Positions 1 to 64,000 of a stretch of DNA of 64,000 bases are shown here, piece after piece. The stretch's first letter is position 1, and the number at the start of each line of letters is the position of its first letter. Location of the stretch: assembly GCA_965247895.1 (NCBI GenBank), contig OZ252046.1, positions 951,140-1,015,139 on the forward strand. Direction: 5' to 3'. The DNA comes from Dehalococcoidia bacterium. Its GTDB lineage: Bacteria > Chloroflexota > Dehalococcoidia > UBA2979. The notes under the pieces are model-generated. The model was not told where the DNA came from, ran no database searches, and worked only from the letters and a program-made list of their open reading frames with translations. Both the position numbers and the translations under genes were made by a program.

Positions 1-3000
1 TCACGATGATGGTGTCGCTGAGTGTCCCTGGGTCGGTGGCGGTGACGGTGACGGTGTGCGAGGGCACCGTCTCGTAGTCGAACATGGGGTTGGCGGCCAC
101 CCGTATCTGGCCGGTTGCGCTGTCCACCGTGAACTTGTCGGAGCCCGTCAGCGTGTAGCTCAGATTCCCTGCGTCCTCGGCGTCGTCGGCCACCACCCGC
201 TCCCCGACGGTGGCAGTGGCCCCTGCGTCCTCGGGCACGGAGCGCGTCGTGTTCGCAGCGGGGAACTCCGGGGCGGTGTTCACGGGCGGCTTGGCCTGGA
301 CACGGTTTCGCGAGACCGCGGAGATACTTATGTCCGTGTCCGGGCTGTATCCGTCCCTATACGTGGCGGTGGCGCGCAGGTAGTAACCGATGTCGCCTAC
401 GACCGGCGTGTAGCTGTCAGCCGTGGCGCCGCTGATCAGCTGCCAGCCGCTCCCCCGGCTCGTCGACCGCTCCCACTTCCACGTCGTCGACTGCACGATG
501 TCGGCGTCGGTCAGTGTCGCCGTGAACGGCGCCTCCACCTGCGGCTGCGGCGAGGAGAGGCCGAGCATCGCCCGTTCGTTCACATTCGTGACATCCACCG
601 TGACCCTCGTGACCGCTGAGCCGTTCGCATCCGTGGCCGTGACCTCCACTTCGTAGCTGTCCTTGGTCTCGTAGTTGAGGGCGCTCTCCGTCCGCAGCTG
701 GCCGCTGGTGGCGACGATCGCGAACGATGAGGCGTCGGCTCCGCCGAGCGTGTACGTGGTCGAGCCGTCCGTGGCCGCGGCCGTAACCGGCGGGCCGATG
801 TTCCTGTTCCGCGACGTGTTCTCCTCGACGGTGCGCGTGGTGCGGACGGACTGGAGCGCGAAGGACAGAGTCGCGATCGGCTCCGTCGAGAATTTGCCCG
901 TTCCCCGGATGCTCGTGATGACCCCCTGCGGGTCGGTGGCCGCGTTGCCCAGGGAGAACCCCGTGCCTTCCTCCGTGCCCGCGTCCCACGGGTAGAGGTT
1001 GACGGTGTGGGAGCGCAGCCAGCGGCCGCTGCTGTTGAGCAGGGGCAGGCCGGAAACGCCCACGAACCAGTCGGGGCTGGGGGCGACCATCGTGACCAGC
1101 GTGACGCGCGGGTGGGTGGTGGCAAGCGTGGGGTTGAGGCTCTGTGTGGCCGTTACCCCGCCCGTGTCCGTGCTGCCCTGGAACAAGCTGAGCGCCGTGG
1201 CCGGGTTGGCGCCGATGGCTGTCTGCACCTCGCTCCGCAGGGTCGTGATCGTTCCGTCCTCCGCCATCGACTCGACCCCGGCGCTGGCCGTCCCGCCGCT
1301 CGCGAGGAAGCTCACGCCTGCGTTGTGGACGGCGCCGGCGAGGCGGGAGAAGTGCGCGCCGCCGGGAACGCCGTCAGGCGTGACCTTGGCGTACCACTTG
1401 CCCTCGAACTCGACGTCATAGGTCGCTGTCGATGGGAACGGCGCGACGGGATCGCTCGCCGGGGGGGTCAGCGAGGTGTCTTGCCTCGTACGGGTCACCG
1501 TCACGATGTAGGTCCTGGTGCTTCCGTTCGCGGCTGTCACCCTGATGGTGATGACGTTCTGGCCCACCGACGGGTTCACCTGGTAACCGTCGGCATTGGT
1601 GTCGGCGTCGACGCGACCTACGAGCGTAGCCACGGCACCGGCATCGTTCTCGCTCGCGGTCACCGTGATCCCCGTCACGGTGTAGCCGACGGATGCCGTG
1701 TACCAGGTGACCTCAGTGTCGAAGGAGGGGCTGAGCCTTGCCCCGCTCAGTGACAGCGCGCTCAGGGTGGCGTCCGCGGAGAGGGGGGTGCCTGTGCCCG
1801 TGTCCGACCAGTCCCCGTCGCCGGCGCTGTTGGCTGCCCGCACCTCCACGTCGTAGGAGACGCCGTTGGTCAGCCCCGCGATGGTGTATTCCAGGTCGCC
1901 CGAGGTCCAGGCGATCACTTCGTCCCAGTTGGCGTCGGCCTTGTCCGTCGCGTCGGTGCGGATTGAGTGCACGTCGTAACGGGTAATGGCGGCGCCGCCG
2001 TTGGAGGCGGGCGCGCTCCATTGCACGGCGAGCTCCCCGTCGCCGGCGGTCACGGAAGAAACCCCCGGCACTCCGGGCACCACGGGGGGCTGCATCTGCT
2101 CGGCGGCCTCGCCGATGTTGTTATAGTTTTCGGCAGAGACGCGCACACTCGAGCCGGGCGCTGTGGCAGTCGTCTGGTGGGCGAGAGTCCCCGAAACATC
2201 GGTGATCTTCGCGGAACGGGTGTCGTCGTACTCCTGGTCCGCATCCTTCCACTCCACCCGGTAGGCGGTGATGGCTTCACCCCCGTCGTAGGCCGGCTTC
2301 TCCCAGGTCACCCGGCCGTCCGCGGCCAGGGCGACCGCTGCGGGAGCCTGGGGGACGCAGCCGCCGGCTCGCCATGGATTGCGGGTGGGGGCCCTGCCGT
2401 ACAGGGCCTCCGTTGCTCGCTGCCGATCGCAGTAGGCCCCGAATGCGTTCCGCAACGCGAACGCAGCCGCGTGTTTCCATGCCCCCACGCCCTTGACATC
2501 AGTCCACACCTTTTCGAGGTCGTACTGCTTGTCGTATTTCGGATCCGTTGAGGTGTCATAGGGAACGGTGTCGTCCTCGTAGGTTGTGTCGAACCAGGCC
2601 GGCATTGTCTTGGCGAGGACGCTGTTGATCATGGTCAGTGTAGTTGCAGAGGGCGTATCTCCTGTTCTGGAACAAGGAGGGAAGTACGTCGAAAGAGAGC
2701 TTGCCACGGTGCCGCTCTCGACAGCATCGGCATAGAGCTCATGGATCTGACAGCCGGTTCCGCCCGCTACGAGGTCTGCAAAGTAGAGCCACGCGATGCC
2801 GCGACCCTCGGAGTCTCGTCCCATAAGCCGCGCTCCGGCATTGTAGACGTGGCCCAGCTCATGGAGATAGACGCCTGTGTCAGATGCGGCGTTATTACCA
2901 ATGTCAACGCGAGTGACTTCACAGGCAACCAGAGTCCCTATTCTTCTCGAACTGCAATCCAGGAAGACCCTGCTGTCGGAGACTGTTGCACCAATTGGAG

Positions 3001-3510
3001 TGTTTAAACGCCGCATGTAATCGTACAGCTCGCGCACCCATGGGTCGTCTGCTTCGTATGCGGCAACAACCCCCGTCTTCAGGAAGTGACCTCGTTGCTC
3101 ACTTTCGGACTGGGTTTTGAACCCAGGCGTACGAAGCTTGACATCGGTACCCAGGGTGACGAGGAGGGCGTAGAGCGTGTCCGCAGTCAGTCCCGTCAAG
3201 TCGAAGGTGACGGAGGTGCCGTTGGTCATCTTGCTCGTCACCAGGTCGGCGCCGTCGGGCTGGGCCCTGTACTTGAGAGCAACCGTCTGCTCCGTCGAGC
3301 CGGGATTGGCGATGGTGACTGTCACGCTCGCCGTCGTTCGTCCGGTCTCGCCGAACTCCACGCCGGTGATGTTCCCGCTTGGCGCAGCCGGCAGGTCGTA
3401 GGCATAGATCTTGACCTTCGCCTCATCGCCCACCCAGAGGGTGTTCCCGCTGGAGGTGACGCCCCACGGCGCCCCATTCTCGCGGGCCAGTTGTATCTCC
3501 GGGGGGGCTG
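1..3510 (-). CDS. C-terminal portion of giant secreted surface protein A: FN3-like modules, HEXXH Zn-metallopeptidase-like region, spondin_N-like domain, cadherin-like modules. The 3' end lies beyond the window start. Same gene as 3322..5499 after a +1 frameshift at the G7 run 3501..3507.
   Basis: Minus-strand frame with codon first bases at positions congruent to 1 mod 3 is open from 3510 to position 1. Hand translation gives ...PEIQLARENGAPWGVTSSGNTLWVGDEAKVKIYAYDL (a propeller blade)...VYLHELGHVYNAGARLMG (HEXXH)...ATYDVEFEGKWYAKVTPDGVPGGAHFSRLAGAVHNAGVSFLASGG...SPDWFVGVSGLPLLNSSGRWLRSHTVNLYPWDAGTEEG (spondin_N-like)...YETVPSHTVTVTATDPGTLSDTIIV (cadherin-like). It is absent from the ORF track because there is no stop codon inside the window. 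Confidence 0.6.
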
Positions 3511-5499
3511 CCGATCGCCGACACCGGCGGTACCCAGGGCATAGGCGAATATCCTGTCCAGGGCGTCGTCGGCGACCCACAGCGCGGACCCGTTGGACCA
3601 CATGCCCCTGGGTTGCATGTAGGAGGTGGCGAGGTCGCCCTCTTTCGTTGTGTCGCGCGCTCCGAAGGTACCGGTGCTGCCGATGTTGTAGGCGAAGACG
3701 TGCTCCCGGACGTGGCCTGCTATCCACATCGTGGTTCCGTCGGACCACACCCCCCTCGGGTGGCCATTCTCGGGCGCTATCTCGAAGCTCTTCGCGGTGT
3801 CGAGCCTTCCGAAGGGGCTGCCTGAGAGCGAATACGCGTACACCTTGTCGTCCTGCTCGTCGACTACCCACAAGGTGCCGCTGTTCACGTAGACGCCGCG
3901 TGGAGCGGCGTTCTCGCCGTCGAGCACGAAGCTCTTCGAGCTGACGAAGCCCTTGTTGCTCAGGTTGTAGGCGTCGACGCGGTCGCTGCCCCCCGTGGCC
4001 CTGTCGTACACGACCCACAGGGTGGCGCCGTCGGTCCCGATGCCGCGCATCTGCCCGATCCCGACCAGGGCAAGGTCACGCTGCGCCGGCCGCACCAGCA
4101 GCTCCGCGGTGACCTCGGTCCCGTCGGCGAAGGTGCTGTCGAGTGAGGCCTGGACCACGAGGCGCGGCGCCGATCGCGCCCCGGAGAGCGTGAAGTCGAT
4201 GGTCTGTCCGCCTGTCGCGTTGGTCGTGGACCATGCATCGGTGAAGGGCTCGCGGTAACGCAGGTACACCGTCTTGCTGGGGTTGGGGTAGCTGATGTCG
4301 GCGCGAATGGTGGCGGCGGTCTGCGTAGCGGAGACGAGGGACAGCGCGGATACGCTCGGGTCCGGCTTCGGCTGGTAGTAGGCGAAGACCTTCGATCCGC
4401 TGCGGCGGCCGTCCAGGATCCAGAGATACTCCCCGTCTCCCCACATGTCGCTGGCTCCCAGTGAGTCGACAGCATTGGCGTGAGCGGTGTTCAGCGGGAT
4501 ATTCAGGTGCGGCAGCGGGATGCCGACCCTCAGATCGAGGGCGTAGAGCATCCGGTCCCGGCCGTCGACCGCCCACATCGTCTGACCGTCGGACCAGATG
4601 CCGCTCAGGGCGTAGCTGCCGTCCTTGTGCAGGGTGATGTCCTTCGCCGTGTCGCGTCCGCCATACGGGCGTTCGTAGGCATAGGCGTCGTGCTGAGGGT
4701 AAACGACCCAGAACGTGTCGCTGTTGGCCCAGATGCCCTTCGCGTCGGAGTGGCCGCGGGCGAGCCTGAATTCCCTGCTCGATTGCCGGGAGCCGTCCGA
4801 AAGCTGGTAGGCGTAGGCTCGGAATTGGGACCGGTCCACGGCGTACAGGTAGGTCCCGTCGGACCAGAGGCCCCCTGGGCTGTGGTTGCCGAGGCCTGGG
4901 GTGATGTCTTTCGCCGTGTCGCGGTCGCCGTGCTGGGCGGCCGGTGTGCGCTTGTAGGCGAGAATCGTCGTCGAAGTGCCAAGAGTAAACCCGTCGGAGA
5001 TGACCCAGAGCGTGTTGGCGTCTCCCGCGATGCCCGTGGGAAGGTCGCTTCCGGCCAACGTGATGTCGAGATGCGCCGGCCGGTTCTGGAAGGTGCTGCT
5101 CTCGACGCCGGTCGCGAAGGTCGAGTCCGCCGACACCTCGATGTCGTAGTAGGCGTTCGCCGCCAACGCCGTGAGGCTGAAGGTCACGTCCCCCGCTTGC
5201 GACGCGTTGGCGGTCCACAACAACGCTCCCCAGTCGTCCTTGTCATGGAGAGAGAGCCGCAGATAGAACGTTCCCATCCCACTGACCGTCGCGGTGGCGG
5301 TCGCGGTGGTCCGGGCGCTGCTCGCCACTGTGCCGGCACTCACGGTGGCGGTCTGGGCGGAGACCGATGCGACACGACCACTCAGGGCTGCAAACACGAC
5401 AACAAGCAGCACAATGCCTATCAGGGTTGCGGAACGCGGCAGAGTGGCGCTCATACCCGCGCTTCGTGCCGGGAGCAGCCCACCGTGTTGCCGGAGCAC
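3322..5499 (-). CDS. N-terminal portion of giant secreted protein A: signal peptide plus at least 10 divergent WSDG-type (PD40/TolB-like) beta-propeller blades. The C-terminal ~60 aa of this ORF are out-of-frame junk after the G7 frameshift.
   Basis: 725-aa ORF in the track. N-terminus MSATLPRSATLIGIVLLVVVFAALSG...AQTA looks like a signal peptide. Repeats such as GIWSDGQTMWAVDGRDRMLYALDL, GVWSDGTTMWIAGHVREHVFAYNI and GMWSNGSALWVADDALDRIFAYAL. The Arg-rich tail ...DRQPPRRYNWPARMGRRGASPP follows the G7 run. Confidence 0.7.
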   Translation of the reverse strand: MLRQHGGLLPARSAGMSATLPRSATLIGIVLLVVVFAALSGRVASVSAQTATVSAGTVASSARTTATATATVSGMGTFYLRLSLHDKDDWGALLWTANASQAGDVTFSLTALAANAYYDIEVSADSTFATGVESSTFQNRPAHLDITLAGSDLPTGIAGDANTLWVISDGFTLGTSTTILAYKRTPAAQHGDRDTAKDITPGLGNHSPGGLWSDGTYLYAVDRSQFRAYAYQLSDGSRQSSREFRLARGHSDAKGIWANSDTFWVVYPQHDAYAYERPYGGRDTAKDITLHKDGSYALSGIWSDGQTMWAVDGRDRMLYALDLRVGIPLPHLNIPLNTAHANAVDSLGASDMWGDGEYLWILDGRRSGSKVFAYYQPKPDPSVSALSLVSATQTAATIRADISYPNPSKTVYLRYREPFTDAWSTTNATGGQTIDFTLSGARSAPRLVVQASLDSTFADGTEVTAELLVRPAQRDLALVGIGQMRGIGTDGATLWVVYDRATGGSDRVDAYNLSNKGFVSSKSFVLDGENAAPRGVYVNSGTLWVVDEQDDKVYAYSLSGSPFGRLDTAKSFEIAPENGHPRGVWSDGTTMWIAGHVREHVFAYNIGSTGTFGARDTTKEGDLATSYMQPRGMWSNGSALWVADDALDRIFAYALGTAGVGDRQPPRRYNWPARMGRRGASPPAGTPSGWAMRRRSRSMPTTCRLRQAGTSPAWSSARPDERRRA

Positions 5500-6329
5500 A
5501 TCGCCCGGCTCAGGGCAGCCTGCGCCCAGGCGCGATCCGGCGGGTGGCTAGCGAACAGCGAGCCGGCCAGGCTCGCGGCCCCTGGCACCGGAAGCCGTCC
5601 GGCGAGCACGCCACGGAGCAGCACGGCGCGGAAAGTGGAACCGGTGATCTGCGCCGAAGTCACGACGGTTCCCCCCCGCAAGAAGCGCCCCCGTGGGCGC
5701 CTAGCTAGGGCAACCTAGCACGGTCGTGTCGTTCAATCGATGCATATCCGTGATAAATACGTGAAACTTTGCTCAAACCCGTGAAGTTTTCGGTGAATCA
5801 AGTCCCATTGATGCTCACCACCAGCCTTTCACGGCACGCGCCCAGGGAACTCCAGCAGCGCATAGGCCAACCCGAAGGTGAGGGCGAGTCCTCCTCAGCC
5901 CGTCTCCGGCACGCTTGCTAGTGGCTGCTCTCCGGGCGCTCGGGTCGCGATCACAGGGGTGGTGCAGCGGCACGCGCACCGGGACGACAACGATGTCCAT
6001 GTCCGGACGCTGCACCCTGTCATCGATGTCGTGGAACGTCAGCTCGGCGCCGAATTGGGCGGCCGAGGCCCTCGCCGTGTCTTCGTGTGCCATGCAGACG
6101 GCCTTGAGCTCGTAGTCAGGGCAAAGAGGCCAGCGCTGGCACGCAGCACTCGATACGGTCACGCGGCTGGGCGCGGTGGACCCGGGGCTCGTGGCCATCG
6201 AGGCGGGCCGCATCGCCGACGGCCGCCGGGAGAGCGGCGTCGGGAATAGGACAACTTGGGCGGTTCGACCGCCCGAAGCCGAACCTGGCCGGCTACGACG
6301 CGCTGCTCGCCGCGAGCACGGGATGAGCA

Positions 6330-6513
6330 CGCCCATGACCGAGCAGGCGGCCGCGCTGACGCCCCGCACACTTGACTTCACTCGCTGCGGCATACGGCCG
6401 GGAGCCAGTCGATCCTGGCCGGCACCGACCTGCTGACGGTTTCGCGGCGGCTCGGGCAAGCGTCCGCGTCGTTCACGATGGATATCTACGGGCACATGTT
6501 GCCGGGGCAATAG
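6330..6513 (+). pseudogene. Degraded C-terminus of a tyrosine recombinase (phage integrase): box II and catalytic Tyr region, disrupted by an indel
   Basis: One frame reads ...LHSLRHTAGSQSILAGTDLLTVSRRLGQASASFTMDIYGHMLPGQ* (HxLRH...Y motif), ending at a stop at 6511..6513. The preceding ALTPRTL segment is in another frame, with a stop between them. Removing a 14-nt stretch would restore ALTPRTLRHTAGS. Confidence 0.5.
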
Positions 6514-6551
6514 GGCCCTGCGGCCGAGGCGCTTGACCACTTGATCAGGTG

Positions 6552-6617
6552 AATGGCCCCAGAATGGCCCCAGATTGGCCCCAGATTGGCCCCAGGATGG
6601 CCCCAGGATGGCCCCAC
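6552..6617. repeat. 11-bp tandem repeat, 6 units (aatggccccag / attggccccag / gatggccccag), between the integrase remnant and the tRNA-Glu 3' end
   Basis: Read directly at 6552..6617. Confidence 0.8.
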
Positions 6618-6664
6618 TCGAGCCGACTGAACGAACGCATGCGGCCGAAAAGGCCTGTGAACGT

Positions 6665-6740
6665 TGGTGCCCCCAAGGGGGTTCGAACCCCTGTTTCCAC
6701 CTTGAAAGGGTGGCGTCCTGGTCCCCTAGACGATGGGGGC
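6665..6740 (-). tRNA. tRNA-Glu (anticodon TTC)
   Basis: Reverse complement of 6665..6740 is GCCCCCATCGTCTAGGGGACCAGGACGCCACCCTTTCAAGGTGGAAACAGGGGTTCGAACCCCCTTGGGGGCACCA. 7-bp acceptor stem, anticodon loop CTTTCAA, T-loop GGTTCGAA, 3' CCA. Confidence 0.9.
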
Positions 6741-6919
6741 GAGCGCTGATCGAGCATACCAAGGACCGGGCGCAGTTGCCCCCGCACGCCGCGAGGCCGC
6801 TTCGACCGCGCGACGCCCCTCGGAATCTCCCGCACTGGGTGCGTAGCTCGCGCGCTGCGGCACTGGCGCGCACGCGCCGCGTGCCGCACCATTCGAGGCT
6901 CTAAGCCAGGAGCAGCCAT

Positions 6920-8386
6920 ATGACAAGCGATCCGATCCTTCCGCAAGCCCGCATCGTCGATGAGTACGAGAGCCCCATATCGGGGTATCAGCTGCTGATG
7001 ATGGTGCGGATCGCCAACTCGCCCGGCAAGCTCGGCATGCTCGCCACCACGATCGGTGAGTGCGGCGCAGACATCGGCGCGATCGACATCTACGAGGCGG
7101 GCCCCAACCACATGGTCCGGGAGTTGCGGGTCTTCTGCCGCGACGCCGTGCATGCCCGCGAGGTCGTGGACCGGGTTGACGCCCTCGACGGCGTGGAGGT
7201 GCAGCGCGCCTCGGACCGCACCTTCCAGCTGCATCGTGGCGGCAAGATCGAGATCGCGAACAAGGTGCACATCCGCACCAACGCCGAGCTCTCCCATGTC
7301 TACACGCCCGGCGTCGCGCGCGTCTCGATGATGGTGCACGACGAGCCGGACTCGGTGTGGGCGCTGACCGCGCGCCGCAATACCGTCGCCGTCGTCACCG
7401 ACGGCACCGCGGTGCTCGGCCTCGGCGACATCGGCCCGGAGGCGGCGATGCCGGTCATGGAGGGCAAGTGCATGCTCTTCAAGAGCTTCGGCTCGATCGA
7501 CGCCTGGCCGATCTGCCTCGACACCAAGGACCCCGACCGCATCGTGGACATCGTCGAGGCGATCGCGCCGGGCTTCGGCGGCATCCTGCTCGAGGACATC
7601 TCCGCCCCACGCTGCTTCGACATCGAAGAGCGGCTCGTGGAGAAGCTGGACATCCCGGTCTTCCACGACGACCAGCACGGCACCGCCGTCGTGGTCCTCG
7701 CGGCGCTGATCAACAGCCTCAAGATCGTCGGCAAGAAGCCCGAGGACCTGAAGGTCGTCGTGCTCGGCGTCGGCGCCTCCGGGATCGCCTGCGCTCGGAT
7801 CATGCTCAACTACGGCGTGCGCGACATCATCGGCTTCGACCGCACCGGGGCCGTCTACCCCGGCCGCGAGAACCTGAACCCGGCGAAGGAGTGGTTCGCC
7901 GAGCACACCAACCCGGACGGCTTCAGCGGCGACCTGACGCAGGCGATGCGCGGAGCGGACATGTTCCTCGGGCTGTCGGGCCCGCGCATGCTCTCGCCGG
8001 AGCAGGTGGGCAGTATGGCCGACGACGCGATCGTGCTGGCACTCTCCAACCCGGAGCCGGAGATCATGCCGGAGCTGATCCAGGGCAAGGCCCGCGTGAT
8101 CGCCACCGGGCGCTCCGACTACCCGAACCAGGTCAACAACGTGCTCTGCTTCCCCGGGCTCTTCCGCGGCGCCTTCGACGCCGGCGCGAAGCGCATCACC
8201 GAGGAGATGAAGCTCGTCGCCGCCCACGCCATCGCCGAGGTCATCCCCGACGACCAGATCAACGAGGACTACATCCTGCCCTCGGTCTTCAACGAGGCGG
8301 TCGCGCGCAACGTCGCCGCGGCAGTCGCCGCGGAGGCGCGCCGCACCGGCAACGTCCGCCAGCCCGGCTCGCGGGTCTTCGTCTAG
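6920..8386 (+). CDS. NAD(P)-dependent malic enzyme with N-terminal ACT domain
   Basis: 488-aa ORF with motifs VYTPGVA, VVTDGTAVLGLGDIG and VLGVGASGIA. Confidence 0.9.
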   Translation: MTSDPILPQARIVDEYESPISGYQLLMMVRIANSPGKLGMLATTIGECGADIGAIDIYEAGPNHMVRELRVFCRDAVHAREVVDRVDALDGVEVQRASDRTFQLHRGGKIEIANKVHIRTNAELSHVYTPGVARVSMMVHDEPDSVWALTARRNTVAVVTDGTAVLGLGDIGPEAAMPVMEGKCMLFKSFGSIDAWPICLDTKDPDRIVDIVEAIAPGFGGILLEDISAPRCFDIEERLVEKLDIPVFHDDQHGTAVVVLAALINSLKIVGKKPEDLKVVVLGVGASGIACARIMLNYGVRDIIGFDRTGAVYPGRENLNPAKEWFAEHTNPDGFSGDLTQAMRGADMFLGLSGPRMLSPEQVGSMADDAIVLALSNPEPEIMPELIQGKARVIATGRSDYPNQVNNVLCFPGLFRGAFDAGAKRITEEMKLVAAHAIAEVIPDDQINEDYILPSVFNEAVARNVAAAVAAEARRTGNVRQPGSRVFV

Positions 8387-8392
8387 CCTGTC
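8111..8392 (+). repeat. Left copy (~282 bp) of an identical direct repeat. It is the native 3' end of the malic-enzyme gene; the right copy is at 10816..11097.
   Basis: Nucleotide identity from gctccgactacccgaaccaggtcaac... through ...gtcttcgtctag. The two copies diverge immediately after the stop codon. Confidence 0.85.
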
Positions 8393-8574
8393 CAGTCTCG
8401 TTAGATGCGGCGGGCGCCGTCCCTCGCACGCCACTTGATCCCGAGCCGGATCGGGCTCCTTCGCGATGTCGAACGCGACCCGCGCCACTACAACTCAGAC
8501 TGCGCCCATACCAGCCGCTCGAATGGTCCCGACACGCAGCCGGATGTGTCGCCGGATTCTGGAGATAGGGCAGC

Positions 8575-9843
8575 CTAGCTGCCGCGCAGCGTACGGAGCA
8601 GGTCGCCCATCCTGGGTGGCTGGCCGTACGCCAGCAAGTAAGCCCGGAAGAGGCGGGCCGTGAGCCAAACGACGATCGCCACGCTGAGGGAGAGGACAGC
8701 GAGACTAACGAAGACCTCCAAGCCGTCCATGCCACCGAGACTCAGCCGCATGAGGCTCGCCATTGGGGCAGTAATCGGGACGAAGCTGAGCGCCCTCGCA
8801 AGCGTCCCGTCGGGGTCATCCAGCAGGGCGGGCAGGAACCACATCGGAGCGATAGCAGGCAGCATCACGAACGCGGTGATGCTCCCCGCCTGCTGTTGGT
8901 TGGTGGTGACCGCCCCGATGGCAGCCAGCAACGTGCCAATGAGAGCGTAACCAAGGAGGAAGTAGGCAAACGCAATAAAGAGCCACCCGGCCGAAGGTAC
9001 ATGCGTCAACTCGGAGGGCGCCCCGATCATGCGGCCGAGTGCGAGTAGGAAACCGACGCCAGATACGGCCCAGACTGCCACCTGCAAGAGGCTCGCGGCT
9101 CCCAGCCCGATGAGCTTTCCGAGCATCAGATGCTCCGGCTCGATCGAGGAGAGCAACACCTCCATGATGCGGTTCTCCTTCTCCTCGGACAGACCTTGCA
9201 ACAGGTAGCCAGACGCGGTGAGCGCCGACACGACGAACAATAAGCTCACAGCGACGAAGAGCAGGCTGTCGGCCACGTCAGAGTCCTCATCGGCGGGCGC
9301 ACCCGACTCGGTCACTTCATCAATCACGAGTCGATAGGGCGTGATGATGCGCTCGATCCGCTCCGAGTCGACCTGTCCGGATGTCAGGTTCTCGACGACG
9401 AATCGGTGAAGAGCGCCATCCCGTCGGCCGGAGCCGAACAACCCGGCGCTCTCCTCCTGAACCTCCACCACCGTCCCCGTCTCCAGGTAGTCTGCGGGAA
9501 ACACGAAGAGCCGCTCGATCCGTCCTTCAAGAAGCGCGCCTGTGGCTGTCTGCCGGTCCGGGTACGCCGTGAAGACCGTGCTGCCCTGCCTCTGGAACCT
9601 GGTGAAGTGCGGCTGGCCGTCCTCGCCAGTTGTGAGGTCGACGTAGCCGAACATGAACGTTTCGGGGGGAATAGCGGAAGGAGTGTCCTCTTCGGACGTG
9701 TCAGACCTCACCGTCTGAAATACGGCGGCGCCGACGAGGCCGAGTATTGCCAGGACGGGGACTGAAGCGACGAAGATGCGGTAGGCGAGTCGGCCGAGGG
9801 TGACGGAGAACTCGTGCCGCGCGACGAGCCATGTCTTACGCAT
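8575..9843 (-). CDS. ABC-2 family transporter permease
   Basis: The ORF 8575..10050 carries a 69-aa out-of-gene N-terminal extension. The likely start is ATG at 9843 (MRKTWLVARHEF...), which overlaps the ATPase stop within ATGCGTAA (translational coupling). About six transmembrane segments. Confidence 0.8.
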   Translation of the reverse strand: MRKTWLVARHEFSVTLGRLAYRIFVASVPVLAILGLVGAAVFQTVRSDTSEEDTPSAIPPETFMFGYVDLTTGEDGQPHFTRFQRQGSTVFTAYPDRQTATGALLEGRIERLFVFPADYLETGTVVEVQEESAGLFGSGRRDGALHRFVVENLTSGQVDSERIERIITPYRLVIDEVTESGAPADEDSDVADSLLFVAVSLLFVVSALTASGYLLQGLSEEKENRIMEVLLSSIEPEHLMLGKLIGLGAASLLQVAVWAVSGVGFLLALGRMIGAPSELTHVPSAGWLFIAFAYFLLGYALIGTLLAAIGAVTTNQQQAGSITAFVMLPAIAPMWFLPALLDDPDGTLARALSFVPITAPMASLMRLSLGGMDGLEVFVSLAVLSLSVAIVVWLTARLFRAYLLAYGQPPRMGDLLRTLRGS

Positions 9844-10771
9844 GACGGTCCTCGACGACTCGAAGGAAGATCTCCTCCAGGCTCGGCGTTGCAAACTCGT
9901 ACCGGTCAATCTTCGCGCCGCGGTCGAGCAGTGTCCGCAGCACCGCCTCCGGGGGGTGGCCGCTTGCAAGTTTGAGCACGTATCCGGAACCCTCCCGCCG
10001 GGACCCGAGCACTCCGTCAATCGCCTCCGACGCCCGGTCGCTCGCGACAAAGACCTCGCTACCAGCGAAGCGGCGCTTGATCTCGGTGAGAAGGCCTTCG
10101 AGCACGAGGCGGCCGTCGTCGACCATCAGGATGCGGTCGCACAGTTCCTCGACGTCCGTCATCTGATGGGTTGAGAACATGATGGCGACGCCTGCGGCAC
10201 GCCGCTCAGCGACGATGTCCTTCATGAGTCGCACGTTGATCGGGTCCAGCCCGCTGAACGGTTCATCGAGTACGACGAATGCGGGATCATGGATGAGCGT
10301 CGCCGCGAACTGCACGAGTTGGCCGAGTCCCCGGCTGAGTTCGCGGACCTTCTTGTCCCGGTGCTCCTCGAACCCGAGACGTTCGAGGAGTTCGTTGGCA
10401 CGGCGTAGAGCGGGTTCCCGGGAGACACCTCTGAGTTCGGCCAGATAGAGAAGGTTCGGGATGACCCGGAGATTGCGGTAGAGGCCGCGTTCTTCCGGGA
10501 GGTAGCCGATACGTTCACGGGTTTCCGGGGTAACGGCGGCACCGAATATCGCCACATCCCCAGCGTCCGGCCGGATGATGTCGAGGAGCATGCGGATGGT
10601 AGTGGTCTTGCCGGCGCCGTTCGGGCCAACCAGTCCGATGATCTCGCCGGGCCGCACGGACAGGGAGACATCCTGTACCGCTATCCGGTCGCCGAACCGC
10701 TTCCACAGGCCGGTGGCCTGGACGACGGGAGTAGTCGCCGGAGTCATTGCCATAGACCGGGATCGTAGCAC
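9836..10771 (-). CDS. ABC transporter ATP-binding protein
   Basis: Walker A GPNGAGKTT, ABC signature LSRGLGQ, Walker B VVLDEP. Confidence 0.85.
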   Translation of the reverse strand: MLRSRSMAMTPATTPVVQATGLWKRFGDRIAVQDVSLSVRPGEIIGLVGPNGAGKTTTIRMLLDIIRPDAGDVAIFGAAVTPETRERIGYLPEERGLYRNLRVIPNLLYLAELRGVSREPALRRANELLERLGFEEHRDKKVRELSRGLGQLVQFAATLIHDPAFVVLDEPFSGLDPINVRLMKDIVAERRAAGVAIMFSTHQMTDVEELCDRILMVDDGRLVLEGLLTEIKRRFAGSEVFVASDRASEAIDGVLGSRREGSGYVLKLASGHPPEAVLRTLLDRGAKIDRYEFATPSLEEIFLRVVEDRHA

Positions 10772-10815
10772 GGGGCCATAGCTGTGGTGCGTCGGGGCAC
10801 GCGCTCTCCAACGGC

Positions 10816-11091
10816 CGCTCCGACTACCCGAACCAGGTCAACAACGTGCTCTGCTTCCCCGGGCTCTTCCGCGGCGCCTTCGACGCCGGCGCGAAGCGCA
10901 TCACCGAGGAGATGAAGCTCGTCGCCGCCCACGCCATCGCCGAGGTCATCCCCGACGACCAGATCAACGAGGACTACATCCTGCCCTCGGTCTTCAACGA
11001 GGCGGTCGCGCGCAACGTCGCCGCGGCAGTCGCCGCGGAGGCGCGCCGCACCGGCAACGTCCGCCAGCCCGGCTCGCGGGTCTTCGTCTAG
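10816..11091 (+). pseudogene. Duplicated 3' fragment of the malic-enzyme gene (last 81 codons, identical to 8111..8386). This is the right copy of the direct repeat.
   Basis: ORF 10846..11091 encodes MLCFPGLFRG...RVFV, identical to the malic-enzyme C-terminus. No upstream gene body is present. Confidence 0.8.
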
Positions 11092-11099
11092 GCTGTCGC

Positions 11100-11400
11100 C
11101 CCCCCGAGGGCGCTCCGATCCCCTCTCCCCTGGCGGGAGAGGGTTAGGGTGAGGGGGACTCCGAGGCAGATCGCGTGTCGCCTGCCGGGGGGCTGCGCCC
11201 CCCACACCCCATCCCGGACGAGCGCGCTGCGCGGCTCCGGCCCACCCACCCGCCCTCGGATGTTCTTTCTGTGGGGGCTCCGCCCCCACGCCCCCGCCCG
11301 GATCGGCAGCCGGAACACAGCCTCGAGGGCGCGCCTTCGGATCCCCTCTCCCGCGAGGGGAGAGGGAGCCGGAGCGCCCTCGGAACGGGGTTTTCGCAAA
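11100..11400. repeat. Two copies of a REP-like GC-rich palindromic element (cccctctccc-N4-5-gggagagggg cores inside longer imperfect palindromes)
   Basis: First copy: cgagggcgctccgatcccctctcccctggcgggagaggg. Second copy: cgagggcgcgccttcggatcccctctcccgcgaggggagagggagccggagcgccctcgg. Confidence 0.5.
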
Positions 11401-11432
11401 GGTCTCCAGAGGGAGAGCGGACAGATCGCGGC

Positions 11433-12071
11433 CTACTGGTAGGAGTAGCGCTGCTCCTTCCACGGGTCGCCGTGGATGTGGTAGCCGTACATCTCCCAGA
11501 AGCCGGGGCGCACCTCGGGCAGGAACTCGATGCCGCGCACCCACTTCGCGCTCTTCCAGAAGTAGAGCTGCGGGATCACTCCGCGCAGCGGACCCCCGTG
11601 GTCGCGATCGATCGGGTTGCTGTCGTGCGTGTGCGCGAGCAGCACGCCCTCGTGCAGCAGCTCGTCGAGCGGCACGTTCGTCGTGTAGCCGCCGTAGGAG
11701 TGGAACATCACTTCCTTCGCCTCGGGCAGCACCTTGGCGAGGGCCATCACGTCGGTGAAGCGCACGCCGCGCCAGTGGTTGTCGTAGCGGCTCCAGGTGG
11801 TCACGCAGTGGATGTCCGAGGTGTCCTCCGCCTGCGGCAGCGCGTTGAACTCCTCCCAGTTGATGCGCACTTCCTCCTCGACCAGGCCGAAGATGCGGAA
11901 CTCCCAGGTCGCGAGGTCGATGCGCGGCGATGAGCCGTAGGTCAGCACCGGCCAGCCGTCCGTCAGCCGCTGCCCCGGCGGGAGCCGATCCTCGGGCGGG
12001 CGCACCGGCTTGCGGCCGGGCAGATTGCTTGTCGTCACGACGGCTTGCTCCTCACCCTGACGTCTCGTCAA
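11433..12071 (-). CDS. Molybdopterin-dependent oxidoreductase (sulfite-oxidase fold, YedY/MsrP-like catalytic domain)
   Basis: Conserved Mo-ligand Cys motif DIHCVTTWS. 212 aa. Confidence 0.8.
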   Translation of the reverse strand: MTRRQGEEQAVVTTSNLPGRKPVRPPEDRLPPGQRLTDGWPVLTYGSSPRIDLATWEFRIFGLVEEEVRINWEEFNALPQAEDTSDIHCVTTWSRYDNHWRGVRFTDVMALAKVLPEAKEVMFHSYGGYTTNVPLDELLHEGVLLAHTHDSNPIDRDHGGPLRGVIPQLYFWKSAKWVRGIEFLPEVRPGFWEMYGYHIHGDPWKEQRYSYQ

Positions 12072-12187
12072 TGGTCCTCAGTTGGGGCGTGCGCGCTCGC
12101 GCGCGCCGCTCACAGCCATCGTAGCGGATGCACGCTCAGAGGCGAGGGCGAACGGACCGCAACGGCGCCCTTCGATAGGATGGAGGC

Positions 12188-12712
12188 ATGGAGCAGGCCG
12201 TCGCCGCGACCGGATCGGACGAGGACGCCGCGCGTCCGGGCGCGATGCGCGGGCAGCTCCGGCGCTTCGCCGGCATCGCCGCGGCGGTCGTGATCCTCGA
12301 CCAGCTGACGAAGGCGCTCGTGCGCGCCTGGCTGAGCGAGGGCGAGACCTGGCCCGAGGGCTTCGATCTGATCCGCATCTCGCACGTCGAGAACTCCGGG
12401 GCCGCGTTCGGGATCCTGCAGGATGGAGGCCCGTTCCTGATCGCCAGCTCGATCCTCGGCGCCATGATCGTGCTGATCTTCCTGCGCGCAGCCCCGCCCG
12501 GCGACCGCCTCTACGAGACGGCGCTGGCGTTGGTGCTCGGCGGCGCGGTCGGCAACCTGATCGACCGGCTCTTCCGAGGCACGGTGACGGACTTTATCGA
12601 CCCCACCCACTACCCCTCCTTCAACATCGCCGACTCCTCGATCGTGGTCGGCGTGTTCGCGCTCGCCGTGATCTCCCTCTTCCGTCCCGGCAGCAAGCCG
12701 GAGAGCGCCTGA
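12188..12712 (+). CDS. lspA: Lipoprotein signal peptidase (signal peptidase II)
   Basis: Motifs VENSGAAFG, GGAVGNLIDR and FNIADS. Confidence 0.9.
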   Translation: MEQAVAATGSDEDAARPGAMRGQLRRFAGIAAAVVILDQLTKALVRAWLSEGETWPEGFDLIRISHVENSGAAFGILQDGGPFLIASSILGAMIVLIFLRAAPPGDRLYETALALVLGGAVGNLIDRLFRGTVTDFIDPTHYPSFNIADSSIVVGVFALAVISLFRPGSKPESA

Positions 12713-13662
12713 TGCAGCAGGAACGCTTCGCCGCAGCGCGCACGGACCGGCTCGACCGGCTCGTCGCCGAGCAGCTCGTGCACCTCTCGCGCAACCAGGC
12801 GCGGCGGCTGATCGACGAGGGCCGCGTCGAAGTCGCGGGCGAGCCGCGGACCCACGCCGGCCGCGAGGTCGCCGAGGGGACCGCGATCACCGTCCGGCTC
12901 CCGGCGCAGCCGGACCTCGACGCGATGGCGCTCGACGTGCCGCTCCAGGTGCTGTTCTCGGACGAGCACACGCTGATCATCGACAAGCAGGCGGGGCTGC
13001 TGGTGCATCCCGTGCAGGGCCGACCGGCGGTCACCCTGATACACGCCGTGCGCACCCGCTACCCCGAGGTGCAGGAGATCGGCGGGACGCGCTCCGGCCT
13101 CGTGCACCGCCTCGACCGCGACACCTCCGGGGTGATCGCCTTCGCACGCTCCGCCGCCGCGCGCGACGCGCTGCGCGCGCAGTGGAAGGCGCGCGAGACG
13201 CTCAAGATCTACCTCGCCATCGCCGAGGGCGTCGTCGAGCCGCGCCGCGGCCACATCGATGCGCCGCTCGGCCCCGACCCGGCGAACCCGACCCGCCGTG
13301 CCGTCGTCGAGCGCGGCGACTCCGCGTTCAGCGAGTACCGAGTGCTGGAGCAGTACGGCGAGGAGGCCGCCTTGCTCGAAGTCCGTATCCTCACCGGCCG
13401 CACGCACCAGATCCGCGTCCACCTGCAGGCGACCGGCCACCCGATCCTCGGCGACGGCGTCTACGGCCGGCCCTCGCCGCGGATCGCGAGGCAGGCGCTG
13501 CACGCTCGCCGGCTCGGGCTGTGCCTGCCCTCGAGCGGCGAGTGGCGCGAGTTCGAGGCGCCGCTCCCGCAGGACCTCAGCGACGCCATCGACGCGCTGC
13601 GCGCCGACCACGGCGTGGAGGCGCAGCCGCTGGCGGCGTCCGGCACGGGAGGCCCGCTATGA
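12712..13662 (+). CDS. rluD: RluA-family 23S rRNA pseudouridine synthase (RluD-like) with S4 domain
   Basis: MQQERFAA... start ATG overlaps the lspA stop (TGATG). Motifs HRLDRDTSGV and GRTHQIRVH. The long ORF 12082..13662 is an out-of-gene N-terminal extension. Confidence 0.85.
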   Translation: MQQERFAAARTDRLDRLVAEQLVHLSRNQARRLIDEGRVEVAGEPRTHAGREVAEGTAITVRLPAQPDLDAMALDVPLQVLFSDEHTLIIDKQAGLLVHPVQGRPAVTLIHAVRTRYPEVQEIGGTRSGLVHRLDRDTSGVIAFARSAAARDALRAQWKARETLKIYLAIAEGVVEPRRGHIDAPLGPDPANPTRRAVVERGDSAFSEYRVLEQYGEEAALLEVRILTGRTHQIRVHLQATGHPILGDGVYGRPSPRIARQALHARRLGLCLPSSGEWREFEAPLPQDLSDAIDALRADHGVEAQPLAASGTGGPL

Positions 13663-15143
13663 GCGTCCGCGTCCGCTACGCGCCCAGCCCCACCGGCGAC
13701 CCGCACGTCGGCAACATCCGCACGGCGATCTGGACCTGGCTGCACGCCCGCCGCCACGGCGGCGCCTTCATCCTGCGCATCGAGGACACCGACCAGTCGC
13801 GCGCCGTCGAGGGCTCCGTCGAACGCATCGAGGACTCGCTGCGCTGGCTCGGCCTCGAGTGGGACGAAGGCCCCGGGGCCGGAGGCGACTACGGCCCCTA
13901 CGTGCAGTCGCAGCGCCTCGATCGCTACCACGCCGCCAGCGAGGCGCTGCTTCGCGACGGCCACGCCTACCGCTGCTTCTGCACCCCGGACGACCTGCGC
14001 ACGATGCGCGAGCGCCAGCGCGCCGCCAGCCGGCCGCAGGGCTACGAGGGCGCCTGCCGCGACCTCGACGCCGCCCGGGCCGCCGAGCGCGCCGCCGCCG
14101 GCGAGCCGCACGTGATCCGCTTCCGCATGCCGCGCGAGGGCGTCACGACGTTCAGCGACCTGATCCGCGGCGAGATCCGCTACGAGAACCGCCTGCTCGA
14201 CGACCTCGTGCTGCTCAAGTCGGACGGCTTCCCCACCTACCACCTCGCCCACGCCGTCGACGACCACGCGATGGCGATCACGCACGTCACCCGAGGCGAC
14301 GAGTGGATCCCCTCGACGCCGCGCCACGTGCGGATCTTCGAGGCGCTCGGCTACGAGCCGCCGATCTTCGTGCACACGCCGGTGATCCTCGGGCCGGACG
14401 GGGGCAAGCTCTCCAAGCGCCACGGCGCGCAGTCCGTGCTCGACTACGCCGACCAGGGCTACCTGCCCGAGGCGCTGCTCAACTTCCTCGCGATCATGGG
14501 CTGGGCGATCGACGACAAGACCGAGATCCTCTCGGGCGAGGAGATGGCCGCCGCCTTCGACCTCGCCGACCTCAACCCCGCGCCCGCCGCCTTCAACAGC
14601 GAGAAGCTGGAGTGGATGAACGGCGTCTACATGCGCCAGCTTCCCGAGGCCGACCTGACCGCGCGCTTCGCCGAGCGCCTCGACCGCGACCTGCCGGACT
14701 CGGTGGAGCGGCCGGCCGACCGCGAGCTGGTCGCGCAGTTCACCCCGCTGATCCGCGAGCGCGTGAAGCTGCTCTCCGAGGTCGCCGGCCTGACCGACTT
14801 CTTCTTCGCCGAGGACGTCCCCGTCGCCGAGCCGGACGAGTTCCTCGGGCGCTCCTTCCGCAAGCAGCCGGAGCAGGCCGCGCCCGCGCTCGCCGCCGTC
14901 GCGACGGCGCTGGAGCCGCTCAGCAGCGACTGGACTACCGAGACCCTCGAGGCCGCACTGCGCGCGCTCGCCGAGGAGTTGGGCGTGCGCGCCGGCGACC
15001 TCTTCATGCTCTGTCGCGTCGCCGTCACCGGAAAGCGCATCACCCCGCCGCTCTTCGAGACGATGGAGATCGTCGGCCCCGCCCCCTCCCTCAAGCGCCT
15101 CGCCGCCGCCGAGGCGGCCCTGCGCGCCGCCTACCCCGCCTGA
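13659..15143 (+). CDS. gltX: Glutamyl-tRNA synthetase
   Basis: HIGH motif PSPTGDPHVGN and KMSKS-like KLSKRHG. Start ATG overlaps the rluD stop (ATGA). Confidence 0.9.
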   Translation: MSVRVRYAPSPTGDPHVGNIRTAIWTWLHARRHGGAFILRIEDTDQSRAVEGSVERIEDSLRWLGLEWDEGPGAGGDYGPYVQSQRLDRYHAASEALLRDGHAYRCFCTPDDLRTMRERQRAASRPQGYEGACRDLDAARAAERAAAGEPHVIRFRMPREGVTTFSDLIRGEIRYENRLLDDLVLLKSDGFPTYHLAHAVDDHAMAITHVTRGDEWIPSTPRHVRIFEALGYEPPIFVHTPVILGPDGGKLSKRHGAQSVLDYADQGYLPEALLNFLAIMGWAIDDKTEILSGEEMAAAFDLADLNPAPAAFNSEKLEWMNGVYMRQLPEADLTARFAERLDRDLPDSVERPADRELVAQFTPLIRERVKLLSEVAGLTDFFFAEDVPVAEPDEFLGRSFRKQPEQAAPALAAVATALEPLSSDWTTETLEAALRALAEELGVRAGDLFMLCRVAVTGKRITPPLFETMEIVGPAPSLKRLAAAEAALRAAYPA

Positions 15144-15223
15144 GCGGCAGCCTCGAGGCGCACGGCGCGCCCTCGGGGGATCGTGACCACTGGCCGAGGC
15201 TTTGCTAGGGTGGAGAGGTCCGC

Positions 15224-15297
15224 TGGGGACTCGTCTAATGGTAGGACAGCTGACTCTGGATCAGTAGGTCGGGGTTCGAATCCTCGGTCCCCAGCCA
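15224..15297 (+). tRNA. tRNA-Gln (anticodon CTG)
   Basis: TGGGGAC acceptor stem, anticodon loop CTCTGGA, T-loop GGTTCGAAT, discriminator G, then CCA. 74 nt. Confidence 0.85.
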
Positions 15298-15490
15298 ATA
15301 CGCCGTATACGATTTCGGGGCCGTACTGGACAAGCTGTCCATGAACGCTGTCCGGTACGGAGCGCGGGCGCAGGGGGTAGGAGCCGCCCGGACGAGCTAG
15401 AAGAGCGAGTCTCGTTCAACGAGCAGCCGCGACTGGGGAGGTCGATATGGAGAGCTTGCTTAGCTGCTGCACGACTGAGGTGCTGGCACA

Positions 15491-17122
15491 GTGAGCACAA
15501 TAGACGGCGCTATAGACCTCACTATACCTGGGCTATCTGGAAAGCCTTTGAGCATCACAATACAAACTGGTGAATCCATCTTTGTTATGGGTGCGAATGG
15601 AACAGGTAAATCAACTCTCATACATCACCTCAATAACGAGCACAACGCGCGAGCGCGATTCATACCTGCTAATCGTCAAACATGGATGGAATCTAACTCC
15701 GTTACTATGAACTCGCGCGACAAGGAACAGACAGAACGGAATATAAGACAAGGGACCACCCGTGCTGACGCCCGGTTCCGCGACAACTATTCTGGCGCGC
15801 GAGTCAGCTTGTCCATAGCGGAGCTGCTGGCAGCTGAGGCCGCGCGAGATCACGACATCGCGATTGCGATTGATCGCGGGAAGCCCAAACGTGCGCGGAA
15901 GATATCAAGGAACCGTCCGTCGCACTTGAGAACGATTTCTTCGCTCTTACAGTCATCAGGTCTTCCAATCACAATAAGCGCTCACAATGGTGAGGAACTC
16001 CGAGCCGTCAAGCACGGACAAGAGTATAGTATCGAACAACTATCGGACGGTGAGCGCAATGCCTTTTTACTTGCCGCAACCATCCTCACTACCGAACAAG
16101 GAACGCTTTTCCTGTTGGATGAGCCTGAGAGGCATCTGCATAGGTCCATTTCAGGAAGGCTGATTTCGTCGCTCATTGCGGAGCGAGCCGACTGTTCGTT
16201 TGTAATTGCCACACACGACATTACACTTCCGAGCAAGGAAGAGGATGCCAGAGTCATTCTCTTGACGGCTTGTCAATTCAGCAACGGGCAAGCTATCGGG
16301 TGGGATGCGAAGCTCCTTCCGCAGGGCGAAGCCATAGACGAGGATATCACGAGGGATATATTGAGCTCGCGCAAGAGGATTTTGTTCGTCGAAGGCGTGG
16401 ATGGTAGCCTCGATATTGAGCTCTACCGTATCGCCTTCTCCAGCGAGAACGATATTGACGTCGTGCCCAAGGGTGGGTATCCGGCAGTCGAATCTTCGGT
16501 TAGGGCGATCCGCGGGTCCGAAGCGCTCTATTGGATGGAAGCCTTCGGTATTATCGATCGGGATGGCCGCGCAGACGATGAAGTGTCAGCCTTACGCAAG
16601 ACTGGAGTGTACCCGCTGGAGGTGTACTCCGTGGAATCGATCTACTACCATCCAAAAATCCAGAGGGAGGTAGCGGAACACTTATACGAGAGCCCAGAGG
16701 ACAAGGTTACGGCAGCTCGCGCAGCCGCCATCGAAGAGATAGCCAAGCAAAAGGAAGGCTTGGCCACGCGGGCTCTTGAGAGGATGGTGCGCCGAGCTAT
16801 CCTCGAACGAATCCCTGGACGAGAGGCTATCTCGGCAGAACTGTCTGTCCGAATTGAGATCGACATGACGGACCTACCACAAGATCCGCGTGCAGATCTG
16901 GAGCGAGCGATCGACGACAACGATCTCGAGTACATCATGAAGCACTACCCGATTAAGCCGGGCAACGTCCGGGGAGTGATCGCGCGACAACTCGGGTTCA
17001 CGAACCGGACGGCATACGAGCGGAATGTCCGCAAGGTGCTCCGTCACAGGCCTCAAGCGTTGGAGTTCGTCAGGTCCTTGCTTGGAGGCCTCCCTTCGGA
17101 CCTTACCGCTTCAGGGTCATAG
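15491..17122 (+). CDS. Fused ABC-type ATPase + TOPRIM-type nuclease domain protein (OLD / PARIS-AriAB-like), on a low-GC islet
   Basis: Walker A GANGTGKST, ABC signature LSDGERNAF, Walker B LFLLDEPERHLH, H-loop ATHD. The C-terminal half has TOPRIM-like motifs ILFVEGVDG (conserved Glu) and GIIDRDGR (DxD). GC is about 45% against about 70% for the flanks. GTG start. Confidence 0.8.
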   Translation: MSTIDGAIDLTIPGLSGKPLSITIQTGESIFVMGANGTGKSTLIHHLNNEHNARARFIPANRQTWMESNSVTMNSRDKEQTERNIRQGTTRADARFRDNYSGARVSLSIAELLAAEAARDHDIAIAIDRGKPKRARKISRNRPSHLRTISSLLQSSGLPITISAHNGEELRAVKHGQEYSIEQLSDGERNAFLLAATILTTEQGTLFLLDEPERHLHRSISGRLISSLIAERADCSFVIATHDITLPSKEEDARVILLTACQFSNGQAIGWDAKLLPQGEAIDEDITRDILSSRKRILFVEGVDGSLDIELYRIAFSSENDIDVVPKGGYPAVESSVRAIRGSEALYWMEAFGIIDRDGRADDEVSALRKTGVYPLEVYSVESIYYHPKIQREVAEHLYESPEDKVTAARAAAIEEIAKQKEGLATRALERMVRRAILERIPGREAISAELSVRIEIDMTDLPQDPRADLERAIDDNDLEYIMKHYPIKPGNVRGVIARQLGFTNRTAYERNVRKVLRHRPQALEFVRSLLGGLPSDLTASGS

Positions 17123-17169
17123 CCAAGTCGCTGCGGCGTGGAGCGCTCTCGTTGGCACCCGACCACGAC

Positions 17170-17195
17170 GAGCCCCCGGCTCTCACCGGGGGCTC
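17170..17195 (+). terminator. Perfect 10-bp hairpin (gagcccccgg-ctctca-ccgggggctc) 48 nt after the stop of the 15491..17122 gene. No U-tract follows.
   Basis: Read directly. Confidence 0.35.
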
Positions 17196-17517
17196 CCCGC
17201 CTCGTAGGTCCGGGGGCCGCTGTCAGTCCTCGTCCCACTCGTGTTCATGGGGCTCCGCGCCGCCGGGGTGCTCGTGGACGGCGTAGAGCCACTCATCGTC
17301 CTCGTGGGCGTGCCGGACCGGGCTGTTCCCCGGCGGCGGGGCGCGGGCGATGTCGGACTCCCGAACGGGGCCGAATTCCCCCTGGTACTTGTCCCGCCAT
17401 CGCTTGGTCGGCACGGCTGCACCTTCTTCTTGAGCCGCATCTCGATCTGGTAGAGCGCGCCCGCGAGCGTGCGGTGCGGGTTGGCCTCGACGAACATCGT
17501 AGCCGCCCTGCCGGGCG

Positions 17518-18891
17518 ATGCGGCGCGGGCGCTATGCTCCCGCCATGAGTCGCGAGCCCGCGGCCCCCGTGGACGACGACGAGCCGCGATCACCGCCGCT
17601 GCCCGCCGGGAGGCGTCGCGGCGTCTTCTGGGGCTGGTGGATCGTCGTCGGGGCCGTCGTCGCGCAGTTCGCGGCGATGGGCGCCGGCGGCGGGATCGCC
17701 GGCGTCTTCCTCCGCCCGATGACCGAGGACCTCGGCTGGACCGCCGCCGAGTACACGCTCGGCGGCTCCTCCGCCTTCCTGCTCGGCGGCGTCGCCGGCT
17801 TCGTGCTCGGGCCGCTCGTCGACCGCTACGGGGCGCGGCCACTGATGCTTGCCGGCGCCTGCATCTACGCGGCCGCATTCCTCGCCATGTCACGCGTCGA
17901 GGAGCTGTGGCAGTTCGTCGCGCTCTCGATGATCGCCGGCGGCGCCGGCCTCTCGATGGTCGGGCCGCTGGTCGTAAACGCGACGCTCTCGAAGTGGTTT
18001 GTCGTGCGGCGCGGATGGGCGATCGCGCTCGGCTCCTCGGGCATCTCGTTCGCCGGGCTGATCATGCCGCTGACGATGACACGCATCGTCGACTCGGCCG
18101 GGTGGCGCGACGCCTACGCGATCCTCGCCGTGGTCGTGTTCGCGATCGTCGTGCCGGTCGCCCTCGTGATGCGCCGCCAACCCGAGGACTACGGGCTGCT
18201 GCCGGACGGCCTCGAGCCCGGCGCGACCGCGGACATCGACCGCCTCGCGGCCGAGGCGCAGGCGCGCGACGCCGCGAACTCCTACACGCGCGGCGAGGCG
18301 TTGCGCACGCCCGCCATCTGGCTCCTCGTCGTCGGCTACGGGCTGAACATCCTGGCGCTTTCGGCGGTGCTGGTGCACGCCATTCCGTTCATGACGGACA
18401 ACGGCTTCACGCGCGCCGAGGCCGCGCTGGCGCTCGCGGTCAACGGCGGCGCGAACCTCAGCTCGAAGTTCGTGTGGGGCTACTGCCTGCAGCGGGTGCA
18501 CGCCCGCTACCTCTCGGCGACGGCGCTCTCGATCTCGGCGACGGGCGTGGTGACCATGCTCGTCGCGGCGCAGCTGGGCGCGCTGCCGCTGATGTTCCTC
18601 GGGTTCTTCCTCTGGGGCTTCGGGTTCGGCGGCACGGTGCCGTTGAGCGAGTTCATCTGGGCGACGTACTTCGGGCGCGTGCACATCGGGGCCGTGCGAG
18701 GCGTCGGGGCGCCGTTCACGATCGTCTTCGGGGCGCTGGGGCCGATCCTCGGCGGGCTGTACTTCGACGCGGTCGGTTCGTACGACGGCGTGTTCGCGGC
18801 GTTCGTCGTCGCCTACCTCACGGGCGCCCTCGCGATCCTCGCCTCACGTGAGCCGCCGCCGAAGCGGCTGCCCGCCGAGGCAGCAGGGTAG
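17518..18891 (+). CDS. MFS transporter (oxalate/formate antiporter-like)
   Basis: 12 transmembrane-like hydrophobic segments. An alternative start is MSREP at 17545. Confidence 0.8.
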   Translation: MRRGRYAPAMSREPAAPVDDDEPRSPPLPAGRRRGVFWGWWIVVGAVVAQFAAMGAGGGIAGVFLRPMTEDLGWTAAEYTLGGSSAFLLGGVAGFVLGPLVDRYGARPLMLAGACIYAAAFLAMSRVEELWQFVALSMIAGGAGLSMVGPLVVNATLSKWFVVRRGWAIALGSSGISFAGLIMPLTMTRIVDSAGWRDAYAILAVVVFAIVVPVALVMRRQPEDYGLLPDGLEPGATADIDRLAAEAQARDAANSYTRGEALRTPAIWLLVVGYGLNILALSAVLVHAIPFMTDNGFTRAEAALALAVNGGANLSSKFVWGYCLQRVHARYLSATALSISATGVVTMLVAAQLGALPLMFLGFFLWGFGFGGTVPLSEFIWATYFGRVHIGAVRGVGAPFTIVFGALGPILGGLYFDAVGSYDGVFAAFVVAYLTGALAILASREPPPKRLPAEAAG

Positions 18892-19015
18892 TCCCGGGCC
18901 GCGCTTTCGCGACGACCGCGTCCTCGACAGGGTGCGCGCGCGTACCGATACTCGCGCCGACGCACCAGCGAGGACGCGAGCGCGATAGCGAGCGGGTCCA
19001 GCCGAGGAGACCAGG

Positions 19016-19825
19016 ATGACGACCGCCGAAACCACGACCGACGAGCTGCTGGCAGAACGCGATGGCCACGTCCTCGTCCTGACCATGAACCGGCCCCACC
19101 GGCTCAACGCCATCAGCGGACCGATGCTGCGGGAGTTGGTGGACCAGCTCAACGCCGCGAACCGCGACCCGGAGGTGCGCTGCATCATCCTCACGGGGGC
19201 CGGCCGGGGCTTCTGCTCGGGCCTCGACCTGGTCGACCGCTCCGCTGCGCTGAACGACGAGTCGAGCGAGCGCCCGGCGCCACAGCTGTTCGACACGCGG
19301 GGCACGCCTCCGTCGACGTTGTTCCACATGGACAAGCCGGTGATCGCCGCCGTGAACGGCGCCGCCGCCGGCTACGGGATGGACCTCGCGCTGCTCTGCG
19401 ACATTCGCATCGCGGGCGAGTCGGCGAAGTTCGCGCCGGTGATGGTGAAGCGCAACGTGCTGCCCGAGTCGGGCGGCAACTGGCTGCTCCCACGCCTCGT
19501 GGGCTGGGGGAAGGCCGCGGAGATCTTCTTCCTCGGCCGCAACCTCGACGCCCGGCAGTGCCTCGAGTACGGCCTCGTGAACAGGGTCGTCGCGGACGCT
19601 GAGCTGATGACCGAGACGATGGCCTGGGCCCAGGAGATCGCGGCCAACGCGCCGATGGCGGTGCAGGCGACCAAGCGCATGATGCGCCAGGGCCTCGACG
19701 AGGGCTTCGACACGACGGTCGACCACGTCTACGGGCACCTCGGCCGGCTCTTCGCCGCCGACGACTTCCGCGAGGGCGTCGCGAGCTTCATCGAGCGACG
19801 CAACCCGGAGTTCAAGGGGCGGTAA
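19016..19825 (+). CDS. Enoyl-CoA hydratase/isomerase (crotonase family)
   Basis: Motifs GAGRGFCSGLDL and AAVNGAAAGYG. Confidence 0.85.
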   Translation: MTTAETTTDELLAERDGHVLVLTMNRPHRLNAISGPMLRELVDQLNAANRDPEVRCIILTGAGRGFCSGLDLVDRSAALNDESSERPAPQLFDTRGTPPSTLFHMDKPVIAAVNGAAAGYGMDLALLCDIRIAGESAKFAPVMVKRNVLPESGGNWLLPRLVGWGKAAEIFFLGRNLDARQCLEYGLVNRVVADAELMTETMAWAQEIAANAPMAVQATKRMMRQGLDEGFDTTVDHVYGHLGRLFAADDFREGVASFIERRNPEFKGR

Positions 19826-19909
19826 TCAGGGGACGGGACTGACCTCGAGCGACTCGTATCGCGCGCGCTCGAGGGTTCGCGGGCAGTCCCGTTGGCCGGA
19901 CGGCTACAG

Positions 19910-20644
19910 CTACCCCAGGATGCCGATGCGCATGGCGGTGAGGACCGCCTGCAGCTTCGTCGTTGCGTTCAGCTTGCGCCGGAAGTGGCGGACGTGATTG
20001 CGCACCGTGTGCAGGCTGATGCCGAGGTCGTCGGCTATCTGCTGCGTCTCCCGGCCCAGCGCCACCAGACGCAGCACCTCCAGCTCGCGCGCAGTCAGCG
20101 GCATGGTGTCGGCCGGGTCCGCTGCATCGACGGGAGCGCCAGAGACGATCTCGACTCCCTGCTCGCTCAGCTCGCTCCTGATGCCGTCCGTGGTGCGCCC
20201 GGCCTCGGGGCTATCGTCGAAGAGGTGCACCAGCAGGGGCGCGTCCATGTCGGCACAGACCGCGACCATGGGAGTGAGCTTGACCGTCTTGTGCTCCCCG
20301 GAGGCGGAGCGCATCTGCATGGTGGCAGCGCCCGGAACTCCACCGGTCCTCAGAGCGGTGATCGAGGGGCAGCCCTCCACGCATGCGGGAGTGAAGCCCC
20401 CTGGCGCCTGCCCCGCCACCACGTCGTAGCACCGCCGCCCGACGACCTGCTCGGGCGAAAAGCCGAGGATCCGCTCTGCCTCCGGGTTCCAGAACAGGAT
20501 GGTCTGGTCCAGGGACATCGCGTAGACGCCGAACGGCGCCGGGCTCAGCAGTGCGAAGATGCGTTCTGCGTTCAAGGTCGCCCACCTGTTAACACAATCA
20601 GCAGGGGGGAAATCGGTCCGTCCTGTGACGCGACGGCCCACCAT
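19910..20644 (-). CDS. PAS-domain LuxR-family transcriptional regulator
   Basis: PAS-like LDQTILFWNPEAERILGF, with a C-terminal HTH LTARELEVLRLVALGRETQQIADDLGISLHTVRNH. Confidence 0.8.
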   Translation of the reverse strand: MVGRRVTGRTDFPPADCVNRWATLNAERIFALLSPAPFGVYAMSLDQTILFWNPEAERILGFSPEQVVGRRCYDVVAGQAPGGFTPACVEGCPSITALRTGGVPGAATMQMRSASGEHKTVKLTPMVAVCADMDAPLLVHLFDDSPEAGRTTDGIRSELSEQGVEIVSGAPVDAADPADTMPLTARELEVLRLVALGRETQQIADDLGISLHTVRNHVRHFRRKLNATTKLQAVLTAMRIGILG

Positions 20645-20862
20645 GCCATGCCCGTGCTACCGATACGCCAAGAGACTTACTCACACCGGGGAGACCGTCC
20701 ATAACACAACCATGCTGGAGTGCGCCACCACGCGCCACGCTTCCCGGTGCGACCCTCCATCGGACAGAGCAGTCCCCTCCCGATCAGACGGCCGCCGGCG
20801 ACGCCGCGCCGTCCGAATTCGCTGTGCACGCCTGACAATCTTCGCGATACCGCACTCCCCCG

Positions 20863-21744
20863 CTAGACCCGCAACTCGATCGACTCGAGGGCGGGGACCA
20901 GCAGCGCGGGGACGCGCTCGCGCACCAGATCCACGGTCCACCCGCCCTCGTGGAAGATACGGATCTTCGGGTCCGGGTGCGAGTAGAGCGAGAGCCGGTC
21001 CGCGCCCATGCCGAAGATTTGCCCGGTGATCTCCTGCGCCTCGTCGCTCGCGAGGTAGACGACGATCGGGGCGCACTCCTCGGGCTGGCCGGTGCGCGTC
21101 GCGGCCCGGCCGCCGTGCGTGAGGCCTCGCGCGCCCTTTATGTCGCCAATGTTGTCGGGGATGGTCGCGGTCATCTCCGTCTCCGCCGAGGGCGAGATCG
21201 CGTTGACGGTGATGCCGTACTTGATCAGCTCCAGCGCCCAGCCGCGCGTGATCGTGGCGATCGCGCCCTTCGTCGCCGAGTAGTTGGAGTTGCCCGTGTA
21301 GCCGCTCAGGCCGCTGTCGGCGGTCATGTTGATGATGCGGCCGCTCCCCTGCGCCCGCATGTGCCGCGAGGCGAAGCGCGTACAGGCGAAGTGACCCTTG
21401 AGGTTCGTCGCCAGCACCTCGTCGTACTCCTCCTCGGTCATGTTGAAGATCATGCGGTCGCGCACGATCCCCGCGTTGTTCACGAGAACGTCGATGCTCC
21501 CGAACGCCTCGATGCAGGTCTCGACGATACGCTCGCCCGCATCCCAGCTGGCGATGCTCTCGGCGAAGGTCACGGCGTTGCCGCCGGGGCCGGCGTTGAT
21601 CTCCTGCGCGAGCGCCTCGCACTGGTCCGGATTGCGCCCGTTGACCACCACGTTCGCGCCCGCCTCGGCCAGTCCCACGACGTAGGCGCGCCCCAGCCCG
21701 CGCGTCGAGCCCGTCACCACCGCGTTCTTTCCTGCCAGCAGCAC
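20863..21744 (-). CDS. SDR-family oxidoreductase
   Basis: Motifs TGSTRGLG and NNAG. Catalytic YxxxK is inferred. Confidence 0.85.
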   Translation of the reverse strand: MLLAGKNAVVTGSTRGLGRAYVVGLAEAGANVVVNGRNPDQCEALAQEINAGPGGNAVTFAESIASWDAGERIVETCIEAFGSIDVLVNNAGIVRDRMIFNMTEEEYDEVLATNLKGHFACTRFASRHMRAQGSGRIINMTADSGLSGYTGNSNYSATKGAIATITRGWALELIKYGITVNAISPSAETEMTATIPDNIGDIKGARGLTHGGRAATRTGQPEECAPIVVYLASDEAQEITGQIFGMGADRLSLYSHPDPKIRIFHEGGWTVDLVRERVPALLVPALESIELRV

Positions 21745-21850
21745 GCCTGCCTCCCTTCCAATACGCTCGTTGCGGCCACTTTAGCGGACCGCGACGCCCT
21801 CGGAGCGGCCGGCGCGCTACCCTCCCGGCGATGACGAGAGGAGCCAGGCC

Positions 21851-22621
21851 ATGACCGACACGGAGCAGGACCGCGAACAGACACTCGAGGGCAAGGCGGC
21901 GCTCGTGACCGGAGGCGCCTCCGGCATCGGCGCGGCCACGGTCGAGGAGCTCGCGCGGCGCGGCGCGCGTGTGGCGGTGCTGGACCGCGACGGCGAGGGC
22001 GCAGCGCGTAGCGCCGCAGCCGCCGAGGCGCTCTCGGGCGAGGCGCTGACGCTCCCCTACGACCTCGCCGACACCGCCGGCATTCCCGGCGTCGTGCGCC
22101 AGGTGCTGGACGCCTTCGGGCACATCGACATCCTCGTCAACTGCGCCGGGATCAGCGCGCGCGGCGGGCTGCTCGACCTGGCGGAGGCGGACTGGGATCG
22201 CGTCCACGTCGTCAATCTCAAGGCGCCGATGCTGCTCATGCAGGAGGTGGCGAGGCACATGATCGAGCGCGGCGAGGGTGGGCGGATCGTGAACGTCAGC
22301 TCCAGCTCGGCGTTCCGCGCGCGCTCACACGTCGCCTACGCAAGCTCGAAGGCGGCGATCGTCCAACTCTCCCGCAGCGCCGCCGCCGACCTCGCGCCGT
22401 ACGGCATCAACGTCAACGCGGTCGCGCCGGGGCTGACCCGCACGGGCATGACAGGCGACAGGGACATCGACGAGGACGCGCGCGACGGGCACCTCTCGAA
22501 TCTCTTCGGGCGCGCCGCCGAGCCGCCCGATGTCGCCGCGGCGATCGTCTTCCTCTGCCTGCCGGAGAGCCGCCAGATCACCGCGCAGACGATTCACACC
22601 TCGGCTGGCCTCGTCGTCTGA
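21851..22621 (+). CDS. SDR-family oxidoreductase (3-oxoacyl-ACP reductase-like)
   Basis: Motifs TGGASGIG, NCAG and YASSKAA. Confidence 0.85.
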   Translation: MTDTEQDREQTLEGKAALVTGGASGIGAATVEELARRGARVAVLDRDGEGAARSAAAAEALSGEALTLPYDLADTAGIPGVVRQVLDAFGHIDILVNCAGISARGGLLDLAEADWDRVHVVNLKAPMLLMQEVARHMIERGEGGRIVNVSSSSAFRARSHVAYASSKAAIVQLSRSAAADLAPYGINVNAVAPGLTRTGMTGDRDIDEDARDGHLSNLFGRAAEPPDVAAAIVFLCLPESRQITAQTIHTSAGLVV

Positions 22622-22682
22622 GGACCGCGCGGCGCGGTACCATCCGCGCGAGGCAGCACGCACGGGCACGAGGGGGCGAACC

Positions 22683-23660
22683 ATGGCGGATCGGGGCATC
22701 GACATCGCAAGCCGGCTGGACGAGATGCACCTGGAGGCCTACCAGGGCATGGAGGTGCGCGAACTCGACGTCGACGATGTCGCCGGCTCCGTCGCGTCGC
22801 TGCGCGCCAGCGCAGCCCTGCGCGAGCGCCAGCCCCTGCCCGAGGGCGTCACGACCGAGGACCACTACGCGCCCGGCCCGGACGGCGCGCCGGACGTGAT
22901 GGTGCGGCTCTACCGCCCGGAGGGCCTCGCCCCCGGCGGACCGGCCTTCTACTGGATTCACGGCGGGGGGATGGTCCTCGGAAGCGTCGACAACAGCGAC
23001 GGCTTCTGCGGGGAGCAGGCCGCCAACCTCGGCATCCTCGTCGCCTCGGTCGAGTACCGGCTCGCGCCGGAGCACCCCTACCCCGCACCGCTGGAGGACT
23101 GCTACGCCGGCCTGCGCTGGTTCGCCTCATCGACCGACGAGCTGGGGATCGACCCGGCGCGGATCGCGATCGGCGGCGGGAGCGCGGGCGGTGGGCTCGC
23201 CGCCGGGCTCGCGCTGCTCGTGCGCGACCGCGGCGAGATCGATGTCTGCTTCCAGTTGCTCGTCTACCCGATGATCGACGACCGCAACATCAGCAACAGC
23301 AGCCACACGATCACGGACCTGCGGCTCTGGAACCGCCAGAAGAACCTCGTCGGCTGGAGCGCCTACCTCGCGGGCAACAACGGTGGCGACGACGTCTCTC
23401 CCTACGCCGCGCCGGCGCGCGCCACCAACCTCGAGGGCTTGCCGCCCGCCTACATCAACGTCGGCGCGCTCGACCTCTTCATGGACGAAGACGTCACGTA
23501 TGCGCAGGCGCTCCTCGCCGCGGGCGTGCGCACCGAGCTGCACGTCTACCCGATCGCCTTCCACGGATCGTCGAACAGCGTCCCCGACTCGCCGATCTCG
23601 CAGCGCTGGTCCGCGGACCAGCAGGACGCCCTGCGCCGAGCGCTGCGCGGCGAGGGCTAG
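22683..23660 (+). CDS. Alpha/beta hydrolase (HSL/Abhydrolase_3 esterase-lipase family)
   Basis: HGGG oxyanion motif, nucleophile elbow GGSAGG. The start MADRG at 22683 sits inside the longer track ORF 22530..23660. Confidence 0.8.
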   Translation: MADRGIDIASRLDEMHLEAYQGMEVRELDVDDVAGSVASLRASAALRERQPLPEGVTTEDHYAPGPDGAPDVMVRLYRPEGLAPGGPAFYWIHGGGMVLGSVDNSDGFCGEQAANLGILVASVEYRLAPEHPYPAPLEDCYAGLRWFASSTDELGIDPARIAIGGGSAGGGLAAGLALLVRDRGEIDVCFQLLVYPMIDDRNISNSSHTITDLRLWNRQKNLVGWSAYLAGNNGGDDVSPYAAPARATNLEGLPPAYINVGALDLFMDEDVTYAQALLAAGVRTELHVYPIAFHGSSNSVPDSPISQRWSADQQDALRRALRGEG

Positions 23661-23678
23661 GAGGCGCCGCCGGCGCCG

Positions 23679-24476
23679 CTACGGCAGATCCGCAGGCGTC
23701 AGCTCGAACTCCTCGAGCATCTCCGCGGTCGTCACGATCCGGCCGCTGATCATCGACGGCTCCGTGACGGCCAGCCGCAGGCAGGCCTCGGCGACGTGCT
23801 CGACCGGGGTGACGCGGTCCTTGTTCGCCTCCGTGATGAGCCCGAAGTACTCGACGCCCGGGGTGGCGATCAGTCCCGGCTGGATCGCGTTGACGGCGAT
23901 CGCCGGCTGCTCGGCCGCGAACCCGGTACTGAAGCGCTCCAGCGCCGCCTTGCACATGCCGTAGATCGTGCTGCCCCTGCCCTCCGTGCCCAGCTCCGAG
24001 TGCAGCGCGGCGCCGGATGACATGTTCACGATCGCCCCCCGCTCCCGCTCGCGCATCCCGGCCGCGACCAGCTGGGAGAGGTGCACGGCGGCGTGCACCT
24101 GGATCTCGAACATCACGCGCTCCTGTTCGGCGGGGAACGCATCGGTGGGGTTGTACCAGGTCACCGCGCCGTTGTTGACGAGGATGTCGACCGGACCGAG
24201 TTCGGCCTCTGCCGTCTCGATCAGGCGCTCGCGATCCTCGGCGGAGACGAGGTTGCAGGGCACCGCGAGCGCCTCCCCGCCCGCCGCCTCGATGCGCGCG
24301 ACGACGCCGTTGAGGCTGCCGGAGAGCAGCCGGTGGTCGCCCTCGTTCACGGTTCGCGCGGCCAGCGCGACGCGCGCGCCCTCCATCGCGTAGCGCACCG
24401 CGATCGCCTCACCGATGCCGCGCGAGGCCCCGGTGACCACCGCGACGCGCCCTTCGAGCTGTCCGCCCTCAGCCAT
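23679..24476 (-). CDS. SDR-family oxidoreductase
   Basis: Motifs TGASRGIG and NNGA. Start at MAEGG. Confidence 0.8.
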   Translation of the reverse strand: MAEGGQLEGRVAVVTGASRGIGEAIAVRYAMEGARVALAARTVNEGDHRLLSGSLNGVVARIEAAGGEALAVPCNLVSAEDRERLIETAEAELGPVDILVNNGAVTWYNPTDAFPAEQERVMFEIQVHAAVHLSQLVAAGMRERERGAIVNMSSGAALHSELGTEGRGSTIYGMCKAALERFSTGFAAEQPAIAVNAIQPGLIATPGVEYFGLITEANKDRVTPVEHVAEACLRLAVTEPSMISGRIVTTAEMLEEFELTPADLP

Positions 24477-24636
24477 TTTCGTCCCTCCCATGCATATTCA
24501 AGCCACCCGCTCAGCCCGGATGCCGGACAGCGGCGGCCCCATCCCGATATGCTGTCGCAGGTCTCGCCCGCGCTGCGGGCCTGACGTTACGACACCCGTG
24601 ACCAAGCCACGAGGGGAACACGAGGGGAATCCGCAC

Positions 24637-25428
24637 ATGTCGCTCGAGAACAAGGTCGCACTCGTCGCCGGCGCCAGCCGCGGCATCGGCGCGGACGTCG
24701 CGAAGTACCTCGCCCGCGCCGGCGCGAAGGTCGCCGTCGCCGCCCGCACCGTCGAGGTCACCGACCCGCGCCTGCCCGGCACGATCCACTCGGTCAGCGC
24801 GGAGATCGCGGCCGAGGGCGGGACGGCGCTCCCGGTGGTGATGAACCTGCGCGACATCGAGAGCATCACGGGCGCCGTCGACCAGGTGATGGCCGAGTGG
24901 GGCCAGATCGACATCCTCGTCAACAACGCCGCGATCTTCATCCCGGGCGGGATCGTCGATGCGCGCGAGCGCCACATCGAGCTGAGCATCGCGATCAATC
25001 TCGTCGGCCCGATCGTCTCGATGCGCGCCGTGGTGCCGCACATGCAGGCGGCGGGCGGCGGGCACATCATCAACGTCTCCTCGCGCGGCTCGACCTTCCC
25101 GGGCGTCGGCCCCTACACCGAGGAACAGATCGCCCGTGTTGGCGACCTGCTGTACGGGCCGGAGAAGTCCGGCCTGGAGCACTTCTCGCAGCGCCAGGCG
25201 ATGGCGCTGCAGGCCGACAACATCGCCGTCAACGTGCTCTCGCCCAACGGCCGTGTGAGGACGCCGGGCAATCTCTTCTTCGAGAACGACCCGGAGAACC
25301 CGGACCTCGACTTCGAGACCGCCGACGCGATGGGCAAGGCGACCGTCTGGATCTGCGAGCAGGACGCGAGCAGCTACACCGGCAACATCGTCTACGACGA
25401 GGATCTCGTGGGAGAGCACAACCTCTAG
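24637..25428 (+). CDS. SDR-family oxidoreductase
   Basis: Motifs AGASRGIG and NNAA. Start MSLENK inside track ORF 24415..25428. Confidence 0.8.
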   Translation: MSLENKVALVAGASRGIGADVAKYLARAGAKVAVAARTVEVTDPRLPGTIHSVSAEIAAEGGTALPVVMNLRDIESITGAVDQVMAEWGQIDILVNNAAIFIPGGIVDARERHIELSIAINLVGPIVSMRAVVPHMQAAGGGHIINVSSRGSTFPGVGPYTEEQIARVGDLLYGPEKSGLEHFSQRQAMALQADNIAVNVLSPNGRVRTPGNLFFENDPENPDLDFETADAMGKATVWICEQDASSYTGNIVYDEDLVGEHNL

Positions 25429-25438
25429 CGTCCGCCTC

Positions 25439-26631
25439 GTGGCCCGGCCCGGCCTGCGGCGAGCCTGCGGCGAGCCTGCGGCCCGGCGCTCGCCGCGCTG
25501 CTGCTCCTGCTCGCCGCCTGCGGCGGGCTGTTGCCCGGCGAGGATCGCGAGGCCTCAGCGACTCCGTCCACACCCGCCCCGGCGGCGGCCACCCCGGCGG
25601 CGACGTCACCCTCGGCTGCGACGGCCTCGCCCACGCCGCGCGCCGCCTCGCCGGCTCCGTCCGCGACGCCGACGGCCACACCGACACCCGCGGTGGCGCC
25701 GACCGAAGAGCCAATCACGCTGACCGTCGCCGCCGTCGGGGACCTGATGTTCGCGCGGGACATCGTGACGCTGATGGAGCAGTTCGGCCCCGCCTACCCG
25801 TTCGAGCGGATCGCGCCGCTGCTGGCCGGGAGCGATCTGCTGATCGGCAACCTCGAGGGCACGTTCACCGAGCGCGGGCAACCGCTCGACAAGTACTACA
25901 CCTTTCGCGCTCCGCCGGTGCTCGCCGAGACGCTGACCGCCGCGGGTTTCGATGCCGTCTCGCTGGCGAACAATCACGCGCTCGACTTCGGAACCGAGGG
26001 GCTGCTCGATACGCTCGACGCGCTCGACACGCTCGGCGTCGCGCACTTCGGCGCGGGCCTCGATCGCGGCGAGGCGGAGGCGCCACTGATCCTGGCCGCG
26101 GATGGCGCGTTCGTCGCGCTGCTCGGCTTCAGAGGGGTAGCGTCCTCGGTCTTCGCGGACGGGGACGCGCCCGGCGTCGCCCGCGCCGAGCTCGAGGCTG
26201 TGGCCTCATCGGTCGGCTCGATCGCGCCCGCGGTGGACTTCGTGATCGTCGTCTTCCACTTCGGGACCGAGTACGACGCCGTGCCGACCGAGCAGCAGCG
26301 CGCACTGGCCGCGGCCGCCGCCGATGCGGGCGCCTCGCTGGTGATCGGCCATCACGCCCACACGCTGCAGCCGTGGGAGCGCCGCGGGAATGCGCTGATC
26401 CTCTACGGCCTCGGCAACTTCGTCTTCGACCTGGACCGCGACGATCTCGCGACGCTCGGCGAGGGGCCGTTCGCGACCGTCGTCGCGATTGTCGAGCTCA
26501 GCAGCGCCGCCCCTCCGCGAGTTCGCTTCCGGCCTGCATACATCGATCCGGACGAGAACCGCCCACGGCCCGCCACCGCCGCGGAGCGCGCACGCATCCT
26601 CGAAGCGCTGTCGGAGATCGGGGCTGACTGA
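25439..26631 (+). CDS. CapA/PGA_cap-family (poly-gamma-glutamate biosynthesis-like, metallophosphatase fold) lipoprotein. The GTG start plus lipoprotein signal peptide are put out of frame with the body by an 11-bp tandem duplication.
   Basis: GTG at 25439 reads MARPGLRRACG... If one copy of cctgcggcgag (25453..25474) is removed, it continues in frame as ...PALAALLLLLAACGG (lipobox LAAC) into the 25531..26631 ORF. Body motifs: AVGDLMF, LEGT, SLANNHALD, GHHAHTLQP. Confidence 0.7.
25453..25474. repeat. 11-bp tandem duplication (cctgcggcgag x2, plus a partial third unit) that causes a frameshift
   Basis: Read directly. Confidence 0.8.
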
Positions 26632-26658
26632 CCGCCTCACGGGAGCCGCAACGGGGGC

Positions 26659-28128
26659 ATGTTACGCTGCGGCCACGCCCCGTTCGCGCGAGCCGATGGA
26701 CGCGCAGCGTCGCTCGCGAGGCGCCATACGCGGGGCCGGGGAGGCCGTTTGAGCGACGAGCGCGCCCCGGGCGCCCGCGCGGCACTCGATTCCGCGACGC
26801 TGCGGAGTCCGGAGCGGCCGGGTACCTGGGCCTCCCTCAAGATCACGAACTTCCGTTACCTCTGGCTCGGCCAGGCCGGCCACGCCGCCGGCATCTGGAT
26901 GGAACAGGCCGCGCGGCCCTTCCTGGTCCTCGATCTCACGGACGGGTCGGCGAGCCACGTCGGCGGCGTGCTCGCCGTGCGAACGGTTCCGCAGTTCATC
27001 TTCGGCATGTGGGCCGGCGTGATCGCCGACTCGTTCGACCGCCGCCAGGTGCTGCTGATCGGCAAGGCGGCGACGTTCGTCCTGAACATCGCCTTCGCCG
27101 TGATCCTCGCGCTCGGGCTACTCGAGCTCTGGCACATGTACGCCTACAGCGTCGTCCGGGGCACGCTGATGGCGTTCGACCAGCCGGCGCGCATGGGCCT
27201 CGTGCCCTCCGTGGTTCCCGACACGCATGTCACGAACGCGGTCGCGTTGATGAGCGCGACGCAGAACTCAATGCGCATCCTGGGGGCCGCGAGCGGGGGC
27301 ATCCTCTACGCGGTGTTCGGCGCGACCGGGGCGTTCGCGCTGATCGCCGCCGTCTACACCGTGCCGGTCGCGGCCACGTACCTGCTGCAGACGACACCGA
27401 TGACGAGCGCCGTCACCCGCAGCGCGAGCGGCCTCGCCGGCGGGTTGATCGAGGGCATGCGCTACTGCTTCTCGCACGCCTCGATTCGCGGCGTGCTGCT
27501 GCTCTCGATGATCTACTTCATGTTCGGGATGTCGTTCCTGCAGGTCTTCTCGCCGCTCTTTGCCGAGAAGGTCTTCAACATCGGCAGCGCCGGCTTCGCC
27601 GGCATGACCGCGCTGATGGGAGCGGCCGCCCTGCTCGCCTCGCTGCTGATCGCCAACCGGCAGCCGGATCGCCTCGGTGCGATCCTGCCGATGATCACCA
27701 CCGTCTTCGGCGTGGTGCTGGTCATCTTCTCGCTGACCAGCTACATCCCCGGACCGACCGGGCTCGTGATCCCGTTCGCGATGCTGGCGCTGCTGGGCGC
27801 GCTGCAGACCAGCTACATGGCGCTCTCGCGCTCGGCCCTGCTGCAGACCGCGCCCGCCCAGATGCGCGGCCGCGTCTTCGGCGTGCTCACGCTCGATCGC
27901 GCCTTCATGACCGCGGGCGCGGCGAGCGCCGGGTTCCTCTCCGATGTAGTCGGCGTGCAGCCCGCGCAGATCGCTTTCGGCATCGTCTGCGCCCTCGGCG
28001 GCATCCTGATCTTCGCCGTTGCGGGCGAGTTCCGGCGCGCACGCGTCGGGGCGCACTACAACGTGCCCACGAGCAGCGAGGGTCAGCGCAGCGACGCCAG
28101 CGCCAGCGGAGAGGCCGCAGAACGCTGA
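26659..28128 (+). CDS. MFS transporter (MFS_3 / EntS-like)
   Basis: 12 hydrophobic segments. Start uncertain. Confidence 0.75.
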   Translation: MLRCGHAPFARADGRAASLARRHTRGRGGRLSDERAPGARAALDSATLRSPERPGTWASLKITNFRYLWLGQAGHAAGIWMEQAARPFLVLDLTDGSASHVGGVLAVRTVPQFIFGMWAGVIADSFDRRQVLLIGKAATFVLNIAFAVILALGLLELWHMYAYSVVRGTLMAFDQPARMGLVPSVVPDTHVTNAVALMSATQNSMRILGAASGGILYAVFGATGAFALIAAVYTVPVAATYLLQTTPMTSAVTRSASGLAGGLIEGMRYCFSHASIRGVLLLSMIYFMFGMSFLQVFSPLFAEKVFNIGSAGFAGMTALMGAAALLASLLIANRQPDRLGAILPMITTVFGVVLVIFSLTSYIPGPTGLVIPFAMLALLGALQTSYMALSRSALLQTAPAQMRGRVFGVLTLDRAFMTAGAASAGFLSDVVGVQPAQIAFGIVCALGGILIFAVAGEFRRARVGAHYNVPTSSEGQRSDASASGEAAER

Positions 28129-28190
28129 CCGGCTCGCCCGGCGGTGCACGCTACTCTCCCGCACTGGTACCCTCCGAAAAGGAGGGTGCC

Positions 28191-29012
28191 ATGCCTCGCT
28201 ACCTGATCGTCGCGGACCAGACCGCCACCAGCCTCGAACTCGTCTCGACGGCAACCGAGCTGTCGAAGGAGCACCCGGGCTCGACGTTCGTGCTGCTGCT
28301 GCCGGCGCTGCTGCCCTCGCACGTGCGGGGCGGACCGTTCGACGCCGTCACGCGCGGACGCGCCGAGCAGGCGCGCAGCTTGCTGGAGCGCGCGGGCGTC
28401 ACCGTCGAGCGCACCACCATCGGCGACGCCGCCCCGCTGCTCGCGATCGAGGACGAGCTCGACGAGCACCCCGGGGCCTACGACGAGCTGCTGCTCTGCA
28501 CGCTGCCCGCCAGCATCTCGCGCTGGCTGCGCCTCGACCTGATCGAGCAGGTGGAGCAGCGCTTCGAGCTGCCGATCCGGCACATCGAGGCGCAGTTGCC
28601 GAGCCGCCTCGAGTTCCGCCGCGCCACGCTGCGCGACCACGAGCGCATCCAGGCGCTCTGGGACGAGTCCCGCCTCGAAACCGTCGACGAGGACGAGTGG
28701 GACACGCTGATCACGAGCCCGGGCGCGATCGCGCTCGTCGCCGAGGAGGAAGGTGCGATGGTCGGCGCGATCGTCGCCACGGTCGATGGCTGGCGGGCGT
28801 ACGTCTACCACGTCGCCGTCGTCCCTGCGCGCCGCCGCCGCGGCGTCGCGCAGGCGCTCTTCGTGGAGGCCCACGCGCACCTCGCGCGCGCCGGCAACCG
28901 GATCATCTACGTGATGGTCAACGAGGAGAACGACGCCGGCATGGCGCTGCTGCGCTCGCTCGGCTACCGCACCCAGGGCGACATCGTGATGGTCCACCAG
29001 CTCGAGCCCTGA
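28191..29012 (+). CDS. Two-domain protein: N-terminal USP-like (universal stress protein fold) domain + C-terminal GNAT N-acetyltransferase
   Basis: ATG at 28191 is preceded by aaaggaggg. C-terminal GNAT motif RRRRGVAQALFVEAH. The long track ORF 27009..29012 is an N-terminal artefact. Confidence 0.7.
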   Translation: MPRYLIVADQTATSLELVSTATELSKEHPGSTFVLLLPALLPSHVRGGPFDAVTRGRAEQARSLLERAGVTVERTTIGDAAPLLAIEDELDEHPGAYDELLLCTLPASISRWLRLDLIEQVEQRFELPIRHIEAQLPSRLEFRRATLRDHERIQALWDESRLETVDEDEWDTLITSPGAIALVAEEEGAMVGAIVATVDGWRAYVYHVAVVPARRRRGVAQALFVEAHAHLARAGNRIIYVMVNEENDAGMALLRSLGYRTQGDIVMVHQLEP

Positions 29013-29124
29013 GCCGCCGGGCGCCCGGCCGAGCCCGCACCAACACCTCGGCGCCGCCTACCACACTGCGAACCGTGCGGGCCGCGTATCATGCGGACCG
29101 CGAAGCACCACGGAGGAGTAGCGC

Positions 29125-30240
29125 ATGACCACCGGCCGCATCGTCGTCGTCAAGGAGTACAACGAGCCGTTCACGATCGAGGAGTACGAGGTCCCCGAGC
29201 CGGAGCCGGGCGGCATGATCCTGCGGATGACGCAGGCCGGTGTCTGCGGCTCCGACCTCCACACCTGGCGCGGCGACCAGATCAACGTCCCGCTCCCGCC
29301 CTCCGGCAAGAACATGGGCCACGAGGGCACCGGCGTCGTCTGGAGCCTCGGCGCGGGCCGCACCACGGACTCGCTCGGCCGCCCGCTCGAGGAGGGCGAC
29401 CGCGTGATGTACGCGGCGATCTTCCCCTGCAACAACTGCTACCAGTGCGGCCGCGGCGAGCACAACTGGTGCTCAGACCGCCAGGCCGGCATCGGCGCTC
29501 GCGTCGCCGGCGATTGGCCCTACTTCACCGGCACCTACGCCGACTACTTCTGGATCCCCGCCAACCACCCCGTCTACAAGGTGCCGGACGAGCTGCCCGA
29601 CTCCGTACTCGGCTGGATCAACTGCGCGATGGGCACCGTCACCGAGGGCCTGCTGCGCAGCGGCCTCGGCGAGGGCGACTACCTCGTCATCCAGGGCGCG
29701 GGTGGCCTTGGCCTCAACGCGACCGCGATGGCGAAGGACATGGGCGCGCACCGCGTGATCGTGCTCGACCGCATCCCCGAGCGCCTCGCGCTCGCCGAGG
29801 AGTTCGGCGCGGACCACACGATCAACATCGACGAATACGACAGCCTCGAGGCGCGGCGCGACCGCATCTTCGAGCTCACGGACGGGCGTGGCTCGAACTA
29901 CGTGATGGAGCTGGTCGGGCGCGCGGAGCTGCTGGTCGAGGGCCTCGAGTACCTCACCAACGGCGGCACGTTCATCGAGATCGGCGACATCGTGCGAGGC
30001 CGCACGGTGGCCATCGACCCGTCCACGATCCTGCGCGGCAAGAAGATCATGGGCTCCTCAATGTACCGGCCGCACCTGCTGCCGGTGATGATGGAGATGC
30101 TCGTCAAGAACCTCGACAAGCGGCCGTACACCAAGCTGGTGTCCGACAACTACCCGCTCGCCGAGGTCAACGAAGCGTTCTCCCAGGCAGAGTGGAACGA
30201 GCGCCAGACCCGGATCTCGCGCGCGATGCTCGTGCCCTGA
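29125..30240 (+). CDS. Zn-dependent alcohol dehydrogenase (MDR family)
   Basis: Motifs CGSDLH, GHEGTG and GAGGLG. Confidence 0.85.
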   Translation: MTTGRIVVVKEYNEPFTIEEYEVPEPEPGGMILRMTQAGVCGSDLHTWRGDQINVPLPPSGKNMGHEGTGVVWSLGAGRTTDSLGRPLEEGDRVMYAAIFPCNNCYQCGRGEHNWCSDRQAGIGARVAGDWPYFTGTYADYFWIPANHPVYKVPDELPDSVLGWINCAMGTVTEGLLRSGLGEGDYLVIQGAGGLGLNATAMAKDMGAHRVIVLDRIPERLALAEEFGADHTINIDEYDSLEARRDRIFELTDGRGSNYVMELVGRAELLVEGLEYLTNGGTFIEIGDIVRGRTVAIDPSTILRGKKIMGSSMYRPHLLPVMMEMLVKNLDKRPYTKLVSDNYPLAEVNEAFSQAEWNERQTRISRAMLVP

Positions 30241-30298
30241 TCCCGAGGGGCAACGAGGCTCCGGAACCGCCCGGCGGCGATCGCGTACGCTGGCGGCG

Positions 30299-31183
30299 AT
30301 GGACGTCTACCTCCTCGACGGCACCTACGAGCTGTACCGCCACTTCTACGCGGTGCCCTCGCACCGCGACCGCGAGGGCCGCGAGGCCGGCGCGGTCGTC
30401 GGCGTGCTCGAGTCGGTGCTCCGCCTCTTCGCCGAGGGCGTCACTCACCTCGGCGTGGCGACGGACCACGTGGTCGAGTCCTTCCGCAACGACCTCTGGC
30501 CGGGCTACAAGACCGGCGAGGGCATCGACCCGGCCCTCGCCGGGCAGTTCGCGCCGCTCGAGGACGCGCTCCGGGCGCTCGGCGTGCGCGTCTGGCCAAT
30601 GGTCGACCTCGAGGCTGACGACGCGCTCGCGGCCGCCGCCGTCCGGGCCGCCGAGGACGTCTCCGTGCGCCGCGTCGTGATCGCGACGCCGGACAAGGAC
30701 CTGGCGCAGTGCGTCGGCGGCAAGATCGTCCAGCTCGACCGCCGCAAGCGCGAGACTCGCGACGCCGCGGCCGTCGAGGAGCGCTTCGGCGTGCCCCCGC
30801 CCGCGATCCCGGACTACCTCGCGCTCGTCGGCGACAGCGCGGACGGCTTCCCCGGCCTGCCGGGCTGGGGCGCGAAGTCGAGCGCCGTCGTGCTCGCCCG
30901 CTACGGCCACATCGAGGCAATCCCAACCCACGCCGACCTATGGGACATCAAGGTACGCGGCGCGCAGAAGCTGGCCGCCACGCTGGCCGAGCAGCGCGAC
31001 CTCGCCTTCCTCTTCCGCGACCTCGCCACGCTGCGCACCGATGCCGAAGTTTTCGCCTCCGTCGAGGAGCTGCGCTGGGCGGGCCCCACGCCCGACTTCG
31101 CGGCGATGGCCGAGCAACTCCGCACGCCGGCACTGCTCACCCGCGCCGAGGCCGTCGCCGCCCGCGCAGGCGCGAGCGCGTAG
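30299..31183 (+). CDS. Stand-alone 5'-3' exonuclease (FEN/Pol I N-terminal domain family)
   Basis: Motifs VATDHVVESFRNDLWPGYK and DLEADDALA, with an H3TH region. Confidence 0.85.
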   Translation: MDVYLLDGTYELYRHFYAVPSHRDREGREAGAVVGVLESVLRLFAEGVTHLGVATDHVVESFRNDLWPGYKTGEGIDPALAGQFAPLEDALRALGVRVWPMVDLEADDALAAAAVRAAEDVSVRRVVIATPDKDLAQCVGGKIVQLDRRKRETRDAAAVEERFGVPPPAIPDYLALVGDSADGFPGLPGWGAKSSAVVLARYGHIEAIPTHADLWDIKVRGAQKLAATLAEQRDLAFLFRDLATLRTDAEVFASVEELRWAGPTPDFAAMAEQLRTPALLTRAEAVAARAGASA

Positions 31184-31192
31184 AATGTAGCC

Positions 31193-32494
31193 ATGATTCG
31201 GCGCATCGCGATTCAAGGCTACAAGTCACTGCAGGATGTCAACCTGCGCTTGGATCCGCTGACCATCGTCATCGGGCCGAACGCCGCCGGCAAAAGCAAT
31301 CTCCTCGACGCGATCGGCCTGCTCAGCCGCACGGTAGAAGGCGACCTTCAATCCGCGTTCATGGAACACCGTGGCGAGCCTCTGCGCTCGTTCACGTTGG
31401 ATGAGACAGGCATCGAAGGCCTCATGACGCGCGCGAGTGCATCGTTCCGCCTGGACGTTGACGTCGAGCTGTCGAAGGCCACGGTGAATCAGGTGAACCG
31501 GACCATTAACGAGGCGCGCGAGGGCTACGAGCCCTCGCGCGCCCTCGTCCGCGAGACGCTCCTGCGCTACTCACTGGACATGCAGATCCGAACCGACTCA
31601 GGAGTCCTGCAAGTGATCGACGAGTCGCTGCACGCGCTGAATGTGGACCTAGGTGAGAAGCAGTCGCGTCGTCCGTTCCTATCAGCCGAGAACAAGTCCG
31701 GCGGCGTGAAGCGGCTTTCGCTGCGCCTCGAGCGCCAGAGCCACCCCTTCGAGCACGACCTCGGGATGGATCGAACTGTCGTGTCGCTCCCGCACTACGC
31801 GCCGCATCACCCCCACCTGGTGGCGCTCCGTCATGAACTAGCCTCGTGGCGAACCTACTATCTCGAGCCCGAGGCCATGCGCCAAGACTCTTCGCTGCGG
31901 GAGGTTAGGCGCTTACCTCACGATGGATCAGACCTCGCGGCGTTCTACAACACCATGGAGAAGGAGCACTCGCGCGTGTTCGACGCGATGAACCGCGCCC
32001 TGCGCGGCGTGCTGCCGGGGATCGAACGTGTCGGCGTTTCGACCACGGAGTCAGGGCGCCTCCGCCTCTATGTCATCGAACGGGGAGTACGTTTCGAGGC
32101 GAGCGCACTCTCGGAGGGCACGCTCCGTATCCTGGCCCTGATCGGCATCACCAACTCTCCGGAGCCCGCAGCAGTCATTGGCTACGAAGAGCCGGAGAAT
32201 GGTGTACACCCTGCCCGCCTCTCGTGGATCGCCTCGTTGTTCGAGGAAGCGTCTCGTGACGACACAACCCAGTTCATAATCAACACCCATTCGGCACAGT
32301 TTCCCGCGATGTTCTCTGGAGACGAGTCGCTCACCCTTCGTTGCTACAAGGAGAACGGTGTCACGAATTTCGAGGAAATCGACCGCGCACTCCCGTTGCT
32401 TGAGGACCTCGAGATCTCGGCCGCCCTCGACGAGAATCAGCCAACGCCGGTTTCGCCGCTCTCTGCGCGCATCGAGCGGGGCGACTTCCTCTAG
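31193..32494 (+). CDS. AAA_21/AAA_15-type ABC ATPase (OLD / AriA / GajA / RloA-like), first gene of a two-gene cassette
   Basis: Walker A GPNAAGKSN (residues ~28-36). After a ~250-aa insertion: signature-like LSEGTLRILAL, Walker B/D-loop VIGYEEPENGVHP, H-loop NTHS. Lower GC (~58-60%). Confidence 0.8.
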   Translation: MIRRIAIQGYKSLQDVNLRLDPLTIVIGPNAAGKSNLLDAIGLLSRTVEGDLQSAFMEHRGEPLRSFTLDETGIEGLMTRASASFRLDVDVELSKATVNQVNRTINEAREGYEPSRALVRETLLRYSLDMQIRTDSGVLQVIDESLHALNVDLGEKQSRRPFLSAENKSGGVKRLSLRLERQSHPFEHDLGMDRTVVSLPHYAPHHPHLVALRHELASWRTYYLEPEAMRQDSSLREVRRLPHDGSDLAAFYNTMEKEHSRVFDAMNRALRGVLPGIERVGVSTTESGRLRLYVIERGVRFEASALSEGTLRILALIGITNSPEPAAVIGYEEPENGVHPARLSWIASLFEEASRDDTTQFIINTHSAQFPAMFSGDESLTLRCYKENGVTNFEEIDRALPLLEDLEISAALDENQPTPVSPLSARIERGDFL

Positions 32495-33088
32495 GTGCGA
32501 GTTCTGTACGTCCTTGAAGACAACGCGCATGCGCAGTTCGTCCCACCACTCTTTCGGAGGATTGCGCGAGACGAAGTTGTAGATCTCGCCGAGCAGGAAC
32601 TAACACCGATGCGAGGCGACGGCCGTACGATTAGCGGCCTGCGGAGACTGCTCGCCGACATCAGGACTGGCAGCCCCACGCGGCCCGATCTGATCGTCGT
32701 TGGCATTGACGCGGACTGCAGCTCGCGAGGTGAGCGCGATCGGCAGGTCCACCGCGCATGCGAACTCGAAGGTTACGAGGGCGACGTCATCGTCGCCGAG
32801 CCGGACCCGCACATCGAGATTTGGTACCTCGCCGATCCTGTGCTCCTGCAGCAGTTACTCCAAACGCCAAGTCTCTCTGCTATACCGGACATTCGTTGCA
32901 AGAAGGACGAGTTCAAGAAGGAACTGCGCTCAATCGCGCTGTCGAGCGGGGCGCCCGCACCCCTAGGCGGAGTAGAGTACGGGCCGGAGATCGCGGAAGG
33001 CATGAACCTTTACCGGGCCGGCCGCAGTGTCGCGTCGCTCGGCCGGTTCGTCGACGCGGCGCGCGCACGCCTTCAAGCGCACGTGTAG
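32495..33088 (+). CDS. Small (197 aa) TOPRIM-like protein (E...DxD). Partner of the upstream ATPase.
   Basis: GTG start directly after the ATPase TAG stop. Conserved Glu in LYVLEDN (E8) and IVVGIDADCSS (D72, D74), spaced like a TOPRIM core. No other recognisable domain. Confidence 0.6.
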   Translation: MRVLYVLEDNAHAQFVPPLFRRIARDEVVDLAEQELTPMRGDGRTISGLRRLLADIRTGSPTRPDLIVVGIDADCSSRGERDRQVHRACELEGYEGDVIVAEPDPHIEIWYLADPVLLQQLLQTPSLSAIPDIRCKKDEFKKELRSIALSSGAPAPLGGVEYGPEIAEGMNLYRAGRSVASLGRFVDAARARLQAHV

Positions 33089-33108
33089 GGGCAGGCAGCG
33101 GAGGCGAG

Positions 33109-33912
33109 ATGCAGGACTTCGAGGGCAAAGTCGCCGTCATCACCGGCGGGGCGAGCGGGATCGGCTTCGGCATGGCCGAGCGCTTCGCCGCCGCGGGCAT
33201 GACGGTCGTCCTCGCCGACATCAACGAGGACGCCCTGCCGGAGGCCGAGTCGCGCCTCGCCGAGCGCGGCGCGAGCGCCCTCGGCGTGCCGGTCGACGTC
33301 GCCGATCCCGATCAGGTCGAGGAACTCGCGCGGCGCGTGCTGGACGAGTTCGGCGCGGTCCACGTGCTCTGCAACAACGCCGGGGTCAACTCCTCCGACG
33401 AGCCGATCTGGGAGGTCTCGCGGCAGGACTGGGAGCGCGTGATCGACATCAACCTGCGCGGGGTGATCCACGGCATCCGCGCCTTCCTGCCGCACATGCT
33501 CGCGCAGGACTCCGAGGGCTGCATCGTCAACACCGCCTCGGCGGCGGGCCTCGGGTCACGGCCGGGCATCTCGCCCTACGTGGCGACGAAGCACGCCGTG
33601 ATCGCGCTCAGCGAGTCGCTGCATCACGACCTCGTCGCGGAGGGGTCGAAGCTGCGCGCCGCGGTGCTCTGTCCGGGCCGCATCCGCACGCCGATGATGG
33701 CGGAACACCTGGAGCGCGAGGGCAAGGATGTCGAGGAGGCCGCGGCCGGCTACCTGCTCCCGAGCGAGGTCGGCGAGCTGGTCTTCCAGGCGATCCGGGA
33801 CGAGCGCTTCTACATCCTCACCCACCCCGAGGGCGAGAGGGATCGCGTCAGGGGGGCCGCAGACGATATCCTGCTCGGGCGCGACCCGACGCATTCGTCG
33901 CCGATCTACTAG
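33109..33912 (+). CDS. SDR-family oxidoreductase
   Basis: Motifs TGGASGIG, NNAG and YVATKHA. ATG preceded by ggagg. Confidence 0.85.
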   Translation: MQDFEGKVAVITGGASGIGFGMAERFAAAGMTVVLADINEDALPEAESRLAERGASALGVPVDVADPDQVEELARRVLDEFGAVHVLCNNAGVNSSDEPIWEVSRQDWERVIDINLRGVIHGIRAFLPHMLAQDSEGCIVNTASAAGLGSRPGISPYVATKHAVIALSESLHHDLVAEGSKLRAAVLCPGRIRTPMMAEHLEREGKDVEEAAAGYLLPSEVGELVFQAIRDERFYILTHPEGERDRVRGAADDILLGRDPTHSSPIY

Positions 33913-33945
33913 CCAGCCAGCGCGTCAGCCACGTCAGGAGCCCGT

Positions 33946-34374
33946 ATGACCAGCGAAGCACTCCTCCAGCCGCAGCCCGAGGGCATCCCGCTCCCGACTC
34001 CCTCCACGATCTCCGAGCCGCACTGGGAGGGCTGCAAGCGCGGTGAGTTGATGGTGCAGCACTGCCAGGACTGCGACGGCTACGTCTTCATCCCGCAGCC
34101 GGCCTGCACGCACTGCCAGAGCGAGAACCTGGAGTGGGTGCAGAGCAGCGGCAAGGGCACCGTCTACAGCTGGACCATGGTCTACCGCCCGCAACAGCCG
34201 AGCTTCGATACCCCATACGCCTCGGCGATCATCGAGGTCGAAGAGGGCTGGTACATGCTGACGAATCTGGTGGACGTCGCCGTCGAGGACGTGCGCATCG
34301 GCCTCCCCGTTGAGGTCGTCTTCCACGCCATCAACGACGAGACCACGCTCCCCTACTTCCGCCCCGCGGGGTAG
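33946..34374 (+). CDS. Zn-ribbon OB-fold protein (DUF35 family, thiolase/SCP-x accessory type)
   Basis: CxxC...CxxC (CQDCDG...CTHCQS) plus an OB-fold region. Confidence 0.75.
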   Translation: MTSEALLQPQPEGIPLPTPSTISEPHWEGCKRGELMVQHCQDCDGYVFIPQPACTHCQSENLEWVQSSGKGTVYSWTMVYRPQQPSFDTPYASAIIEVEEGWYMLTNLVDVAVEDVRIGLPVEVVFHAINDETTLPYFRPAG

Positions 34375-34404
34375 CGCCCCGGGGCCGTCCGCGCCCGCCC
34401 TCGC

Positions 34405-35262
34405 CTACGTCTCCGAGAACGCCGAGCCGCGGCGTTCGACGCCGCCGCCCGTGGCGTGGTCGATCACGCCGCACTCGACGAGGAAGGGCTGGCTGTGGAC
34501 CACGCGCCCGGACACACGCTCGGCGGGCTCGGAGACGAGCCACAGCGCCGCATGCGCCATGTGCTCGACCGGCTCCGTGACCGCCGCATCGAGGTTCGCA
34601 CCCGGCCCCAACTCGCTCGCCGTCGCACCCGGCGTCGGCACCAGGTTCGAGGGCGAGAGCGCGCTGACGGCGATGCGGTGCGGCCACAGCTCCGCGGCCA
34701 GCCCCTGCGTGAAGCGCTCCAGCGCCGCCTTCGAGGCGCCGTACATCGTCCCCGCATCGACGCGCTCCTGCTCGGCGTAGGGCCCGCGCCCGGGACCGCC
34801 CGAGGAGCTGGAGGAGATATTGCAGATCGCCCCCCGCCCGCGCTCGATCATCCCCGGCAGGACGAGCTGCGAGAGGTAGAACGGCGCGTGGATGTTGACA
34901 TCGAAGCCCAGCTTCCAGCGTCGCAGCGGGAACTCCGTGAGCGGGTGGTAGGTGGTCATCGCGGCGTTGTTGACGAGCACGTCGACGCGCCCGAAGGCGT
35001 CCACGGTCTGCTCGACGATCGCCTCGCAGCCTTCCTCGCTGCCGACGTTCGCCTGCACGGCGATTGCGGTTCCGCCCGCCTGCTCGATCGCCTCGATCGT
35101 GCCGCGCAGCGAGCCCTCGAGGCGGTGATCGCCCTCTTCCAGCGTGCGCGCGACGCAGGCTACCTGCGCGCCCTCGGCGGCGAACAGCTCGGCGATCGCC
35201 TTGCCGATGCCGCGGCTGGTCCCCGTCACGATCGCGACCCGATCGTCGAGCCGGCCCATCAT
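34405..35262 (-). CDS. SDR-family oxidoreductase
   Basis: Motifs TGTSRGIG, NNAA and YGASKAA. Start MMGRLDD inside track ORF 34405..35343. Confidence 0.8.
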   Translation of the reverse strand: MMGRLDDRVAIVTGTSRGIGKAIAELFAAEGAQVACVARTLEEGDHRLEGSLRGTIEAIEQAGGTAIAVQANVGSEEGCEAIVEQTVDAFGRVDVLVNNAAMTTYHPLTEFPLRRWKLGFDVNIHAPFYLSQLVLPGMIERGRGAICNISSSSSGGPGRGPYAEQERVDAGTMYGASKAALERFTQGLAAELWPHRIAVSALSPSNLVPTPGATASELGPGANLDAAVTEPVEHMAHAALWLVSEPAERVSGRVVHSQPFLVECGVIDHATGGGVERRGSAFSET

Positions 35263-35413
35263 CGCCTCCCGTTCTCGCGCGCACGTCGTGCGGCCTGCTG
35301 CGCCTGTCGCGAGCACTGTAGAGGGACACCGGCGGAGGCGCATCGGCGGCCTGTGCGCGTGACGTCGAGCGTCTTGCCGCTCTCTACCCCATCGCGCACA
35401 CTGGATTCGCCGC

Positions 35414-35489
35414 TCCCCGATAGCTCAATTGGTAGAGCGAGCGGCTGTTAACCGCTAGGTTCGTGGTTCGAGTCCACGTCGGGGAGCCA
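35414..35489 (+). tRNA. tRNA-Asn (anticodon GTT)
   Basis: TCCCCGA acceptor stem, anticodon loop CTGTTAA, T-loop GGTTCGAGT, then CCA. 76 nt. Followed by an AT-rich stretch gattatgtctcttatatattg. Confidence 0.85.
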
Positions 35490-35655
35490 GATTATGTCTC
35501 TTATATATTGAGCGGGAGCCACGACGGCTCACGCCCCCGAGCATGGCACGGCGGCCGGGGACTTCGGCAGGCTCGTCAGGCGGCACAATCCTGAGAGTGT
35601 CCGGTTCCCGGGCCGAGCGACGGGCGCCGGTCTCCGGCGACCCGCCGCAGCGAAC

Positions 35656-37826
35656 TCAGGAGCCTCCCGTGCCCGCACTCGGGAGCTCGGGCGCCTTGAG
35701 CGCGCACTCCTCGCGCAACCAGGACGTGACGCCATCGGCCGACACCAGGAGCCAGCCCACGCAGCGCCCAACTCCCTGACCGAGTACCTCGACCTCCGTG
35801 CCGTCCAGCCAGCCGCCGACGAGTCGTGCACCATCGGCGCAGTCGATACGGTGCGCGACACCCCTGCCGCCCGTATTCCCGATGATCCTCAGAGCCTCCG
35901 GCCCCACTGCCGCAGGCGCCGCGAATTCGACCAGATACGTCCCCCGCACCCACGAGCTGGCGCCGTCCGCCTGGACCCACAGCCAGCCCACGCAGCGCCC
36001 AACCCCGTGCGCGAGCGCCTCGACCTGCGTGTCGTCCAGCCAGCCGCCGCCGTCCGAGCGTCGCGCATCATCGGCACAGTCGTCGCGCTGCGAGACGCCG
36101 TCGCCGCCGGTATTCCCAATCAGCCACCAGATCGTCGGGGCCAGCGCGGGAACACCGCCCGAGTCGACGACCTGCTCGGCGCGCGCCCACGAGCTGACGG
36201 CGTCCGCCCGCACCCAGAGCCAGCCCGTGCAGCGCCCAACCCCCTGAGCGAGAATCTCGACCTCCGTGCCGTCCGGCCAGACGCCGCCGTCCGAGCCTCG
36301 CGCATCCTCGGCACAGTCGCTGCGGTGCGAGACGCCCTCGCCGCCCGTGTTGCCGATCAGCCTGCGTGGCCCCGGATCCGGCGGCTCGACCGGCTCCGCT
36401 GTCTCGACCGGCTCCGCCGGCTCGTCCGGCTCCAGCGTCCCGTCCGGCTCCGCTGTCTCGACCGGCTCCGCTGTCTCGACCGGCTCCGCTGTCTCGACCG
36501 GCTCCGCTGGCTCGTCGGGCTCCGCTGGCTCGCCGGGCTCCGCTGGCTCGTCGGGCTCCGCTGGCTCGTCGGGCTCCGCTGTCTCGACCGGCTCCGCTGT
36601 CTCGACCGGCTCCGCTGTCTCGACCGGCTCCGCTGTCGCCACCGGCTCCGCTGTCTCGACCGGCTCCGCTGTCTCGACCGGCTCCGCTGTCTCGACCGGC
36701 TCCGCTGTCTCGACCGGCTCCGCCGTCTCGACCGGCTCCGCTGCATCTTCGCGGCCTGGAGGGTGCATGATTCGCACTCGGTAGACACGCGAGCGATGAC
36801 CATCTTCGGAGGTGACGGTGACCGTGATCTCCGCGATCTCCTCCAGCGCCAGCTGATGCCCGTTCTCCGGATTCCCATCTGCGTCATCGGGAGCGATCAC
36901 CACGGTCGCTCCCGGCCGCATGGCGCGTGCATCAATGACTACGCGGCCGGTCGCGACCCCTTCGTAGCCGGTGCGGCTGCTTGTGAAGTCGCCAATCTGG
37001 ACGCCGACCAGTCTCAGCAGGGCGAGGCGGGTGTCCGCGCTCGCGCGCAGCTCGGTGGTGAAGTAGACGCGGTCGTCGGCGAGGTCGCCGACGTAGATCA
37101 GGCCTCCATCGGACCAGAGACCTCGCGTCTCTCCGTTCTCGTTGCGGACCCTGAACTCCTCGTCACGGACGCGCACGAGGTCGTCTCCCTGCAACTGATA
37201 CGCGAACAACCTCGCGCTGCCCCTCTCGGAGACCAGGATCACGTACCCATCCGACCAGAGCCCGTGCGGGTCGTTGTTGGCCGGATCGAGCGAGTAGACG
37301 CCGAGCGTTTCCCCGGTCGCAGGTCGTAGCTGAAGAGACTGTCCGTGCCGCCATCCAGCACCCACATCGTGTCGCCGTCGGACCAGATGCCTCGGGCGTG
37401 GGCGTTGCGTTCGTCGAGCCTGATGTCCCGCTCCGGAAGCGGCGTCCTGGTCTCCATGTCGTAGGCGAAGACCCGGTCCTGCCCGCTGTCGGAGACCCAG
37501 GCCGTCTCGCCGTCGGACCACAGGCCGCGCGGGGCCACGTTGCGCCTGGCGAGCTTGAAGTCGAGCTCCTCGAGGCGCTCGCGGCTCTCGATGTCGTAGG
37601 CAAAGACGCCGTCGTCGGCCCCGACTCCGTTCCAGGCTACCCACAGCGTCTCGCCGTCGGACCAGAGTCCCGTCGTGACGCCGCAGCCGGGTTGAGGAGG
37701 GTCAAGACTGCAGGTGGCTCCCGAGGCTGCCGGAACCGCGCCACCCAGATGCGCGAACAGGAGAACCAGAGCAACTATTGCCGAGCTGGCCGCAAGCCGG
37801 GCATACGTCCTCGCCTCGACCGCCAT
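35656..37826 (-). CDS. Giant secreted surface protein B: signal peptide, WSDG beta-propeller blades, 18-bp-unit acidic tandem repeat (PVETAE)n, three C-terminal SH3b-like Cys-containing domains. A single-base frameshift near 37305..37325 splits it into track ORFs 37239..37826 and 35656..37644.
   Basis: N-terminus MAVEARTYARLAASSAIVALVLLFAHLGG. Blades GLWSDGETLWVAWNG...FAYDI and GIWSDGDTMWVLDGGTDSLFSYDL. At the junction one frame reads ...DSLFSYDLRPGKR and the other ...RPATGETLGVYSLDPANNDPHGLWSDG. C-terminal repeats IGNTGG[DE]GVS[HQ]R.DC..DAR.S.GG.W.DGTEVE.L..GVGRC.GWL.V.ADG..SW.R. Confidence 0.65.
36376..36750. repeat. About 20 tandem copies of an 18-bp unit (gtctcgaccggctccgct and variants) encoding (PVETAE)n/(PDEPAE)n inside gene B
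   Basis: Read directly. Coding low-complexity repeat, not CRISPR (units are contiguous, no spacers). Confidence 0.8.
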
Positions 37827-38006
37827 GATTGCAGCCCTTCCTGTCCGGCTTCGGGAGACGCGACACGCACACCCCTCGACCGGTGTACGGGGTGAGGATT
37901 CTAAAGGATCGGCGAGACGCAGCGCGCGGACTCCGGAAAACGCAATTGTCGATGCGTGAGGCGAATCGTGGGCGCGGCACGACCTCTGCCCGGATCGCGG
38001 CCCTCG

Positions 38007-41000
38007 CTAGTCTCCGGCGCCCGTACCCGATCCGGGGGTGTACTCGACCACGTACTGCTCGCGCACCCACGAGGTGACGCCGTCCGCCTGCACACGCAGC
38101 CAGCCGGCGCAGTCGCCGCTGCCCTCCTCGAGGACCTCGACCTCCGTGCCGTCGGACCAGCCGCCGATCTTGGACACCCGCGCGCCATCGGCGCAGGCGC
38201 TGCGGTACGAGACGCCGTCCCCGCCCGTGTTCGCGATCACCATCCAGATCTCCGGCGCCGAGGCCATGCCGCTGGACTCGACCACGTACTGCTCTCGCAC
38301 CCACGAGCTGACGCGGCCAGCCTGCACACGCAGCCAGCCCGCACAGTCGCCGCTGCCCTCCTCGAGTATCTCGACTTCCGTGCCGTCGTACCAGCCGCCG
38401 ATCTCGGAGAGGCGTGCGTCGTCGGAGCACCGGTTGCGGTGCGAGACACCGTCGCCGCCCGTGTTCCCGATCACCCACCGGATCTGCGTGGCGGCAGCGT
38501 CCTCCGTAGCCGGGGTCTCATCCGCAGCCGGGGTCTCATCCGCAGCCGGGGTCTCATCCGCAGCCGGGGTCTCGTCCGCAGCCGGGGTCTCGTCCGCAGC
38601 CGGGGTCTCGTCCGCAGCCGGGGTCTCGTCCGCAGCCGGGGTCTTGTCCGCAGCCGGGGTCTCGTCCGCAGCCGGGGTCTCATCCGCAGCCGGTTCATCG
38701 TCCGTGGCACTCGGCGTCGGCGCAGCCTCGGCGGGCCCGAGCAGGTATTCCTCGCGCACCCACGAGGTGACCCCGTCGGCCTCCGCCCAGAGCCAGCCGG
38801 CGCAGCGCCCGCGGCCGTCGGCGAGCACCTCGATCTCCGTGCCGTCTGCCCAGCCGCCGATCTCGGAGAGGCGCGCGGCATCGGCACACTCGTTGCGGTG
38901 CGAGACGCCATCGCCGCCCGTGCTCCCGATCGCTCGCCCGGTCTGCTCGCCCGCGGCGGCGGGAGAGAACCCGAGAACGTAGTCCGTGTGCACCCACGAG
39001 GTGGCATCGTCGGCCTGTACCAGGAGCCAGCCCTCGCAGCGCCCGCGGCCCTCGCCCAGCACCTCGACTTCCGCGCCGTCCGACCAGCCGCCTACCGCGG
39101 AGACGCGTGCCTCAGCAGCGCAGTCGGTGCGGTGCGAGACGCCGTCGCCGCCGGTGTTGCCGATCACTGGCTGGGCCTGCGTATCCGGCGCCACGCCTGT
39201 ACCTGGCGTTGGCGTCGGGGCCGGCGTGGCGGTGGGCGTGGGGGCCGGCGTGGCGGTGGGCGTGGGGGCCGGCGTGGCGGTGGGCGTGGGGGCCGGCGTG
39301 GCGGTGGGCGCCGGGGCCGGCGTAGCGGTGGGCGCCGGGGCCGGCGTGGCGGTGGGCGCCGGGGCCGGCGTAGCGGTGGGCGCCGGGGTCGGCATCGGCA
39401 GATCGTGCTGGGCGACGAACGGTGTGCTGGGAGGAACGCCCTCGGGGAACAGATCCACGAACGGGCGGTTCACGAGCTCGGTCCCCTCGATGAGCAGCGG
39501 CACCCACTCCCCTTCGGGGTCGTCCCAGACCGCTATCAACTCGAACTCGCGCATGCACTCCTGGAGCTCCGCTACGCTCCCGCCCGCGTAGATGGTGAGA
39601 TCGAAGCGGCCTCCCCTCACGCCGATCAGGCACTCGGCGGGCGTCGGGAGAGCGCGCTGCGCGACGAACGGAGTGCTGGCGGGAACGCCATCGGGGAACA
39701 ACGCGACGAACGGGCGATTCACGAGCTCGGTCCCGCCGATCAGCAGCGGCACCCACTCCCCTTCGGGATCATCCCAGACCGCCATCAACTCGAACTCACG
39801 CATGCAGTCCCTGAGCGCCGCCAGGCTCCCGCCCGCGTAGATGGTGAGGTCGAAGCGGCCTTCGGTCAGGCCAATCAGGCACTCGCCCTCGGGCTCCGCG
39901 ACTACCGGCGCCTCGGTGGGCGTCGGCAGAGCGCGCTGGGCGACGAACGGAGTGCTGGCGGGAACGCCATCGGGGAACAACGCGACGAACGGGCGATTCA
40001 CGAGCTCGGTCCCGCCGATCAGCAGCGGCACCCACTCCCCGTCGGGATCGTCCCAGACCGCCATCAACTCGAACTCGCGCATGCAGTCCCTGAGTTCCGC
40101 CAGGCTCCCGCCCGTGTAGATGGTGAGGTCGAAGCGGCCTTCGGTCAGGCCAATCAGGCACTCGCCCTCAGGCTCCGCGGCTACTGGCTCCTCGATCGGC
40201 GGCTCGACAACCGGGGGCTCCTCGATCGGCGGCTCGACAACCGGGGGCTCCTCGATCGGCGGCTCGACGACCGGGGGCTCTTCGACGGGCGACTCGACAA
40301 CCGCCACAATCTCGATCTGGACGCGGTAGGTCCTGGTCCGGCTGCCGTCCTCCGAGGTCACCGTGACCGTGATCTCGCTGCCGTCCAGCAAGACCTGGTG
40401 CCCGTTCCGCGCGTTGCCGTCCGCGTCGTCGGGCGCGATGACGATCGTGGCGTCGTCCTGCACCGCCACGGCCGTGACCGTCGTCTCGGTCGCGCCATCG
40501 GCGGGGATGCCCGTGTACTCGGTGCGGTAGCTCGCGAACTCGCCGATCTCGACGTCGCTCAGCGTCAGCGAGGCGAGCCGCGCGTCGAACGCGGCCGGCA
40601 TGTTGTAGGTGTAGATCTTGTCGTCGTTGGCATCGACGACGTACATCAGGCCGCCGTCGGACCAGATGCCGCGCGGGCTGTTGTTGCCGGCGCCCCTCAG
40701 CTCCGTGAAGTCCTCGTCGGATTCGCGAGCGAGCCCGCCGTTCTCGAGGTGGTAGGCGAAGATCTTCCGCTCCCCGTCGTCCGAGACCCAGATCGCCACG
40801 CCATCGGACCAGATGCCTTGCGGATCGTCGTTCGCGCTCGCCAGCGCGAACTCGCCGAGGCTTTCGCCGCTGGCGAGGTCATACCTGACGATGATGTCCC
40901 TGCGGGCATCGAGCACCCACATGGCGTCGCCGTCCGACCAGATACCGCGGGCATCGCCGTTCCTGGAGGACAGAACGAACTCGGCATCCCCGACGCGGTC

Positions 41001-44000
41001 GCCGCTCTCCAGGTCGTAGGCGAAGAGCCGCTCCTGGCCGCTGTCCGAGACCCACATCGTCTCGCCGTCGGACCAGACGCCGCGGGGGGCGCGGTTGTCT
41101 TCGGCGAGCTCGAACTCGAGGTCCTCAAGGCGGTCGCCGCTCCAGCGGTCGTAGGCGAAGACGCCGTCGTTGGCGCCGTCGCCGTTCTGGCCCACCCACA
41201 GCACCTCGCCGCGGCCCCAGAGACCCGTCGGATCGTCGTTGGCGGGATCGAGGTCGATGTCACCCGTCACGTGCCACTCGAAGTCCTCGTCGCTCGGGGT
41301 GGGGCCGATGGGGGTAAAGGGGATGAAGGGGATGGTGCCGCCACCGGTGTTGGTGTTCCCGCCGGTGTTCCCGGGGTTGTCCCAGTTGTGCTCGATGACG
41401 TCGGTGACGGTGATCGTCACCGTGATCTCGGCGGTCGCGAGGGACGGATCCGTCGCCGTGACAATCACGGTGTAGCTCGACTTCTCCTCGTAGTCGAGGA
41501 AGGTCGAGGTCCGCAACTGGCCGGACAGCGGGACGATAGCGAAGGAGTCTCCGTCCGTACCGCTGAGGCTGTAGGTCAGCACCTTGCCTTCGGGATCGGT
41601 GGCGATGACCGGGAGCCCGATGTTCACGTTCGGGGCCGTCTCCTCCGGCACGCTGCGCTGTCCCGTTTCGCTCGAGGGGAAGGTGGGGGCGTTGTTGCTG
41701 GTCGGCTCGGCGAGGACCGCGTTCAGTGTCCGCTGGACCTGGTCGGCACCGGTCACCGCGTCGGTGTAGTCGGCGGTGACGCGGATGACGTCGCCGACAT
41801 CGTCCGCGACCGGCGCGTACGAGGACGATGAGGTATTCGGCGTGGTCTGATGCGTCAGGGTCGTCCAGGTGACCTGGTCCGGGGACTTCTCCCAGGTCCA
41901 TGTCGTGACGGACACGCCGCCGTCGGGGTCGTCCACGGTTGCGAGCAGCGCCGTGCCCACCTGCGGTTGCTCCGAGGAGAAGAGGAGCTGGCCGTCGTCC
42001 TCGGCGTTGGTGATCGTGACGGTGATCTGCTCGATCGTCATGCTCTCGCGGTCACCGCTCCCGCTCATCGCCATGACCGTCACGCGATAGACGTTACTGT
42101 CGTCGACGCTGCGGGGATCCTCGTAGTCCGCGCCGTGCGCCGCCCTGAAGGACAGCACTCCGGCACTGGTGATCGCGAACATCCGCCCGTCGTCCTCGGG
42201 AACTGCAGCCTTGAGGATGAAGGTAACGCTGTCCTGGGTATCGGGATCCTCGGCCACCACCGTCCCGACGGCCTGCGTGTTCTCCGCGACGGTGAGTCCG
42301 GGCGTGCTGAACGTCGGGCTGTTGTTGGTGATGTTCTTGACGGGGAGATCGGTCAGCGTCCCCGCAGGAGTTCCGTCGTCGTCCTGCAGCGGGCTCGTCT
42401 GCGGTGGCTGGTAGCTCACGGTGACCGGCTCGCCACCGACGACCGCCGACGCCAGGGTCAGCGTCACCGTCATCCCGCTGACCGACACGGTGTTCACCGC
42501 GCGTGGCACGGTGTCCACCTTCACCGTGTACGCCGGCTCCGAGGCCTCATCGAGCGCCTTGTTGTAGGTGAGCGTCAGCGTTTCGCCGTCCACCACTGCC
42601 GAGTCATTGGTCGAGACAAGCGACGGGGCACGTCGGTGTTGTTCGTGATGGGAACGTCCGTGAGCGGCGCCGCGTCTTCCCCGTCCAGGTCTTGCAGGGG
42701 ATCCGTCGAGGGCGGCACGTCGTAACTCAGACGCACGGTCTGGCCAGCCAACACGGGCGTGGAGAGCATCAGCGTTACGGTCACCTCGCTGATCTCGACG
42801 TCGCTGACCGTGTGCGTCGTGCTGTCGGCGGTCACCGTGTACGTGGTCGTCGCCGGCTCCGAGTCCGGGTCGAGGGCCTCGCTGTACATCAGCGTCAGCG
42901 TGTCGCCGTTGACGACGCCGCTCAGGTGCACGTAGACGGGCGGGTCCGGCTGGGTGCTGTTCGTGACGGGGTGGTCCCTGAGCGCCACCGCGTCGGCGCC
43001 TTCGGAGTCCTGCACCGGGCTCTCGTCCGGCGTGTAGCTCACGAGGGCGATGTCGCTCGCCACCACGGCCGGGTCGAGCGTGAGCTTCACGGTGCTCCCG
43101 CTGACCACCACGGCGGTCACCACGTGGTCACTCGTCGAGTCGTTGACCGTGACGGTGTAGTCCTCCGGGTCCGGCTGCGAGCCGGTGTCGAGCGCCTCGC
43201 TGTAGGTCAGTGTGAGCGTGTCGCCGTCGACGGTCGCGTCGGAGATCGACGGCGGCGCGTTGGTGTTGGTGCTCGACCCGCAGACGGTGAGGCCGTAGAA
43301 CTCGAAGTTGTCGGGGTCGACCATGAACCGAAGGTCGGTGGTCTCGACATCGAGCAAGAGCGGCGGCACGCAGCCTGTCCATGCGTTGGCGCCAAGATTC
43401 AGCCTTCGCAGTCCGGGCAGCAGTTTCTCGAGTTCCGATGGGATCGATCCCGTGAGCAGATTGTCACGCAAGTCCACGTCCGTGAGCGGCAAGCTGCCAA
43501 GTCCCGGTGGGAGAGTCCCCGTGAACCCGTTCCCATAAAGCGTCAAGGATCCCAGCTCAGAAAGTTCGGTGATCTCTGTCGGTATGGGCCCGGAGAATCT
43601 GTTCCCATGCAGGCTCAACGTCATCAGCTTGGTGAGGTTCTTGATCTCGGCCGGGATCGTTCCCGTGAGGCCGAGTCCACCGTGGATGTTCTTGTTGCCG
43701 TGGAGACGCAGCGTGCGCAGCTCCGTGAGGTCCCATATCTCCGACGGTATGTCGCCGTCGAGGTTGTTTCCCCCTAGATCCAGGTGCTGCAACGTCTCTT
43801 TGAGCTTCCCCAGCTCCGACGGGATCCCGGGTTCGTAGTACAGATTCCGGGGGTCGTCGTAGTTGAGTGGACTGCTGAACCTGTTGTAACTGAGATTGAG
43901 CGTTACCAGATTCGGAAGGTCCCCGAGTTCCGGAGGGATCGGACCGGACAGCTGGTTCTGCTTCAGGTTTATCGTGACCAAACCCGTGAGCACCCCGATG

Positions 44001-44452
44001 GCTGCCGGCATCCTCCCGTTTAGCCGGGGCGGCGTCGTAGGAGTGCCACCGCCCGAATCCAGAATTATCGAAGTCACCCGCCTGGGCGAGCCCCCGGCGG
44101 TGATCCCCTCCCACGTCGATATTTCCTTGCTGGCGCTCCAGTCGAGCCGTCGCCGGACGTTGCTGGTGCCCTCGAGCGTCTCCTTCAACCCCGCCAGGAC
44201 CCTGCAATCAGCGACAAGCTCGGCGTTGTCCGCGGCATCCTCGACAATGACGCCGTCGTCGCAAGCTTCCGGATCCACCGGTGTCGCCGGCACATCCACT
44301 GCCAGGGCCGTCTGCTGCACGGCCAACATGGCGACCGCGACCGCGACGACGAGGAGCCAGCGGCTCACGAGGCGCCTCGCAGTGTGCTGTTGCCCGCGAG
44401 TGCGGGGACGCGGGCGTGGACCTGCTCCGCGTCGCGAGGGTCTGCGGCGCAC
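38007..44452 (-). CDS. Giant (~2150 aa) secreted surface protein C. N to C: signal peptide; plant-type LRR N-cap + ~8 LRRs; >=5 Ig-like 'GDTLTLTYSEALD' beta-sandwich repeats; cadherin-like modules; WSDG beta-propeller; (VVEPPIEEPP)n; 3x ~95-aa Cys-containing domain; (TPAPTA)n; (DETPAA)n; 4x SH3b-like domains. A frameshift near 42618..42628 splits it into track ORFs 42575..44452 and 38007..42596.
   Basis: LRRs: LTGLVTINLKQNQLSGPIPPELGD, LTKLMTLSLHGNRFSGPIPTEITE. N-cap CDDGVIV...ADCRVLAGLKETL...W.GIT. Junction: the 625-aa frame ends ...PITNNTDVPRRLSRPMTRQWWTAKR*. The -1 frame reads ...SLVSTNDSAVVDGETLTLTYNKALDE, matching the intact repeat junctions. Propeller blades GVWSDGETMWVSDSGQERLFAYDL and others. 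Confidence 0.65.
38505..38700. repeat. About 11 tandem copies of an 18-bp unit (cagccggggtctcatccg) encoding (DETPAA)n in gene C
   Basis: Read directly. Confidence 0.8.
39405..40160. repeat. Three near-identical ~240-bp tandem copies encoding a ~95-aa Cys-pair domain (AEPEGECLIGLTEGRFDLTIY.GGSLAELRDCMREFELMAVWDDP.GEWVPLLIGGTELVNRPFVALFPDGVP), flanked by (TPAPTA)n at 39196..39396 and a 30-bp x3.5 repeat at 40187..40300
   Basis: Read directly from the translation of the 38007..42596 ORF and the underlying DNA. Confidence 0.75.
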
Positions 44453-44658
44453 AGGTGCACCGGGTGCTGCGAGTCATTGCCAGCGTAGGGGACGCGAGGC
44501 ACCAAGGGGCAACCCTACGGACTATCCCCCACCGCCTGAGTATTGTACACGCGCCTACCCGGTATCGCCAATGCAGGCATCCCGGCATCGGCGCGGCTGA
44601 ACTGGTCCTGGGAACGCGCCCGTGTGGAATCGGAGGTCGACCGCCTGGCCTCGGGCGA

Positions 44659-46982
44659 CTACCCCTCGACGGTCAGCCGCGGCAGGATGCGATCGAGCCA
44701 GCCCGGCAGCCACCAGTTGCGCTCGCCCAGCAGCGCCATCGTCGACGGCACCAGCAGCATCCGCACCACCGTCGCATCGAGGAACACCGCGACGGCGAGG
44801 CCCAGCCCGAACATCTTGAGCGTGCGGAAGTCCTCGAACACGAAGCTGCCGAAGACGACGACCATGATCGCGGCGGCGGCGGTGATCAGTTGCGCCGTCG
44901 AGGCGAGCCCGTCGGCGACGGAGTCGATCGCCTTGCCCGTGCGCTGGTACGCCTCCCGCACGCGTGAGAGCAGGAACACCTCGTAGTCCATCGAGAGCCC
45001 GAAGACGATGGCGAACAGCATCATCGGGATGAACGGGTCGATCGGCCCACCGGCGATGCCGATCAGCGAGCCCAGCCAGCCCCACTGGAAGATCGCCACG
45101 ACCACGCCGAAGGCCGCCGCGATCGAGAGCAGGTTCATGAGCACGGCCTTGATCGGCACGATGATCGAGCGGAAGACAACCATCAGCAGCACGAACGAGA
45201 GCGCGAGCACCGCGCCGACGAACAGCGGGGTGCGCCCGGACAGGTAGGTTGTGAAGTCGATGCTCGATGCCACCGAGCCGGTGACGTTGACGTCCAGCGT
45301 GCTGCCGGCGACGGCGGACGGTACCACCTCGCCGCGCAGATTCCTCACCAGGTCGGACGTTGCCGCGTCCTGCGGGGCCGTCTCCGGGACGACCTCGATC
45401 AGGTAGGCGGAAGCGTTCGCGGGGTCGGAGAGATCGCTCGGCAGCGGGCCGGTCGCGAGCGCCACACCGTCGGCGTTGCCGAGCGCCACGAGGAGCGGCT
45501 CGAGCGCCGCGCGGTCCTCCGCGACAGTGGGCTGGGCGGTGATGATCAGCGGCCCGTTGAAGCCGGGCCCGAAGCCTTCGGCCAGCAGATCGTAGGCGCG
45601 CCGCGTCGTCGTCTCCTCGGGGTTGTTGCTTTCGTCGGGGAAGTTGAGGTGCAGGGAAGGGATGGGGACGGCCAGCGTCAGCAGCAGCACAACTCCGACG
45701 GACAGCCCCACCCAGGGATGCGCCTGGACCAGCCGGCTCCAGCGCCAGGCGAGCGTGCGTTGCAGCGGCCGCGGCGCGCGGCGCGGGACAATCGCTCGCA
45801 GCGGCGGCAGCACGGACCCGGCCAGCAACACCAGCAGCGCCAGTGGCACGCCCAGCAGCAGCGGCCGGAACCCCAGACCCACGCCGAGCAGCGCCATCGC
45901 CCCCAACCCGGCGGCGATCAGTCCTCGCCAGCGCGTGATCTCGATACGCTCGCGTACGAACCCGATCAGCGCGGGCAGCAGCGTCACCGACGCGATCATC
46001 GTCGCGGCAACCGTCAGCGTCGCGCTGATGGCCAGCCCGGTCACGAAGGGAAGCCCGACCAGGACCATGCCAAGCAGCGAGATCACCACCGTCGTCCCGG
46101 CGAAGATGACGGAGCGCCCCGCGGTGTCCATCGCCCGGGAGAGCGGCCACACCGGTCCACCGCCGCCAGTGTGGATCCCGTCGCGGTAGCGGCTGACGAT
46201 GAACAGCGCGTAGTCGATGCCGACGCCGAGCCCGATCATCGCGCCGATCGACACCGCGAACTCGGGAATCGCGAGCAGGTTCGAGAGCAGCGAGGTGAGC
46301 GCCGCGCCGACGCCGACGCCGGCGCCCGCCACTGCGATCGGCAACCCCATCGCCAGCACCGAGCCGAACGCCAGAATCAGCACGACGACGGCGAAGGCGA
46401 GGCCGATGAACTCCGACTCGGGCGTCTCGAACTGCGCAAGCGCGTCACCGGCGATCTCAACCTGCAGGCCGGGCTGATCCGGCGCAAGCGGCCGATCCCG
46501 GCTCCGATCTCCGATGCCCGCCCGAAGTCGACATCCGGGGAGAAGTTCACGTTGGCGTACGCGATGCGGCCGTCGGCGCTGATCTGATGCAGTCCCTCCG
46601 GCGCGTACGGACTGCTTACGGTCACGCCCTCGATCGCCGCGACCTCCTCCAGCATCTGCTCGATGGCGGCGCGCACCTGCGGGTCGTGGACACCGGACTC
46701 GGCGCGGAAGACGATCGCCCCGCTGGCGCGGCTGGCGAGTTCGCCGAAGTGCTCCTCGAGCACCTCCCGTCCGTTGCGGCTATCGGATGCGGGTGCGTCG
46801 AACTGGGTATCGAACCGCGAGCCCACCGCAAACATCGCGACGACCACCGCGGCGATCAGCGCGACCCAGACCGCGAGCGTCTTGCGCGGATTGCTGAAAC
46901 ACCAGACGCCGAGCCGGGCAAGCATCGGATCCCCCGTGCGGGCGGGCGCATCGCCGAGGAGGCAGGCAGAGCGCGCACCCAT
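44659..46982 (-). CDS. MMPL-family (RND superfamily) membrane transporter, interrupted by a single-base frameshift near 46478..46490. Track ORFs are 46377..46982 (N-terminus) and 44659..46383.
   Basis: N-terminus MLARLGVWCFSNPRKTLAVWVALIAAVVVAMFAVG...NFSPDVDFGRASEIGAGI. Then the frame switches to ...LAPDQPGLQVEIAGDALAQFETPESEFIGLAFAVVVLILAFGSVLAMGLPIAV. The Arg/Ser-rich tail of the upstream ORF is junk. Confidence 0.7.
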
Positions 46983-47081
46983 GCCGGATCGGCGCGCAGC
47001 CGCCCCAGGTGGCTCATGTACCCGTGAAGATTCACCCTACCAGCGCCGCCCCAAACAGGCATGCCGCTGACGGCCGCGCCA

Positions 47082-47630
47082 CTACGCGGGCGAGGCGATC
47101 CGTTGCACCTGCTCGCGCCAGTCGTCGGCGGCGAGGTCCACGATCTCCGCCTGCGGAGGCTTCCCCGCCTCGAGCGTGAGGTAGGCGACGTGGCCGAGGC
47201 GCGGGCTCATGTTGCGCGGCAGCGTCGCGCTGCCTGGATTGACGACGAGGATCTCCTCGAGCCAGTCGATCCGCTCGTAGTGGGTATCGCCGCAGACGAT
47301 GATGTCCGGCCGCGCGCCGCCCAGGTACTGGTTGAGCAGCCGCTGCAACTCCCAGTTGAGCGGCTCGAAGATGTGCAACAGCGCGATCGAGAAGCCTTCC
47401 AGTTCGAGGAAGTGGACCGGCTCGATGCGCGGGTCATCCTTCAGGTGCGGGTCGTGGTTGCCCTCGGCGGCATAGATCGGCGCGATCTGCTCGAGTTCGT
47501 CGAGCACCCGCGCGACCACCAGATCGCCGGCGTGGAAGATCAGGTCGACGCCTTCCAGCGCCTCGATGATCTCGGGGAAGATCCGCGGCGCCTCGGGGAC
47601 GTGCGTGTCGCTGAGAATGCCGATCCTCAC
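47082..47630 (-). CDS. Metallophosphoesterase (YfcE/MJ0936-type phosphodiesterase)
   Basis: Motifs ILSDTHV, HAGD and GNHD. Confidence 0.85.
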   Translation of the reverse strand: MRIGILSDTHVPEAPRIFPEIIEALEGVDLIFHAGDLVVARVLDELEQIAPIYAAEGNHDPHLKDDPRIEPVHFLELEGFSIALLHIFEPLNWELQRLLNQYLGGARPDIIVCGDTHYERIDWLEEILVVNPGSATLPRNMSPRLGHVAYLTLEAGKPPQAEIVDLAADDWREQVQRIASPA

Positions 47631-47637
47631 GCCGGCC

Positions 47638-48786
47638 TCAGGACGCGGCGCGCGAGGGCAGCGCGACGACCACCGGACCCGGACCGACGGAGACGCCCTG
47701 CGACATCTCCGAGCGGATCTCCAGCTCCACCAGGTGCTCGCCGTTCTCCACCCACTTGCGCTTGACCTCGCCGTGGGTGGTCACGGTCTCCCCGACGACG
47801 TTGAAGATGTTCATGCGGAACGGGCCGGTCTTCTTGAAGCGACCCGCCAGCCCGACGTATTCGCGCGCGCAGCGCTCCCACCAGCCCTGGATGAAGCCGT
47901 TGTTGGCGTACATCTCCGGCGCGCCGGTCGCGATCGAGACCGGGCTGTTGTGGTGGATCTGGTTGAAGTCGCGGTTTGCCCCGGCCTCGACGACGAGGCG
48001 GGCGATCGTGACGTTGATCGCGATCGGCGGGACCGGGTCGCCCTCCTGCACGTCCTCGAAGTAGCGCTGCTGCGACCAGTCGACGGGGCTCGCCTCGCCG
48101 ACCTGCACGTTGCGGATCGCCAGCAGATCCTCCTCCTCGGCCTCGGCGGCGTCGTCCTCCGGAGGCGGAGGCGCCGAGGCGGACGGCCGAGGTGTCTCGA
48201 AGGCGACGTAGCGGTAGCCGCCGTTGCGCAGCAGCGCGACCAGCTCGCCGCGCTGATTGACGACCTGGCGCTGCCAGATCATGAACGCGCCGCGGCCCAC
48301 GCGCGTCTCGCGCGGCAGGCAGGAGACCAGCTCGCGGCCCTTCACCGTGAGGCGATCGCCGACGACCGGCGGCTGGTGGTACTCGATCTCGATGTCGGTG
48401 GCGAAGCCTGCCGTCGTCGGCGGGTCCGGCGGCTCCGGCATCACCGGCCCGCGCACACGCGGGATGTCGACGTGCGGGTGCGCCAGCGGGTAGCGCGTGC
48501 CCTCGCCCGGCCGCCAGATGCCGGGGTCGATCCAGGTGGAAGAGACGCCGCTGTGCGGCGCGAGGATGCCGGCGTAGCCCTGCGCCTTCGCCACCTCCTC
48601 GTCGTAGTGCAGCGGGCACGAGAACTCGAGCGGCTCGCAGTAGCGGCGGATCGTGGCGCGCTCGATCGCGTCGATGGCGGTCGACTCGATGCCGCCGGAG
48701 AAGTCCTGCCCGACGACATCGACCGTGGGCTGCCAGGCTTGCGTCCAGTCTTCGCTCATCGAGTCACTCCTCTGCACGCGCGCCAC
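47638..48786 (-). CDS. Double hot-dog fold MaoC-family (R-specific enoyl-CoA) hydratase/dehydratase
   Basis: Two hotdog halves. The C-terminal half carries a MaoC-like motif region. Confidence 0.8.
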   Translation of the reverse strand: MARVQRSDSMSEDWTQAWQPTVDVVGQDFSGGIESTAIDAIERATIRRYCEPLEFSCPLHYDEEVAKAQGYAGILAPHSGVSSTWIDPGIWRPGEGTRYPLAHPHVDIPRVRGPVMPEPPDPPTTAGFATDIEIEYHQPPVVGDRLTVKGRELVSCLPRETRVGRGAFMIWQRQVVNQRGELVALLRNGGYRYVAFETPRPSASAPPPPEDDAAEAEEEDLLAIRNVQVGEASPVDWSQQRYFEDVQEGDPVPPIAINVTIARLVVEAGANRDFNQIHHNSPVSIATGAPEMYANNGFIQGWWERCAREYVGLAGRFKKTGPFRMNIFNVVGETVTTHGEVKRKWVENGEHLVELEIRSEMSQGVSVGPGPVVVALPSRAAS

Positions 48787-48891
48787 GGCGGCGGCTCCGC
48801 AGTTCGTAGCGAAGGGCCGGGCGCGGTGTCAATAGCATGGACCACGCACCGGTACTGTGCGCCCGCACGGGAGAGGCACTATCCTGCCCTC

Positions 48892-49791
48892 GTGGCACAC
48901 CTCATCTTCGACGAACAGCAGGAACTGGACCGGCCAATCCTGATCGCGGCCTGGACCGGGTGGAACGACGCCGGCGAGTCCGCGACCGGCGCGATCCGCT
49001 TCATGCTGCGCCGCTGGCGCTCCAAGGCGTTCGCACACATCGACCCCGAGTACTTCTACGACTTCACCCAGGCCCGCCCCAAGGTGAAGCTCGAAAACGG
49101 CGAGCGCATCCTCGAGTGGCCGCAGAACAAGTTCTCGTCGCGGCGCCGCGAGGGCGACACGCCCGACCTCGTGCTGCTCGAGGGTGTGGAGCCGCACCTC
49201 TCCTGGAACGAGTACTCCGACACGATCATGGAGTGCTGCGAAGCGCTCGGTGTGAAGACCGTGATCACCCTCGGCGCGCTGCTCGCGGAGGCGAGCCACA
49301 CGCGCCCGATCCGCGTCTCCGGCAGCTCCGAGGACGCCGACCTGCGCGAGCAGCTTGGCCTCGAGCCTCCGCGCACGACGGGCTACCAGGGACCCACCGG
49401 GATCGTCGGCGTGCTCAACAACCGCCTCCGCGACGCCGGCTACCGCACGGCCTCGATGTGGGCGAACGTGCCGCACTACGTGAACGCCTCGCCGAACCCC
49501 AAGGGCGCGCTCGCCCTGCTCGAGCAGCTCAACTCCAGCCTCGCGCTCGACCTCAGCCTGCACGACCTGGAGGTCTTCGCCGCCCGCTTCGACGCACAGG
49601 TCGGAGCCGAGATCGCGAAGAACCCGGAGATGGCCGAGTACGCCCGCCGCATCGAGGAGCAGCTCGAGGAGGAAGAGGACGCTGCCGAGGCCGAGGACGC
49701 CTCGGACGGCGGCGCCAGCCTCCCCGACGCCCAGGACATGGTCGACGAGCTGGAGCGCTTCCTGCGCGAGCAGCGCAGCGACGAGGAATAG
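48892..49791 (+). CDS. PAC2-family protein (proteasome-assembly-chaperone-2-like, actinobacterial type)
   Basis: GTG start at 48892 in frame with the long artefactual ORF 47566..49791. The ILIAAWTGWNDAGES region is PAC2-like. Acidic C-terminal tail. Confidence 0.75.
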   Translation: MAHLIFDEQQELDRPILIAAWTGWNDAGESATGAIRFMLRRWRSKAFAHIDPEYFYDFTQARPKVKLENGERILEWPQNKFSSRRREGDTPDLVLLEGVEPHLSWNEYSDTIMECCEALGVKTVITLGALLAEASHTRPIRVSGSSEDADLREQLGLEPPRTTGYQGPTGIVGVLNNRLRDAGYRTASMWANVPHYVNASPNPKGALALLEQLNSSLALDLSLHDLEVFAARFDAQVGAEIAKNPEMAEYARRIEEQLEEEEDAAEAEDASDGGASLPDAQDMVDELERFLREQRSDEE

Positions 49792-49974
49792 CACAGAGCC
49801 GCTCGCCCGCGCGGCCGCCGTCCCTGGACTCCGCCCGCACCCAATCCCCGCATTGGACACAGCACTCAAGCGCCCCGTGATGCACCCGGGCAGCCTGATC
49901 TGGAACCGCACGCCCGCCGGCGACGTCAAGAACCCATCACACCCCGCATCGCAGCGGGGGGATGGGACAGCCCG

Positions 49975-52083
49975 ATGCGGATCATTCTCAGATCGTTCTC
50001 GCCCTCCCTCCTCCTAGCGGCCGCGCTGACGGCGAGCGTCCTCGTTGCATGCAGCGGCGGAGCGGACGACCGGCCTCTGCCGCCAGCCACGCCTGCACCG
50101 GCGGCCACCGCCACGTCAGTCGAAGCAGCCTCGCCCGCGCCTGCACCGACAGGCACCGCGACGCCCACCGCCTCGCCCACGCCTGCACCGACCGCCTCCG
50201 CGACGCCCACCACCGCGCCCACCACCGCGCCGATAGCCGCTCCGGCGCCCAGCGCCTCGCCCACGCCCGCGCCGACAGGCACCCCGACGCCCACCGCCTC
50301 GCCCACGCCCGCGCCGACCGCCACCCCGACGCCCACCGCCTCGGCCACGCCCACGCCGGCGGCCACGCCGAGGCCCACCGCCACGGCCACGCCCGCGCCG
50401 ACCGCGACTCCGACGCTCTGCCCACCAACCGCTTCCCCCGAGGCAGCCACATCCACCCCCGCCGCGGCTGCAATGGGGACCGGGTTGGTCAGCCGCGAAG
50501 ACCTCGGCATTCGCGAGGTCGATACCGCCGAGGCGCTCGCGGCTGCTGGTCTCCGCTACGTGCGCTGCGCGGCGGGGGAGGTCGTCTCCCAGGAGGTCGG
50601 GCTCTACCTGCTGGACGTGCAGACGGGCGCCGTGGAGGGGTGGGTGCTGGCATCCGTCGAAGCAGCCGCAGCGGACTCGATGGATGGCTTCGTATCCGCC
50701 GGTGTGAGTCTCTCGCCGGGGAACCGCTTCCTCTCCTTCGATCGATTCCGGCACGACCGCGTGACCGAGCGAACCTTCGAATGGGACGCGCCTCCGCTGC
50801 GACGGTGGGGATCGGACAGCGAGCGGCGGCTGCTCTTCCGGCTGGCGGACGAGGGTGGCGACCTCTTCGTCATCACGGACGGCGCGCTGCAACCCGTGGC
50901 GCAGTTCGCGATCCCCGACGGGCAGGAGGGCCAGCTCCAGTGGCTCAACTTCGAATACCGCTCGCTCGTCGTGCGCGGCCGGGAGCGTGACGGAGGATTG
51001 CACTCCTCCCTGCACTTCTTCGACTTCAGCGAGGAGGCCGTCGGGACCTTCGAGCCGGCCGCAACGCAGCTGCTGCCGGGGACCACGAACACCTGGAGCG
51101 AGGGGCTGTACCGGCTGAGTTCCCTCGGTTCGGCCATCGAGGTGGCGATTGCGGGCCCCGACTCCTGCCACGTCATGCACTACGGCTGGGACGGGGCGAC
51201 GCTGCTCGATGTCTCTGTCCCGGTCGTGCCGCTGTACGGCCGAGGTGACTGCCGCATCTCCCCGGATGGCCGCTGGCTGACGGCGGTTACGGCAACGGGC
51301 GCCAGCGGCACCGCGTGGGGCGCTCGACTCATGGCCGTCTCCATTCTCGATACGACCACCGGCGACGAGGTCTACCGCGTCAAGGGCGTGGACGGCCCCG
51401 GCCGGTGGCTTCCCGACAGCTCCGGCGTCTCCATGAGCACCAGCCGGGGCACGCGGTTCGTGACCCTCGACGGACAGTGGGCGAGCGAGGCGCCGCGACC
51501 GACGAGCGTGAGCGCCAAACCGGCTCCCGCGATCGCCAAGCCGGCCCCGGCCCCGACGCAACCGCAGTACCGGATCGACCACAACCGGAGAAGGGTCACC
51601 GTCCGGGACCATGAGGGGGAAACGCTCGCCTCGCTGCACTTCGTCGAGACCAGCACTCCCTTCTTCGGGTACCCCGGCATCTCCGGCTCGTGGACCGGCA
51701 CGCGTGACGAGCTGCGGGTCCGGGTGTCGATCGTCCCCGGCGGCCGTTGCGGGTGTGGCGGGGACTACAGTGGCCCGCCGCCTCTCGCCCCCGTGATCGA
51801 GTCGCCGCCGTTCGAGGACCGGCTGCAGGTCGAGGTGGTCGTCGACAGCTGCCTGCGCCTGCGCGACGAGCCATCGCTCCGCGCTGCGGTCGTGACCTGC
51901 CTCCCCAACGGCGTCATCGCGGACACGGACGGCTACACCGTCGACTACTACGACTACGTTCCGTGGATGCACGTGCGCACCGCCGACGGCCTCGAGGGCT
52001 GGGCCAGCGCCGACTACCTGCGCTGGGCATCGGACGGCGTGCAGCTCGAGGGCGAGCGGCTGCCCATCAGCGGCGGCGTATAG
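49975..52083 (+). CDS. Secreted lipoprotein with a long Pro/Thr/Ala-rich linker and a C-terminal SH3b-like domain
   Basis: Signal MRIILRSFSPSLLLAAALTASVLVACSGG (lipobox VAC). About 110 aa of (PTPTASPTPAPTA)n. C-terminus ...CLRLRDEPSLRAAVVTCLPNGVIADTDGYTVDYYDYVPWMHVRTADGLEGWASADYL. Confidence 0.7.
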   Translation: MRIILRSFSPSLLLAAALTASVLVACSGGADDRPLPPATPAPAATATSVEAASPAPAPTGTATPTASPTPAPTASATPTTAPTTAPIAAPAPSASPTPAPTGTPTPTASPTPAPTATPTPTASATPTPAATPRPTATATPAPTATPTLCPPTASPEAATSTPAAAAMGTGLVSREDLGIREVDTAEALAAAGLRYVRCAAGEVVSQEVGLYLLDVQTGAVEGWVLASVEAAAADSMDGFVSAGVSLSPGNRFLSFDRFRHDRVTERTFEWDAPPLRRWGSDSERRLLFRLADEGGDLFVITDGALQPVAQFAIPDGQEGQLQWLNFEYRSLVVRGRERDGGLHSSLHFFDFSEEAVGTFEPAATQLLPGTTNTWSEGLYRLSSLGSAIEVAIAGPDSCHVMHYGWDGATLLDVSVPVVPLYGRGDCRISPDGRWLTAVTATGASGTAWGARLMAVSILDTTTGDEVYRVKGVDGPGRWLPDSSGVSMSTSRGTRFVTLDGQWASEAPRPTSVSAKPAPAIAKPAPAPTQPQYRIDHNRRRVTVRDHEGETLASLHFVETSTPFFGYPGISGSWTGTRDELRVRVSIVPGGRCGCGGDYSGPPPLAPVIESPPFEDRLQVEVVVDSCLRLRDEPSLRAAVVTCLPNGVIADTDGYTVDYYDYVPWMHVRTADGLEGWASADYLRWASDGVQLEGERLPISGGV

Positions 52084-52108
52084 CCGCCCCGGGAGGACGG
52101 GCACGCAG

Positions 52109-52472
52109 ATGCGGATCAGTCGTCGCTCGTTCACTGCTCCGCTTCTGCTCGCAGCCGCGCTGACGGCGAGCGTCCTCGTCGTTGGGCGCGCTCGCCCTGC
52201 TCGAGCAGCTCAACCCCAGCCTCGCGCTCGACCTCAGCCTGCACGACCTGGAGGTCTTCGCCGCCCGCTTCGACGCACACGTCGGAGCCGAGATCGCGAA
52301 GAACCCGGCGATGGCCGAGTACGCACGCCGCATCGAGGAGCAAATCGAGGAGCAGGAAGAGGCGGAGGCAGACGAGGCCGCCTCGGAAGGCGGCGCCAGC
52401 CTCCCCGACGCCCAGGACATGGTCGACGAGTTGGAGCGCTTCCTGCGCGAGCAGCGCGACGGCGAGGAGTAG
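52109..52472 (+). repeat. Composite duplication scar. A 77-nt copy of the lipoprotein 5' end (52109..52185) is fused to a ~93%-identical copy of the PAC2 3' end (52186..52472; the native copy is at ~49505..49791).
   Basis: MRISRRSFTAPLLLAAALTASVLVV against MRIILRSFSPSLLLAAALTASVLVA. ORF 52182..52472 GALALLEQLNPSLALDLSLHDLEVFAARFDAH... against PAC2 KGALALLEQLNSSLALDLSLHDLEVFAARFDAQ... Confidence 0.75.
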
Positions 52473-52714
52473 CCGGGCGGGCTCCTCGGCGGGCCGCGGC
52501 CCTCATCAGCGGCCGTCGCGGCAGTCGATCCTCTGAGCCGAGTGCTTCGGCGGAGGGCCCCACGCGGCGGCCCCGGAGCGGCGCGTGCGGAACGCTGCGC
52601 CGGCGGGTGGCGCTGTGGTGATGGTTTCGTCTTTGCCGGGTTCCGGGGGAACGGAACGCCTGCCGGCGTCGTCGGGCATGCGCGCGGCGTAGCGACGCGC
52701 CGGGAAGGATCGGG

Positions 52715-53476
52715 CTAGCGCGCGTCGCGCAGCAGGGCCCAGCCCTCCCCGTGTTCTACCACCCGCGGGACCGCCGCCGAGCTGTCCTCTCGCGCCGCGA
52801 AGGCGATGTCGGCGTCCAGCCCCAGCGCCCTCAGGGCGCGCGCGGACTTCGCGCCCGCCACCAGGCGTGCGCTCCGGTCCGTCCGCTCGGGGAGTTCGGG
52901 CGTAATCCCGCCCTCGGTACCGCTCGCCTGCGCCGCCACGCGCGCGGCGTCCCCCAGCTCGAGCCCGGGACTCTCCCGCGCGATCAGCCGCACGAGTCGC
53001 GCCGCCGCTGCGAAGTCCTCCAGCGCGAACCGTCTCCCTCCCGACCCTCCAGCGCACACGAGCGCCACGCGCTCGTACCCGGCCGCCCAGCGCGCCGTCG
53101 CCCCTCCGTTCGCGAACGATGCGGCCGCTGCCTCGCCCCGGCCCGCCACACCGCAGAGCGCGAGCGTGCCGTTTGTCGTGAAGAGCGCCGCCCGCTTCCC
53201 CCGCAGCTCCAGCGTGGCAGCCTCCGCGGGCGAGTTGCCGTGGTCGAACCCCTCCGGCGGTAGCCCCCCGACCTCTCCGAAGAGGATGCGTCCCTCTGCC
53301 CGCGCCCCCTCCCGTGCGGCCTCGATCGTGTCGACGACCAGAAGGTCAGACAGACCCCGCGTGAACAGCGTGGCGATCGTCGTCGTCGCGCGCAGCACGT
53401 CGATCACGAGGAAGGCATCCGCCTCCATCGCGGCCGCCTCCGAGGGCAGCAGCGCCACCTCGAGCCGTGTTGTCAT
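52715..53476 (-). CDS. comB: 2-phosphosulfolactate phosphatase (ComB family)
   Basis: MTTRLEVALLPSEAAAMEADAFLVIDVLRATTTIATLF...FGEVGGLPPEGFDHGNSPAE...TTNGT. This is the real gene inside the artefactual 575-aa ORF 52715..54442. Confidence 0.75.
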   Translation of the reverse strand: MTTRLEVALLPSEAAAMEADAFLVIDVLRATTTIATLFTRGLSDLLVVDTIEAAREGARAEGRILFGEVGGLPPEGFDHGNSPAEAATLELRGKRAALFTTNGTLALCGVAGRGEAAAASFANGGATARWAAGYERVALVCAGGSGGRRFALEDFAAAARLVRLIARESPGLELGDAARVAAQASGTEGGITPELPERTDRSARLVAGAKSARALRALGLDADIAFAAREDSSAAVPRVVEHGEGWALLRDAR

Positions 53477-53649
53477 GGGCGCAGCATGCCCCCACGCGGG
53501 GGCGCGCGCACCCCAGGTACACGTGGCGGCCATACTTGGTCCGTACCGGCCCCGGCTCCCGCCTCGCACGCCGTGAGTAGCCGCCGCCCCCCTCGCAGGC
53601 GATTGGGCGCTGGCGCGCTCTGGTGGTACGATGCGCGTCAGCAATCGCA

Positions 53650-55484
<1,835 letters not shown>

Positions 55485-55488
<4 letters not shown>

Positions 55489-56863
55489 GCACGCTCGCCA
55501 TCCACAACGGCCGCGTGATCGACCCCGCCCTCGGGCGCGACAGCATCGCCGACATCGTGATCGTCGACGGGCGAGTCGCCCGCGTCGGGCCGAACGAGGG
55601 CGACGCGGTGATCGAGGCGGACCGCATCGACGCGACGGGGCTGGTGGTGACGCCCGGCTTCGTGGACCTGCACGTCCACCTGCGCGAGCCCGGCTTCGAG
55701 TACAAGGAGACGATCACCAGCGGCACGGCCGCCGCCGCGCGCGGCGGCTTCACCACGGTCTGTGCGATGCCCAACACGGACCCGCCGCTGGACCGCCGCG
55801 CCGCCGTCGAGTCCGTGCTGCGCCAGGCCGAGGAGCACGCAGCCGTGCGCGTGCTGCCGCTCGGCTGCATCACGCGCGACCGCGCCGGCAAGGAACTCGC
55901 GCCCGCCGGCGAGCTGGCGCAGGCCGGCGTCGTCGCGCTCTCCGACGACGGCGACGCCGTCGCCGACGCGCGGCTGATGCGCCACGCCCTCGAGTACGCG
56001 GGCGCCTTCGGGCTGCCGATCTCGCAGCACTGCGAAGACCCGACGCTCGTTGACGAGGGGCAGATGCACGAGGGCTGGGTCGCCACCCGGCTCGGCCTGC
56101 GAGGCCGCCCCGCGAGCGCCGAGGAGACGTTCGTCGCGCGCGATATCGCCCTCGCCGACCTGGCCGGGGCGCACCTGCACATCGCCCACGTCTCGACCGC
56201 CGGCTCGGTCGCGCTGATCCGCGCCGCACGCGAGCGCGGCGTGCACATCACCGCCGAAGTGACCCCGCACCACCTCACCCTCACCCATGAGGAGGTCGGC
56301 TTCTCGCCCTCGGACTCGCACACCCGAGCCAACAGCGACAGCGGCGCGAACGGCTACCGCAGCATCGGCTACCACTCCAACGCCAAGGTGAACCCGCCGC
56401 TGCGCGCGCACAGCGACGTCGCCGCCTGCGTGGAGGCGCTGCGCGACGGCGTGATCGATGCGATCGCGACGGACCACGCGCCGCACGCCATCTCCGACAA
56501 GGAGATCGAGTTCGACCTCGCCGCGCCCGGCATCAGCGGCCTCGAGACCGCCTTCGGGCTGTCGATGAGCCTGGTGCATGACGGCCGCATCGATCTGCCG
56601 ACGCTGATCGAGCGGCTCACGGCCGGCCCCGTCCGCGCCTGGGGTCTGGACCGCCGCCCCGGCCTCGGGGGTCTCGGCACCCTCTCGCCGGGCGCCGTCG
56701 GCGACGTCACCATCCTCGACCCGGACGCCACCTGGACGGTGACGCCCGAGGACTTCGCCTCGATGGGCAGGAACACGCCGATCGCCGGCCGCGAGCTGCG
56801 CGGGCGCGTGCTGGCGACCGTCTACGGCGGTCGCGTCGTGCATACGCTGGAGGGGGTCGCCCT

Positions 56864-56867
<4 letters not shown>
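55485..56867 (+). CDS. pyrC: Dihydroorotase
   Basis: GTG start overlaps the pyrB stop (GTGA). Motif DLHVHLREPG, and carbamylated-Lys / His metal-ligand regions (DHAPH). Confidence 0.85.
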
Positions 56868-57990
<1,123 letters not shown>

Positions 57991-57991
<1 letters not shown>

Positions 57992-58464
57992 TGGCCGCCG
58001 CAGAGTCGCAGCCTATGTGTCGCCGAGCGGTGCCCGACGACGACGTCCAGATCGCCGCGATCATCGCGGAGCTGATCGAGGAGCCGCAGCCCGTCGCCTT
58101 CGACCGCGCGCTCAGCACGGACGAGGTGCGCGACGCCTGGCTGGGCGACGAAGACGGCGGAGCCGCCGTCTTCGTCATCGAGGACGGCGGGCGGCTACTC
58201 GCGTTCGCGGTCGTCGAGCCGCTCGAGGGCGCCTCCGAGGACTGCTCGCTGGGTGCCTGGGTGCGCGCCGAGGAACGCCGCAAGGGCTACGCGACCGTGC
58301 TCGCCGAGGAGGCGCTGGCGTTCACGCGCGAGCGCGGCTACCAGGCGATCCGCGCCCGCCTGCCCGAGGATAACGAGCCGGCGCTCTCGTACCTGTCGTC
58401 GATCGGCGCGCTCGTGCCGCTCGCCAACCCCGGCGCACACTTCGTGCTGCCAGCGGAGGAGTAA
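57991..58464 (+). CDS. GNAT-family N-acetyltransferase, inserted between carA and carB
   Basis: RRKGYATVLAEEALAFTRERGY acetyl-CoA binding-like motif. Confidence 0.7.
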
Positions 58465-58467
58465 CCC

Positions 58468-59229
58468 GTGAGCGAGCAGGCCACCCCGACCCCGGACACC
58501 AGCCACTACGCCGCCAAGCGCCAGCGTGACTGGGAGGCGTTCACCTCGGGCGACGGCCCGTTGGCCAGCTACTGGGAGCTGTGGGCCGAGGAGTCCTTCG
58601 ACTGGCGTCCGGCGATCAGCTTCTTCCAGCCCGTCGGCAAGGACTACCCGGACCTGGGCGAGCGCATCCAGCCGCTGTTCGACGCGCTCGAGGGCCTCGA
58701 TGAGGTGGAGCTGCCTCCAGCCAGCTTCCTGCACCTCACCGCCGTGCAGGTCGGGTTCCTGCGCGCCGCCGATCTTTACTGGTCGCAGGTGGAGACGTTC
58801 TACGTGAACGCGGCGCCGCGCCTGCACCGCATCGAGCCGTTCAGCATCCGCATCGGCGGCGTCTCGGCGGGGCTGGACGCGCTCTACCTCGGCGTCGACG
58901 ACGGCCTCGTCTTCCGCGAGGCGCGCCGCCTGATCGCGCTGGGCGTGCCGAAGGTCTACCAGGTGTTCCGCGAGGCAGGCATCGAGACCGGCGACGCCGA
59001 CGCCTTCGTGCCGGAGATCCCCTTCGCCTACTTCACCGGTAAGGGCGACCGCGCGCGGGTGATCGAGGCGATTACGCCGCACCTCGATGCCGATCTGGGC
59101 GAGTATCCGGTGAGCCACATCAAGATGGGGCGCATCGCACCGGACCCCGACATCCACTTCTCAGACCCCGACGTTGTTGCCGAGATCATCCTCTTCGGCA
59201 AGGACCACCGGAAGGGCTACCACAACTGA
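58468..59229 (+). CDS. Hypothetical protein, 253 aa. Family not identified.
   Basis: ORF with protein-like composition. GTG start. Confidence 0.55.
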
Positions 59230-59300
59230 GCCCCGCGACCGCATCCGACGCCCCCGCGCCCCCCGGCGAGCCGTCAGGCAACCCGGAAAAGCCCCGCAAG

Positions 59301-62542
<3,242 letters not shown>

Positions 62543-62546
<4 letters not shown>

Positions 62547-63268
62547 CGCCCGAGAGCCGGCCGGGACGGCTCGGCGCCGTGCTCTTCGACCTCGATGGCA
62601 CGCTCGCCGATTCGATGCACTCGATCGCCGTGGCGCTCGCCGAGACGCTCGGCGAGCAGGGCTACCGCACGAGCCCCGAGGAGTTGCTGCCGCAGTTCGG
62701 GCCGGACATGCAATCGGTGATCCGGCGCGCCATCGGCGTCGACGAGGCCGAGGCCGGGCGCCTCTACAGCCTCTACCTGCCGAACTACTACGAGCGCTAC
62801 ATGCCCGACACGCCGCCGCTGCCCGGCGCGGGCGAGCTGCTGGATGACCTCGCGGCCCGGCTGCCGCTCGGCATCGTCACCTCGAAGCTCGAGGCGGGCG
62901 CACGCGCGCTGATCGCGAACCTCGGCTGGAGCGACCACTTCGGCCCGATCGTCGGGCGCGACACGACCGGCATCATGAAGCCTCTGCCGGAGCCGCTGCT
63001 CCACGCCCTCGCGGAGCTCGCGGTCGAGGGCGAGCACGCGGCGTACGTCGGCGACACCGAGGAGGACATGCAGGCCGCCCTCGCGGCCGGGGTCGCGGTC
63101 CGTGTCGGCGTCACGGTGATTCGCAGCGAGCAGCAACTGCGCGAGGCGGGCGCGACCGCCGTCTGCCGCGACCTGTTCGCGGTCCGCGCGCTGCTCAACG
63201 CCGCCATCGACGGGCTGCCCGGCACACAGCCCCCCGCCGCGCCGGCGTCCGGGAGCGCGCCGGCATGA
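62543..63268 (+). CDS. HAD-superfamily hydrolase (phosphoglycolate phosphatase-like)
   Basis: Motif I FDLDGTL, motif II IVTSK, motif IV GDTEED. Confidence 0.8.
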
Positions 63269-64000
63269 GCGGCGCGGCGTCCGGCCGCAGCTCGCTCGCG
63301 GGGCTGCTCGGGCAGTTCGGGCGTCTCGGCGCCACCGCCTTCGGCGGCCCGGCGGCGCACGTCGCGATGATGGAGGACGAGTTCGTGCAGCGGCGGCGCT
63401 GGCTCGACCGCGACACGTTCGCGCGCGCCCTCGCCGCGACGAACCTCGTGCCCGGCCCCAACTCCACCGAGATGGCGATCCACCTCGGCTACCGCCGCCG
63501 CGGCGTGCCCGGGGCGATCGCCTCGGGCAGCGCCTTCATCCTGCCCGCCGCGCTCGCCGTCGCCGTGCTCGCCTGGGCCTACTTCCAGTGGGGCACGACG
63601 CCGCGCGCCGACGACCTGTTCGCGGGCATCCGTCCCGCCGTCGTCGTGCTCGTCGCGCTCGCCGCCTGGCGGCTGCGCGGCCCCGCCGCGCGCAACCCGC
63701 TGTCGATGGTCCTCGCGGCCTCAGCCTTCGCGATCGCGCTGCTCGCACCGCGCTGGGAGGTGATCGCGCTGCTCGGCGCGGGCGTCGTCGCGCTGCTCGC
63801 GAGCGAGCACGGACCGCGACAGCGACTCCAGCGCGCTGTGGTCGCCCTCCCCGCGCCGCTGCTCCCGCTGGCGCTGCCCGCGCTCGCCGTCACGCTGCCC
63901 GAGGTCGTGCCGATCGCGCTCATTCACCTCAAGGCCGGGGCGCTGCTCTTCGGCGGCGGCTACGTGATCATCCCGCTGCTGCAGCCCGACGCCGTCGCGC
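63265..64000 (+). CDS. chrA: Chromate transporter (CHR family), 5' partial; runs off the window end
   Basis: FGGPAAHVAMMEDEFVQRRRWL...GPNSTEMAIHLGY. Not in the ORF track because there is no stop codon inside the window. Confidence 0.75.
   Translation, partial: MSGAASGRSSLAGLLGQFGRLGATAFGGPAAHVAMMEDEFVQRRRWLDRDTFARALAATNLVPGPNSTEMAIHLGYRRRGVPGAIASGSAFILPAALAVAVLAWAYFQWGTTPRADDLFAGIRPAVVVLVALAAWRLRGPAARNPLSMVLAASAFAIALLAPRWEVIALLGAGVVALLASEHGPRQRLQRAVVALPAPLLPLALPALAVTLPEVVPIALIHLKAGALLFGGGYVIIPLLQPDAVA

Follow-up and report, generated by a model that had tools for sequence, protein, structure and literature searches.

The window analysed here, a 64,000-nucleotide stretch of a Dehalococcoidia bacterium with a G+C content of 69%, contains a capA-like gene flanked by a short-chain dehydrogenase (SDR) gene and an MFS gene. 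The product of the capA-like gene is a member of the PGA_cap (CapA-like) family. Its 366-aa ORF matches PF09587 PGA_cap over residues 65–300 (E 3.8e-71, 240 bits with a cutoff of 27, profile positions 1–254 of 255), and the 'poly-gamma-glutamate synthesis protein' of PDB entry 8gq9 is matched with E 8.8e-24. The features of the locus are:

24637..25428, plus strand: short-chain dehydrogenase gene, 263 aa, ending in TAG 25426..25428 (Pfam adh_short, E 1.7e-35; a 263-aa orthologue is present in relatives L001–L004 and L029–L031)
25439..25441, plus strand: conserved GTG start, which no longer shares a frame with the gene body (start of MAR[PF]GL.. in all orthologous proteins; DNA alignment)
25439..25723, plus strand: out-of-frame ORF of 94 codons, MARPGLRRACGEPAARRSPRCC..., an Arg/Pro-rich nonsense sequence without a signal peptide (ORF list; lipobox and hydrophobicity test negative)
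25452..25482, plus strand: perfect tandem array, 2.8 copies of the 11-bp unit GCCTGCGGCGA (Tandem Repeats Finder; alignments with 8, then 11 relatives)
25465..25467, plus strand: in-frame CTG inside the second repeat unit (body-frame translation; product passes the lipobox rule)
25468..25521, plus strand: predicted signal-peptide n-region, h-region and lipobox RRACGPALAALLLLLAAC, in frame with the body (translation, lipobox rule, conserved in orthologues)
25510..25521, plus strand: lipobox LAAC, with the predicted lipidated Cys codon at 25519..25521 (translation, lipobox rule)
25522..25722, plus strand: Pro/Thr/Ala-rich linker, variable in length through in-frame indels and atypical in codon-position GC (orthologue comparison)
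25531..25533, plus strand: TTG, the first canonical start in the body frame, giving a 366-aa product without a signal peptide (ORF list; no lipobox or hydrophobic segment)
25723..26430, plus strand: intact PGA_cap domain of the CapA-like, metallophosphatase superfamily (PF09587); the gene's stop codon is at 26629..26631

The capA-like gene is conserved and syntenic among relatives. Judged from its sequence, its product is probably a lipid-anchored extracytoplasmic protein in which a linker of about 65 residues separates the anchor from the CapA-like domain. It resembles the CapA/PgsA proteins of poly-gamma-glutamate synthesis in its strong PF09587 match and in being, by prediction, extracytoplasmic and membrane-tethered, and differs from them in that its anchor is a lipobox and not an N-terminal transmembrane helix. 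Unlike the PgsBCA/CapBCA system, it lacks pgsB-like and pgsC-like neighbours: among called genes and Pfam matches, none was found within ±5 kb (±3 kb for L029) in six orthologous loci. The neighbours in orthologous loci are instead dehydrogenases, an alpha/beta hydrolase, an MFS transporter, a GNAT protein and a Zn-ADH. Because these neighbours are missing and the anchor is a lipobox, membership in the family does not imply a role in capsule synthesis. As a separate observation on the protein collection, the 90%-identity cluster represented by the CapA-like protein P0005 includes many 263-aa dehydrogenase sequences (P0121, P0122 and others), which suggests either a bridging fused or mis-called sequence or a clustering artefact.

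Reading frames at the start of the capA-like gene

Tandem Repeats Finder describes the array at 25452..25482 as having period 11, 2.8 copies, 100% matches, a score of 62 and the consensus GCCTGCGGCGA. The surplus unit can be assigned to 25452..25462 or to any register up to 25473. When the window is aligned with 11 orthologous loci, a clean 11-bp insertion appears in the window only, which rules out chance as the explanation for the array. The earlier note had described an 11-bp tandem duplication here, and both the repeat search and the alignment uphold it. The unit that it named, cctgcggcgag, is the GCCTGCGGCGA repeat in another register; its count of two copies has to be revised to 2.8, since the ancestral sequence already held 1.8.

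The duplication falls after the GTG and ahead of the signal peptide's hydrophobic core, and displaces only GTG 25439 and codons 2–5 (ARPG). Despite it, the signal-peptide core, the lipobox LAAC, the Pro/Thr/Ala linker and the PGA_cap domain all remain in one intact frame. This body frame, ...RPPRGPARPAASLRRACGPALAALLLLLAACGGLLPGEDRE..., is open from TAG 25426 and runs uninterrupted to 26631; according to the ORF list it holds no ATG, GTG or TTG between that TAG and TTG 25531. The duplication had been proposed to separate both the GTG and the signal peptide from the body. That is correct for the GTG and incorrect for the signal peptide, whose h-region and lipobox are still in frame with the body. 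The related proposal that the body can start only at TTG 25531 is right for canonical starts, and overlooked the in-frame CTG at 25465.

We evaluated the possible products with a rule-based lipoprotein test that combines a PROSITE PS51257-like regular expression, a lipobox pattern, Arg or Lys in the n-region and Kyte-Doolittle hydrophobicity. The criterion was [LVI][ASTVI][GAS]C with the Cys within residues 15–35, preceded by a positively charged n-region and a hydrophobic h-region. Removing one unit gives the reconstruction MARPGLRRACGPALAALLLLLAACGGLLPGEDRE..., already read in the earlier note, which passes the test, runs into PGA_cap and is identical to the N-terminus of orthologue P0001. 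By the same patterns, the 94-aa product of GTG 25439, the product of TTG 25531 (MPGEDREASATP...) and that of GTG 25693 all fail, so that in the window as it stands no product of a canonical start qualifies as a lipoprotein. The only near-cognate start that restores a complete lipoprotein signal peptide is CTG 25465, whose hypothetical product MRRACGPALAALLLLLAAC passes.

How ribosomes reach this start bears on what the duplication would do. No Shine-Dalgarno-like motif was found within 25 nt 5' of GTG 25439. The neighbouring genes have clear ones: the dehydrogenase ATG is preceded by AGGGGA, the MFS TTG by GGAGG. Given that the GTG lacks such a motif and stands 10 nt past the TAG of the upstream dehydrogenase, its native translation likely proceeds by translational coupling with that gene. 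Promoter and terminator scans of 24300..26900 found nothing.

Two other routes into the body frame were considered and dismissed. A programmed -1 ribosomal frameshift would use a slippery site of the form X XXY YYZ, and none occurs between 25439 and 25482. That readthrough of the upstream TAG would lead into the body frame is a coincidence of the duplication: the relatives do not carry the 11 bp, so TAG and body share a frame in the window only.

Other tandem repeats occur in the window. A perfect two-copy 11-bp tandem, CACGAGGGGAA, lies at 24608..24629 just 5' of the dehydrogenase ATG 24637 and doubles the Shine-Dalgarno-like AGGGGA; it is not private to the window, there being no window-only indel at that place. 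A six-copy 11-bp array of GAATGGCCCCA and variants occupies 6551..6616. On one side of it a tyrosine-recombinase-like ORF survives as a C-terminal remnant (...FTMDIYGHMLPGQ*, ending at 6513, with no long ORF upstream), and on the other lies a tRNA-Glu(TTC) gene at 6665..6740 on the minus strand; the region 6400..6740 gives the impression of an integrated element whose edge has decayed. Long in-frame tandem repeats with periods of 18, 24, 30, 42 and 234–279 bp lie inside very large ORFs (36385..36743, 38042..40317 and 50128..50450), for example a minus-strand ORF of 1529 aa at 38007..42596. A partial minus-strand ORF at 2..4075 carries Spondin_N, cadherin and fn3 domains. Together these ORFs probably encode large surface or adhesin-like proteins. 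Also on the minus strand, ORF 3322..5499 passes its coding signal at about 3320..3520 to the ORF that runs off the window start (to 4075), the two overlapping by about 200 bp. Perhaps one long gene is frameshifted here, or perhaps two genes overlap; a Pfam search with the upstream part gave no match. A GC3-based scan of the whole window for frameshifts was too noisy, its suspicious junctions being mostly ordinary gene overlaps of 4–22 bp.

Unit number in orthologous loci

We compared the window with 11 orthologous, fully syntenic loci, all annotated as Dehalococcoidia/Chloroflexota metagenome-assembled genomes, GTDB representative genomes included. DNA identity to the window is 91–94.6% for L001–L008 and L029, 97.3% for L030 and 96.7% for L031, the last two being at same-species level. 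Every one of the 11 carries GCCTGCGGCGA-GCCTGC[GT]G, or 1.8 copies, and the window has 11 bp more. A check of unit counts in relatives, which the earlier note had proposed, thus finds one unit fewer than in the window at all 11 loci.

Proteins tell the same story. A homology search with the in-frame translation returned relatives of 74–94% identity. P0001 is the best match. Among full-length orthologues, some 28 distinct proteins have the one-unit N-terminus MAR[PF]GLRRA.GPALA.LLLLLAAC, about 15 of them contributed by cluster members. Since the 11 loci and the ~28 proteins are all one-unit, their sequences identify this state as ancestral and conserved, and the window's extra unit as derived and private to this genome. 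A search of JGI metagenome contigs with CCCGGCCTGCGGCGAGCCTGCGG returned 0 matches and hence no further alleles. Exact matching of the window's 366-aa and 312-aa capA-like products and of its 263-aa dehydrogenase to recorded proteins likewise gave none.

Database proteins of 312 and 294 aa were considered as other alleles with the signal peptide switched off. We rejected them, the short calls being start choices of the gene callers. In L004 and L031, both called at 312 aa, DNA alignment shows the one-unit 5' region intact, and in L004 a direct check found the full-length, 392-aa-type ORF; the 294-aa call in L006 likewise keeps the one-unit 5' region, and this locus matches the 392-aa query over residues 1–392. 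Gene callers often start the capA-like gene at an internal GTG (MAPTEEP...) or ATG (MFARD...), as in L004, L006 and L031. Probably the unusual codon-position composition of the Pro/Thr/Ala linker misleads the callers, and proteins called in this way lack the signal peptide together with a portion of the domain's first strand.

One relative does have a disrupted allele, with a lesion of another type:

L029 3150..3190 (about window 25680): 8-bp insertion CGACGCCT in the linker of the orthologue (alignment)

The inserted sequence is not a clean tandem copy, and the signal-peptide frame of L029 stops after 91 codons. The insertion explains the alternative-frame N-terminus of database protein P0147. 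It makes L029 the second disrupted capA-like allele among the 12 genomes, independent of the window's, and these two, 11 bp and 8 bp, are the only private frameshifting indels in six mapped genes across 7.2 kb of 12 genomes. A third private frameshifting event falls outside those six genes: L002 has a 1-bp G insertion near the end of a dehydrogenase gene (orthologue of window 21851..22621, at about window 22605), and there the dehydrogenase is called as a 610-aa fusion with the next alpha/beta-hydrolase gene (L002 316..2148). Two of three frameshifting events thus fall in about 4% of the aligned length, which suggests a hotspot, though n=2 carries no weight. Such a hotspot might reflect mutation, selection (if the surface protein is dispensable) or technical error, the last because the capA-like 5' stretch reaches 80–88% G+C at every codon position. 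The linker itself shows many in-frame length changes among orthologues.

Origin and consequence of the extra unit

Short direct repeats are a classic slippage substrate, and their misalignment in replication yields a duplication of exactly one period. The ancestral sequence offers such a substrate. In the window's closest matches for this stretch it reads CCCG-GCCTGCGGC-GA-GCCTGCGGC-CC, a 9-bp direct repeat with an 11-bp period that spans codons 5–11 and is a chance product of L-R-R-A-C-G codons read in two registers. Direct repeats of 8–9 bp able to seed slippage are present in relatives. The repeat itself is not conserved, as three relatives have a degenerate second copy, GCCTGCTG.

In our reading, the conserved lipoprotein gene has probably suffered a recent frameshift that is private to this strain, and is not a programmed switch. 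Replication slippage, or another misalignment between the 9-bp copies, would have added one 11-bp unit. Coupling would then feed ribosomes through GTG 25439 into the 94-codon nonsense frame, leaving signal-peptide core, lipobox, linker and PGA_cap intact and without a canonical start before TTG 25531. The expected outcome is that the exported, lipid-anchored enzyme is lost or reduced more than 30-fold. CTG 25465 might supply a trickle at best; alternatively, initiation at TTG 25531 would yield a cytoplasmic protein that lacks the signal peptide.

The age of the lesion can be gauged from private codon changes, that is, codons at which the window differs from all relatives. The capA-like body has 17 synonymous and 9 nonsynonymous ones (4 of the 9 in the linker), similar to the MFS gene with 12 and 6; the two dehydrogenases and the GNAT gene have 10, 3 and 3 synonymous changes and 1 nonsynonymous change each. 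Neutral decay would be expected to give about 2.5–3 nonsynonymous changes per synonymous one. Long neutral decay is not seen, because the private changes are mostly synonymous and similar to those of the MFS gene. The body also contains no stops and no further indels. A gene body free of other lesions and a mostly synonymous set of changes would make the event recent. More strictly, three alternatives fit: a lesion that is young on the scale of the window's private branch, a gene that remains in use, or a lesion that does not exist in the cells.

That last alternative is the main rival to a slippage frameshift. It holds that the organism has an ordinary one-unit gene and that the 11 bp were introduced when reads were assembled or polished, for instance because reads of strains living together were mixed. 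The surroundings give it some substance, as the array lies inside a tract of another lineage:

25206..25615, plus strand: mosaic tract, L001/L005-like (41 consecutive informative sites)

This tract extends from the 3' end of the dehydrogenase gene through the start and signal peptide of the capA-like gene and takes in half of its linker. Apart from the duplication it is nearly identical to L001, whose L001/L005 lineage is about 93% identical overall, and both its flanks match L030/L031 (about 97%). It may be a genuine recombination import of 0.4–0.5 kb or a mixed-strain consensus, and a duplication within 410 bp of possibly mixed-strain sequence invites suspicion. Two related strains can share a sample, L030 and L031 coming from one assembly; the relatives are metagenome assemblies, several at 3–16x coverage; and such assemblies contain lesions of their own, the 8-bp frameshift in the capA-like 5' region being in a 9x genome (L029) and the 1-bp insertion that fuses neighbouring genes in an 8x genome (L002). 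A 5' stretch so GC-rich and repeat-rich could be technically error-prone. The gene is otherwise perfect and looks selected, and an intact body with few nonsynonymous changes is equally what an artefact or a still-expressed gene would give. Against all this, the 12-genome alignment reveals no other private indel of the window in 7.2 kb, so its consensus does not look error-prone. The usual read errors are homopolymer and 1–2-bp indels, and an exact 11-bp tandem copy is atypical of them. At 19 bp, the ancestral repeat region does not reach the length of the k-mers that assemblers commonly use and should not mislead one. The points at which the haplotype switches lie about 245 bp and about 150 bp from the duplication; as it sits well inside the tract, we ruled it out as the junction of a chimeric assembly. 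We consider an artefact unlikely, with a share of the probability that still deserves respect, and regard the duplication as a real mutation with somewhat better than even confidence, at least as much as we place in the frameshift reading as a whole.

A real duplication could be more than a lost frame. Besides pseudogenisation and a sequencing or assembly stutter, the earlier note had offered a slipped-strand ON/OFF switch, in which gain and loss of the 11-bp unit would toggle lipoprotein export on and off, or between high and low. One feature of contingency loci is present: the 11-bp period stands between the start codon and the h-region, so unit number sets the reading frame. The gene body is intact, a perfect tandem duplication can revert by exact loss of a unit, and independent frameshifts occur in the first ~250 bp of the gene in 2 of 12 genomes, with 1 other frameshifting private indel in the rest of the 7.2 kb. 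Two further features of such loci are absent. Unit number is not polymorphic, the 11 related loci having 1.8 copies or a degenerate equivalent and the ~28 proteins agreeing, and there is no long tract, 1.8 to 2.8 units being far below known contingency tracts. The degenerate GCCTGCTG copy in three relatives also speaks against a maintained repeat, and the L029 lesion involves no change of unit number at the array site. With a single state in all relatives the proposal was not borne out: phase variation is unsupported because copy number does not vary among them, and we judge a switch very improbable. A broader version, in which soil Dehalococcoidia use or tolerate a slippage-prone 5' end to uncouple the lipoprotein reversibly from its start, with standby expression from CTG and L029 as a second ON/OFF instance, seems to us more improbable still.

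Another possibility differs from the favoured reading in outcome only: the allele would be attenuated and not null, initiation at CTG 25465 giving a normal precursor MRRACGPALAALLLLLAAC... at a low level. That product passes the lipobox rule with two Arg in its n-region, and n-region length varies among more distant orthologues. CUG does support some initiation in E. coli, at about 0.02–3% of AUG (bioRxiv 10.1101/063800), a figure from that organism; in this phylum its use would be a conjecture. CTG 25465, though, has no Shine-Dalgarno-like motif 5' of it, and ribosomes from GTG 25439, 26 nt upstream, would cross it in another frame. We find attenuation improbable, if less so than a switch.

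Known systems and meaning for the family

One of the closest known systems is provided by the opa genes of Neisseria, in which CTCTT pentamer repeats in the leader-peptide coding sequence undergo slipped-strand phase variation (PMC3745409). The array shares with opa a period indivisible by three and a location in the leader-peptide coding sequence of a surface protein gene (a predicted one here), and in both cases unit number sets the frame of the start codon (PMC3745409). The differences lie in tract length and variability: opa tracts are built of many units, their number differs between strains and inside cultures, and switching occurs at about 1e-3 per generation, whereas the array considered here goes from 1.8 to 2.8 units and is invariant in 11 related loci, with one genome differing.

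Also among the closest known systems are spontaneous tandem duplications that are exactly reversible, described for pneumococcal cap3A, cap8E and tts (Waite et al. 2001, 2003, as cited in PMC4022640), and the similar spontaneous duplications in phcA of Ralstonia solanacearum (Poussier et al. 2003, as cited in bioRxiv 10.1101/2023.04.27.538605). As the citing articles present them, these cases share with ours a perfect short duplication inside an ORF, the lack of a long prior tract, inactivation of the gene (predicted in ours) and reversibility in principle. They differ in that, by the same accounts, recurrence and reversion were shown experimentally, while here there is one allele in one assembly. 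Copy-number switching of tandem repeats is also on record in a high-GC genome, that of M. tuberculosis (PMC12817950). The category that fits the evidence best is an ordinary slippage frameshift, or incipient pseudogene, between short direct repeats: a private event with the rest of the gene unchanged, from which our case shows no substantive difference.

The finding opens no new mechanism and settles no open question. It does carry a caution for annotation, in that gene callers will report a truncated 'CapA family protein' without a signal peptide at this locus, and the intact gene of the same clade is also often called short (312 and 294 aa in L004, L006 and L031). If the duplication is real, one strain of an uncultured Dehalococcoidia species would have just lost, or nearly lost, a conserved and syntenic gene product predicted to be a surface lipoprotein, which would add one modest observation to what is recorded of gene loss and differences among strains.

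Follow-up and report, generated by a model that had tools for sequence, protein, structure and literature searches.

The two-gene cassette at positions 31184 to 33108 of the window (the whole analyzed stretch of 64,000 nucleotides) is an intact HEC-01-type ATPase-Toprim pair and represents an already catalogued candidate type, not a new system. We consider it probable (about 0.65) that the cassette is a functional module of this type, composed of an OLD/SMC-like ABC ATPase and a DUF4276 protein of Toprim fold. Family membership and context suggest that it serves anti-phage defence. The original prediction had considered an undescribed variant, which is not supported: the pair corresponds to the PADLOC candidate HEC-01, and DUF4276, in which E and DxD are conserved, had already been placed in the Toprim superfamily (PMC12065111).

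In a Dehalococcoidia-like bacterium the cassette occurs in part of the strains, and a close relative lacks it. New here are the empty site in this relative, the mosaic alleles, the GC content below that of the flanks and the Asn at the second Asp of the DxD motif.

The ABC ATPase gene

31193..32494, + strand: gene 1, 433 aa, ATG start; ABC ATPase of HEC-01A type, AAA_21/AAA_15
31274..31297, + strand: gene 1 Walker A / P-loop sequence, G28-PNAAGK34-S35 (GPNAAGKS)
32111..32128, + strand: gene 1 ABC signature-like motif, S307-EGTLR312
32174..32212, + strand: gene 1 Walker B / D-loop, V328-IGYEEPENGVHP340, OLD-type 'EEPE' form
32282..32293, + strand: gene 1 H-loop, N364-THS367

Judged from its sequence, gene 1 is an SMC/Rad50/OLD-like ABC ATPase. 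The head is SMC/Rad50/RecF-like, with mixed strand and helix inserts between Walker A and the signature motif. Conservation of the motifs was scored across 40 homologues with identities down to 45%. All four motifs named in the original prediction were present and either invariant or at least 90% conserved. Invariant were G28, N30, G33, K34, S35 and N36 of Walker A, S307, G309, T310, L311 and R312 of the signature, E332, E333, P334, E335, N336 and G337 of Walker B and H366 of the H-loop, in which N364, T365 and S367 were conserved in at least 90%.

Pfam matches to AAA_15 (1.9e-19) and AAA_21 (1.6e-25) agreed with the ATPase type proposed beforehand, and the OLD-type motifs of these families, including the 'EEPE..HP' form of Walker B, are present. 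The comparison with Ts OLD gave 1.1e-08 with the EEPE motif aligned; the 'IEEPE..LHP' of Thermus OLD 6p74 aligns with Walker B of gene 1, and P2 Old (hhalign probability 89%) carries the related 'IDEPE..LHP'. More than 1,200 close relatives of gene 1 were found. The best match in any library was the PADLOC model HEC-01A PDLC04184 (E = 4.8e-61, 205 bits), in which residues 1-367 align to positions 1-387 of 464, and six further HEC-01A models of PADLOC matched below 1e-30.

The DUF4276 gene

32495..33088, + strand: gene 2, 197 aa, GTG start; DUF4276 / HEC-01B protein
32516..32521, + strand: gene 2 E8-D9, C-terminal end of strand 1, Toprim glutamate position
32708..32719, + strand: gene 2 D72-A-D74-C75, just after strand 3, Toprim DxD position
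32801..32836, + strand: gene 2 P103-x-P105-H-x-E108-x-W110-Y-x-x-D114, after strand 4
32915..32917, + strand: gene 2 K141, helical region

Gene 2 was modelled as a Toprim-like alpha/beta fold with a C-terminal helical region. Strand 1 of the model comprises residues 2-7 and is followed by E8, and strand 3 comprises residues 66-70 and is followed by D72, in keeping with the Toprim-like fold that had been proposed. Toprim proteins have an alpha/beta fold around a four-stranded parallel sheet, an acidic residue behind strand 1 and DxD behind strand 3, and gene 2 is a candidate member of this superfamily. E8-D9 was invariant in 30/30 close and 53/53 diverse homologues, and so was D72 in both sets. 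The proposed catalytic core of E8 and DxD was thereby upheld for E8 and D72 and not for D74, since 39 of the 53 diverse homologues have N at position 74 and the other 14 have D. The family motif is accordingly Dx[N/D]C, with C75 kept in 46/53. The usual Asn at the second Asp of DxD was counted against the reading as a Toprim nuclease and against defence.

Beyond this core the original prediction had found nothing recognisable, but D9, P103, P105, E108, W110, D114 and K141, none of which it listed, are invariant as well (53/53). Among these, E108 and D114 are additional acidic residues, and K141, within helix 139-151 of the model, is a candidate catalytic or phosphate-binding Lys. The predicted role of the protein is that of a metal-dependent nuclease effector.

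Gene 2 alone reached only 15.5 bits (E = 0.021) against Pfam DUF4276 (PF14103), below the gathering threshold of 30.2 bits, although profile positions 2-189 of 192 were aligned. Its homologues matched DUF4276 in 28/30 cases at E <= 0.01 (best 1.1e-09), and by transitivity through them gene 2 appears to be a divergent DUF4276 subfamily. A similar result was obtained for HEC-01B of PADLOC: gene 2 alone matched PDLC04196 with E = 0.019 and 12.9 bits, and 22/30 homologues (56-72% identity) matched HEC-01B at E <= 0.01, the best at 9.7e-11. By these matches gene 2 would belong to HEC-01B at the family level, its own sequence being sub-threshold, and an automatic PADLOC run would probably miss this divergent gene. 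Of the earlier guess of a DUF4276- or RloB-like protein, only the DUF4276 half remained. RloB (PF13707; AbiL / RloAB) was rejected, with a match in 1/30 homologues (E = 0.0044) and none for gene 2.

The gene 2 family comprises 1022 representative clusters (about 1,000 at 50% identity). A length of about 200 aa is ordinary in this family, so that the Toprim partner is not unusually small as had been thought. Public gene calls shorten gene 2 to 159 aa, by which the catalytic Glu is lost.

The window contains a further low-GC gene:

15491..17122: AriAB-like gene, low-GC, fused PARIS-like AriAB, DUF4435-containing

An exact-sequence look-up of its protein gave no match. By hhalign, the gene 2 family profile had a probability of 0.2% against this DUF4435 protein and of 0.15-0.23% against P2 Old, both being weak tests with a single-sequence template. 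A Foldseek search of the PDB with the gene 2 model gave no match at E <= 1e-3, and the family profile HMM had only chance matches among PDB sequences. By these profile comparisons DUF4276 could not be linked to the Toprim domains of OLD or AriB. PHROGs held no match for gene 2, and no relatives were found on the viral contigs, phage genomes or plasmids scanned.

Gene junction and pairing

32477..32497, + strand: coupling junction, R-G-D-F-L codons (purine-rich CGGGGCGAC, Shine-Dalgarno-like), TAG, then gene 2 GTG

Both ORFs were confirmed as originally predicted, including the GTG of gene 2 on the next base after the TAG of gene 1. The two genes lie in the same frame and on the same strand. 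With its start directly after the gene 1 stop, gene 2 is, as read from the nucleotide sequence, translationally coupled to gene 1. The stop between the genes is genuine because it is TAG here and TAA in locus L086. A TAG or TAA followed immediately by ATG or GTG was found in 10 loci, and four more distant loci had an 8-nt overlap. The ATPase and DUF4276 genes were adjacent in 14/14 retrieved loci, which represent 8 distinct contexts, down to 35% identity.

Structure of the locus

31184..31192, + strand: left insertion junction, AAT common with the empty site, GTAGCC, then gene 1 ATG
33089..33108, + strand: right insertion junction, GGGCAGGCAGC, then the preserved host GGAGGCGAG ribosome-binding site of the SDR gene

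The cassette is flanked by a 5'-3' exonuclease gene (stop at 31183) and an SDR gene (start at 33109). The window, L081, L091 and L092 have the same left junction, which leaves no space for a separate promoter before gene 1. A promoter and terminator scan of positions 29000-34500 found none. Flanking direct or inverted repeats were looked for at the cassette borders and not found, and no integrase or transposase was present within +/-5 kb. The nearest tRNA is a tRNA-Asn 2.3 kb downstream; no tRNA adjoins the cassette. The neighbouring genes in the window encode MFS, GNAT, ADH, exonuclease, SDR, OB-fold and SDR proteins. The cassette lies here outside any defence island and is surrounded by metabolic genes.

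The % GC content was 62.2% for gene 1 and 63.1% for gene 2 and was lower than in the flanks in 7/7 hosts examined. The 58-60% given originally was too low, as a single 400-bp window alone went down to 58.5%. Likewise, third positions are not unbiased as had been stated, only less biased than those of the host (GC3 0.78 in gene 1 and 0.72 in gene 2 vs 0.93-0.96 in the flanking genes).

Strain variation and selection

A close relative, L001, has an empty site consisting of the exonuclease stop, 16 bp and the SDR ribosome-binding site, with flanks 95-99% identical at the protein level. The cassette is also absent from L002-L005. It follows from the L001 site that the cassette fills exactly the gap between the exonuclease and SDR genes, as the original prediction had it, and the synteny check proposed there showed this site to be filled in some strains.

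Between strains the cassette is a mosaic: diverged blocks had dS values of 0.6-1.0 compared to 0.15-0.22 in the flanks, some reached 1.0-1.4, and one other block was identical (dS 0). The cassette is an accessory locus that varies between strains and exchanges alleles by recombination; empty site, lower GC and mosaic alleles together bear out the horizontal exchange that had been proposed. Gene 1 has hypervariable patches at codons 40-115 and 205-265, corresponding to the ATPase insert domains. Positive selection was rejected as their cause; the high dS (0.56-0.94) with low dN/dS (0.05-0.22) fits imported alleles. Purifying selection acts on both genes (dN/dS 0.15-0.19), and with this and the 1022 gene 2 family clusters the features of the cassette are far beyond chance. 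Two loci deviated, L082 with an ATPase split over two ORFs and L091 with a partial duplication of ~326 bp in gene 2.

Possible functions of the cassette

Family membership and genomic context are most readily reconciled with a defence module, in which infection is most likely aborted by a metal-dependent nuclease, translationally coupled to the ATPase and under its control, on the model of PARIS, WonAB or OLD. On ATP the ATPase would dimerise through the Walker A, signature and Walker B sites and bind the gene 2 nuclease, possibly by a conserved C-terminal tail (A411...R429-G430-D431-F432). Its variable insert domains might detect infection through a phage protein or an aberrant nucleic acid, whereupon ATP binding or hydrolysis would license or release the nuclease. 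Gene 2 would then cut nucleic acid at an acidic metal site of E8/D9, D72, E108 and D114, with K141. OLD and Gabija act on invading DNA, PARIS AriB and probably WonB on host tRNA/RNA, and either may be the target here. This would block phage replication, and the infected cell would probably be lost with it. Substrate, trigger and the gene 1-gene 2 complex itself are postulated here.

As observations for defence we counted the adjacency of the genes, the empty site, the low GC, the mosaic alleles, the L087 island (a homologue inside an Hma-type island with SNF2 helicase, DUF1156, DUF499, PIN and HEPN genes), the cold-seep protection and the WonAB analogy. Counted against it were the negative result of Payne et al., the sub-threshold gene 2, the Foldseek and profile negatives, the lack of phage, plasmid or viral relatives among the sequences scanned and the metabolic context without a dedicated promoter.

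A selfish addiction module of toxin-antitoxin type, with a nuclease toxin restrained by the ATPase, no net anti-phage benefit and persistence by post-segregational killing or simply recombination, seems unlikely to us. It would suit the compact, promoterless and tightly coupled cassette, the Pfam label of AAA_21 ('putative AbiEii toxin, Type IV TA system'), the TA genes near some homologues (PIN/FitA in L087, HipA in L090) and the one HEC-01 that gave no phage protection. However, another HEC-01 did protect, the clean 16-bp site in a close relative without the cassette argues against obligate addiction, and a simple sequestration TA model was ruled out experimentally in WonAB (PMC12137116). 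TA function and abortive-infection defence are, moreover, not mutually exclusive. Decaying or non-functional acquired DNA has hardly any likelihood: the damaged variants L082 and L091 stem from long-read assemblies of low coverage, in which the damage may be an error of assembly, whereas in the window both ORFs are intact, all catalytic residues are kept and dN/dS is low.

RecF works with the Toprim protein RecR. By analogy, the RecF/SMC-like ATPase and its Toprim partner might be an accessory DNA-repair or recombination module cooperating with the adjacent, probably co-transcribed exonuclease. We judge this quite improbable, since gene 1 was rejected as a RecF (TIGR00611, 36.3 bits vs a cutoff of 172, N-terminal 47 residues only), the exonuclease is a neighbour in this one clade only and other homologues adjoin unrelated genes. 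The cassette is also missing in the near-identical relative and in L002-L005, low GC and mosaic allele exchange are atypical for core repair genes, and the best matches are models of defence systems. An equally low probability is given to an orphan sub-module of a methylation-linked system (MADS Mad3/Mad4, Hma-embedded or Menshen-like) that needs a methyltransferase or helicase elsewhere. Gene 1 matched mad3 models (5e-20 in PADLOC, 4.5e-41 in NCBIfam), one gene 2 homologue matched mad4 (5.3e-06), Mad4 is a DUF4276 protein, the L087 homologue is embedded in its Hma-like island and L082, L084 and L085 have N6_N4 methyltransferase genes at distances of no more than a few kb. Yet the NCBIfam MAD3 score of 141 bits stays far below the cutoff of 420, and no methyltransferase, helicase or other mad gene was found within +/-6 kb in the window, L081 and L092. 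In at least five distinct contexts the pair stands alone amid metabolic genes and is nevertheless under purifying selection.

Within the defence reading, a more far-reaching proposal would place split ATPase + DUF4276 pairs in a mechanistic class of their own, the fifth among OLD-like immune systems. Taken as one joint reading it is speculative, with a small chance of being right. The ~200-aa Toprim effector would be an RNA/tRNA nuclease that the ATPase, as in PARIS, retains and then sets free, with a site formed by Dx[N/D] and the invariant E8/D9, E108, D114 and K141. Recombinational shuffling of the insert domains (codons 40-115 and 205-265) would re-program specificity, and, with the junction in frame and a single stop, changing one codon would suffice to turn a split form into a fused one or the reverse.

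HEC-01 and DUF4276 pairs are widespread, and we know of no biochemically characterised member. The catalogue of systems is unchanged by the cassette. The value of the locus lies in a clean natural comparison, with the same site empty, filled or filled with mosaic alleles, and in invariant residues for tests of the mechanism (E8, D9, D72, E108, D114 and K141 of gene 2; K34, E333 and H366 of gene 1). It also illustrates annotation pitfalls, i.e. a gene 2 truncated in public calls and a sequence under automatic HMM thresholds.

Comparison with known systems

[quoted passage not shown] 2024, bioRxiv 10.1101/2024.01.29.577857). The cassette has the same two-gene layout and order, with an ABC ATPase (HEC-01A) followed by a ~200-aa protein of the TOPRIM/DUF4276 kind (HEC-01B at the family level). 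It differs in that the pair stands without an Hma system, alone between the exonuclease and SDR genes, and in the D at position 74 of gene 2 in this subfamily instead of the family-typical N. The two published phage tests disagree: the representative of Payne et al. gave zero protection against all phages tried (bioRxiv 10.1101/2024.01.29.577857), whereas with a HEC-01 from a cold seep E. coli B was protected from one or more of the phages T4, T5 and T7.

PARIS combines the ABC ATPase AriA with AriB, a DUF4435 Toprim nuclease of 35 kDa (PMC11464382); gene 2 is ~100 aa shorter and has no DUF4435 match at E <= 1. PARIS is furthermore often phage- or satellite-borne, unlike the gene 2 subfamily in the viral contigs, phages and plasmids scanned. 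AriA models of PADLOC match gene 1 secondarily (5e-27). AriB membership of gene 2 was rejected, with neither a DUF4435 match nor profile similarity to the DUF4435 protein of the window.

In the OLD nucleases (P2 Old, Ts OLD, Bp OLD, classes 1-2; Gabija GajA) the domains are fused, whereas a stop codon separates them here. The original description as split OLD-like applies to the architecture; membership among OLD Toprims found no support in the sequence comparisons. Membership in OLD classes 1-2 was rejected on the two ORFs, the missing Toprim_OLD Pfam match and the P2 Old hhalign result. Membership in Gabija was rejected as well; a GajB-type helicase partner is lacking here.

MADS shares the same family pair, a Mad3 ATPase of AAA_15/21 type and Mad4, as far as Maestri et al. 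2024 is cited in PMC12065111, which gives Mad4 as DUF4276. It is a multi-gene, methylation-associated system, whereas neither a methyltransferase nor other mad genes occur here; with no mad partners nearby and the MAD3 equivalog score given above, MADS membership was rejected. The MANTIS paper, examined for the MADS mechanism, had no bearing on DUF4276.

WonAB of the Vibrio cholerae WASA-1 prophage, a characterised two-gene operon, resembles the cassette in pairing an OLD-type ABC ATPase with a small separate nuclease (PMC12137116). There, the ATPase dimer has C-terminal extensions to which the nuclease binds, activation of the nuclease needs ATPase activity, and infection is aborted through translation inhibition (PMC12137116). 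WonB has a PD-(D/E)xK fold and not a Toprim/DUF4276 fold, and WonAB is prophage-borne (PMC12137116). Likened by description, WonAB is a functional counterpart to the split arrangement found here.

Structure and composition of the cassette

The cassette is a further member of the candidate family HEC-01, which has already been described, and not an undescribed variant as suggested in the original prediction. Both of its genes are intact, coupled and under selection, the ATPase and acidic-site motifs are complete, and the cassette behaves as a strain-variable locus. The two genes are:

31193..32494, + strand: gene 1, ATG start, 433 aa, ABC ATPase
32495..33088, + strand: gene 2, GTG start, 197 aa, putative DUF4276 / HEC-01B protein

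Both ORFs were confirmed at the predicted coordinates, as was the GTG of gene 2 on the nucleotide following the TAG of gene 1, with one reading frame common to both. The adjacent genes were also as predicted: upstream the 5'-3' exonuclease gene (5_3_exonuc_N/C), which stops at 31183, and downstream a short-chain dehydrogenase gene (SDR; adh_short), which starts at 33109. In what it described, the prediction was accurate with the exception of its GC figures. Instead of 58-60%, the GC content was 62.2% for gene 1 and 63.1% for gene 2 (four neighbouring genes, 66-74%; window mean, 69.4%), and third positions were not unbiased, with a GC3 of 0.78 and 0.72, respectively (flanking genes, 0.93-0.96). 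Despite these corrections the composition of the cassette is clearly atypical.

Flanking repeats, an adjacent tRNA and mobility genes were all looked for at the cassette borders and none was found. No promoter- or terminator-like sites were present at the cassette, and the exonuclease operon is the probable source of its transcription.

Pairing of the two genes

In all 14 loci retrieved, representing 8 distinct genomic contexts with gene 2 identities down to 35%, an AAA_15/21 ATPase of 415-434 aa was located directly upstream of the gene 2 homologue on the same strand. Within the close subfamily a TAG or TAA stop is followed immediately and in frame by ATG or GTG, and the conserved C-terminal R-G-D codons provide a purine-rich stretch 10-16 nt ahead of gene 2. 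Distant members showed an 8-nt overlap of both genes. Such a junction is typical of translational coupling. Since the stop codon differs among the loci, the stop between the genes is genuine.

Disorder is predicted for the C-terminal 30-35 residues of gene 1 (pLDDT 45-55), but the last of them form an invariant R-G(-D-F) motif (residues 429-433, window 32477-32494) encoded by purine-rich codons (CGGGGCGAC, AGAGGGGAT and similar). This tail may have a dual role in partner docking and as ribosome-binding site of gene 2.

In locus L082 (6693-8000) the partner ATPase was found in two ORFs of 142 aa and 244 aa, representing either a pseudogene or a long-read error at low coverage (6x). The short-read contig L083 carried an identical DUF4276 protein (P0003) adjoining an intact 433-aa ATPase.

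Gene 1

Gene 1 encodes the ABC ATPase originally proposed, which belongs to the OLD/SMC type. It matched AAA_21 (1.6e-25), AAA_15 (1.9e-19) and SMC_N in Pfam, and 40 homologues of at least 45% identity shared invariant motifs: Walker A G28..K34-S35, SEGTLR (307-312), EEPENG (332-337) and H366. The top match across all libraries was the PADLOC model HEC-01A PDLC04184 (4.8e-61, nearly full length), followed in PADLOC by further HEC-01A models, PDC-M07A, AriA (5e-27) and mad3. Identity as MAD3 was rejected, since the NCBIfam MAD3 score of 141 bits was far below the cutoff of 420 bits.

The best PDB sequence match was Thermus OLD (1.1e-08), with which gene 1 has the "EEPE" form of Walker B in common. 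Structural comparison with defence ATPases gave values of 19.7 for the retron Ec83 ATPase, 19.4 for PtuA, 16.6 for AriA, 16.1 for retron Eco8 OLD, 14.6 for Ts OLD and 13.7 for GajA. The predicted insertion after Walker A was found: approximately 270 residues, partly strand and partly helix, precede the signature motif, in agreement with how HEC ATPases have been described (Insert 1/Insert 2). An inverted repeat of 14 bp, perfect and with a 3-nt spacer (GGCGCGCGAGGGCT / AGCCCTCGCGCGCC; window 31513-31543), is located in the hypervariable insert region at codons ~107-117, which the distant L090 homologue lacks.

Gene 2

Gene 2 alone remained below threshold with DUF4276 (E = 0.021, 15.5 bits, threshold 30.2), even though the alignment spanned the whole profile, and with HEC-01B (E = 0.019). 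Its homologues settled the assignment. A total of 47 were found, and among the 30 aligned, 28 matched DUF4276 (best 1.1e-09) and 22 matched HEC-01B; mad4 was matched by one, and RloB by one, weakly. Gene 2 therefore can be regarded as a putative divergent DUF4276 / HEC-01B protein, in line with the first of the two families guessed at (DUF4276) and against the other (RloB). An exhaustive profile search yielded 1022 representative clusters at E <= 1e-3, of which 271 reached E <= 1e-30; standalone proteins of 190-215 aa made up almost the whole set. Hence, ~200 aa is the normal family size and the protein is not unusually small.

Invariant residues among 53 diverse representatives (24-56% identity) were E8, D9, D72, P103, P105, E108, W110, D114 and K141. 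Of the proposed TOPRIM-like E...DxD core, E8 and D72 are conserved throughout. Position 74 was Asn in 39/53 and Asp in 14/53, and the motif is therefore Dx[N/D] rather than a strict DxD. In the AF2 model (pLDDT 92.6) strands 2-7, 32-35, 66-70 and 97-101 alternate with helices and the C-terminal half is helical. E8/D9 end strand 1 and D72 directly follows strand 3, so that in the model these residues would occupy Toprim positions. Foldseek found no match to the model at E <= 1e-3, and profile comparisons of the family with P2 Old and with a DUF4435 protein were negative. Searches of viral contigs, phages and plasmids turned up no relatives.

Public gene calls of the close homologues P0001, P0005 and P0039 start at Met39 (159 aa; window 32495-32608 region) and cut away the conserved N-terminus including E8/D9, predicted to be catalytic. 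The full 197-aa frame, beginning with the base after the ATPase stop, was conserved at every locus. Because of such late starts and the sub-threshold HMM scores the pair would escape automatic defence-system finders.

Presence, absence and mosaic alleles

Genome scans based on the exonuclease assigned the window to a Dehalococcoidia/Chloroflexota lineage of high-GC MAGs. Synteny between the exonuclease and SDR genes, a comparison put forward with the original prediction, showed the site empty in some relatives and filled in others. L001, the genome nearest to the window with 95-99% identity of the flanking proteins, had the gene order ADH-exo-SDR-OB without the cassette. The sequence of its empty site is TAG-AAT-cgccccgcagcgggcc-GGAGGCGAG-ATG; the window has ~1.9 kb in place of these 16 bp, with the SDR ribosome-binding site retained. 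Four other assemblies (L081, L091, L092 and L093) had this site filled by the cassette, and the left junction was identical throughout, a pattern that favours a single ancestral insertion. The GC content of the cassette was 5-12 points below that of the flanks in 7/7 hosts examined.

The more distant L002-L005 (exonuclease 72-76% identical) had neither the cassette nor the SDR gene (33109..33912), indicating that the spot downstream of the exonuclease is variable over a longer timescale too. Here, the exonuclease gene directly adjoins the OB-fold (ChsH2-like) gene.

Between the window and L081, identity was 90-99% in the flanks, 67-83% in gene 1 and the 5' half of gene 2, and 92-95% in the 3' part of gene 2. 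The corresponding dS values were 1.0 for gene 1, 1.16 for gene 2 codons 1-100, 0.29 for codons 100-197 and 0.15-0.22 for the flanks, where a GC3 near 95% may lower dS somewhat. Compared with L092, two patches in the ATPase inserts (codons 40-115 and 205-265) had a dS of 0.56-0.94; gene 1 codons 265-433 showed zero synonymous differences, gene 2 was 99% identical and the flanks differed by 3-5%. The dN/dS was 0.15-0.19 for whole genes and 0.05-0.22 for patches. Low dN/dS together with high-dS patches points to recombinational allele exchange under purifying selection and rules out positive selection on point mutations as the origin of the divergent patches. The cassette is an accessory, recombining locus.

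L091 carried ~720 bp extra between ADH and exonuclease (2930-3675), with a 210-aa ORF without Pfam or PADLOC match, and a partial duplication of ~326 bp within gene 2 (6341-6667; product P0024, 246 aa). Either could be an artefact of this long-read assembly. The L081 genome (3.48 Mb), which has the divergent allele of the cassette, differs from the window upstream of ADH: where the window has MFS and GNAT genes, L081 (1-3324) carries three transposase genes, namely two DDE_Tnp_1_4 ORFs and one IS110, along with a fragment of an Eco57I-type methyltransferase.

Other features of the window

A second, stronger low-GC island and two further proteins of note were present:

15224-17122: island, with tRNA-Gln at 15224-15297
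15491..17122, + strand: 543 aa, ABC ATPase fused to DUF4435
35656-37644, - strand: 662 aa, long tandem ETAEPV-type hexapeptide array, weak Cadherin-like match
42575-44452, - strand: 625 aa, LRR + SWM_repeat, adjoining a 1529-aa ORF

ORF 15491..17122 (GC 0.54, GC3 0.59; host ~0.70 and ~0.93) lies directly downstream of the tRNA, between Glu/Gln-tRNA synthetase and MFS transporter genes. Its nearly full-length match to PADLOC AriAB PDLC02982 (2.4e-52) identifies a fused PARIS-like gene. The window thus contains two independent compact insertions of ATPase + Toprim type, ~14 kb apart. The last two proteins are probably surface or adhesin-like.

Putative function and relation to known systems

We infer that gene 1 would act as an ATP-dependent sensor ATPase, with the recombining patches as its variable inserts. 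It would control gene 2, a putative metal-dependent Toprim nuclease, which may cut DNA or tRNA/RNA and so abort infection. Other explanations, namely a selfish module of TA type, an accessory for repair that resembles RecF/RecR and serves the adjacent exonuclease, an orphaned part of a methylation-linked system or a cassette in decay, are less well supported than this defence function.

The locus is of value as a natural series of empty site and mosaic alleles, and also because DUF4276 effectors have, to our knowledge, not been studied biochemically.

HEC-01 was described by Payne et al. [quoted passage not shown] They reported a metal site common to Bp OLD, and E. coli was not protected in their tests. 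The homologue in L087 was found in such an Hma-type island with SNF2 helicase, PIN/FitA, DUF1156, DUF499 and HEPN genes. In a cold-seep study one HEC-01 was reported to protect E. coli B, with at least one phage out of T4, T5 and T7 affected. The Menshen analysis (PMC12065111) placed DUF4276 (Mad4 of MADS) and RloB in the Toprim superfamily, and the AAA15/21 tree of the PARIS paper takes in DUF4276-partnered ATPases. For WonAB, activation of a separate small nuclease by a split OLD-type ATPase was demonstrated by experiment.

Follow-up and report, generated by a model that had tools for sequence, protein, structure and literature searches.

The internalin B protein of Listeria combines an N-terminal leucine-rich repeat (LRR) region and an Ig-like region with C-terminal SH3-like GW modules. 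Five-bladed beta-propellers are found in glutaminyl cyclases of the plant/bacterial type (3mbr, 3nol, 3nok, 2iwa; Glu_cyclase_2) and in the C-terminal domain of E. coli YjiK (3qqz), and six-bladed ones in the NHL, YWTD (LDL-receptor class B) and SGL families. In metagenome-assembled genomes (MAGs) associated with sponges, the LRR, cadherin, fn3, PQQ, NHL and PD40 domain classes have been reported to be enriched (PMC8163846, PMC9531527), and sponge Dehalococcoidia of the SAR202 type have been reported to be without peptidoglycan synthesis genes (PMC6306507).

Here we describe two neighbouring genes, B and C, in a window of 64,000 nucleotides (the whole stretch of DNA that was analysed) from contig OZ252046.1 of a Dehalococcoidia bacterium. 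Judged by their sequences, they are probably normal, functional genes in the population, encoding adhesin-like, Sec-exported, multi-domain surface proteins of Dehalococcoidia (Chloroflexota). Both contain a repeat, named here after its WSDG motif, that folds into a predicted five-bladed propeller.

Genes B and C and their missing bases

Each gene is divided over two open reading frames in the window (37239..37826 and 35656..37644 for gene B, 42575..44452 and 38007..42596 for gene C), and the single-base frameshifts of the original prediction were recovered in both. Restoring one base in gene B yields 723 aa with no internal stop, the length called for its orthologue on related contig L009, and restoring one C in gene C yields 2148 aa with no other stop. 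The upstream frame of gene B ends in ...DSLFSYDLRP and the downstream frame reads ATGETLGVYSLDPANNDPHGLWSDG, with the break between strands C and D of blade 3. In an alignment of the window with seven related contigs and L013, the window has 'gacc-tgcgacc' and each of the eight relatives has one base more ('gaccttgcgacc'). At the gene C site the window reads 'gtg-ccccgtcg', and the extra base is present in L013 ('gtgcccccgtcg') and in L004 ('gtgtccccctcg'). Residues 399-2148 of the restored gene C product are collinear with an intact protein of 2108 aa (P0399, 86.7% identity), and the start at 44368 matches that of a called orthologue fragment (P0126).

Both lesions are one-base deletions in a run of identical bases. 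The gene B shift had been placed near the ccccgg/gggg runs at 37305..37325; its position indeed lies inside this range, but the site is a TT dinucleotide rather than a G/C run. Breakage at a G/C homopolymer, which had been claimed for all three family members, is therefore found only in gene C and in gene A (C7 run, 3501..3507), and with 723 aa gene B does not merit the earlier description as 'giant'. The sites in gene B and in the adjacent MMPL transporter gene, which is likewise frameshifted in the window (at 46489), are 2-nt runs and not classic homopolymer error sites.

The two proteins share the predicted architecture of a WSDG propeller (five blades in each) and SH3b-like modules, and are paralogues, as proposed, with 55% identity over the cassette of propeller and Cadherin-like domain and 50-62% over the SH3b array (Table 1). 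The SH3_3 model (PF08239) recognises the modules of gene C (37.7 bits, cut-off 27, E=2.4e-9, three stretches) and gave no match in the Pfam scan of gene B. The Cadherin-like sandwich of gene B, just under the PF12733 cut-off, is homologous to the gene C copy, which passes, and the pairing of propeller and Cadherin-like domain recurs in many homologues. The copy number of the AEPVET linker unit is strain-dependent, and the length of gene B varies from 681 to 727 aa across orthologues. For the 'ECLIG' domain of gene C no match could be identified in Pfam, NCBIfam or PDB; an AlphaFold2 (AF2) model of the three copies was discarded (pLDDT 41.7), and a homologue search retrieved three small proteins only. 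A scan for promoters and terminators covered 35380..38100, with the regions between C and B and between B and the tRNA, and 44300..44700, ahead of gene C; it detected no intrinsic terminator-like sites. One weak promoter-like site was seen upstream of gene C, at 44571..44542.

Table 1. Features of the gene B/C locus (coordinates in the window)
Feature	Coordinates	Strand	Remarks
tRNA-Asn (GTT)	35414..35489	+	166 nt from the gene B stop codon; neighbour of gene B in all related contigs
Gene B	35656..37826	-	signal peptide, five-bladed WSDG propeller, Cadherin-like sandwich, AEPVET linker, three SH3b modules
Gene B, signal peptide (N-terminal)	37716..37826	-	MAVEARTYARLAASSAIVALVLLFAHLGGAVPAASGA / T; predicted from the translation
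Gene B, five-bladed WSDG propeller (aa 48-262)	37042..37685	-	55% identical to the modelled gene C propeller
Gene B, frameshift site	37320..37322	-	single A at 37321 (+ strand), AA in eight relatives; TT on the coding strand, one T missing
Gene B, Cadherin-like beta-sandwich (aa 265-355)	36763..37035	-	PF12733, E=1e-4, 23.1 bits against cut-off 24.2
Gene B, Pro/Glu-rich linker	36361..36762	-	18-nt unit x19.9 (AEPVET)
Gene B, three SH3b-like modules	35659..36360	-	two Cys each; 50-62% identical to the SH3_3-positive modules of gene C
Gene C	38007..44452	-	2148 aa from GTG 44452; likely true start GTG 44368, giving 2120 aa
Gene C, signal peptide	44297..44368	-	(M)SRWLLVVAVAVAMLAVQQTALA / VDVP; putative cleavage site
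Gene C, leucine-rich repeats	43349..44149	-	plant-type, LxxLxLxxNxLSGxIP; LRR_8 E=2e-16, 59.9 bits; LRR_1, LRR_4
Gene C, three SWM_repeat Ig-like domains	42330..43255	-	PF13753, E=2.3e-36, 124.3 bits, three stretches
Gene C, frameshift site	42625..42628	-	cccc run; five C in L013 (closest relative), tccccc in L004; junction of SWM repeats 2 and 3
Gene C, cadherin-domain region	41388..42326	-	PF00028, E=6.4e-14, 52.6 bits, two stretches
Gene C, five-bladed WSDG propeller (aa 1053-1292)	40578..41297	-	segment modelled by AF2
Gene C, Cadherin-like beta-sandwich	40308..40577	-	directly after the propeller; PF12733, 31.0 bits against cut-off 24.2
Gene C, three copies of an 'ECLIG...FVNRPFV...' domain of ~85 aa	39390..40166	-	
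Gene C, four SH3b modules	38010..39164	-	two pairs, ETPAAD linker between them (18-nt unit x10.6)

We favour consensus errors of long-read metagenome assembly, in regions of high strain divergence, as the likelier cause of the missing bases, because the orthologues are intact in most relatives, the MMPL gene is also shifted, and low-coverage sister contigs are shifted differently. Sister contigs labelled 9x and 11x contain other frameshifts; gene C is broken twice and the MMPL gene once in L013, and gene B, a ChsH2-like gene and a 5'-3' exonuclease gene are broken in L011. On Mb-scale contigs, no comparable frameshifts were seen in annotated genes. As the MMPL gene shows, the frameshifts are not specific to the WSDG gene family.

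If the missing bases are real, they would be very recent, strain-specific lesions, a case that is possible but has the weaker claim. Genes B and C, and also A and the MMPL gene, would in that event be recent pseudogenes under relaxed or diversifying selection in the symbiont population, a reading that we can entertain only tentatively. It is consistent with the location of all four frameshifts of the window in envelope or surface genes (A, B, C and MMPL), as none was found in the ~35-40 other genes checked, among them the pyr operon, SDRs and ADH. Under uniform random error this pattern has a probability of ~0.007; the bias fits a situation in which dispensable genes are truly decaying, or one in which errors cluster where strains vary. 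Other observations pointing to real lesions are the nucleotide identity of genes B and C between strains (92-96%, against 97-99% for most flanking genes, with 93-95% for the 5'-3' exonuclease gene), the independent breaks in B, C and MMPL on other contigs of the same species cluster, and the mere 2-nt length of the runs at two of the sites (B and MMPL). Against this, further lesions are absent, with 723 and 2148 codons open in the repaired genes, and signs of purifying selection are retained (dN/dS 0.22-0.36). Moreover, the broken copies are on short or 9x-11x contigs, with L011 also having broken housekeeping genes, whereas the Mb-scale copies are intact, and four independent, very recent inactivations would be a lot for a single strain.

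The WSDG propeller and its family

Genes B and C each encode five blades with the motif G[ILV]W[SG][DR]G. The repeat itself had been predicted, with a length of about 42 residues; the period found is 43-49 aa. An AF2 model of the gene C segment is a five-bladed, four-stranded propeller (pLDDT 93.3), which bears out the assignment of the repeat to the beta-propellers. The structures closest to this model are plant-type glutaminyl cyclase and YjiK, followed by NHL propellers, and BamB structures rank low (TMq 0.44-0.47). The resemblance to PD40/TolB blades that had been suggested was thus not supported by the fold, nor by the PD40 profile (PF07676), which is not listed at E<=1 for B and C and is absent from the 25 families matched most often, out of 41 at E<=0.01, over 56 aligned family members.

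Other propeller profiles gave weak matches at best. Neither NHL (PF01436) nor YVTN appears for B or C at E<=1, and NHL and Ldl_recept_b (PF00058) have no match in the scans of B and C or among the families listed for the 56 members. PQQ_2 (PF13360) is not listed for B and C and matches weakly in 15 of the 56. SGL (PF08450) stays at 19.9 bits, below its cut-off of 26.3, with weak SGL and Lactonase matches in 18-29 of the 56. The modelled domain has the five-bladed propeller fold of glutaminyl cyclase (PF05096), whereas its sequence has no match to this family in Pfam at E<=1 and only 10-15% identity. In keeping with the original prediction, which did not recognise the repeat as a named family, no named Pfam or NCBIfam family properly covers it. 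The NCH3 model (PF22729) exceeds its cut-off of 27 when stretches are summed (39.5), but no stretch does so alone, and the match is confined to profile positions 35-62 of 74; since the model shows nothing but beta structure here and a NACHT domain is absent, this was regarded as a spurious, repeat-summed match.

The weak matches to SGL, Lactonase and virginiamycin B lyase could mean that the propeller is an enzyme on the surface, e.g. glutaminyl-cyclase-like or lactonase-like. We consider this quite unlikely, given the low identity to the cyclases and the lack of any Pfam listing at E<=1 for both Glu_cyclase_2 and SdiA-regulated. In the alignment of 56 sequences, the strongly conserved positions (W, S, D, G, W, A, Y, R, F and N) are all periodic, and no blade-specific polar invariants pointing to an active site could be identified; such near-invariant residues, repeated in every blade, form the pattern of a structural repeat. 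In addition, up to dozens of these domains occur in single giant proteins, which is typical of binding repeats.

The family is neither small nor entirely unnoticed, contrary to the rarity and novelty implied earlier. It comprises 6551 clusters at 50% identity, one protein of 5143 aa contains 35 stretches of the domain, and in NCBI one member already carries the name 'PQQ-binding-like beta-propeller repeat protein'. Nearly all of the best 80 GTDB loci are from Dehalococcoidia, Tepidiformaceae or Chloroflexi MAGs, with a single Dehalococcoidia chromosome supplying 14 of them. From the names of related MAGs, we take the Dehalococcoidia lineage of genes B and C to be sponge-associated, and the family appears to be expanded in such Dehalococcoidia MAGs. 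A literature search found no report of a 'WSDG' propeller. It has probably not yet been described as a family, and is probably undercounted in Pfam-based censuses.

Conservation of the locus

Full-length orthologues were reached via neighbouring genes and cluster members, as the homologue search apparently returned proteins of at most ~1.75x the query length. Intact gene B orthologues were identified in L005, L006, L007, L009, L010, L013 and L014, and gene C is intact in five or more related contigs or genomes. All conspecific contigs and GTDB genome L014 have C, B, tRNA-Asn and SDR in this order; in GTDB genome L015, a C-like gene is followed by tRNA-Asn without a separate gene B. Together with a dN/dS of 0.22-0.36 for the propeller and Cadherin-like region of gene B, this intactness and conserved synteny suggest that the genes are functional in the population.

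The same gene order, also kept in GTDB relatives, speaks against the claim that these are island-borne genes. Integration of a mobile island at tRNA-Asn, with B and C as its cargo, could account for the adjacency of gene B to this tRNA and for the strain-variable IS elements and toxin-antitoxin genes near it in L004 and L007. Such an origin is nevertheless very improbable: the locus occurs in every related contig, its flanks are ordinary metabolic genes, and its GC content (0.64-0.73) is inside the range of the window. Of the tRNA or integrase remnant said to lie beside the genes, the tRNA is indeed there, but no integrase was found among the B and C neighbours scanned with Pfam.

Hardly credible, finally, is a functional shift, i.e. 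programmed ribosomal frameshifting or slipped-strand phase variation at homopolymers that would toggle surface proteins; these are a classic contingency-locus class, and genes A and C are broken at C7 and C4/C5 tracts, but the gene B site is a TT dinucleotide without slippery heptamer, L004 has a different in-frame sequence at the gene C tract of 4-5 nt, orthologues are simply in frame and so retain no conserved shift signal, and the transporter gene MMPL has the same type of lesion. Programmed frameshifting was rejected, as a slippery site is absent and orthologues are in frame, and a length-varying tract of at least 7 nt, as in phase-variable loci, was found neither in B nor in C.

Proposed working and comparison with known systems

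We propose that B and C are exported by means of their N-terminal signal peptides, after which the three or four C-terminal, disulfide-containing SH3b modules would tether the protein to the cell envelope or to a matrix polymer. Since peptidoglycan synthesis genes have been reported absent from sponge Dehalococcoidia of the SAR202 type, the target of these modules may be other than the cell wall. The low-complexity Pro/Glu/Thr linkers, with their variable repeat number, may serve as spacers. The ligand-binding head would consist of the five-bladed WSDG propeller followed by the Cadherin-like sandwich, to which gene C adds the LRR, SWM Ig-like and cadherin regions. The propeller itself is presumably a non-catalytic binding scaffold, because every strongly conserved position in it is repeated from blade to blade. 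For propeller and SH3b modules alike, we infer these functions solely from the fold, as modelled, and the architecture.

A more far-reaching reading, which we think unlikely, is that the propeller and Cadherin-like domain form a major unrecognised module for host or matrix recognition that resembles lectins, has a site on each blade, is restricted to sponge-associated Chloroflexota and occurs in dozens of copies per genome, and that the single-base disruptions are real and represent on/off variation at the population level.

The analysis has consequences for annotation. Frameshifts in long-read MAGs split large genes for surface proteins, and a check of the reads is needed before such genes are called pseudogenes. 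A very large propeller family is without a dedicated profile, and pipelines label its members 'PQQ-binding-like' or, spuriously, NACHT 'NCH3'; hence, Pfam-based sponge-symbiont censuses of eukaryote-like and adhesion proteins probably miss or misname the family. A WSDG-specific HMM combined with a binding assay would offer a handle on symbiont-host contact. The findings are thus of use for annotation; they do not amount to a new kind of system, and existing concepts are unchallenged.

With the glutaminyl cyclases and YjiK, the WSDG domain shares the five-bladed fold at 10-15% identity. It differs in being highly repetitive internally and embedded in multi-domain exported proteins, and its alignment gives no sign of a catalytic site. 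With the NHL, YWTD and SGL propellers it shares the logic of the blade, in which strand one carries 'P.G[IV]..D', strand two the aromatic 'W..D', and strand three is hydrophobic, but it has five blades instead of six, and SGL does not reach its gathering threshold. The eukaryote-like repeat and adhesion proteins of sponge symbionts have the same inferred habitat and domain vocabulary as B and C, whereas the Pfam models used in their censuses miss the WSDG propeller except for weak PQQ_2, weak SGL and spurious NCH3 matches. Like the giant cell-surface proteins of the SwmB type, the gene C product is a large exported repeat protein, with three SWM_repeat domains; these are only a minor part of it, and no link to motility is indicated. 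Gene C differs from internalin B in that the GW profile stays below its cut-off (16.5 bits, with 21 required), in its additional cadherin, propeller, Cadherin-like and 'ECLIG' domains, and in its Chloroflexota host, which may be without peptidoglycan or teichoic acids (PMC6306507). Yet its N-terminal LRR, Ig-like repeats and C-terminal SH3-type array, without LPXTG motif, resemble internalin B, and both would be built as surface proteins that bind ligands and are retained non-covalently.

Domain architecture of genes B and C

The four open reading frames named in the original prediction exist, and their translations match its description in carrying WSDG-type repeats, Pro/Glu/Thr-rich linkers and C-terminal 'IGNTGGDGVSHR...W' modules. 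The proposed joins are also correct, as restoration of one base leads to proteins of 723 residues for gene B (reading ...FSYDLATGETLGVYSL...) and, with one C restored, 2148 residues for gene C (reading ...TNNTDVPPSLVSTNDSAVVDGETL...), both with an N-terminal hydrophobic segment resembling a signal peptide. The orthologue of B on the related contig L009 is called at 723 residues, equal to restored B, and an intact 2108-residue protein from a 2.65-Mb contig (P0399) is collinear with residues 399-2148 of restored C. The GTG start of C agrees with a called orthologue fragment (P0126).

Protein C consists, from N- to C-terminus, of an LRR region (Pfam LRR_8, E=2e-16), three SWM_repeat domains (E=2e-36), a Cadherin domain (E=6e-14), the WSDG propeller, a Cadherin-like sandwich (31 bits), a triple domain, and the predicted SH3b-like modules, found as SH3_3 (E=2.4e-9); the propeller and triple domain have no Pfam assignment. 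B is, as had been proposed, paralogous to C, being a short version of its C-terminal half: B and C share 55% identity in the propeller plus Cadherin-like cassette, and the three SH3b modules of B are 50-62% identical to those of C. The number of blades is exactly five in both proteins, and the repeat period is 43-49 residues. The linkers are encoded by tandem arrays, the copy number of which varies among strains and accounts for the length ranges of B (681 to 727 residues) and C (2108-2320 residues).

The triple domain comprises three tandem copies of about 85 residues ('ECLIG..GRFDLTIY..C..FVNRPFV..FPDGVP'). Searches of Pfam, NCBIfam and the PDB gave no match, a homologue search found only three small proteins (133-168 residues), and AlphaFold2 with the three copies as input produced an unusable model (pLDDT 41.7).

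Elsewhere in the window, gene A contains two more divergent WSDG propellers, together with fn3-, spondin-like and cadherin-like regions recognized by eye. The 3' end of the malic-enzyme gene is duplicated in a 298-nt direct repeat that brackets a 2.7-kb segment including an ABC-2 permease gene; either an insertion that duplicated its target or an artefact of assembly may account for it. A further ORF with a C-terminal SH3_3 domain lies in a region with many small indels relative to contig L013, where several short genes are called, and is possibly another variable or frameshifted surface-protein gene.

Positions of features within the window
Feature	Position (strand)	Remarks
Gene A	1..5547 (-)	runs off window start; two frames join at C7 run 3501..3507
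Malic-enzyme gene	6920..8386
Direct repeat, 298 nt	8095..8392 and 10800..11097	98% identical
AAA_21/AbiEii-like ATPase gene	31193..32494	missing from L007
Strain-variable segment compared	31193..35400	against L004/L008, L007, L005
Gene B	35656..37826 (-)
Linker array of B	36385..36743	18 nt x 19.9
Missing base in B	37321	single A on + strand
Gene C	38007..44452 (-)
Linker array of C	38503..38693	18 nt x 10.6
Linker array of C	39204..39393	24 nt x 8
Triple domain of C	39390..40166 (-)	residues 1430-1688
Linker array of C	40186..40303	30 nt x 3.9
cccc run in C	42625..42628
GTG start of C	44368
MMPL transporter gene	44659..46982 (-)	one base missing at 46489
ORF with SH3_3	49792..52083 (+)

The WSDG propeller family

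No model in Pfam or NCBIfam covers the WSDG repeat above threshold, in agreement with its not having been recognized as a named family. The suggested resemblance to PD40 did not hold: among the matches listed for B, C and 56 family members, none was to the PD40, NHL or YVTN profiles. The commonest Pfam matches in the 56 members were partial NCH3, SGL (29/56), Lactonase (18/56) and PQQ_2 (15/56), the last being of a type also put forward for comparison. NCH3 (PF22729, NACHT C-terminal helical domain 3) was matched in 53 of the 56 members, and at residues 137-164 of B and 1116-1140 of C, but is regarded as spurious given the all-beta region and the absence of a NACHT domain. Only profile positions 35-62 of 74 are covered, and the gathering score is passed by summing partial matches, no single stretch being significant. 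Such summed scores on all-beta propellers probably give rise to mis-annotated entries in public data.

AlphaFold2, given a 240-residue domain of C and an alignment of 56 sequences, produced a confident model (pLDDT 93.3, pTM 0.91), bearing out the propeller reading. In this predicted structure DSSP assigns the strands of five blades: blades 3 and 4 have four each, blade 5 has three, and blades 1 and 2 each combine three long strands with short bridge segments. Plant/bacterial-type glutaminyl cyclases rank first in Foldseek (TM 0.72-0.74); sequence identity to the structural matches is 10-19%. The nearly invariant alignment columns (W-S-D-G, W..D, A-Y, R, F, N) all occur once per blade, as expected, judging from the alignment, of a structural repeat scaffold rather than a single active site. 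The fold of the WSDG propeller is known, as is the kind of protein that carries it, and no dedicated profile exists for the very large family to which it belongs.

Homologues numbered 719 in a word-indexed search. When 50%-identity representatives were searched exhaustively, 6551 matched at E<=1e-3 and 1334 at E<=1e-30, including proteins of 5000-6400 residues, one with 35 matched stretches. The pattern [IL]WSDG[VTA][TA]xWV occurs at no fewer than 598 places (at least) in GTDB species representatives; the best 80 of these loci are almost all from Dehalococcoidia, Tepidiformaceae or 'Chloroflexi' MAGs, with 14 on chromosome OZ244720.1 and nine on one other. Six WSDG-propeller loci lie within about 110 kb of OZ244720.1 (~597-709 kb; L025, L045, L056, L060, L063, L086) and four within about 65 kb of OZ253575.1 (3.616-3.681 Mb; L016, L018-L020). 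Such dense clusters indicate tandem paralogue arrays in related genomes. The MAG names SB06xx, IRC1 and MPNM presumably derive from sponge metagenome studies. The sole source name found for family members is 'PQQ-binding-like beta-propeller repeat protein', and a literature search found no description of the repeat itself. Sponge symbionts are reported to be enriched in LRR, cadherin, fn3, PQQ, NHL and PD40 classes (PMC8163846, PMC9531527). The WSDG family merits an HMM and a binding experiment.

Origin of the frameshifts

Relatives were reached via neighbouring conserved genes, giving at least eight contigs of the same species cluster; nucleotide identity among strains is 97-99% for most flanking genes and 92-97% for B and C. 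The minus strand of the window reads 'gctacgacc-tgcgaccgggg' at the B site, and gaccttgcgacc is found in each of the aligned relatives (seven contigs, L004-L011, and L013); one T of a TT pair is thus missing from the window. At the C site the window has 'gtg-ccccgtcg', compared with gtgcccccgtcg in L013 and gtgtccccctcg in L004. The claim that all members are broken at G/C homopolymers therefore stands for C and A, and fails for B. The neighbouring MMPL gene is split into ORFs of 201 and 574 residues ('AAG-CGG' versus 'AAGCCGG' in L013), and the L013 copy is itself split elsewhere (415 + 350 residues).

B is intact on six related contigs (699, 699, 711, 723, 681 and 727 residues) and in the GTDB genome L014 (687 residues), and broken on ctg1294 (L004/L008) and the 11x contig L011. 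C is intact in four relatives (2190, 2190, 2320 and 2178 residues), as P0399 and as a 1786-residue ORF in L014, and broken on the 9x contig L013 at two sites other than that of the window. The propeller plus Cadherin-like region of B is under purifying selection (dN/dS 0.22-0.36).

The frameshifts are ordinary, being probably artefacts and otherwise recent lesions. Consensus error is the explanation we favour, with moderate confidence, since every lesion removes a single base from a run of identical bases, the frames show no further defect once restored, and lesions of the same kind are scattered across low-coverage sister contigs. A pairwise indel census showed L011 to carry several frameshifting indels, some of them in the ChsH2-like and exonuclease genes, and Mb-scale contigs to carry essentially none, except for two in a hypothetical 159-residue gene on L005; the pyr operon, SDRs, ADH and other checked genes of the window are intact. 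Real recent decay appears less likely. A caveat is that four of four window lesions fall in envelope/surface genes (p ~0.007 under uniform error); this clustering fits either such decay or a concentration of errors in regions of divergence between co-assembled strains. Neither programmed shifting nor phase variation is supported, as a slippery site is absent, the tracts are short and the orthologues are in frame.

Locus conservation and proposed function

B lies beside tRNA-Asn as originally described (166 nt from its stop codon), but the proposal that B and C are island-borne was not upheld: every related contig, as well as L014, keeps the order C, B, tRNA-Asn, SDR, the genes nearby are metabolic, and the scan of neighbours revealed no integrase. 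The locus is vertically inherited, not an island. In the GTDB genome L015, which has no separate B gene, tRNA-Asn comes after a C-like gene. Nearby IS elements and toxin-antitoxin genes are present or absent by strain: in L007 the SDR gene and tRNA-Asn are separated by an IS21 (IstA/IstB), L004 has a DDE transposase, and both have a nucleotidyltransferase toxin-antitoxin cassette. Overall, the observation underlying the original prediction is confirmed and its interpretation is partly right.

We propose that B and C would be exported by Sec and retained by the SH3b array, the target of which is uncertain, given that peptidoglycan synthesis genes are reportedly missing from related sponge Dehalococcoidia (PMC6306507). 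The linkers may serve as spacers for a putative ligand-binding head formed by the propeller and Cadherin-like domain, with the LRR, Ig-like and cadherin domains possibly also binding ligand in C. Such a ligand-binding design would be analogous to that of internalin-type proteins.

What the first reader, a model, noticed from the sequence alone, without database searches (positions are those of the whole stretch)
43000..44452. Plant-specific-type LRR domain with an N-terminal Cys-pair cap in a bacterial giant surface protein
The N-terminal region of gene C has a cap: CDDGVIVEDAADNAELVADCRVLAGLKETLEG...W.GITAG...V.SIILDSGG.

It is followed by 24-residue LRRs of the plant LRR-RLK consensus LxxLxxLxLxxNxLSGxIPxxLGx:
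- LTGLVTINLKQNQLSGPIPPELGD
- LTKLMTLSLHGNRFSGPIPTEITE
- LSELGSLTLYGNGFTGTLPPGLGS
- LPLTDVDLRDNLLTGSIPSELEKL

The LRRs end with a Cys-containing C-cap (ANAWTGCVPP). Typical bacterial LRRs (internalin, 22 aa) do not look like this.

This suggests either domain acquisition or an ancient shared LRR class, perhaps mediating binding to a eukaryotic or polysaccharide partner.
Basis: partly seen in the sequence, partly recalled or inferred. Interest (0 to 1): 0.55.

Follow-up and report, generated by a model that had tools for sequence, protein, structure and literature searches.

The report
Plant-type LRR tip of bacterial adhesin
A giant secreted protein of a Dehalococcoidia (Chloroflexota) bacterium really does start with a leucine-rich-repeat domain of the kind best known from plant receptors. 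That domain belongs to a family of thousands of bacterial proteins with their own cysteine caps, so it is a well-formed member of a known kind rather than a surprise.

Summary
On the minus strand, 43280-44269 encodes a Cys-pair N-cap, nine LRR units and a Cys-pair C-cap. Eight of the nine units fit the plant-specific (PS) motif NxL(S/T)GxIPxxL.

Sequence and fold searches put plant LRR ectodomains first:
- phmmer: FLS2, E = 1.7e-100.
- Foldseek: the top 50 hits are all plant.

- The window's N-cap has no Pfam LRRNT_2 hit and lacks the CxWxGVxC pair. Its Cys pair lies upstream, stapling an N-terminal extension to the cap helix.
- A profile-profile comparison (96.7%) shows the helix/W..WxGV/RVTxLxL core is a distant LRRNT_2 relative.
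- This cap type is not rare. Its profile finds 4,442 protein clusters, often several copies per protein, nearly all with PS-LRRs and a GC(I/V)P...C C-cap.
- The named relatives are Chloroflexota. Synteny with Dehalococcoidia relatives, ordinary GC3 and dN/dS of 0.37 argue against recent plant acquisition.

PS-LRRs in bacteria were published in 2013.

The gene is one ~2,150-aa ORF broken by a 1-nt C-run deletion. Its layout suggests an internalin-like adhesin: LRR tip, Ig-like/cadherin stalk, SH3_3 tail.

The parts
38007..44452 (-). Whole reconstructed gene ('gene C'), ~2,150 aa. It is read as two ORFs in the window (42575..44452 and 38007..42596). The likely true start is the GTG at 44368.
   Evidence: ORF list. 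The single 1786-aa ortholog with the same domain order and the same neighbours is in L001. The start is inferred from P0001 and L001.
44300..44368 (-). Sec-type signal peptide MSRWLLVVAVAVAMLAVQQTALA, followed by VDVPATP.
   Evidence: Read from the sequence. The same N-terminus occurs in P0001, P0002 and L001. No signal-peptide predictor was available, so this is an inference.
44084..44269 (-). N-terminal cap, ORF residues 62-123: Cys64...Cys83, the helix ELVADCRVLAGLKETLEG, L.W....I..WEGI, and then the start of a beta-hairpin.
   Evidence: In alignment A2 of 39 bacterial caps, C3, L18, D21, C22, L25, L42, W44, W53 and G55 are invariant. AF2 gives helix 26-43 and strands 66-69 and 74-79. There is no LRRNT_2 hit. 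hhalign against LRRNT_2-type caps gives 96.7%.
43352..44083 (-). Nine LRR units, ORF residues 124-367. Six are 23-24 residues long. Three carry loop-out insertions: unit 0 (+7 residues), unit 2 (+15, SSPLNYDDPRNLYYEP) and unit 4 (+7, KNIHGGLG).
   Evidence: Unit table and motif counts are. Pfam LRR_1, LRR_8, LRR_4 and LRR_14 match. AF2 shows a repeating strand-strand-short helix unit.
43280..43351 (-). C-terminal cap, ORF residues 368-391. Together with Cys361 of the last LRR (TGCVPP) it ends at ...YGLTVC, giving the second conserved Cys pair.
   Evidence: The family consensus is NxxTGCIPxxLxxVxxxDLxxxGLPxC. The regex G[CS][IVL]P...C matches 89 of 120 hits and 124 of 143 hits.
42698..43255 (-). 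Two SWM_repeat (Ig-like) domains that follow the LRR domain.
   Evidence: Pfam PF13753 E = 5.1e-28 with 2 stretches, and TIGR02059.
42625..42628 (-). Frameshift site. The window has a C4 run where the 96%-identical L003 has C5. Restoring one C joins ...PITNNTDVP to PSLVSTNDSAVVDGETLTLTY.
   Evidence: Three-frame translation. Indel list against L003. L001 reads through the site.
42396..42593 (-). Third SWM_repeat.
   Evidence: Pfam PF13753 E = 3.9e-13 on ORF2 residues 2-67.
41403..42314 (-). Cadherin-type and Ig-like stalk domains. The Pfam Cadherin best stretch is ORF2 residues 315-398.
   Evidence: Pfam PF00028 E = 6.6e-15 with 2 stretches.
40602..41264 (-). Five ~44-residue 'GIWSDG..MWV.D...IFAY' repeats, a presumed beta-propeller of unassigned family.
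   Evidence: Read from the sequence. No Pfam hit above threshold and no PDB hit.
40314..40577 (-). Cadherin-like beta-sandwich domain.
   Evidence: Pfam PF12733 E = 2.4e-07.
39393..40169 (-). Three ~90-residue Cys-containing repeats (ECLIGL..GRFDLTIY...C..EF...W) of unassigned family, flanked by EP-rich and PT-rich linkers.
   Evidence: Read from the sequence. No Pfam hit.
38031..39170 (-). Four C-terminal bacterial SH3 (SH3_3)-like modules separated by (ETPAAD)n linkers. They are the presumed envelope-binding tail.
   Evidence: Pfam PF08239 E = 4.6e-10 with 3 stretches, and a weak GW hit at E = 0.0056. The same tail occurs on two other secreted proteins in the window.

Best explanation
The region encodes the distal binding module of a secreted, adhesin-like giant protein of a Dehalococcoidia (Chloroflexota) bacterium.

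The module is one copy of a widespread bacterial cassette with three parts:
1. An N-cap. A conserved Cys pair, presumably a disulfide, ties a ~17-residue N-terminal extension to the cap helix. A W..WxG(V/I) loop and a beta-hairpin follow. The core is a divergent relative of the plant LRRNT_2 cap.
2. Nine plant-specific-class LRRs (LxxLxxLxLxxNxL(S/T)GxIPxxLGx) forming the curved solenoid with the extra beta-sheet typical of plant ectodomains.
3. A GC(I/V)P...C C-cap with a second Cys pair.

By analogy with other LRR proteins, the concave face and the conserved loop-outs bind a protein or peptide ligand, which is unknown.

The rest of the protein would act as follows:
- SWM and cadherin Ig-like domains, whose number varies between relatives, serve as a stalk.
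- The four C-terminal SH3_3 modules hold the protein on the cell envelope.

The overall layout is like Listeria InlB, but it is built from PS-type LRRs.

Shown here: the class of the repeats, the fold, the caps and their conservation, the family size, the gene structure, the orthology and the purifying selection.

Inferred: secretion, the disulfides, surface anchoring, the adhesin role and the nature of the ligand.
For: Class of the repeats:
- 8 of 9 units fit the PS motif and none fits another class.
- phmmer top PDB hits are FLS2 (E = 1.7e-100), GSO1 and PEPR1.
- The Foldseek top 50 are all plant LRR ectodomains.
- The AF2 model has pLDDT 92.8 and a repeating strand-strand-short helix unit. 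This matches the beta-beta-3_10 unit described for PS LRRs in PMC5976695.

Caps:
- Both N-cap cysteines are invariant in 39 of 39 caps.
- 122 of 143 N-cap-bearing representatives also carry the GC[IVL]P...C motif.

Family size:
- 2,568 proteins at E <= 1e-5 among 8,000 scored candidates.
- The N-cap profile finds 4,442 50%-identity clusters at E <= 1e-3 and 2,956 at E <= 1e-10, with up to 16-20 copies per protein.

Bacterial context:
It has the same architecture and an MMPL neighbour.
- L003 is 96% identical in nucleotides and shows the same synteny.
- GC3 is 0.83, within the window's gene range of 0.79-0.96.
- dN/dS is 0.37 against L001.

Architecture:
- SWM_repeat, Cadherin, Cadherin-like and SH3_3 domains.
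- SH3_3 tails occur on two more secreted proteins nearby.
- The stalk repeat number varies: 1 in L001, 3 in the window and at least 7 in P0275.
- Among orthologs, variation concentrates at the x-positions 5, 6, 8, 10, 11 and 13 of the beta-strand face, plus positions 17 and 20.
Against: - No ligand, host or habitat is known for this organism.
- No tool here predicts signal peptides, and the model coordinates needed to measure Cys-Cys distances were not available.
- The SH3_3 tail binding the envelope is an analogy. I recall that cultivated Dehalococcoides lack peptidoglycan (from memory, not checked), so the tail's target is unclear.
- The gene is frame-shifted in the window, so in this genome it may not be expressed as one protein.
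- dN/dS of 0.37 shows constraint, but only moderately.
Confidence: 0.65

Rival explanations
1. The LRR domain was recently acquired from a plant or another eukaryote by horizontal transfer, as a eukaryote-derived domain grafted onto a bacterial surface protein.
For: - The best solved-structure matches are all plant.
- Plant proteins appear among the top 120 sequence hits: P0095 at 42% identity over 58% of the query, and P0115.
- A paper proposing plant-bacteria transfer of PS-LRRs exists (Miyashita et al. 2013, cited in PMC9471246).
- GC is slightly lower across 42001-44000 (0.643 against about 0.70 in neighbouring windows).
Against: - The nearest relatives are bacterial, and in thousands.
- Both caps are of the bacterial type. 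There is no CxWxGVxC pair and no LRRNT_2 hit.
- The domain is conserved in place in Dehalococcoidia relatives at 60-97% identity with the same neighbours.
- GC3 of 0.83 is ordinary for this window.
- Identity to plant LRRs is only 24-37%, no higher than to unrelated bacterial family members at 36-48%.
- The PDB is heavily biased towards plant representatives of this class.
Confidence: 0.07
2. The protein is not a host or partner adhesin. It is a structural or self-assembling envelope component, such as an S-layer- or sheath-associated protein or a cell-cell cohesion protein. In that case the LRR would mediate bacterial self-interaction or bacterium-bacterium interaction, or glycan binding.
For: - SWM_repeat was defined on cyanobacterial cell-surface giant proteins (Pfam description).
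- A cluster of paralogous SH3-tailed secreted proteins lies next to the gene.
- Many family members carry many cassettes in tandem, which suits multivalent matrix building.
- No host association is demonstrated.
Against: - Nothing distinguishes this reading from the adhesin reading with the present data.
- Variable concave-face positions among orthologs suit a changing external ligand better than a fixed self-contact. The sample is small, at 11 sequences.
Confidence: 0.2
3. The locus is a decaying pseudogene, and the LRR domain is no longer functional in this genome.
For: The reading frame breaks at 42625-42628.
Against: - The break is a 1-nt difference in a C homopolymer.
- Other genes in the window are broken in the same way: the MMPL gene at 44659-46982 and the N-terminus of the paralog at 35656-37644.
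- L003 and P0002 carry different or equivalent C-run breaks. This is the signature of long-read assembly error.
- There are no further stops in either part.
- dN/dS is 0.32-0.42 against L003 and 0.37 against L001.
Confidence: 0.08

Closest known systems
Plant-specific (PS) class LRR ectodomains of plant receptor kinases and receptor-like proteins (FLS2, GSO1, PEPR1, TMK3, LRX, PGIP)
   Same: - A 24-residue unit LxxLxxLxLxxNxL(S/T)GxIPxxLGx.
- A strand-strand-short helix repeat.
- The best sequence and fold matches.
- A capped solenoid with Cys-stabilised ends.
- Loop-out insertions within repeats. Island regions interrupting plant LRRs are reviewed in PMC4030839 (abstract seen).
   Different: - There is no transmembrane helix or kinase.
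- The N-cap lacks the CxWxGVxC pair and fails the LRRNT_2 HMM.
- The C-cap motif is GC(I/V)P...C.
- The domain is followed by bacterial Ig-like, cadherin and SH3_3 domains.
- The organism is a Chloroflexota bacterium.
Bacterial proteins with PS-type LRRs (Miyashita, Kuroki, Kretsinger & Matsushima 2013, Natural Science 5:580), and the uncharacterised Chloroflexota family found here
   Same: The same cassette of Cys-pair N-cap, PS LRRs and GC(I/V)P..C cap occurs in thousands of metagenomic and MAG proteins. The named ones are Chloroflexota.
   Different: I could not read the 2013 paper; only its title, in reference lists, was available. I therefore cannot say whether this cap variant was described there. 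The cap has no Pfam-A or NCBIfam model.
Listeria internalins, especially InlB
   Same: The overall logic is the same: signal peptide, capped LRR binding domain at the tip, Ig-like domain directly after the LRR, and a non-covalent SH3-like (GW) tail for surface retention. The InlB architecture is recalled from memory. There is a weak Pfam GW hit at E = 0.0056.
'Eukaryotic-like proteins' (LRR, cadherin, fn3) enriched in sponge and other host-associated symbionts
   Same: The protein combines LRR and cadherin Pfam domains, the classes reported as enriched in sponge symbionts and proposed to mediate host recognition (PMC11706023). Several named relatives are Chloroflexota MAGs.
   Different: The habitat of this genome is unknown, and no enrichment or host link was tested here.
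Xanthomonas type III effectors with LRRs (XopAE, XopAC/AvrAC, XopL)
   Same: Sub-threshold NCBIfam matches over the LRR region.
   Different: The scores are 20-43 bits against cut-offs of 450-600. This protein has a Sec-type signal peptide and extracellular domains, not a T3SS effector layout.

Membership tests
Plant-specific (PS) LRR class | Repeat consensus LxxLxxLxLxxNxL(T/S)GxIPxxLGx with a 24-residue period | tested here: met
   8 of 9 units match the N.[LF](S/T)G.[ILV]P..[LIVM] pattern. Six units are 23-24 residues long and three carry insertions. None matches the typical, bacterial-S, SDS22, RI or CC patterns.
Plant-specific (PS) LRR class | beta-beta-3_10 structural unit (second beta-sheet on the ascending side) | tested here: met
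   AF2 DSSP shows a repeating E-E-H pattern, for example 133-135/140-142/H, 227-229/234-238/H241-245 and 251-253/258-260. The definition comes from PMC5976695. This is a predicted, not an experimental, structure.
Plant-specific (PS) LRR class | Closest solved structures are PS-class proteins | tested here: met
Pfam LRRNT_2 (PF08263) | HMM score at or above the gathering threshold (20.7 bits) | tested here: not met
   No hit in the whole protein at E <= 1 or in the isolated cap at E <= 10. Only 4 of 39 related caps give a hit, the best at E = 0.011.
Pfam LRRNT_2 (PF08263) | Cys pair in CxWxGVxC just before the first strand | tested here: not met
   The window reads S-T-W-E-G-I-T-A, with no Cys. 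Its Cys pair is C64 and C83, upstream of and within the helix.
Pfam LRRNT_2 (PF08263) | Remote homology of the helix + W..WxGV + first-strand core | tested here: met
   hhalign of A2 against A3 (3 plant and 5 bacterial LRRNT_2-type caps) gives 96.7% probability, with columns 19-70 aligned to 9-61. The A2 profile weakly hits the plant TMK3 cap, residues 8-49, at E = 0.013. A3 is small and mostly bacterial, so this is suggestive only.
Bacterial Cys-capped PS-LRR cassette (uncatalogued family defined here) | N-cap C-x(15-20)-DC-xx-L...L.W....I..WxG(V/I) with both Cys | tested here: met
   The window sequence is the first row of A2 and carries all nine invariant residues.
Bacterial Cys-capped PS-LRR cassette (uncatalogued family defined here) | C-cap NxxTGC(I/V)P...C | tested here: met
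The window has ANAWTGCVPP...YGLTVC.
Internalin family | 22-residue SDS22-like LRRs with an internalin N-cap | tested here: not met
Internalin family | Surface retention by LPXTG or GW modules | tested here: inconclusive
   SH3_3 is above threshold (40 bits against a cut-off of 27). GW is below threshold (17.8 bits against a cut-off of 21). I saw no LPXTG motif when reading the C-terminal translation, and no motif search was run. Binding to the envelope was not tested.
Symbiont 'eukaryotic-like proteins' | Encoded by a host-associated bacterium and enriched relative to free-living relatives | not testable with these tools
   The sources carry no habitat information.

The most novel reading that the evidence does not exclude
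The Cys-pair cap plus PS-LRR plus GC(I/V)P..C cassette is an old, very large and uncatalogued bacterial domain family centred on Chloroflexota. Forms with four Cys (P0041, P0075, P0079) bridge it to the plant LRRNT_2 cap. If the family is older than land plants, the plant LRR-RLK/RLP ectodomain, cap included, could derive from a bacterial cassette of this kind rather than the reverse.
Probability: 0.12. Interest if true: 0.7.

Novelty: new member of a known kind. Interest (0 to 1): 0.3.

Why it matters
For the genome, the result gives a concrete annotation:
- One frame-shifted, ~2,150-aa adhesin-like surface protein whose tip is a plant-type LRR domain.
- A flag that the assembly carries homopolymer indels.

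More generally, it shows that 'plant-specific' LRRs with a dedicated disulfide-type cap are common in bacteria. The cap profile finds at least 4,442 clusters at 50% identity. The cap has no Pfam or NCBIfam model, so a family model would improve the annotation of thousands of giant metagenomic proteins.

The result bears only weakly on the open question of where plant receptor ectodomains came from. It does not identify a ligand.

Tried and rejected
- **Pfam LRRNT_2 membership.** Tested on the whole protein and on the isolated cap, and rejected.
- **NCBIfam model for the cap.** None found.
- **T3SS effector identity (XopAE, XopAC, XopL).** Only far-sub-threshold LRR matches.
- **Taxonomic range of the cap family.**
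  - The second homologous-protein run, with the cap profile, returned only short unnamed fragments.
  - The listing of cluster members gave no names.
  - The genome scan found only two loci because it relies on exact peptide words.
  - The range beyond Chloroflexota therefore remains unknown.
- **AFDB fold search.** The library was unavailable.
- **PDB sequence searches for other domains.** The SH3-like tail and the WSDG repeat region gave nothing meaningful.
- **The 2013 Miyashita paper.** It is not held in the library.
- **Long antisense ORFs over the gene** (for example 37956..41831 +). Dismissed as high-GC artefacts, because GC3 and the domain hits support the minus strand.
Full report
**1. 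What is there**

The window is a ~70% GC chromosomal stretch with housekeeping genes such as carB and malic enzyme.

Immediately downstream, and overlapping by 22 nt in another frame, lies ORF 38007..42596 (1529 aa).

These two ORFs are one gene:
- Three-frame translation shows that the SWM-type repeat pattern continues across the junction...PITNNTDVP | PSLVSTNDSAVVDGETLTLTY.
- The closest relative, L003, is 96% identical in nucleotides. It has CCCCC where the window has CCCC, at 42625-42628.
- A more distant ortholog lies in a Dehalococcoidia MAG (L001).
- L001 is one 1786-aa ORF with the same domain order and the same MMPL neighbour.

'Gene C' is therefore a single ~2,150-aa gene broken by a 1-nt homopolymer deletion. 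This looks like an assembly problem rather than biology, for three reasons:
- The MMPL gene of the window is also split, and the N-terminus of a downstream paralog reads out of frame.
- L003 carries its own breaks at other sites.
- P0002 is broken at the equivalent 'TDVPP' C-run.

The likely start is the GTG at 44368 (MSRWLLVV...TALA|VD), as in P0001 and L001.

**2. The LRR domain**

I delimit nine units, ORF residues 124-367, nt 43352-44083.
- Six are 23-24 residues long.
- Three carry loop-outs, of +7, +15 and +7 residues. The +15 loop-out is also present in P0002, P0275 and L001.
- Eight of the nine units fit the PS motif NxL(S/T)GxIPxxL.
- None fits simple patterns for the typical, bacterial-S, SDS22, RI or CC classes.

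Database searches agree with that class:
- Pfam gives LRR_1, LRR_8, LRR_4 and LRR_14.
- phmmer against all PDB sequences puts plant receptor ectodomains first: FLS2 at E = 1.7e-100, then GSO1, PEPR1, MIK2 and others.

An AlphaFold2 model built on 41 sequences has pLDDT 92.8 and pTM 0.91. It shows a strand-strand-short helix unit in most repeats. This is the beta-beta-3_10 unit given for PS LRRs in PMC5976695.

Fold searches with that model give the same picture:
- The Foldseek top 50 PDB matches are all plant LRR ectodomains.

The observation and the 'PS-type' classification are confirmed.

**3. The caps**

The N-cap has three elements: Cys64 and Cys83, an 18-residue helix that contains Cys83, and L.W....I..WEGI followed by a beta-hairpin.

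It is not LRRNT_2 by Pfam's test:
- There is no hit in the whole protein at E <= 1.
- There is no hit in the isolated cap at E <= 10.
- The plant CxWxGVxC pair is absent.

The cap itself is widespread in bacteria:
- The same cap occurs in 63 of the 120 best bacterial homologs.
- In an alignment of 39 caps, both Cys are invariant, together with L18, D21, L25, L42, W44, W53 and G55.

Evidence for a remote link to LRRNT_2:
- The cap profile weakly hits the caps of plant TMK3 (E = 0.013) and TMK1, and a Bacteroides LRR protein.
- hhalign against a small set of LRRNT_2-type caps gives 96.7% probability over the helix-to-first-strand core.
- Some bacterial relatives carry both the upstream Cys pair and the plant-like CxWxGVxC pair (P0041, P0075, P0079). 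P0041 passes LRRNT_2.

I therefore read the window's cap as a divergent bacterial relative of LRRNT_2, with a different and presumably disulfide-forming Cys pair.

The C-cap (TGCVPP...YGLTVC) follows the family consensus NxxTGCIPxxL...GLPxC.

**4. How common the cassette is**

- The domain search found 2,568 proteins at E <= 1e-5 among the 8,000 scored candidates. The named ones are Chloroflexota MAGs, one KSB1 bacterium and two plants.
- The 68-position cap profile alone finds 4,442 clusters at E <= 1e-3 among 1.84 billion 50%-identity representatives.
- Of these, 2,956 are at E <= 1e-10 and 328 at E <= 1e-30, with up to 16-20 copies in one protein.
- 122 of the 143 new top representatives carry both cap motifs, and 138 have at least three PS motifs.
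- Neither Pfam-A nor NCBIfam models the cap.

That PS-LRRs occur in bacteria is already in the literature. [quoted passage not shown] I saw it only as a citation and could not read it.

**5. Acquisition or old family?**

The evidence argues against recent acquisition:
- The cassette sits in the same gene, with the same neighbours, in relatives at 60-97% identity.
- GC3 is 0.83, within the window's range of 0.79-0.96.
- dN/dS is 0.37 against L001 over 390 codons, and 0.32-0.42 against L003 on few changes.
- Identity to plant LRRs (24-37%) is no higher than to unrelated bacterial members (36-48%).

The dominance of plants among structural hits reflects what has been crystallised. The deep direction of transfer is not resolved here.

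**6. The whole protein and a mechanism**

After the LRR domain come, in order:
1. Three SWM_repeat Ig-like domains.
2. Cadherin and Ig-like domains.
3. Five unassigned 'GIWSDG' repeats.
4. A Cadherin-like sandwich.
5. An EP-rich linker.
6. Three unassigned Cys-containing ~90-residue repeats.
7. A PT-rich linker.
8. Four SH3_3-like modules separated by (ETPAAD)n.

Two other secreted proteins in the window end in the same SH3_3-like modules. The number of SWM repeats differs among orthologs: 1, 3 and at least 7.

The most economical reading has three parts:
- An LRR binding tip.
- A stalk of variable length.
- A non-covalent envelope-binding tail.

This is the logic of Listeria InlB (recalled from memory), but built with PS-type LRRs.

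Among 11 orthologs, variability concentrates at positions 5, 6, 8, 10, 11 and 13, the x-positions of the beta-strand face, and at positions 17 and 20. That is as expected for a ligand-binding LRR surface.

Secretion, the disulfides, anchoring and the ligand are all inferences.

LRR and cadherin 'eukaryotic-like' proteins are reported as enriched in sponge symbionts (PMC11706023). The habitat of this genome is unknown, so that link is only a lead.

**7. Verdict**

- The PS classification is right.
- The LRRNT_2 assignment fails, with remote homology only.
- The implied rarity in bacteria is wrong.

This is a new member of a known kind. There is one modest extra: an abundant, unmodelled cap family. 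Interest is 0.3.

Noticed in passing
window 42625-42628; 44659-46982; 35656-37644: The assembly appears to carry homopolymer indels:
- Gene C is broken at a C4 run, where L003 has C5.
- The MMPL gene is split into 574-aa and 201-aa ORFs, whereas L001 has one 793-aa ORF.
- The first ~100 residues of the paralog at 35656-37644 read out of frame.

P0002, from another genome, is broken at the equivalent 'TDVPP' C-run.
   Followed up: partly
window 35656-37644 (-) and 49975-52083 (+): Two further secreted proteins end in the same SH3_3-like modules.
- The first is a paralog of the C-terminal half of gene C, with WSDG repeats, a Cadherin-like domain, a long (AEPVET)n linker and three SH3-like modules.
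- The same pair of genes sits next to the ortholog in L001.
   Followed up: partly
window 40602-41264 (-): Five ~44-residue repeats 'P.GIWSDG..MWV.D...IFAY.L..G' look like a beta-propeller. They have no Pfam hit above threshold and no PDB sequence match.
   Followed up: partly
window 39393-40169 (-): Three ~90-residue repeats, each with two Cys (ECLIGL..GRFDLTIY..GS.AEL.DCMREFEL.AVWDDP.GEWVPLLI), have no family assignment. L001 has two copies.
   Followed up: no
window 42396-43255 (-); L001 9200-9500; P0275: The number of SWM_repeat stalk domains differs among orthologs: 1 in L001, 3 in the window and at least 7 in P0275. The copy numbers of the PT-rich and ETPAAD linkers also differ between the window and L001.
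   Followed up: partly
P0121 (3250 aa), P0161, P0205, P0210 and others: Single giant proteins carry up to 13-20 copies of the Cys-pair N-cap. Each copy is followed by a few PS LRRs, so the cassette is used as a tandem building block.
   Followed up: partly
window 15491-17122 (+) and 31193-32494 (+): Two ATPase genes with AAA_21/AAA_15 domains, one of them also with DUF4435. These domains are often found in defence-type systems. They are not related to the finding.
   Followed up: no
window 37956-41831 (+): A 1291-aa ORF antisense to gene C, rich in R/G repeats, is an artefact of the high GC content. All domain hits and the codon-position GC pattern support the minus strand.
   Followed up: yes
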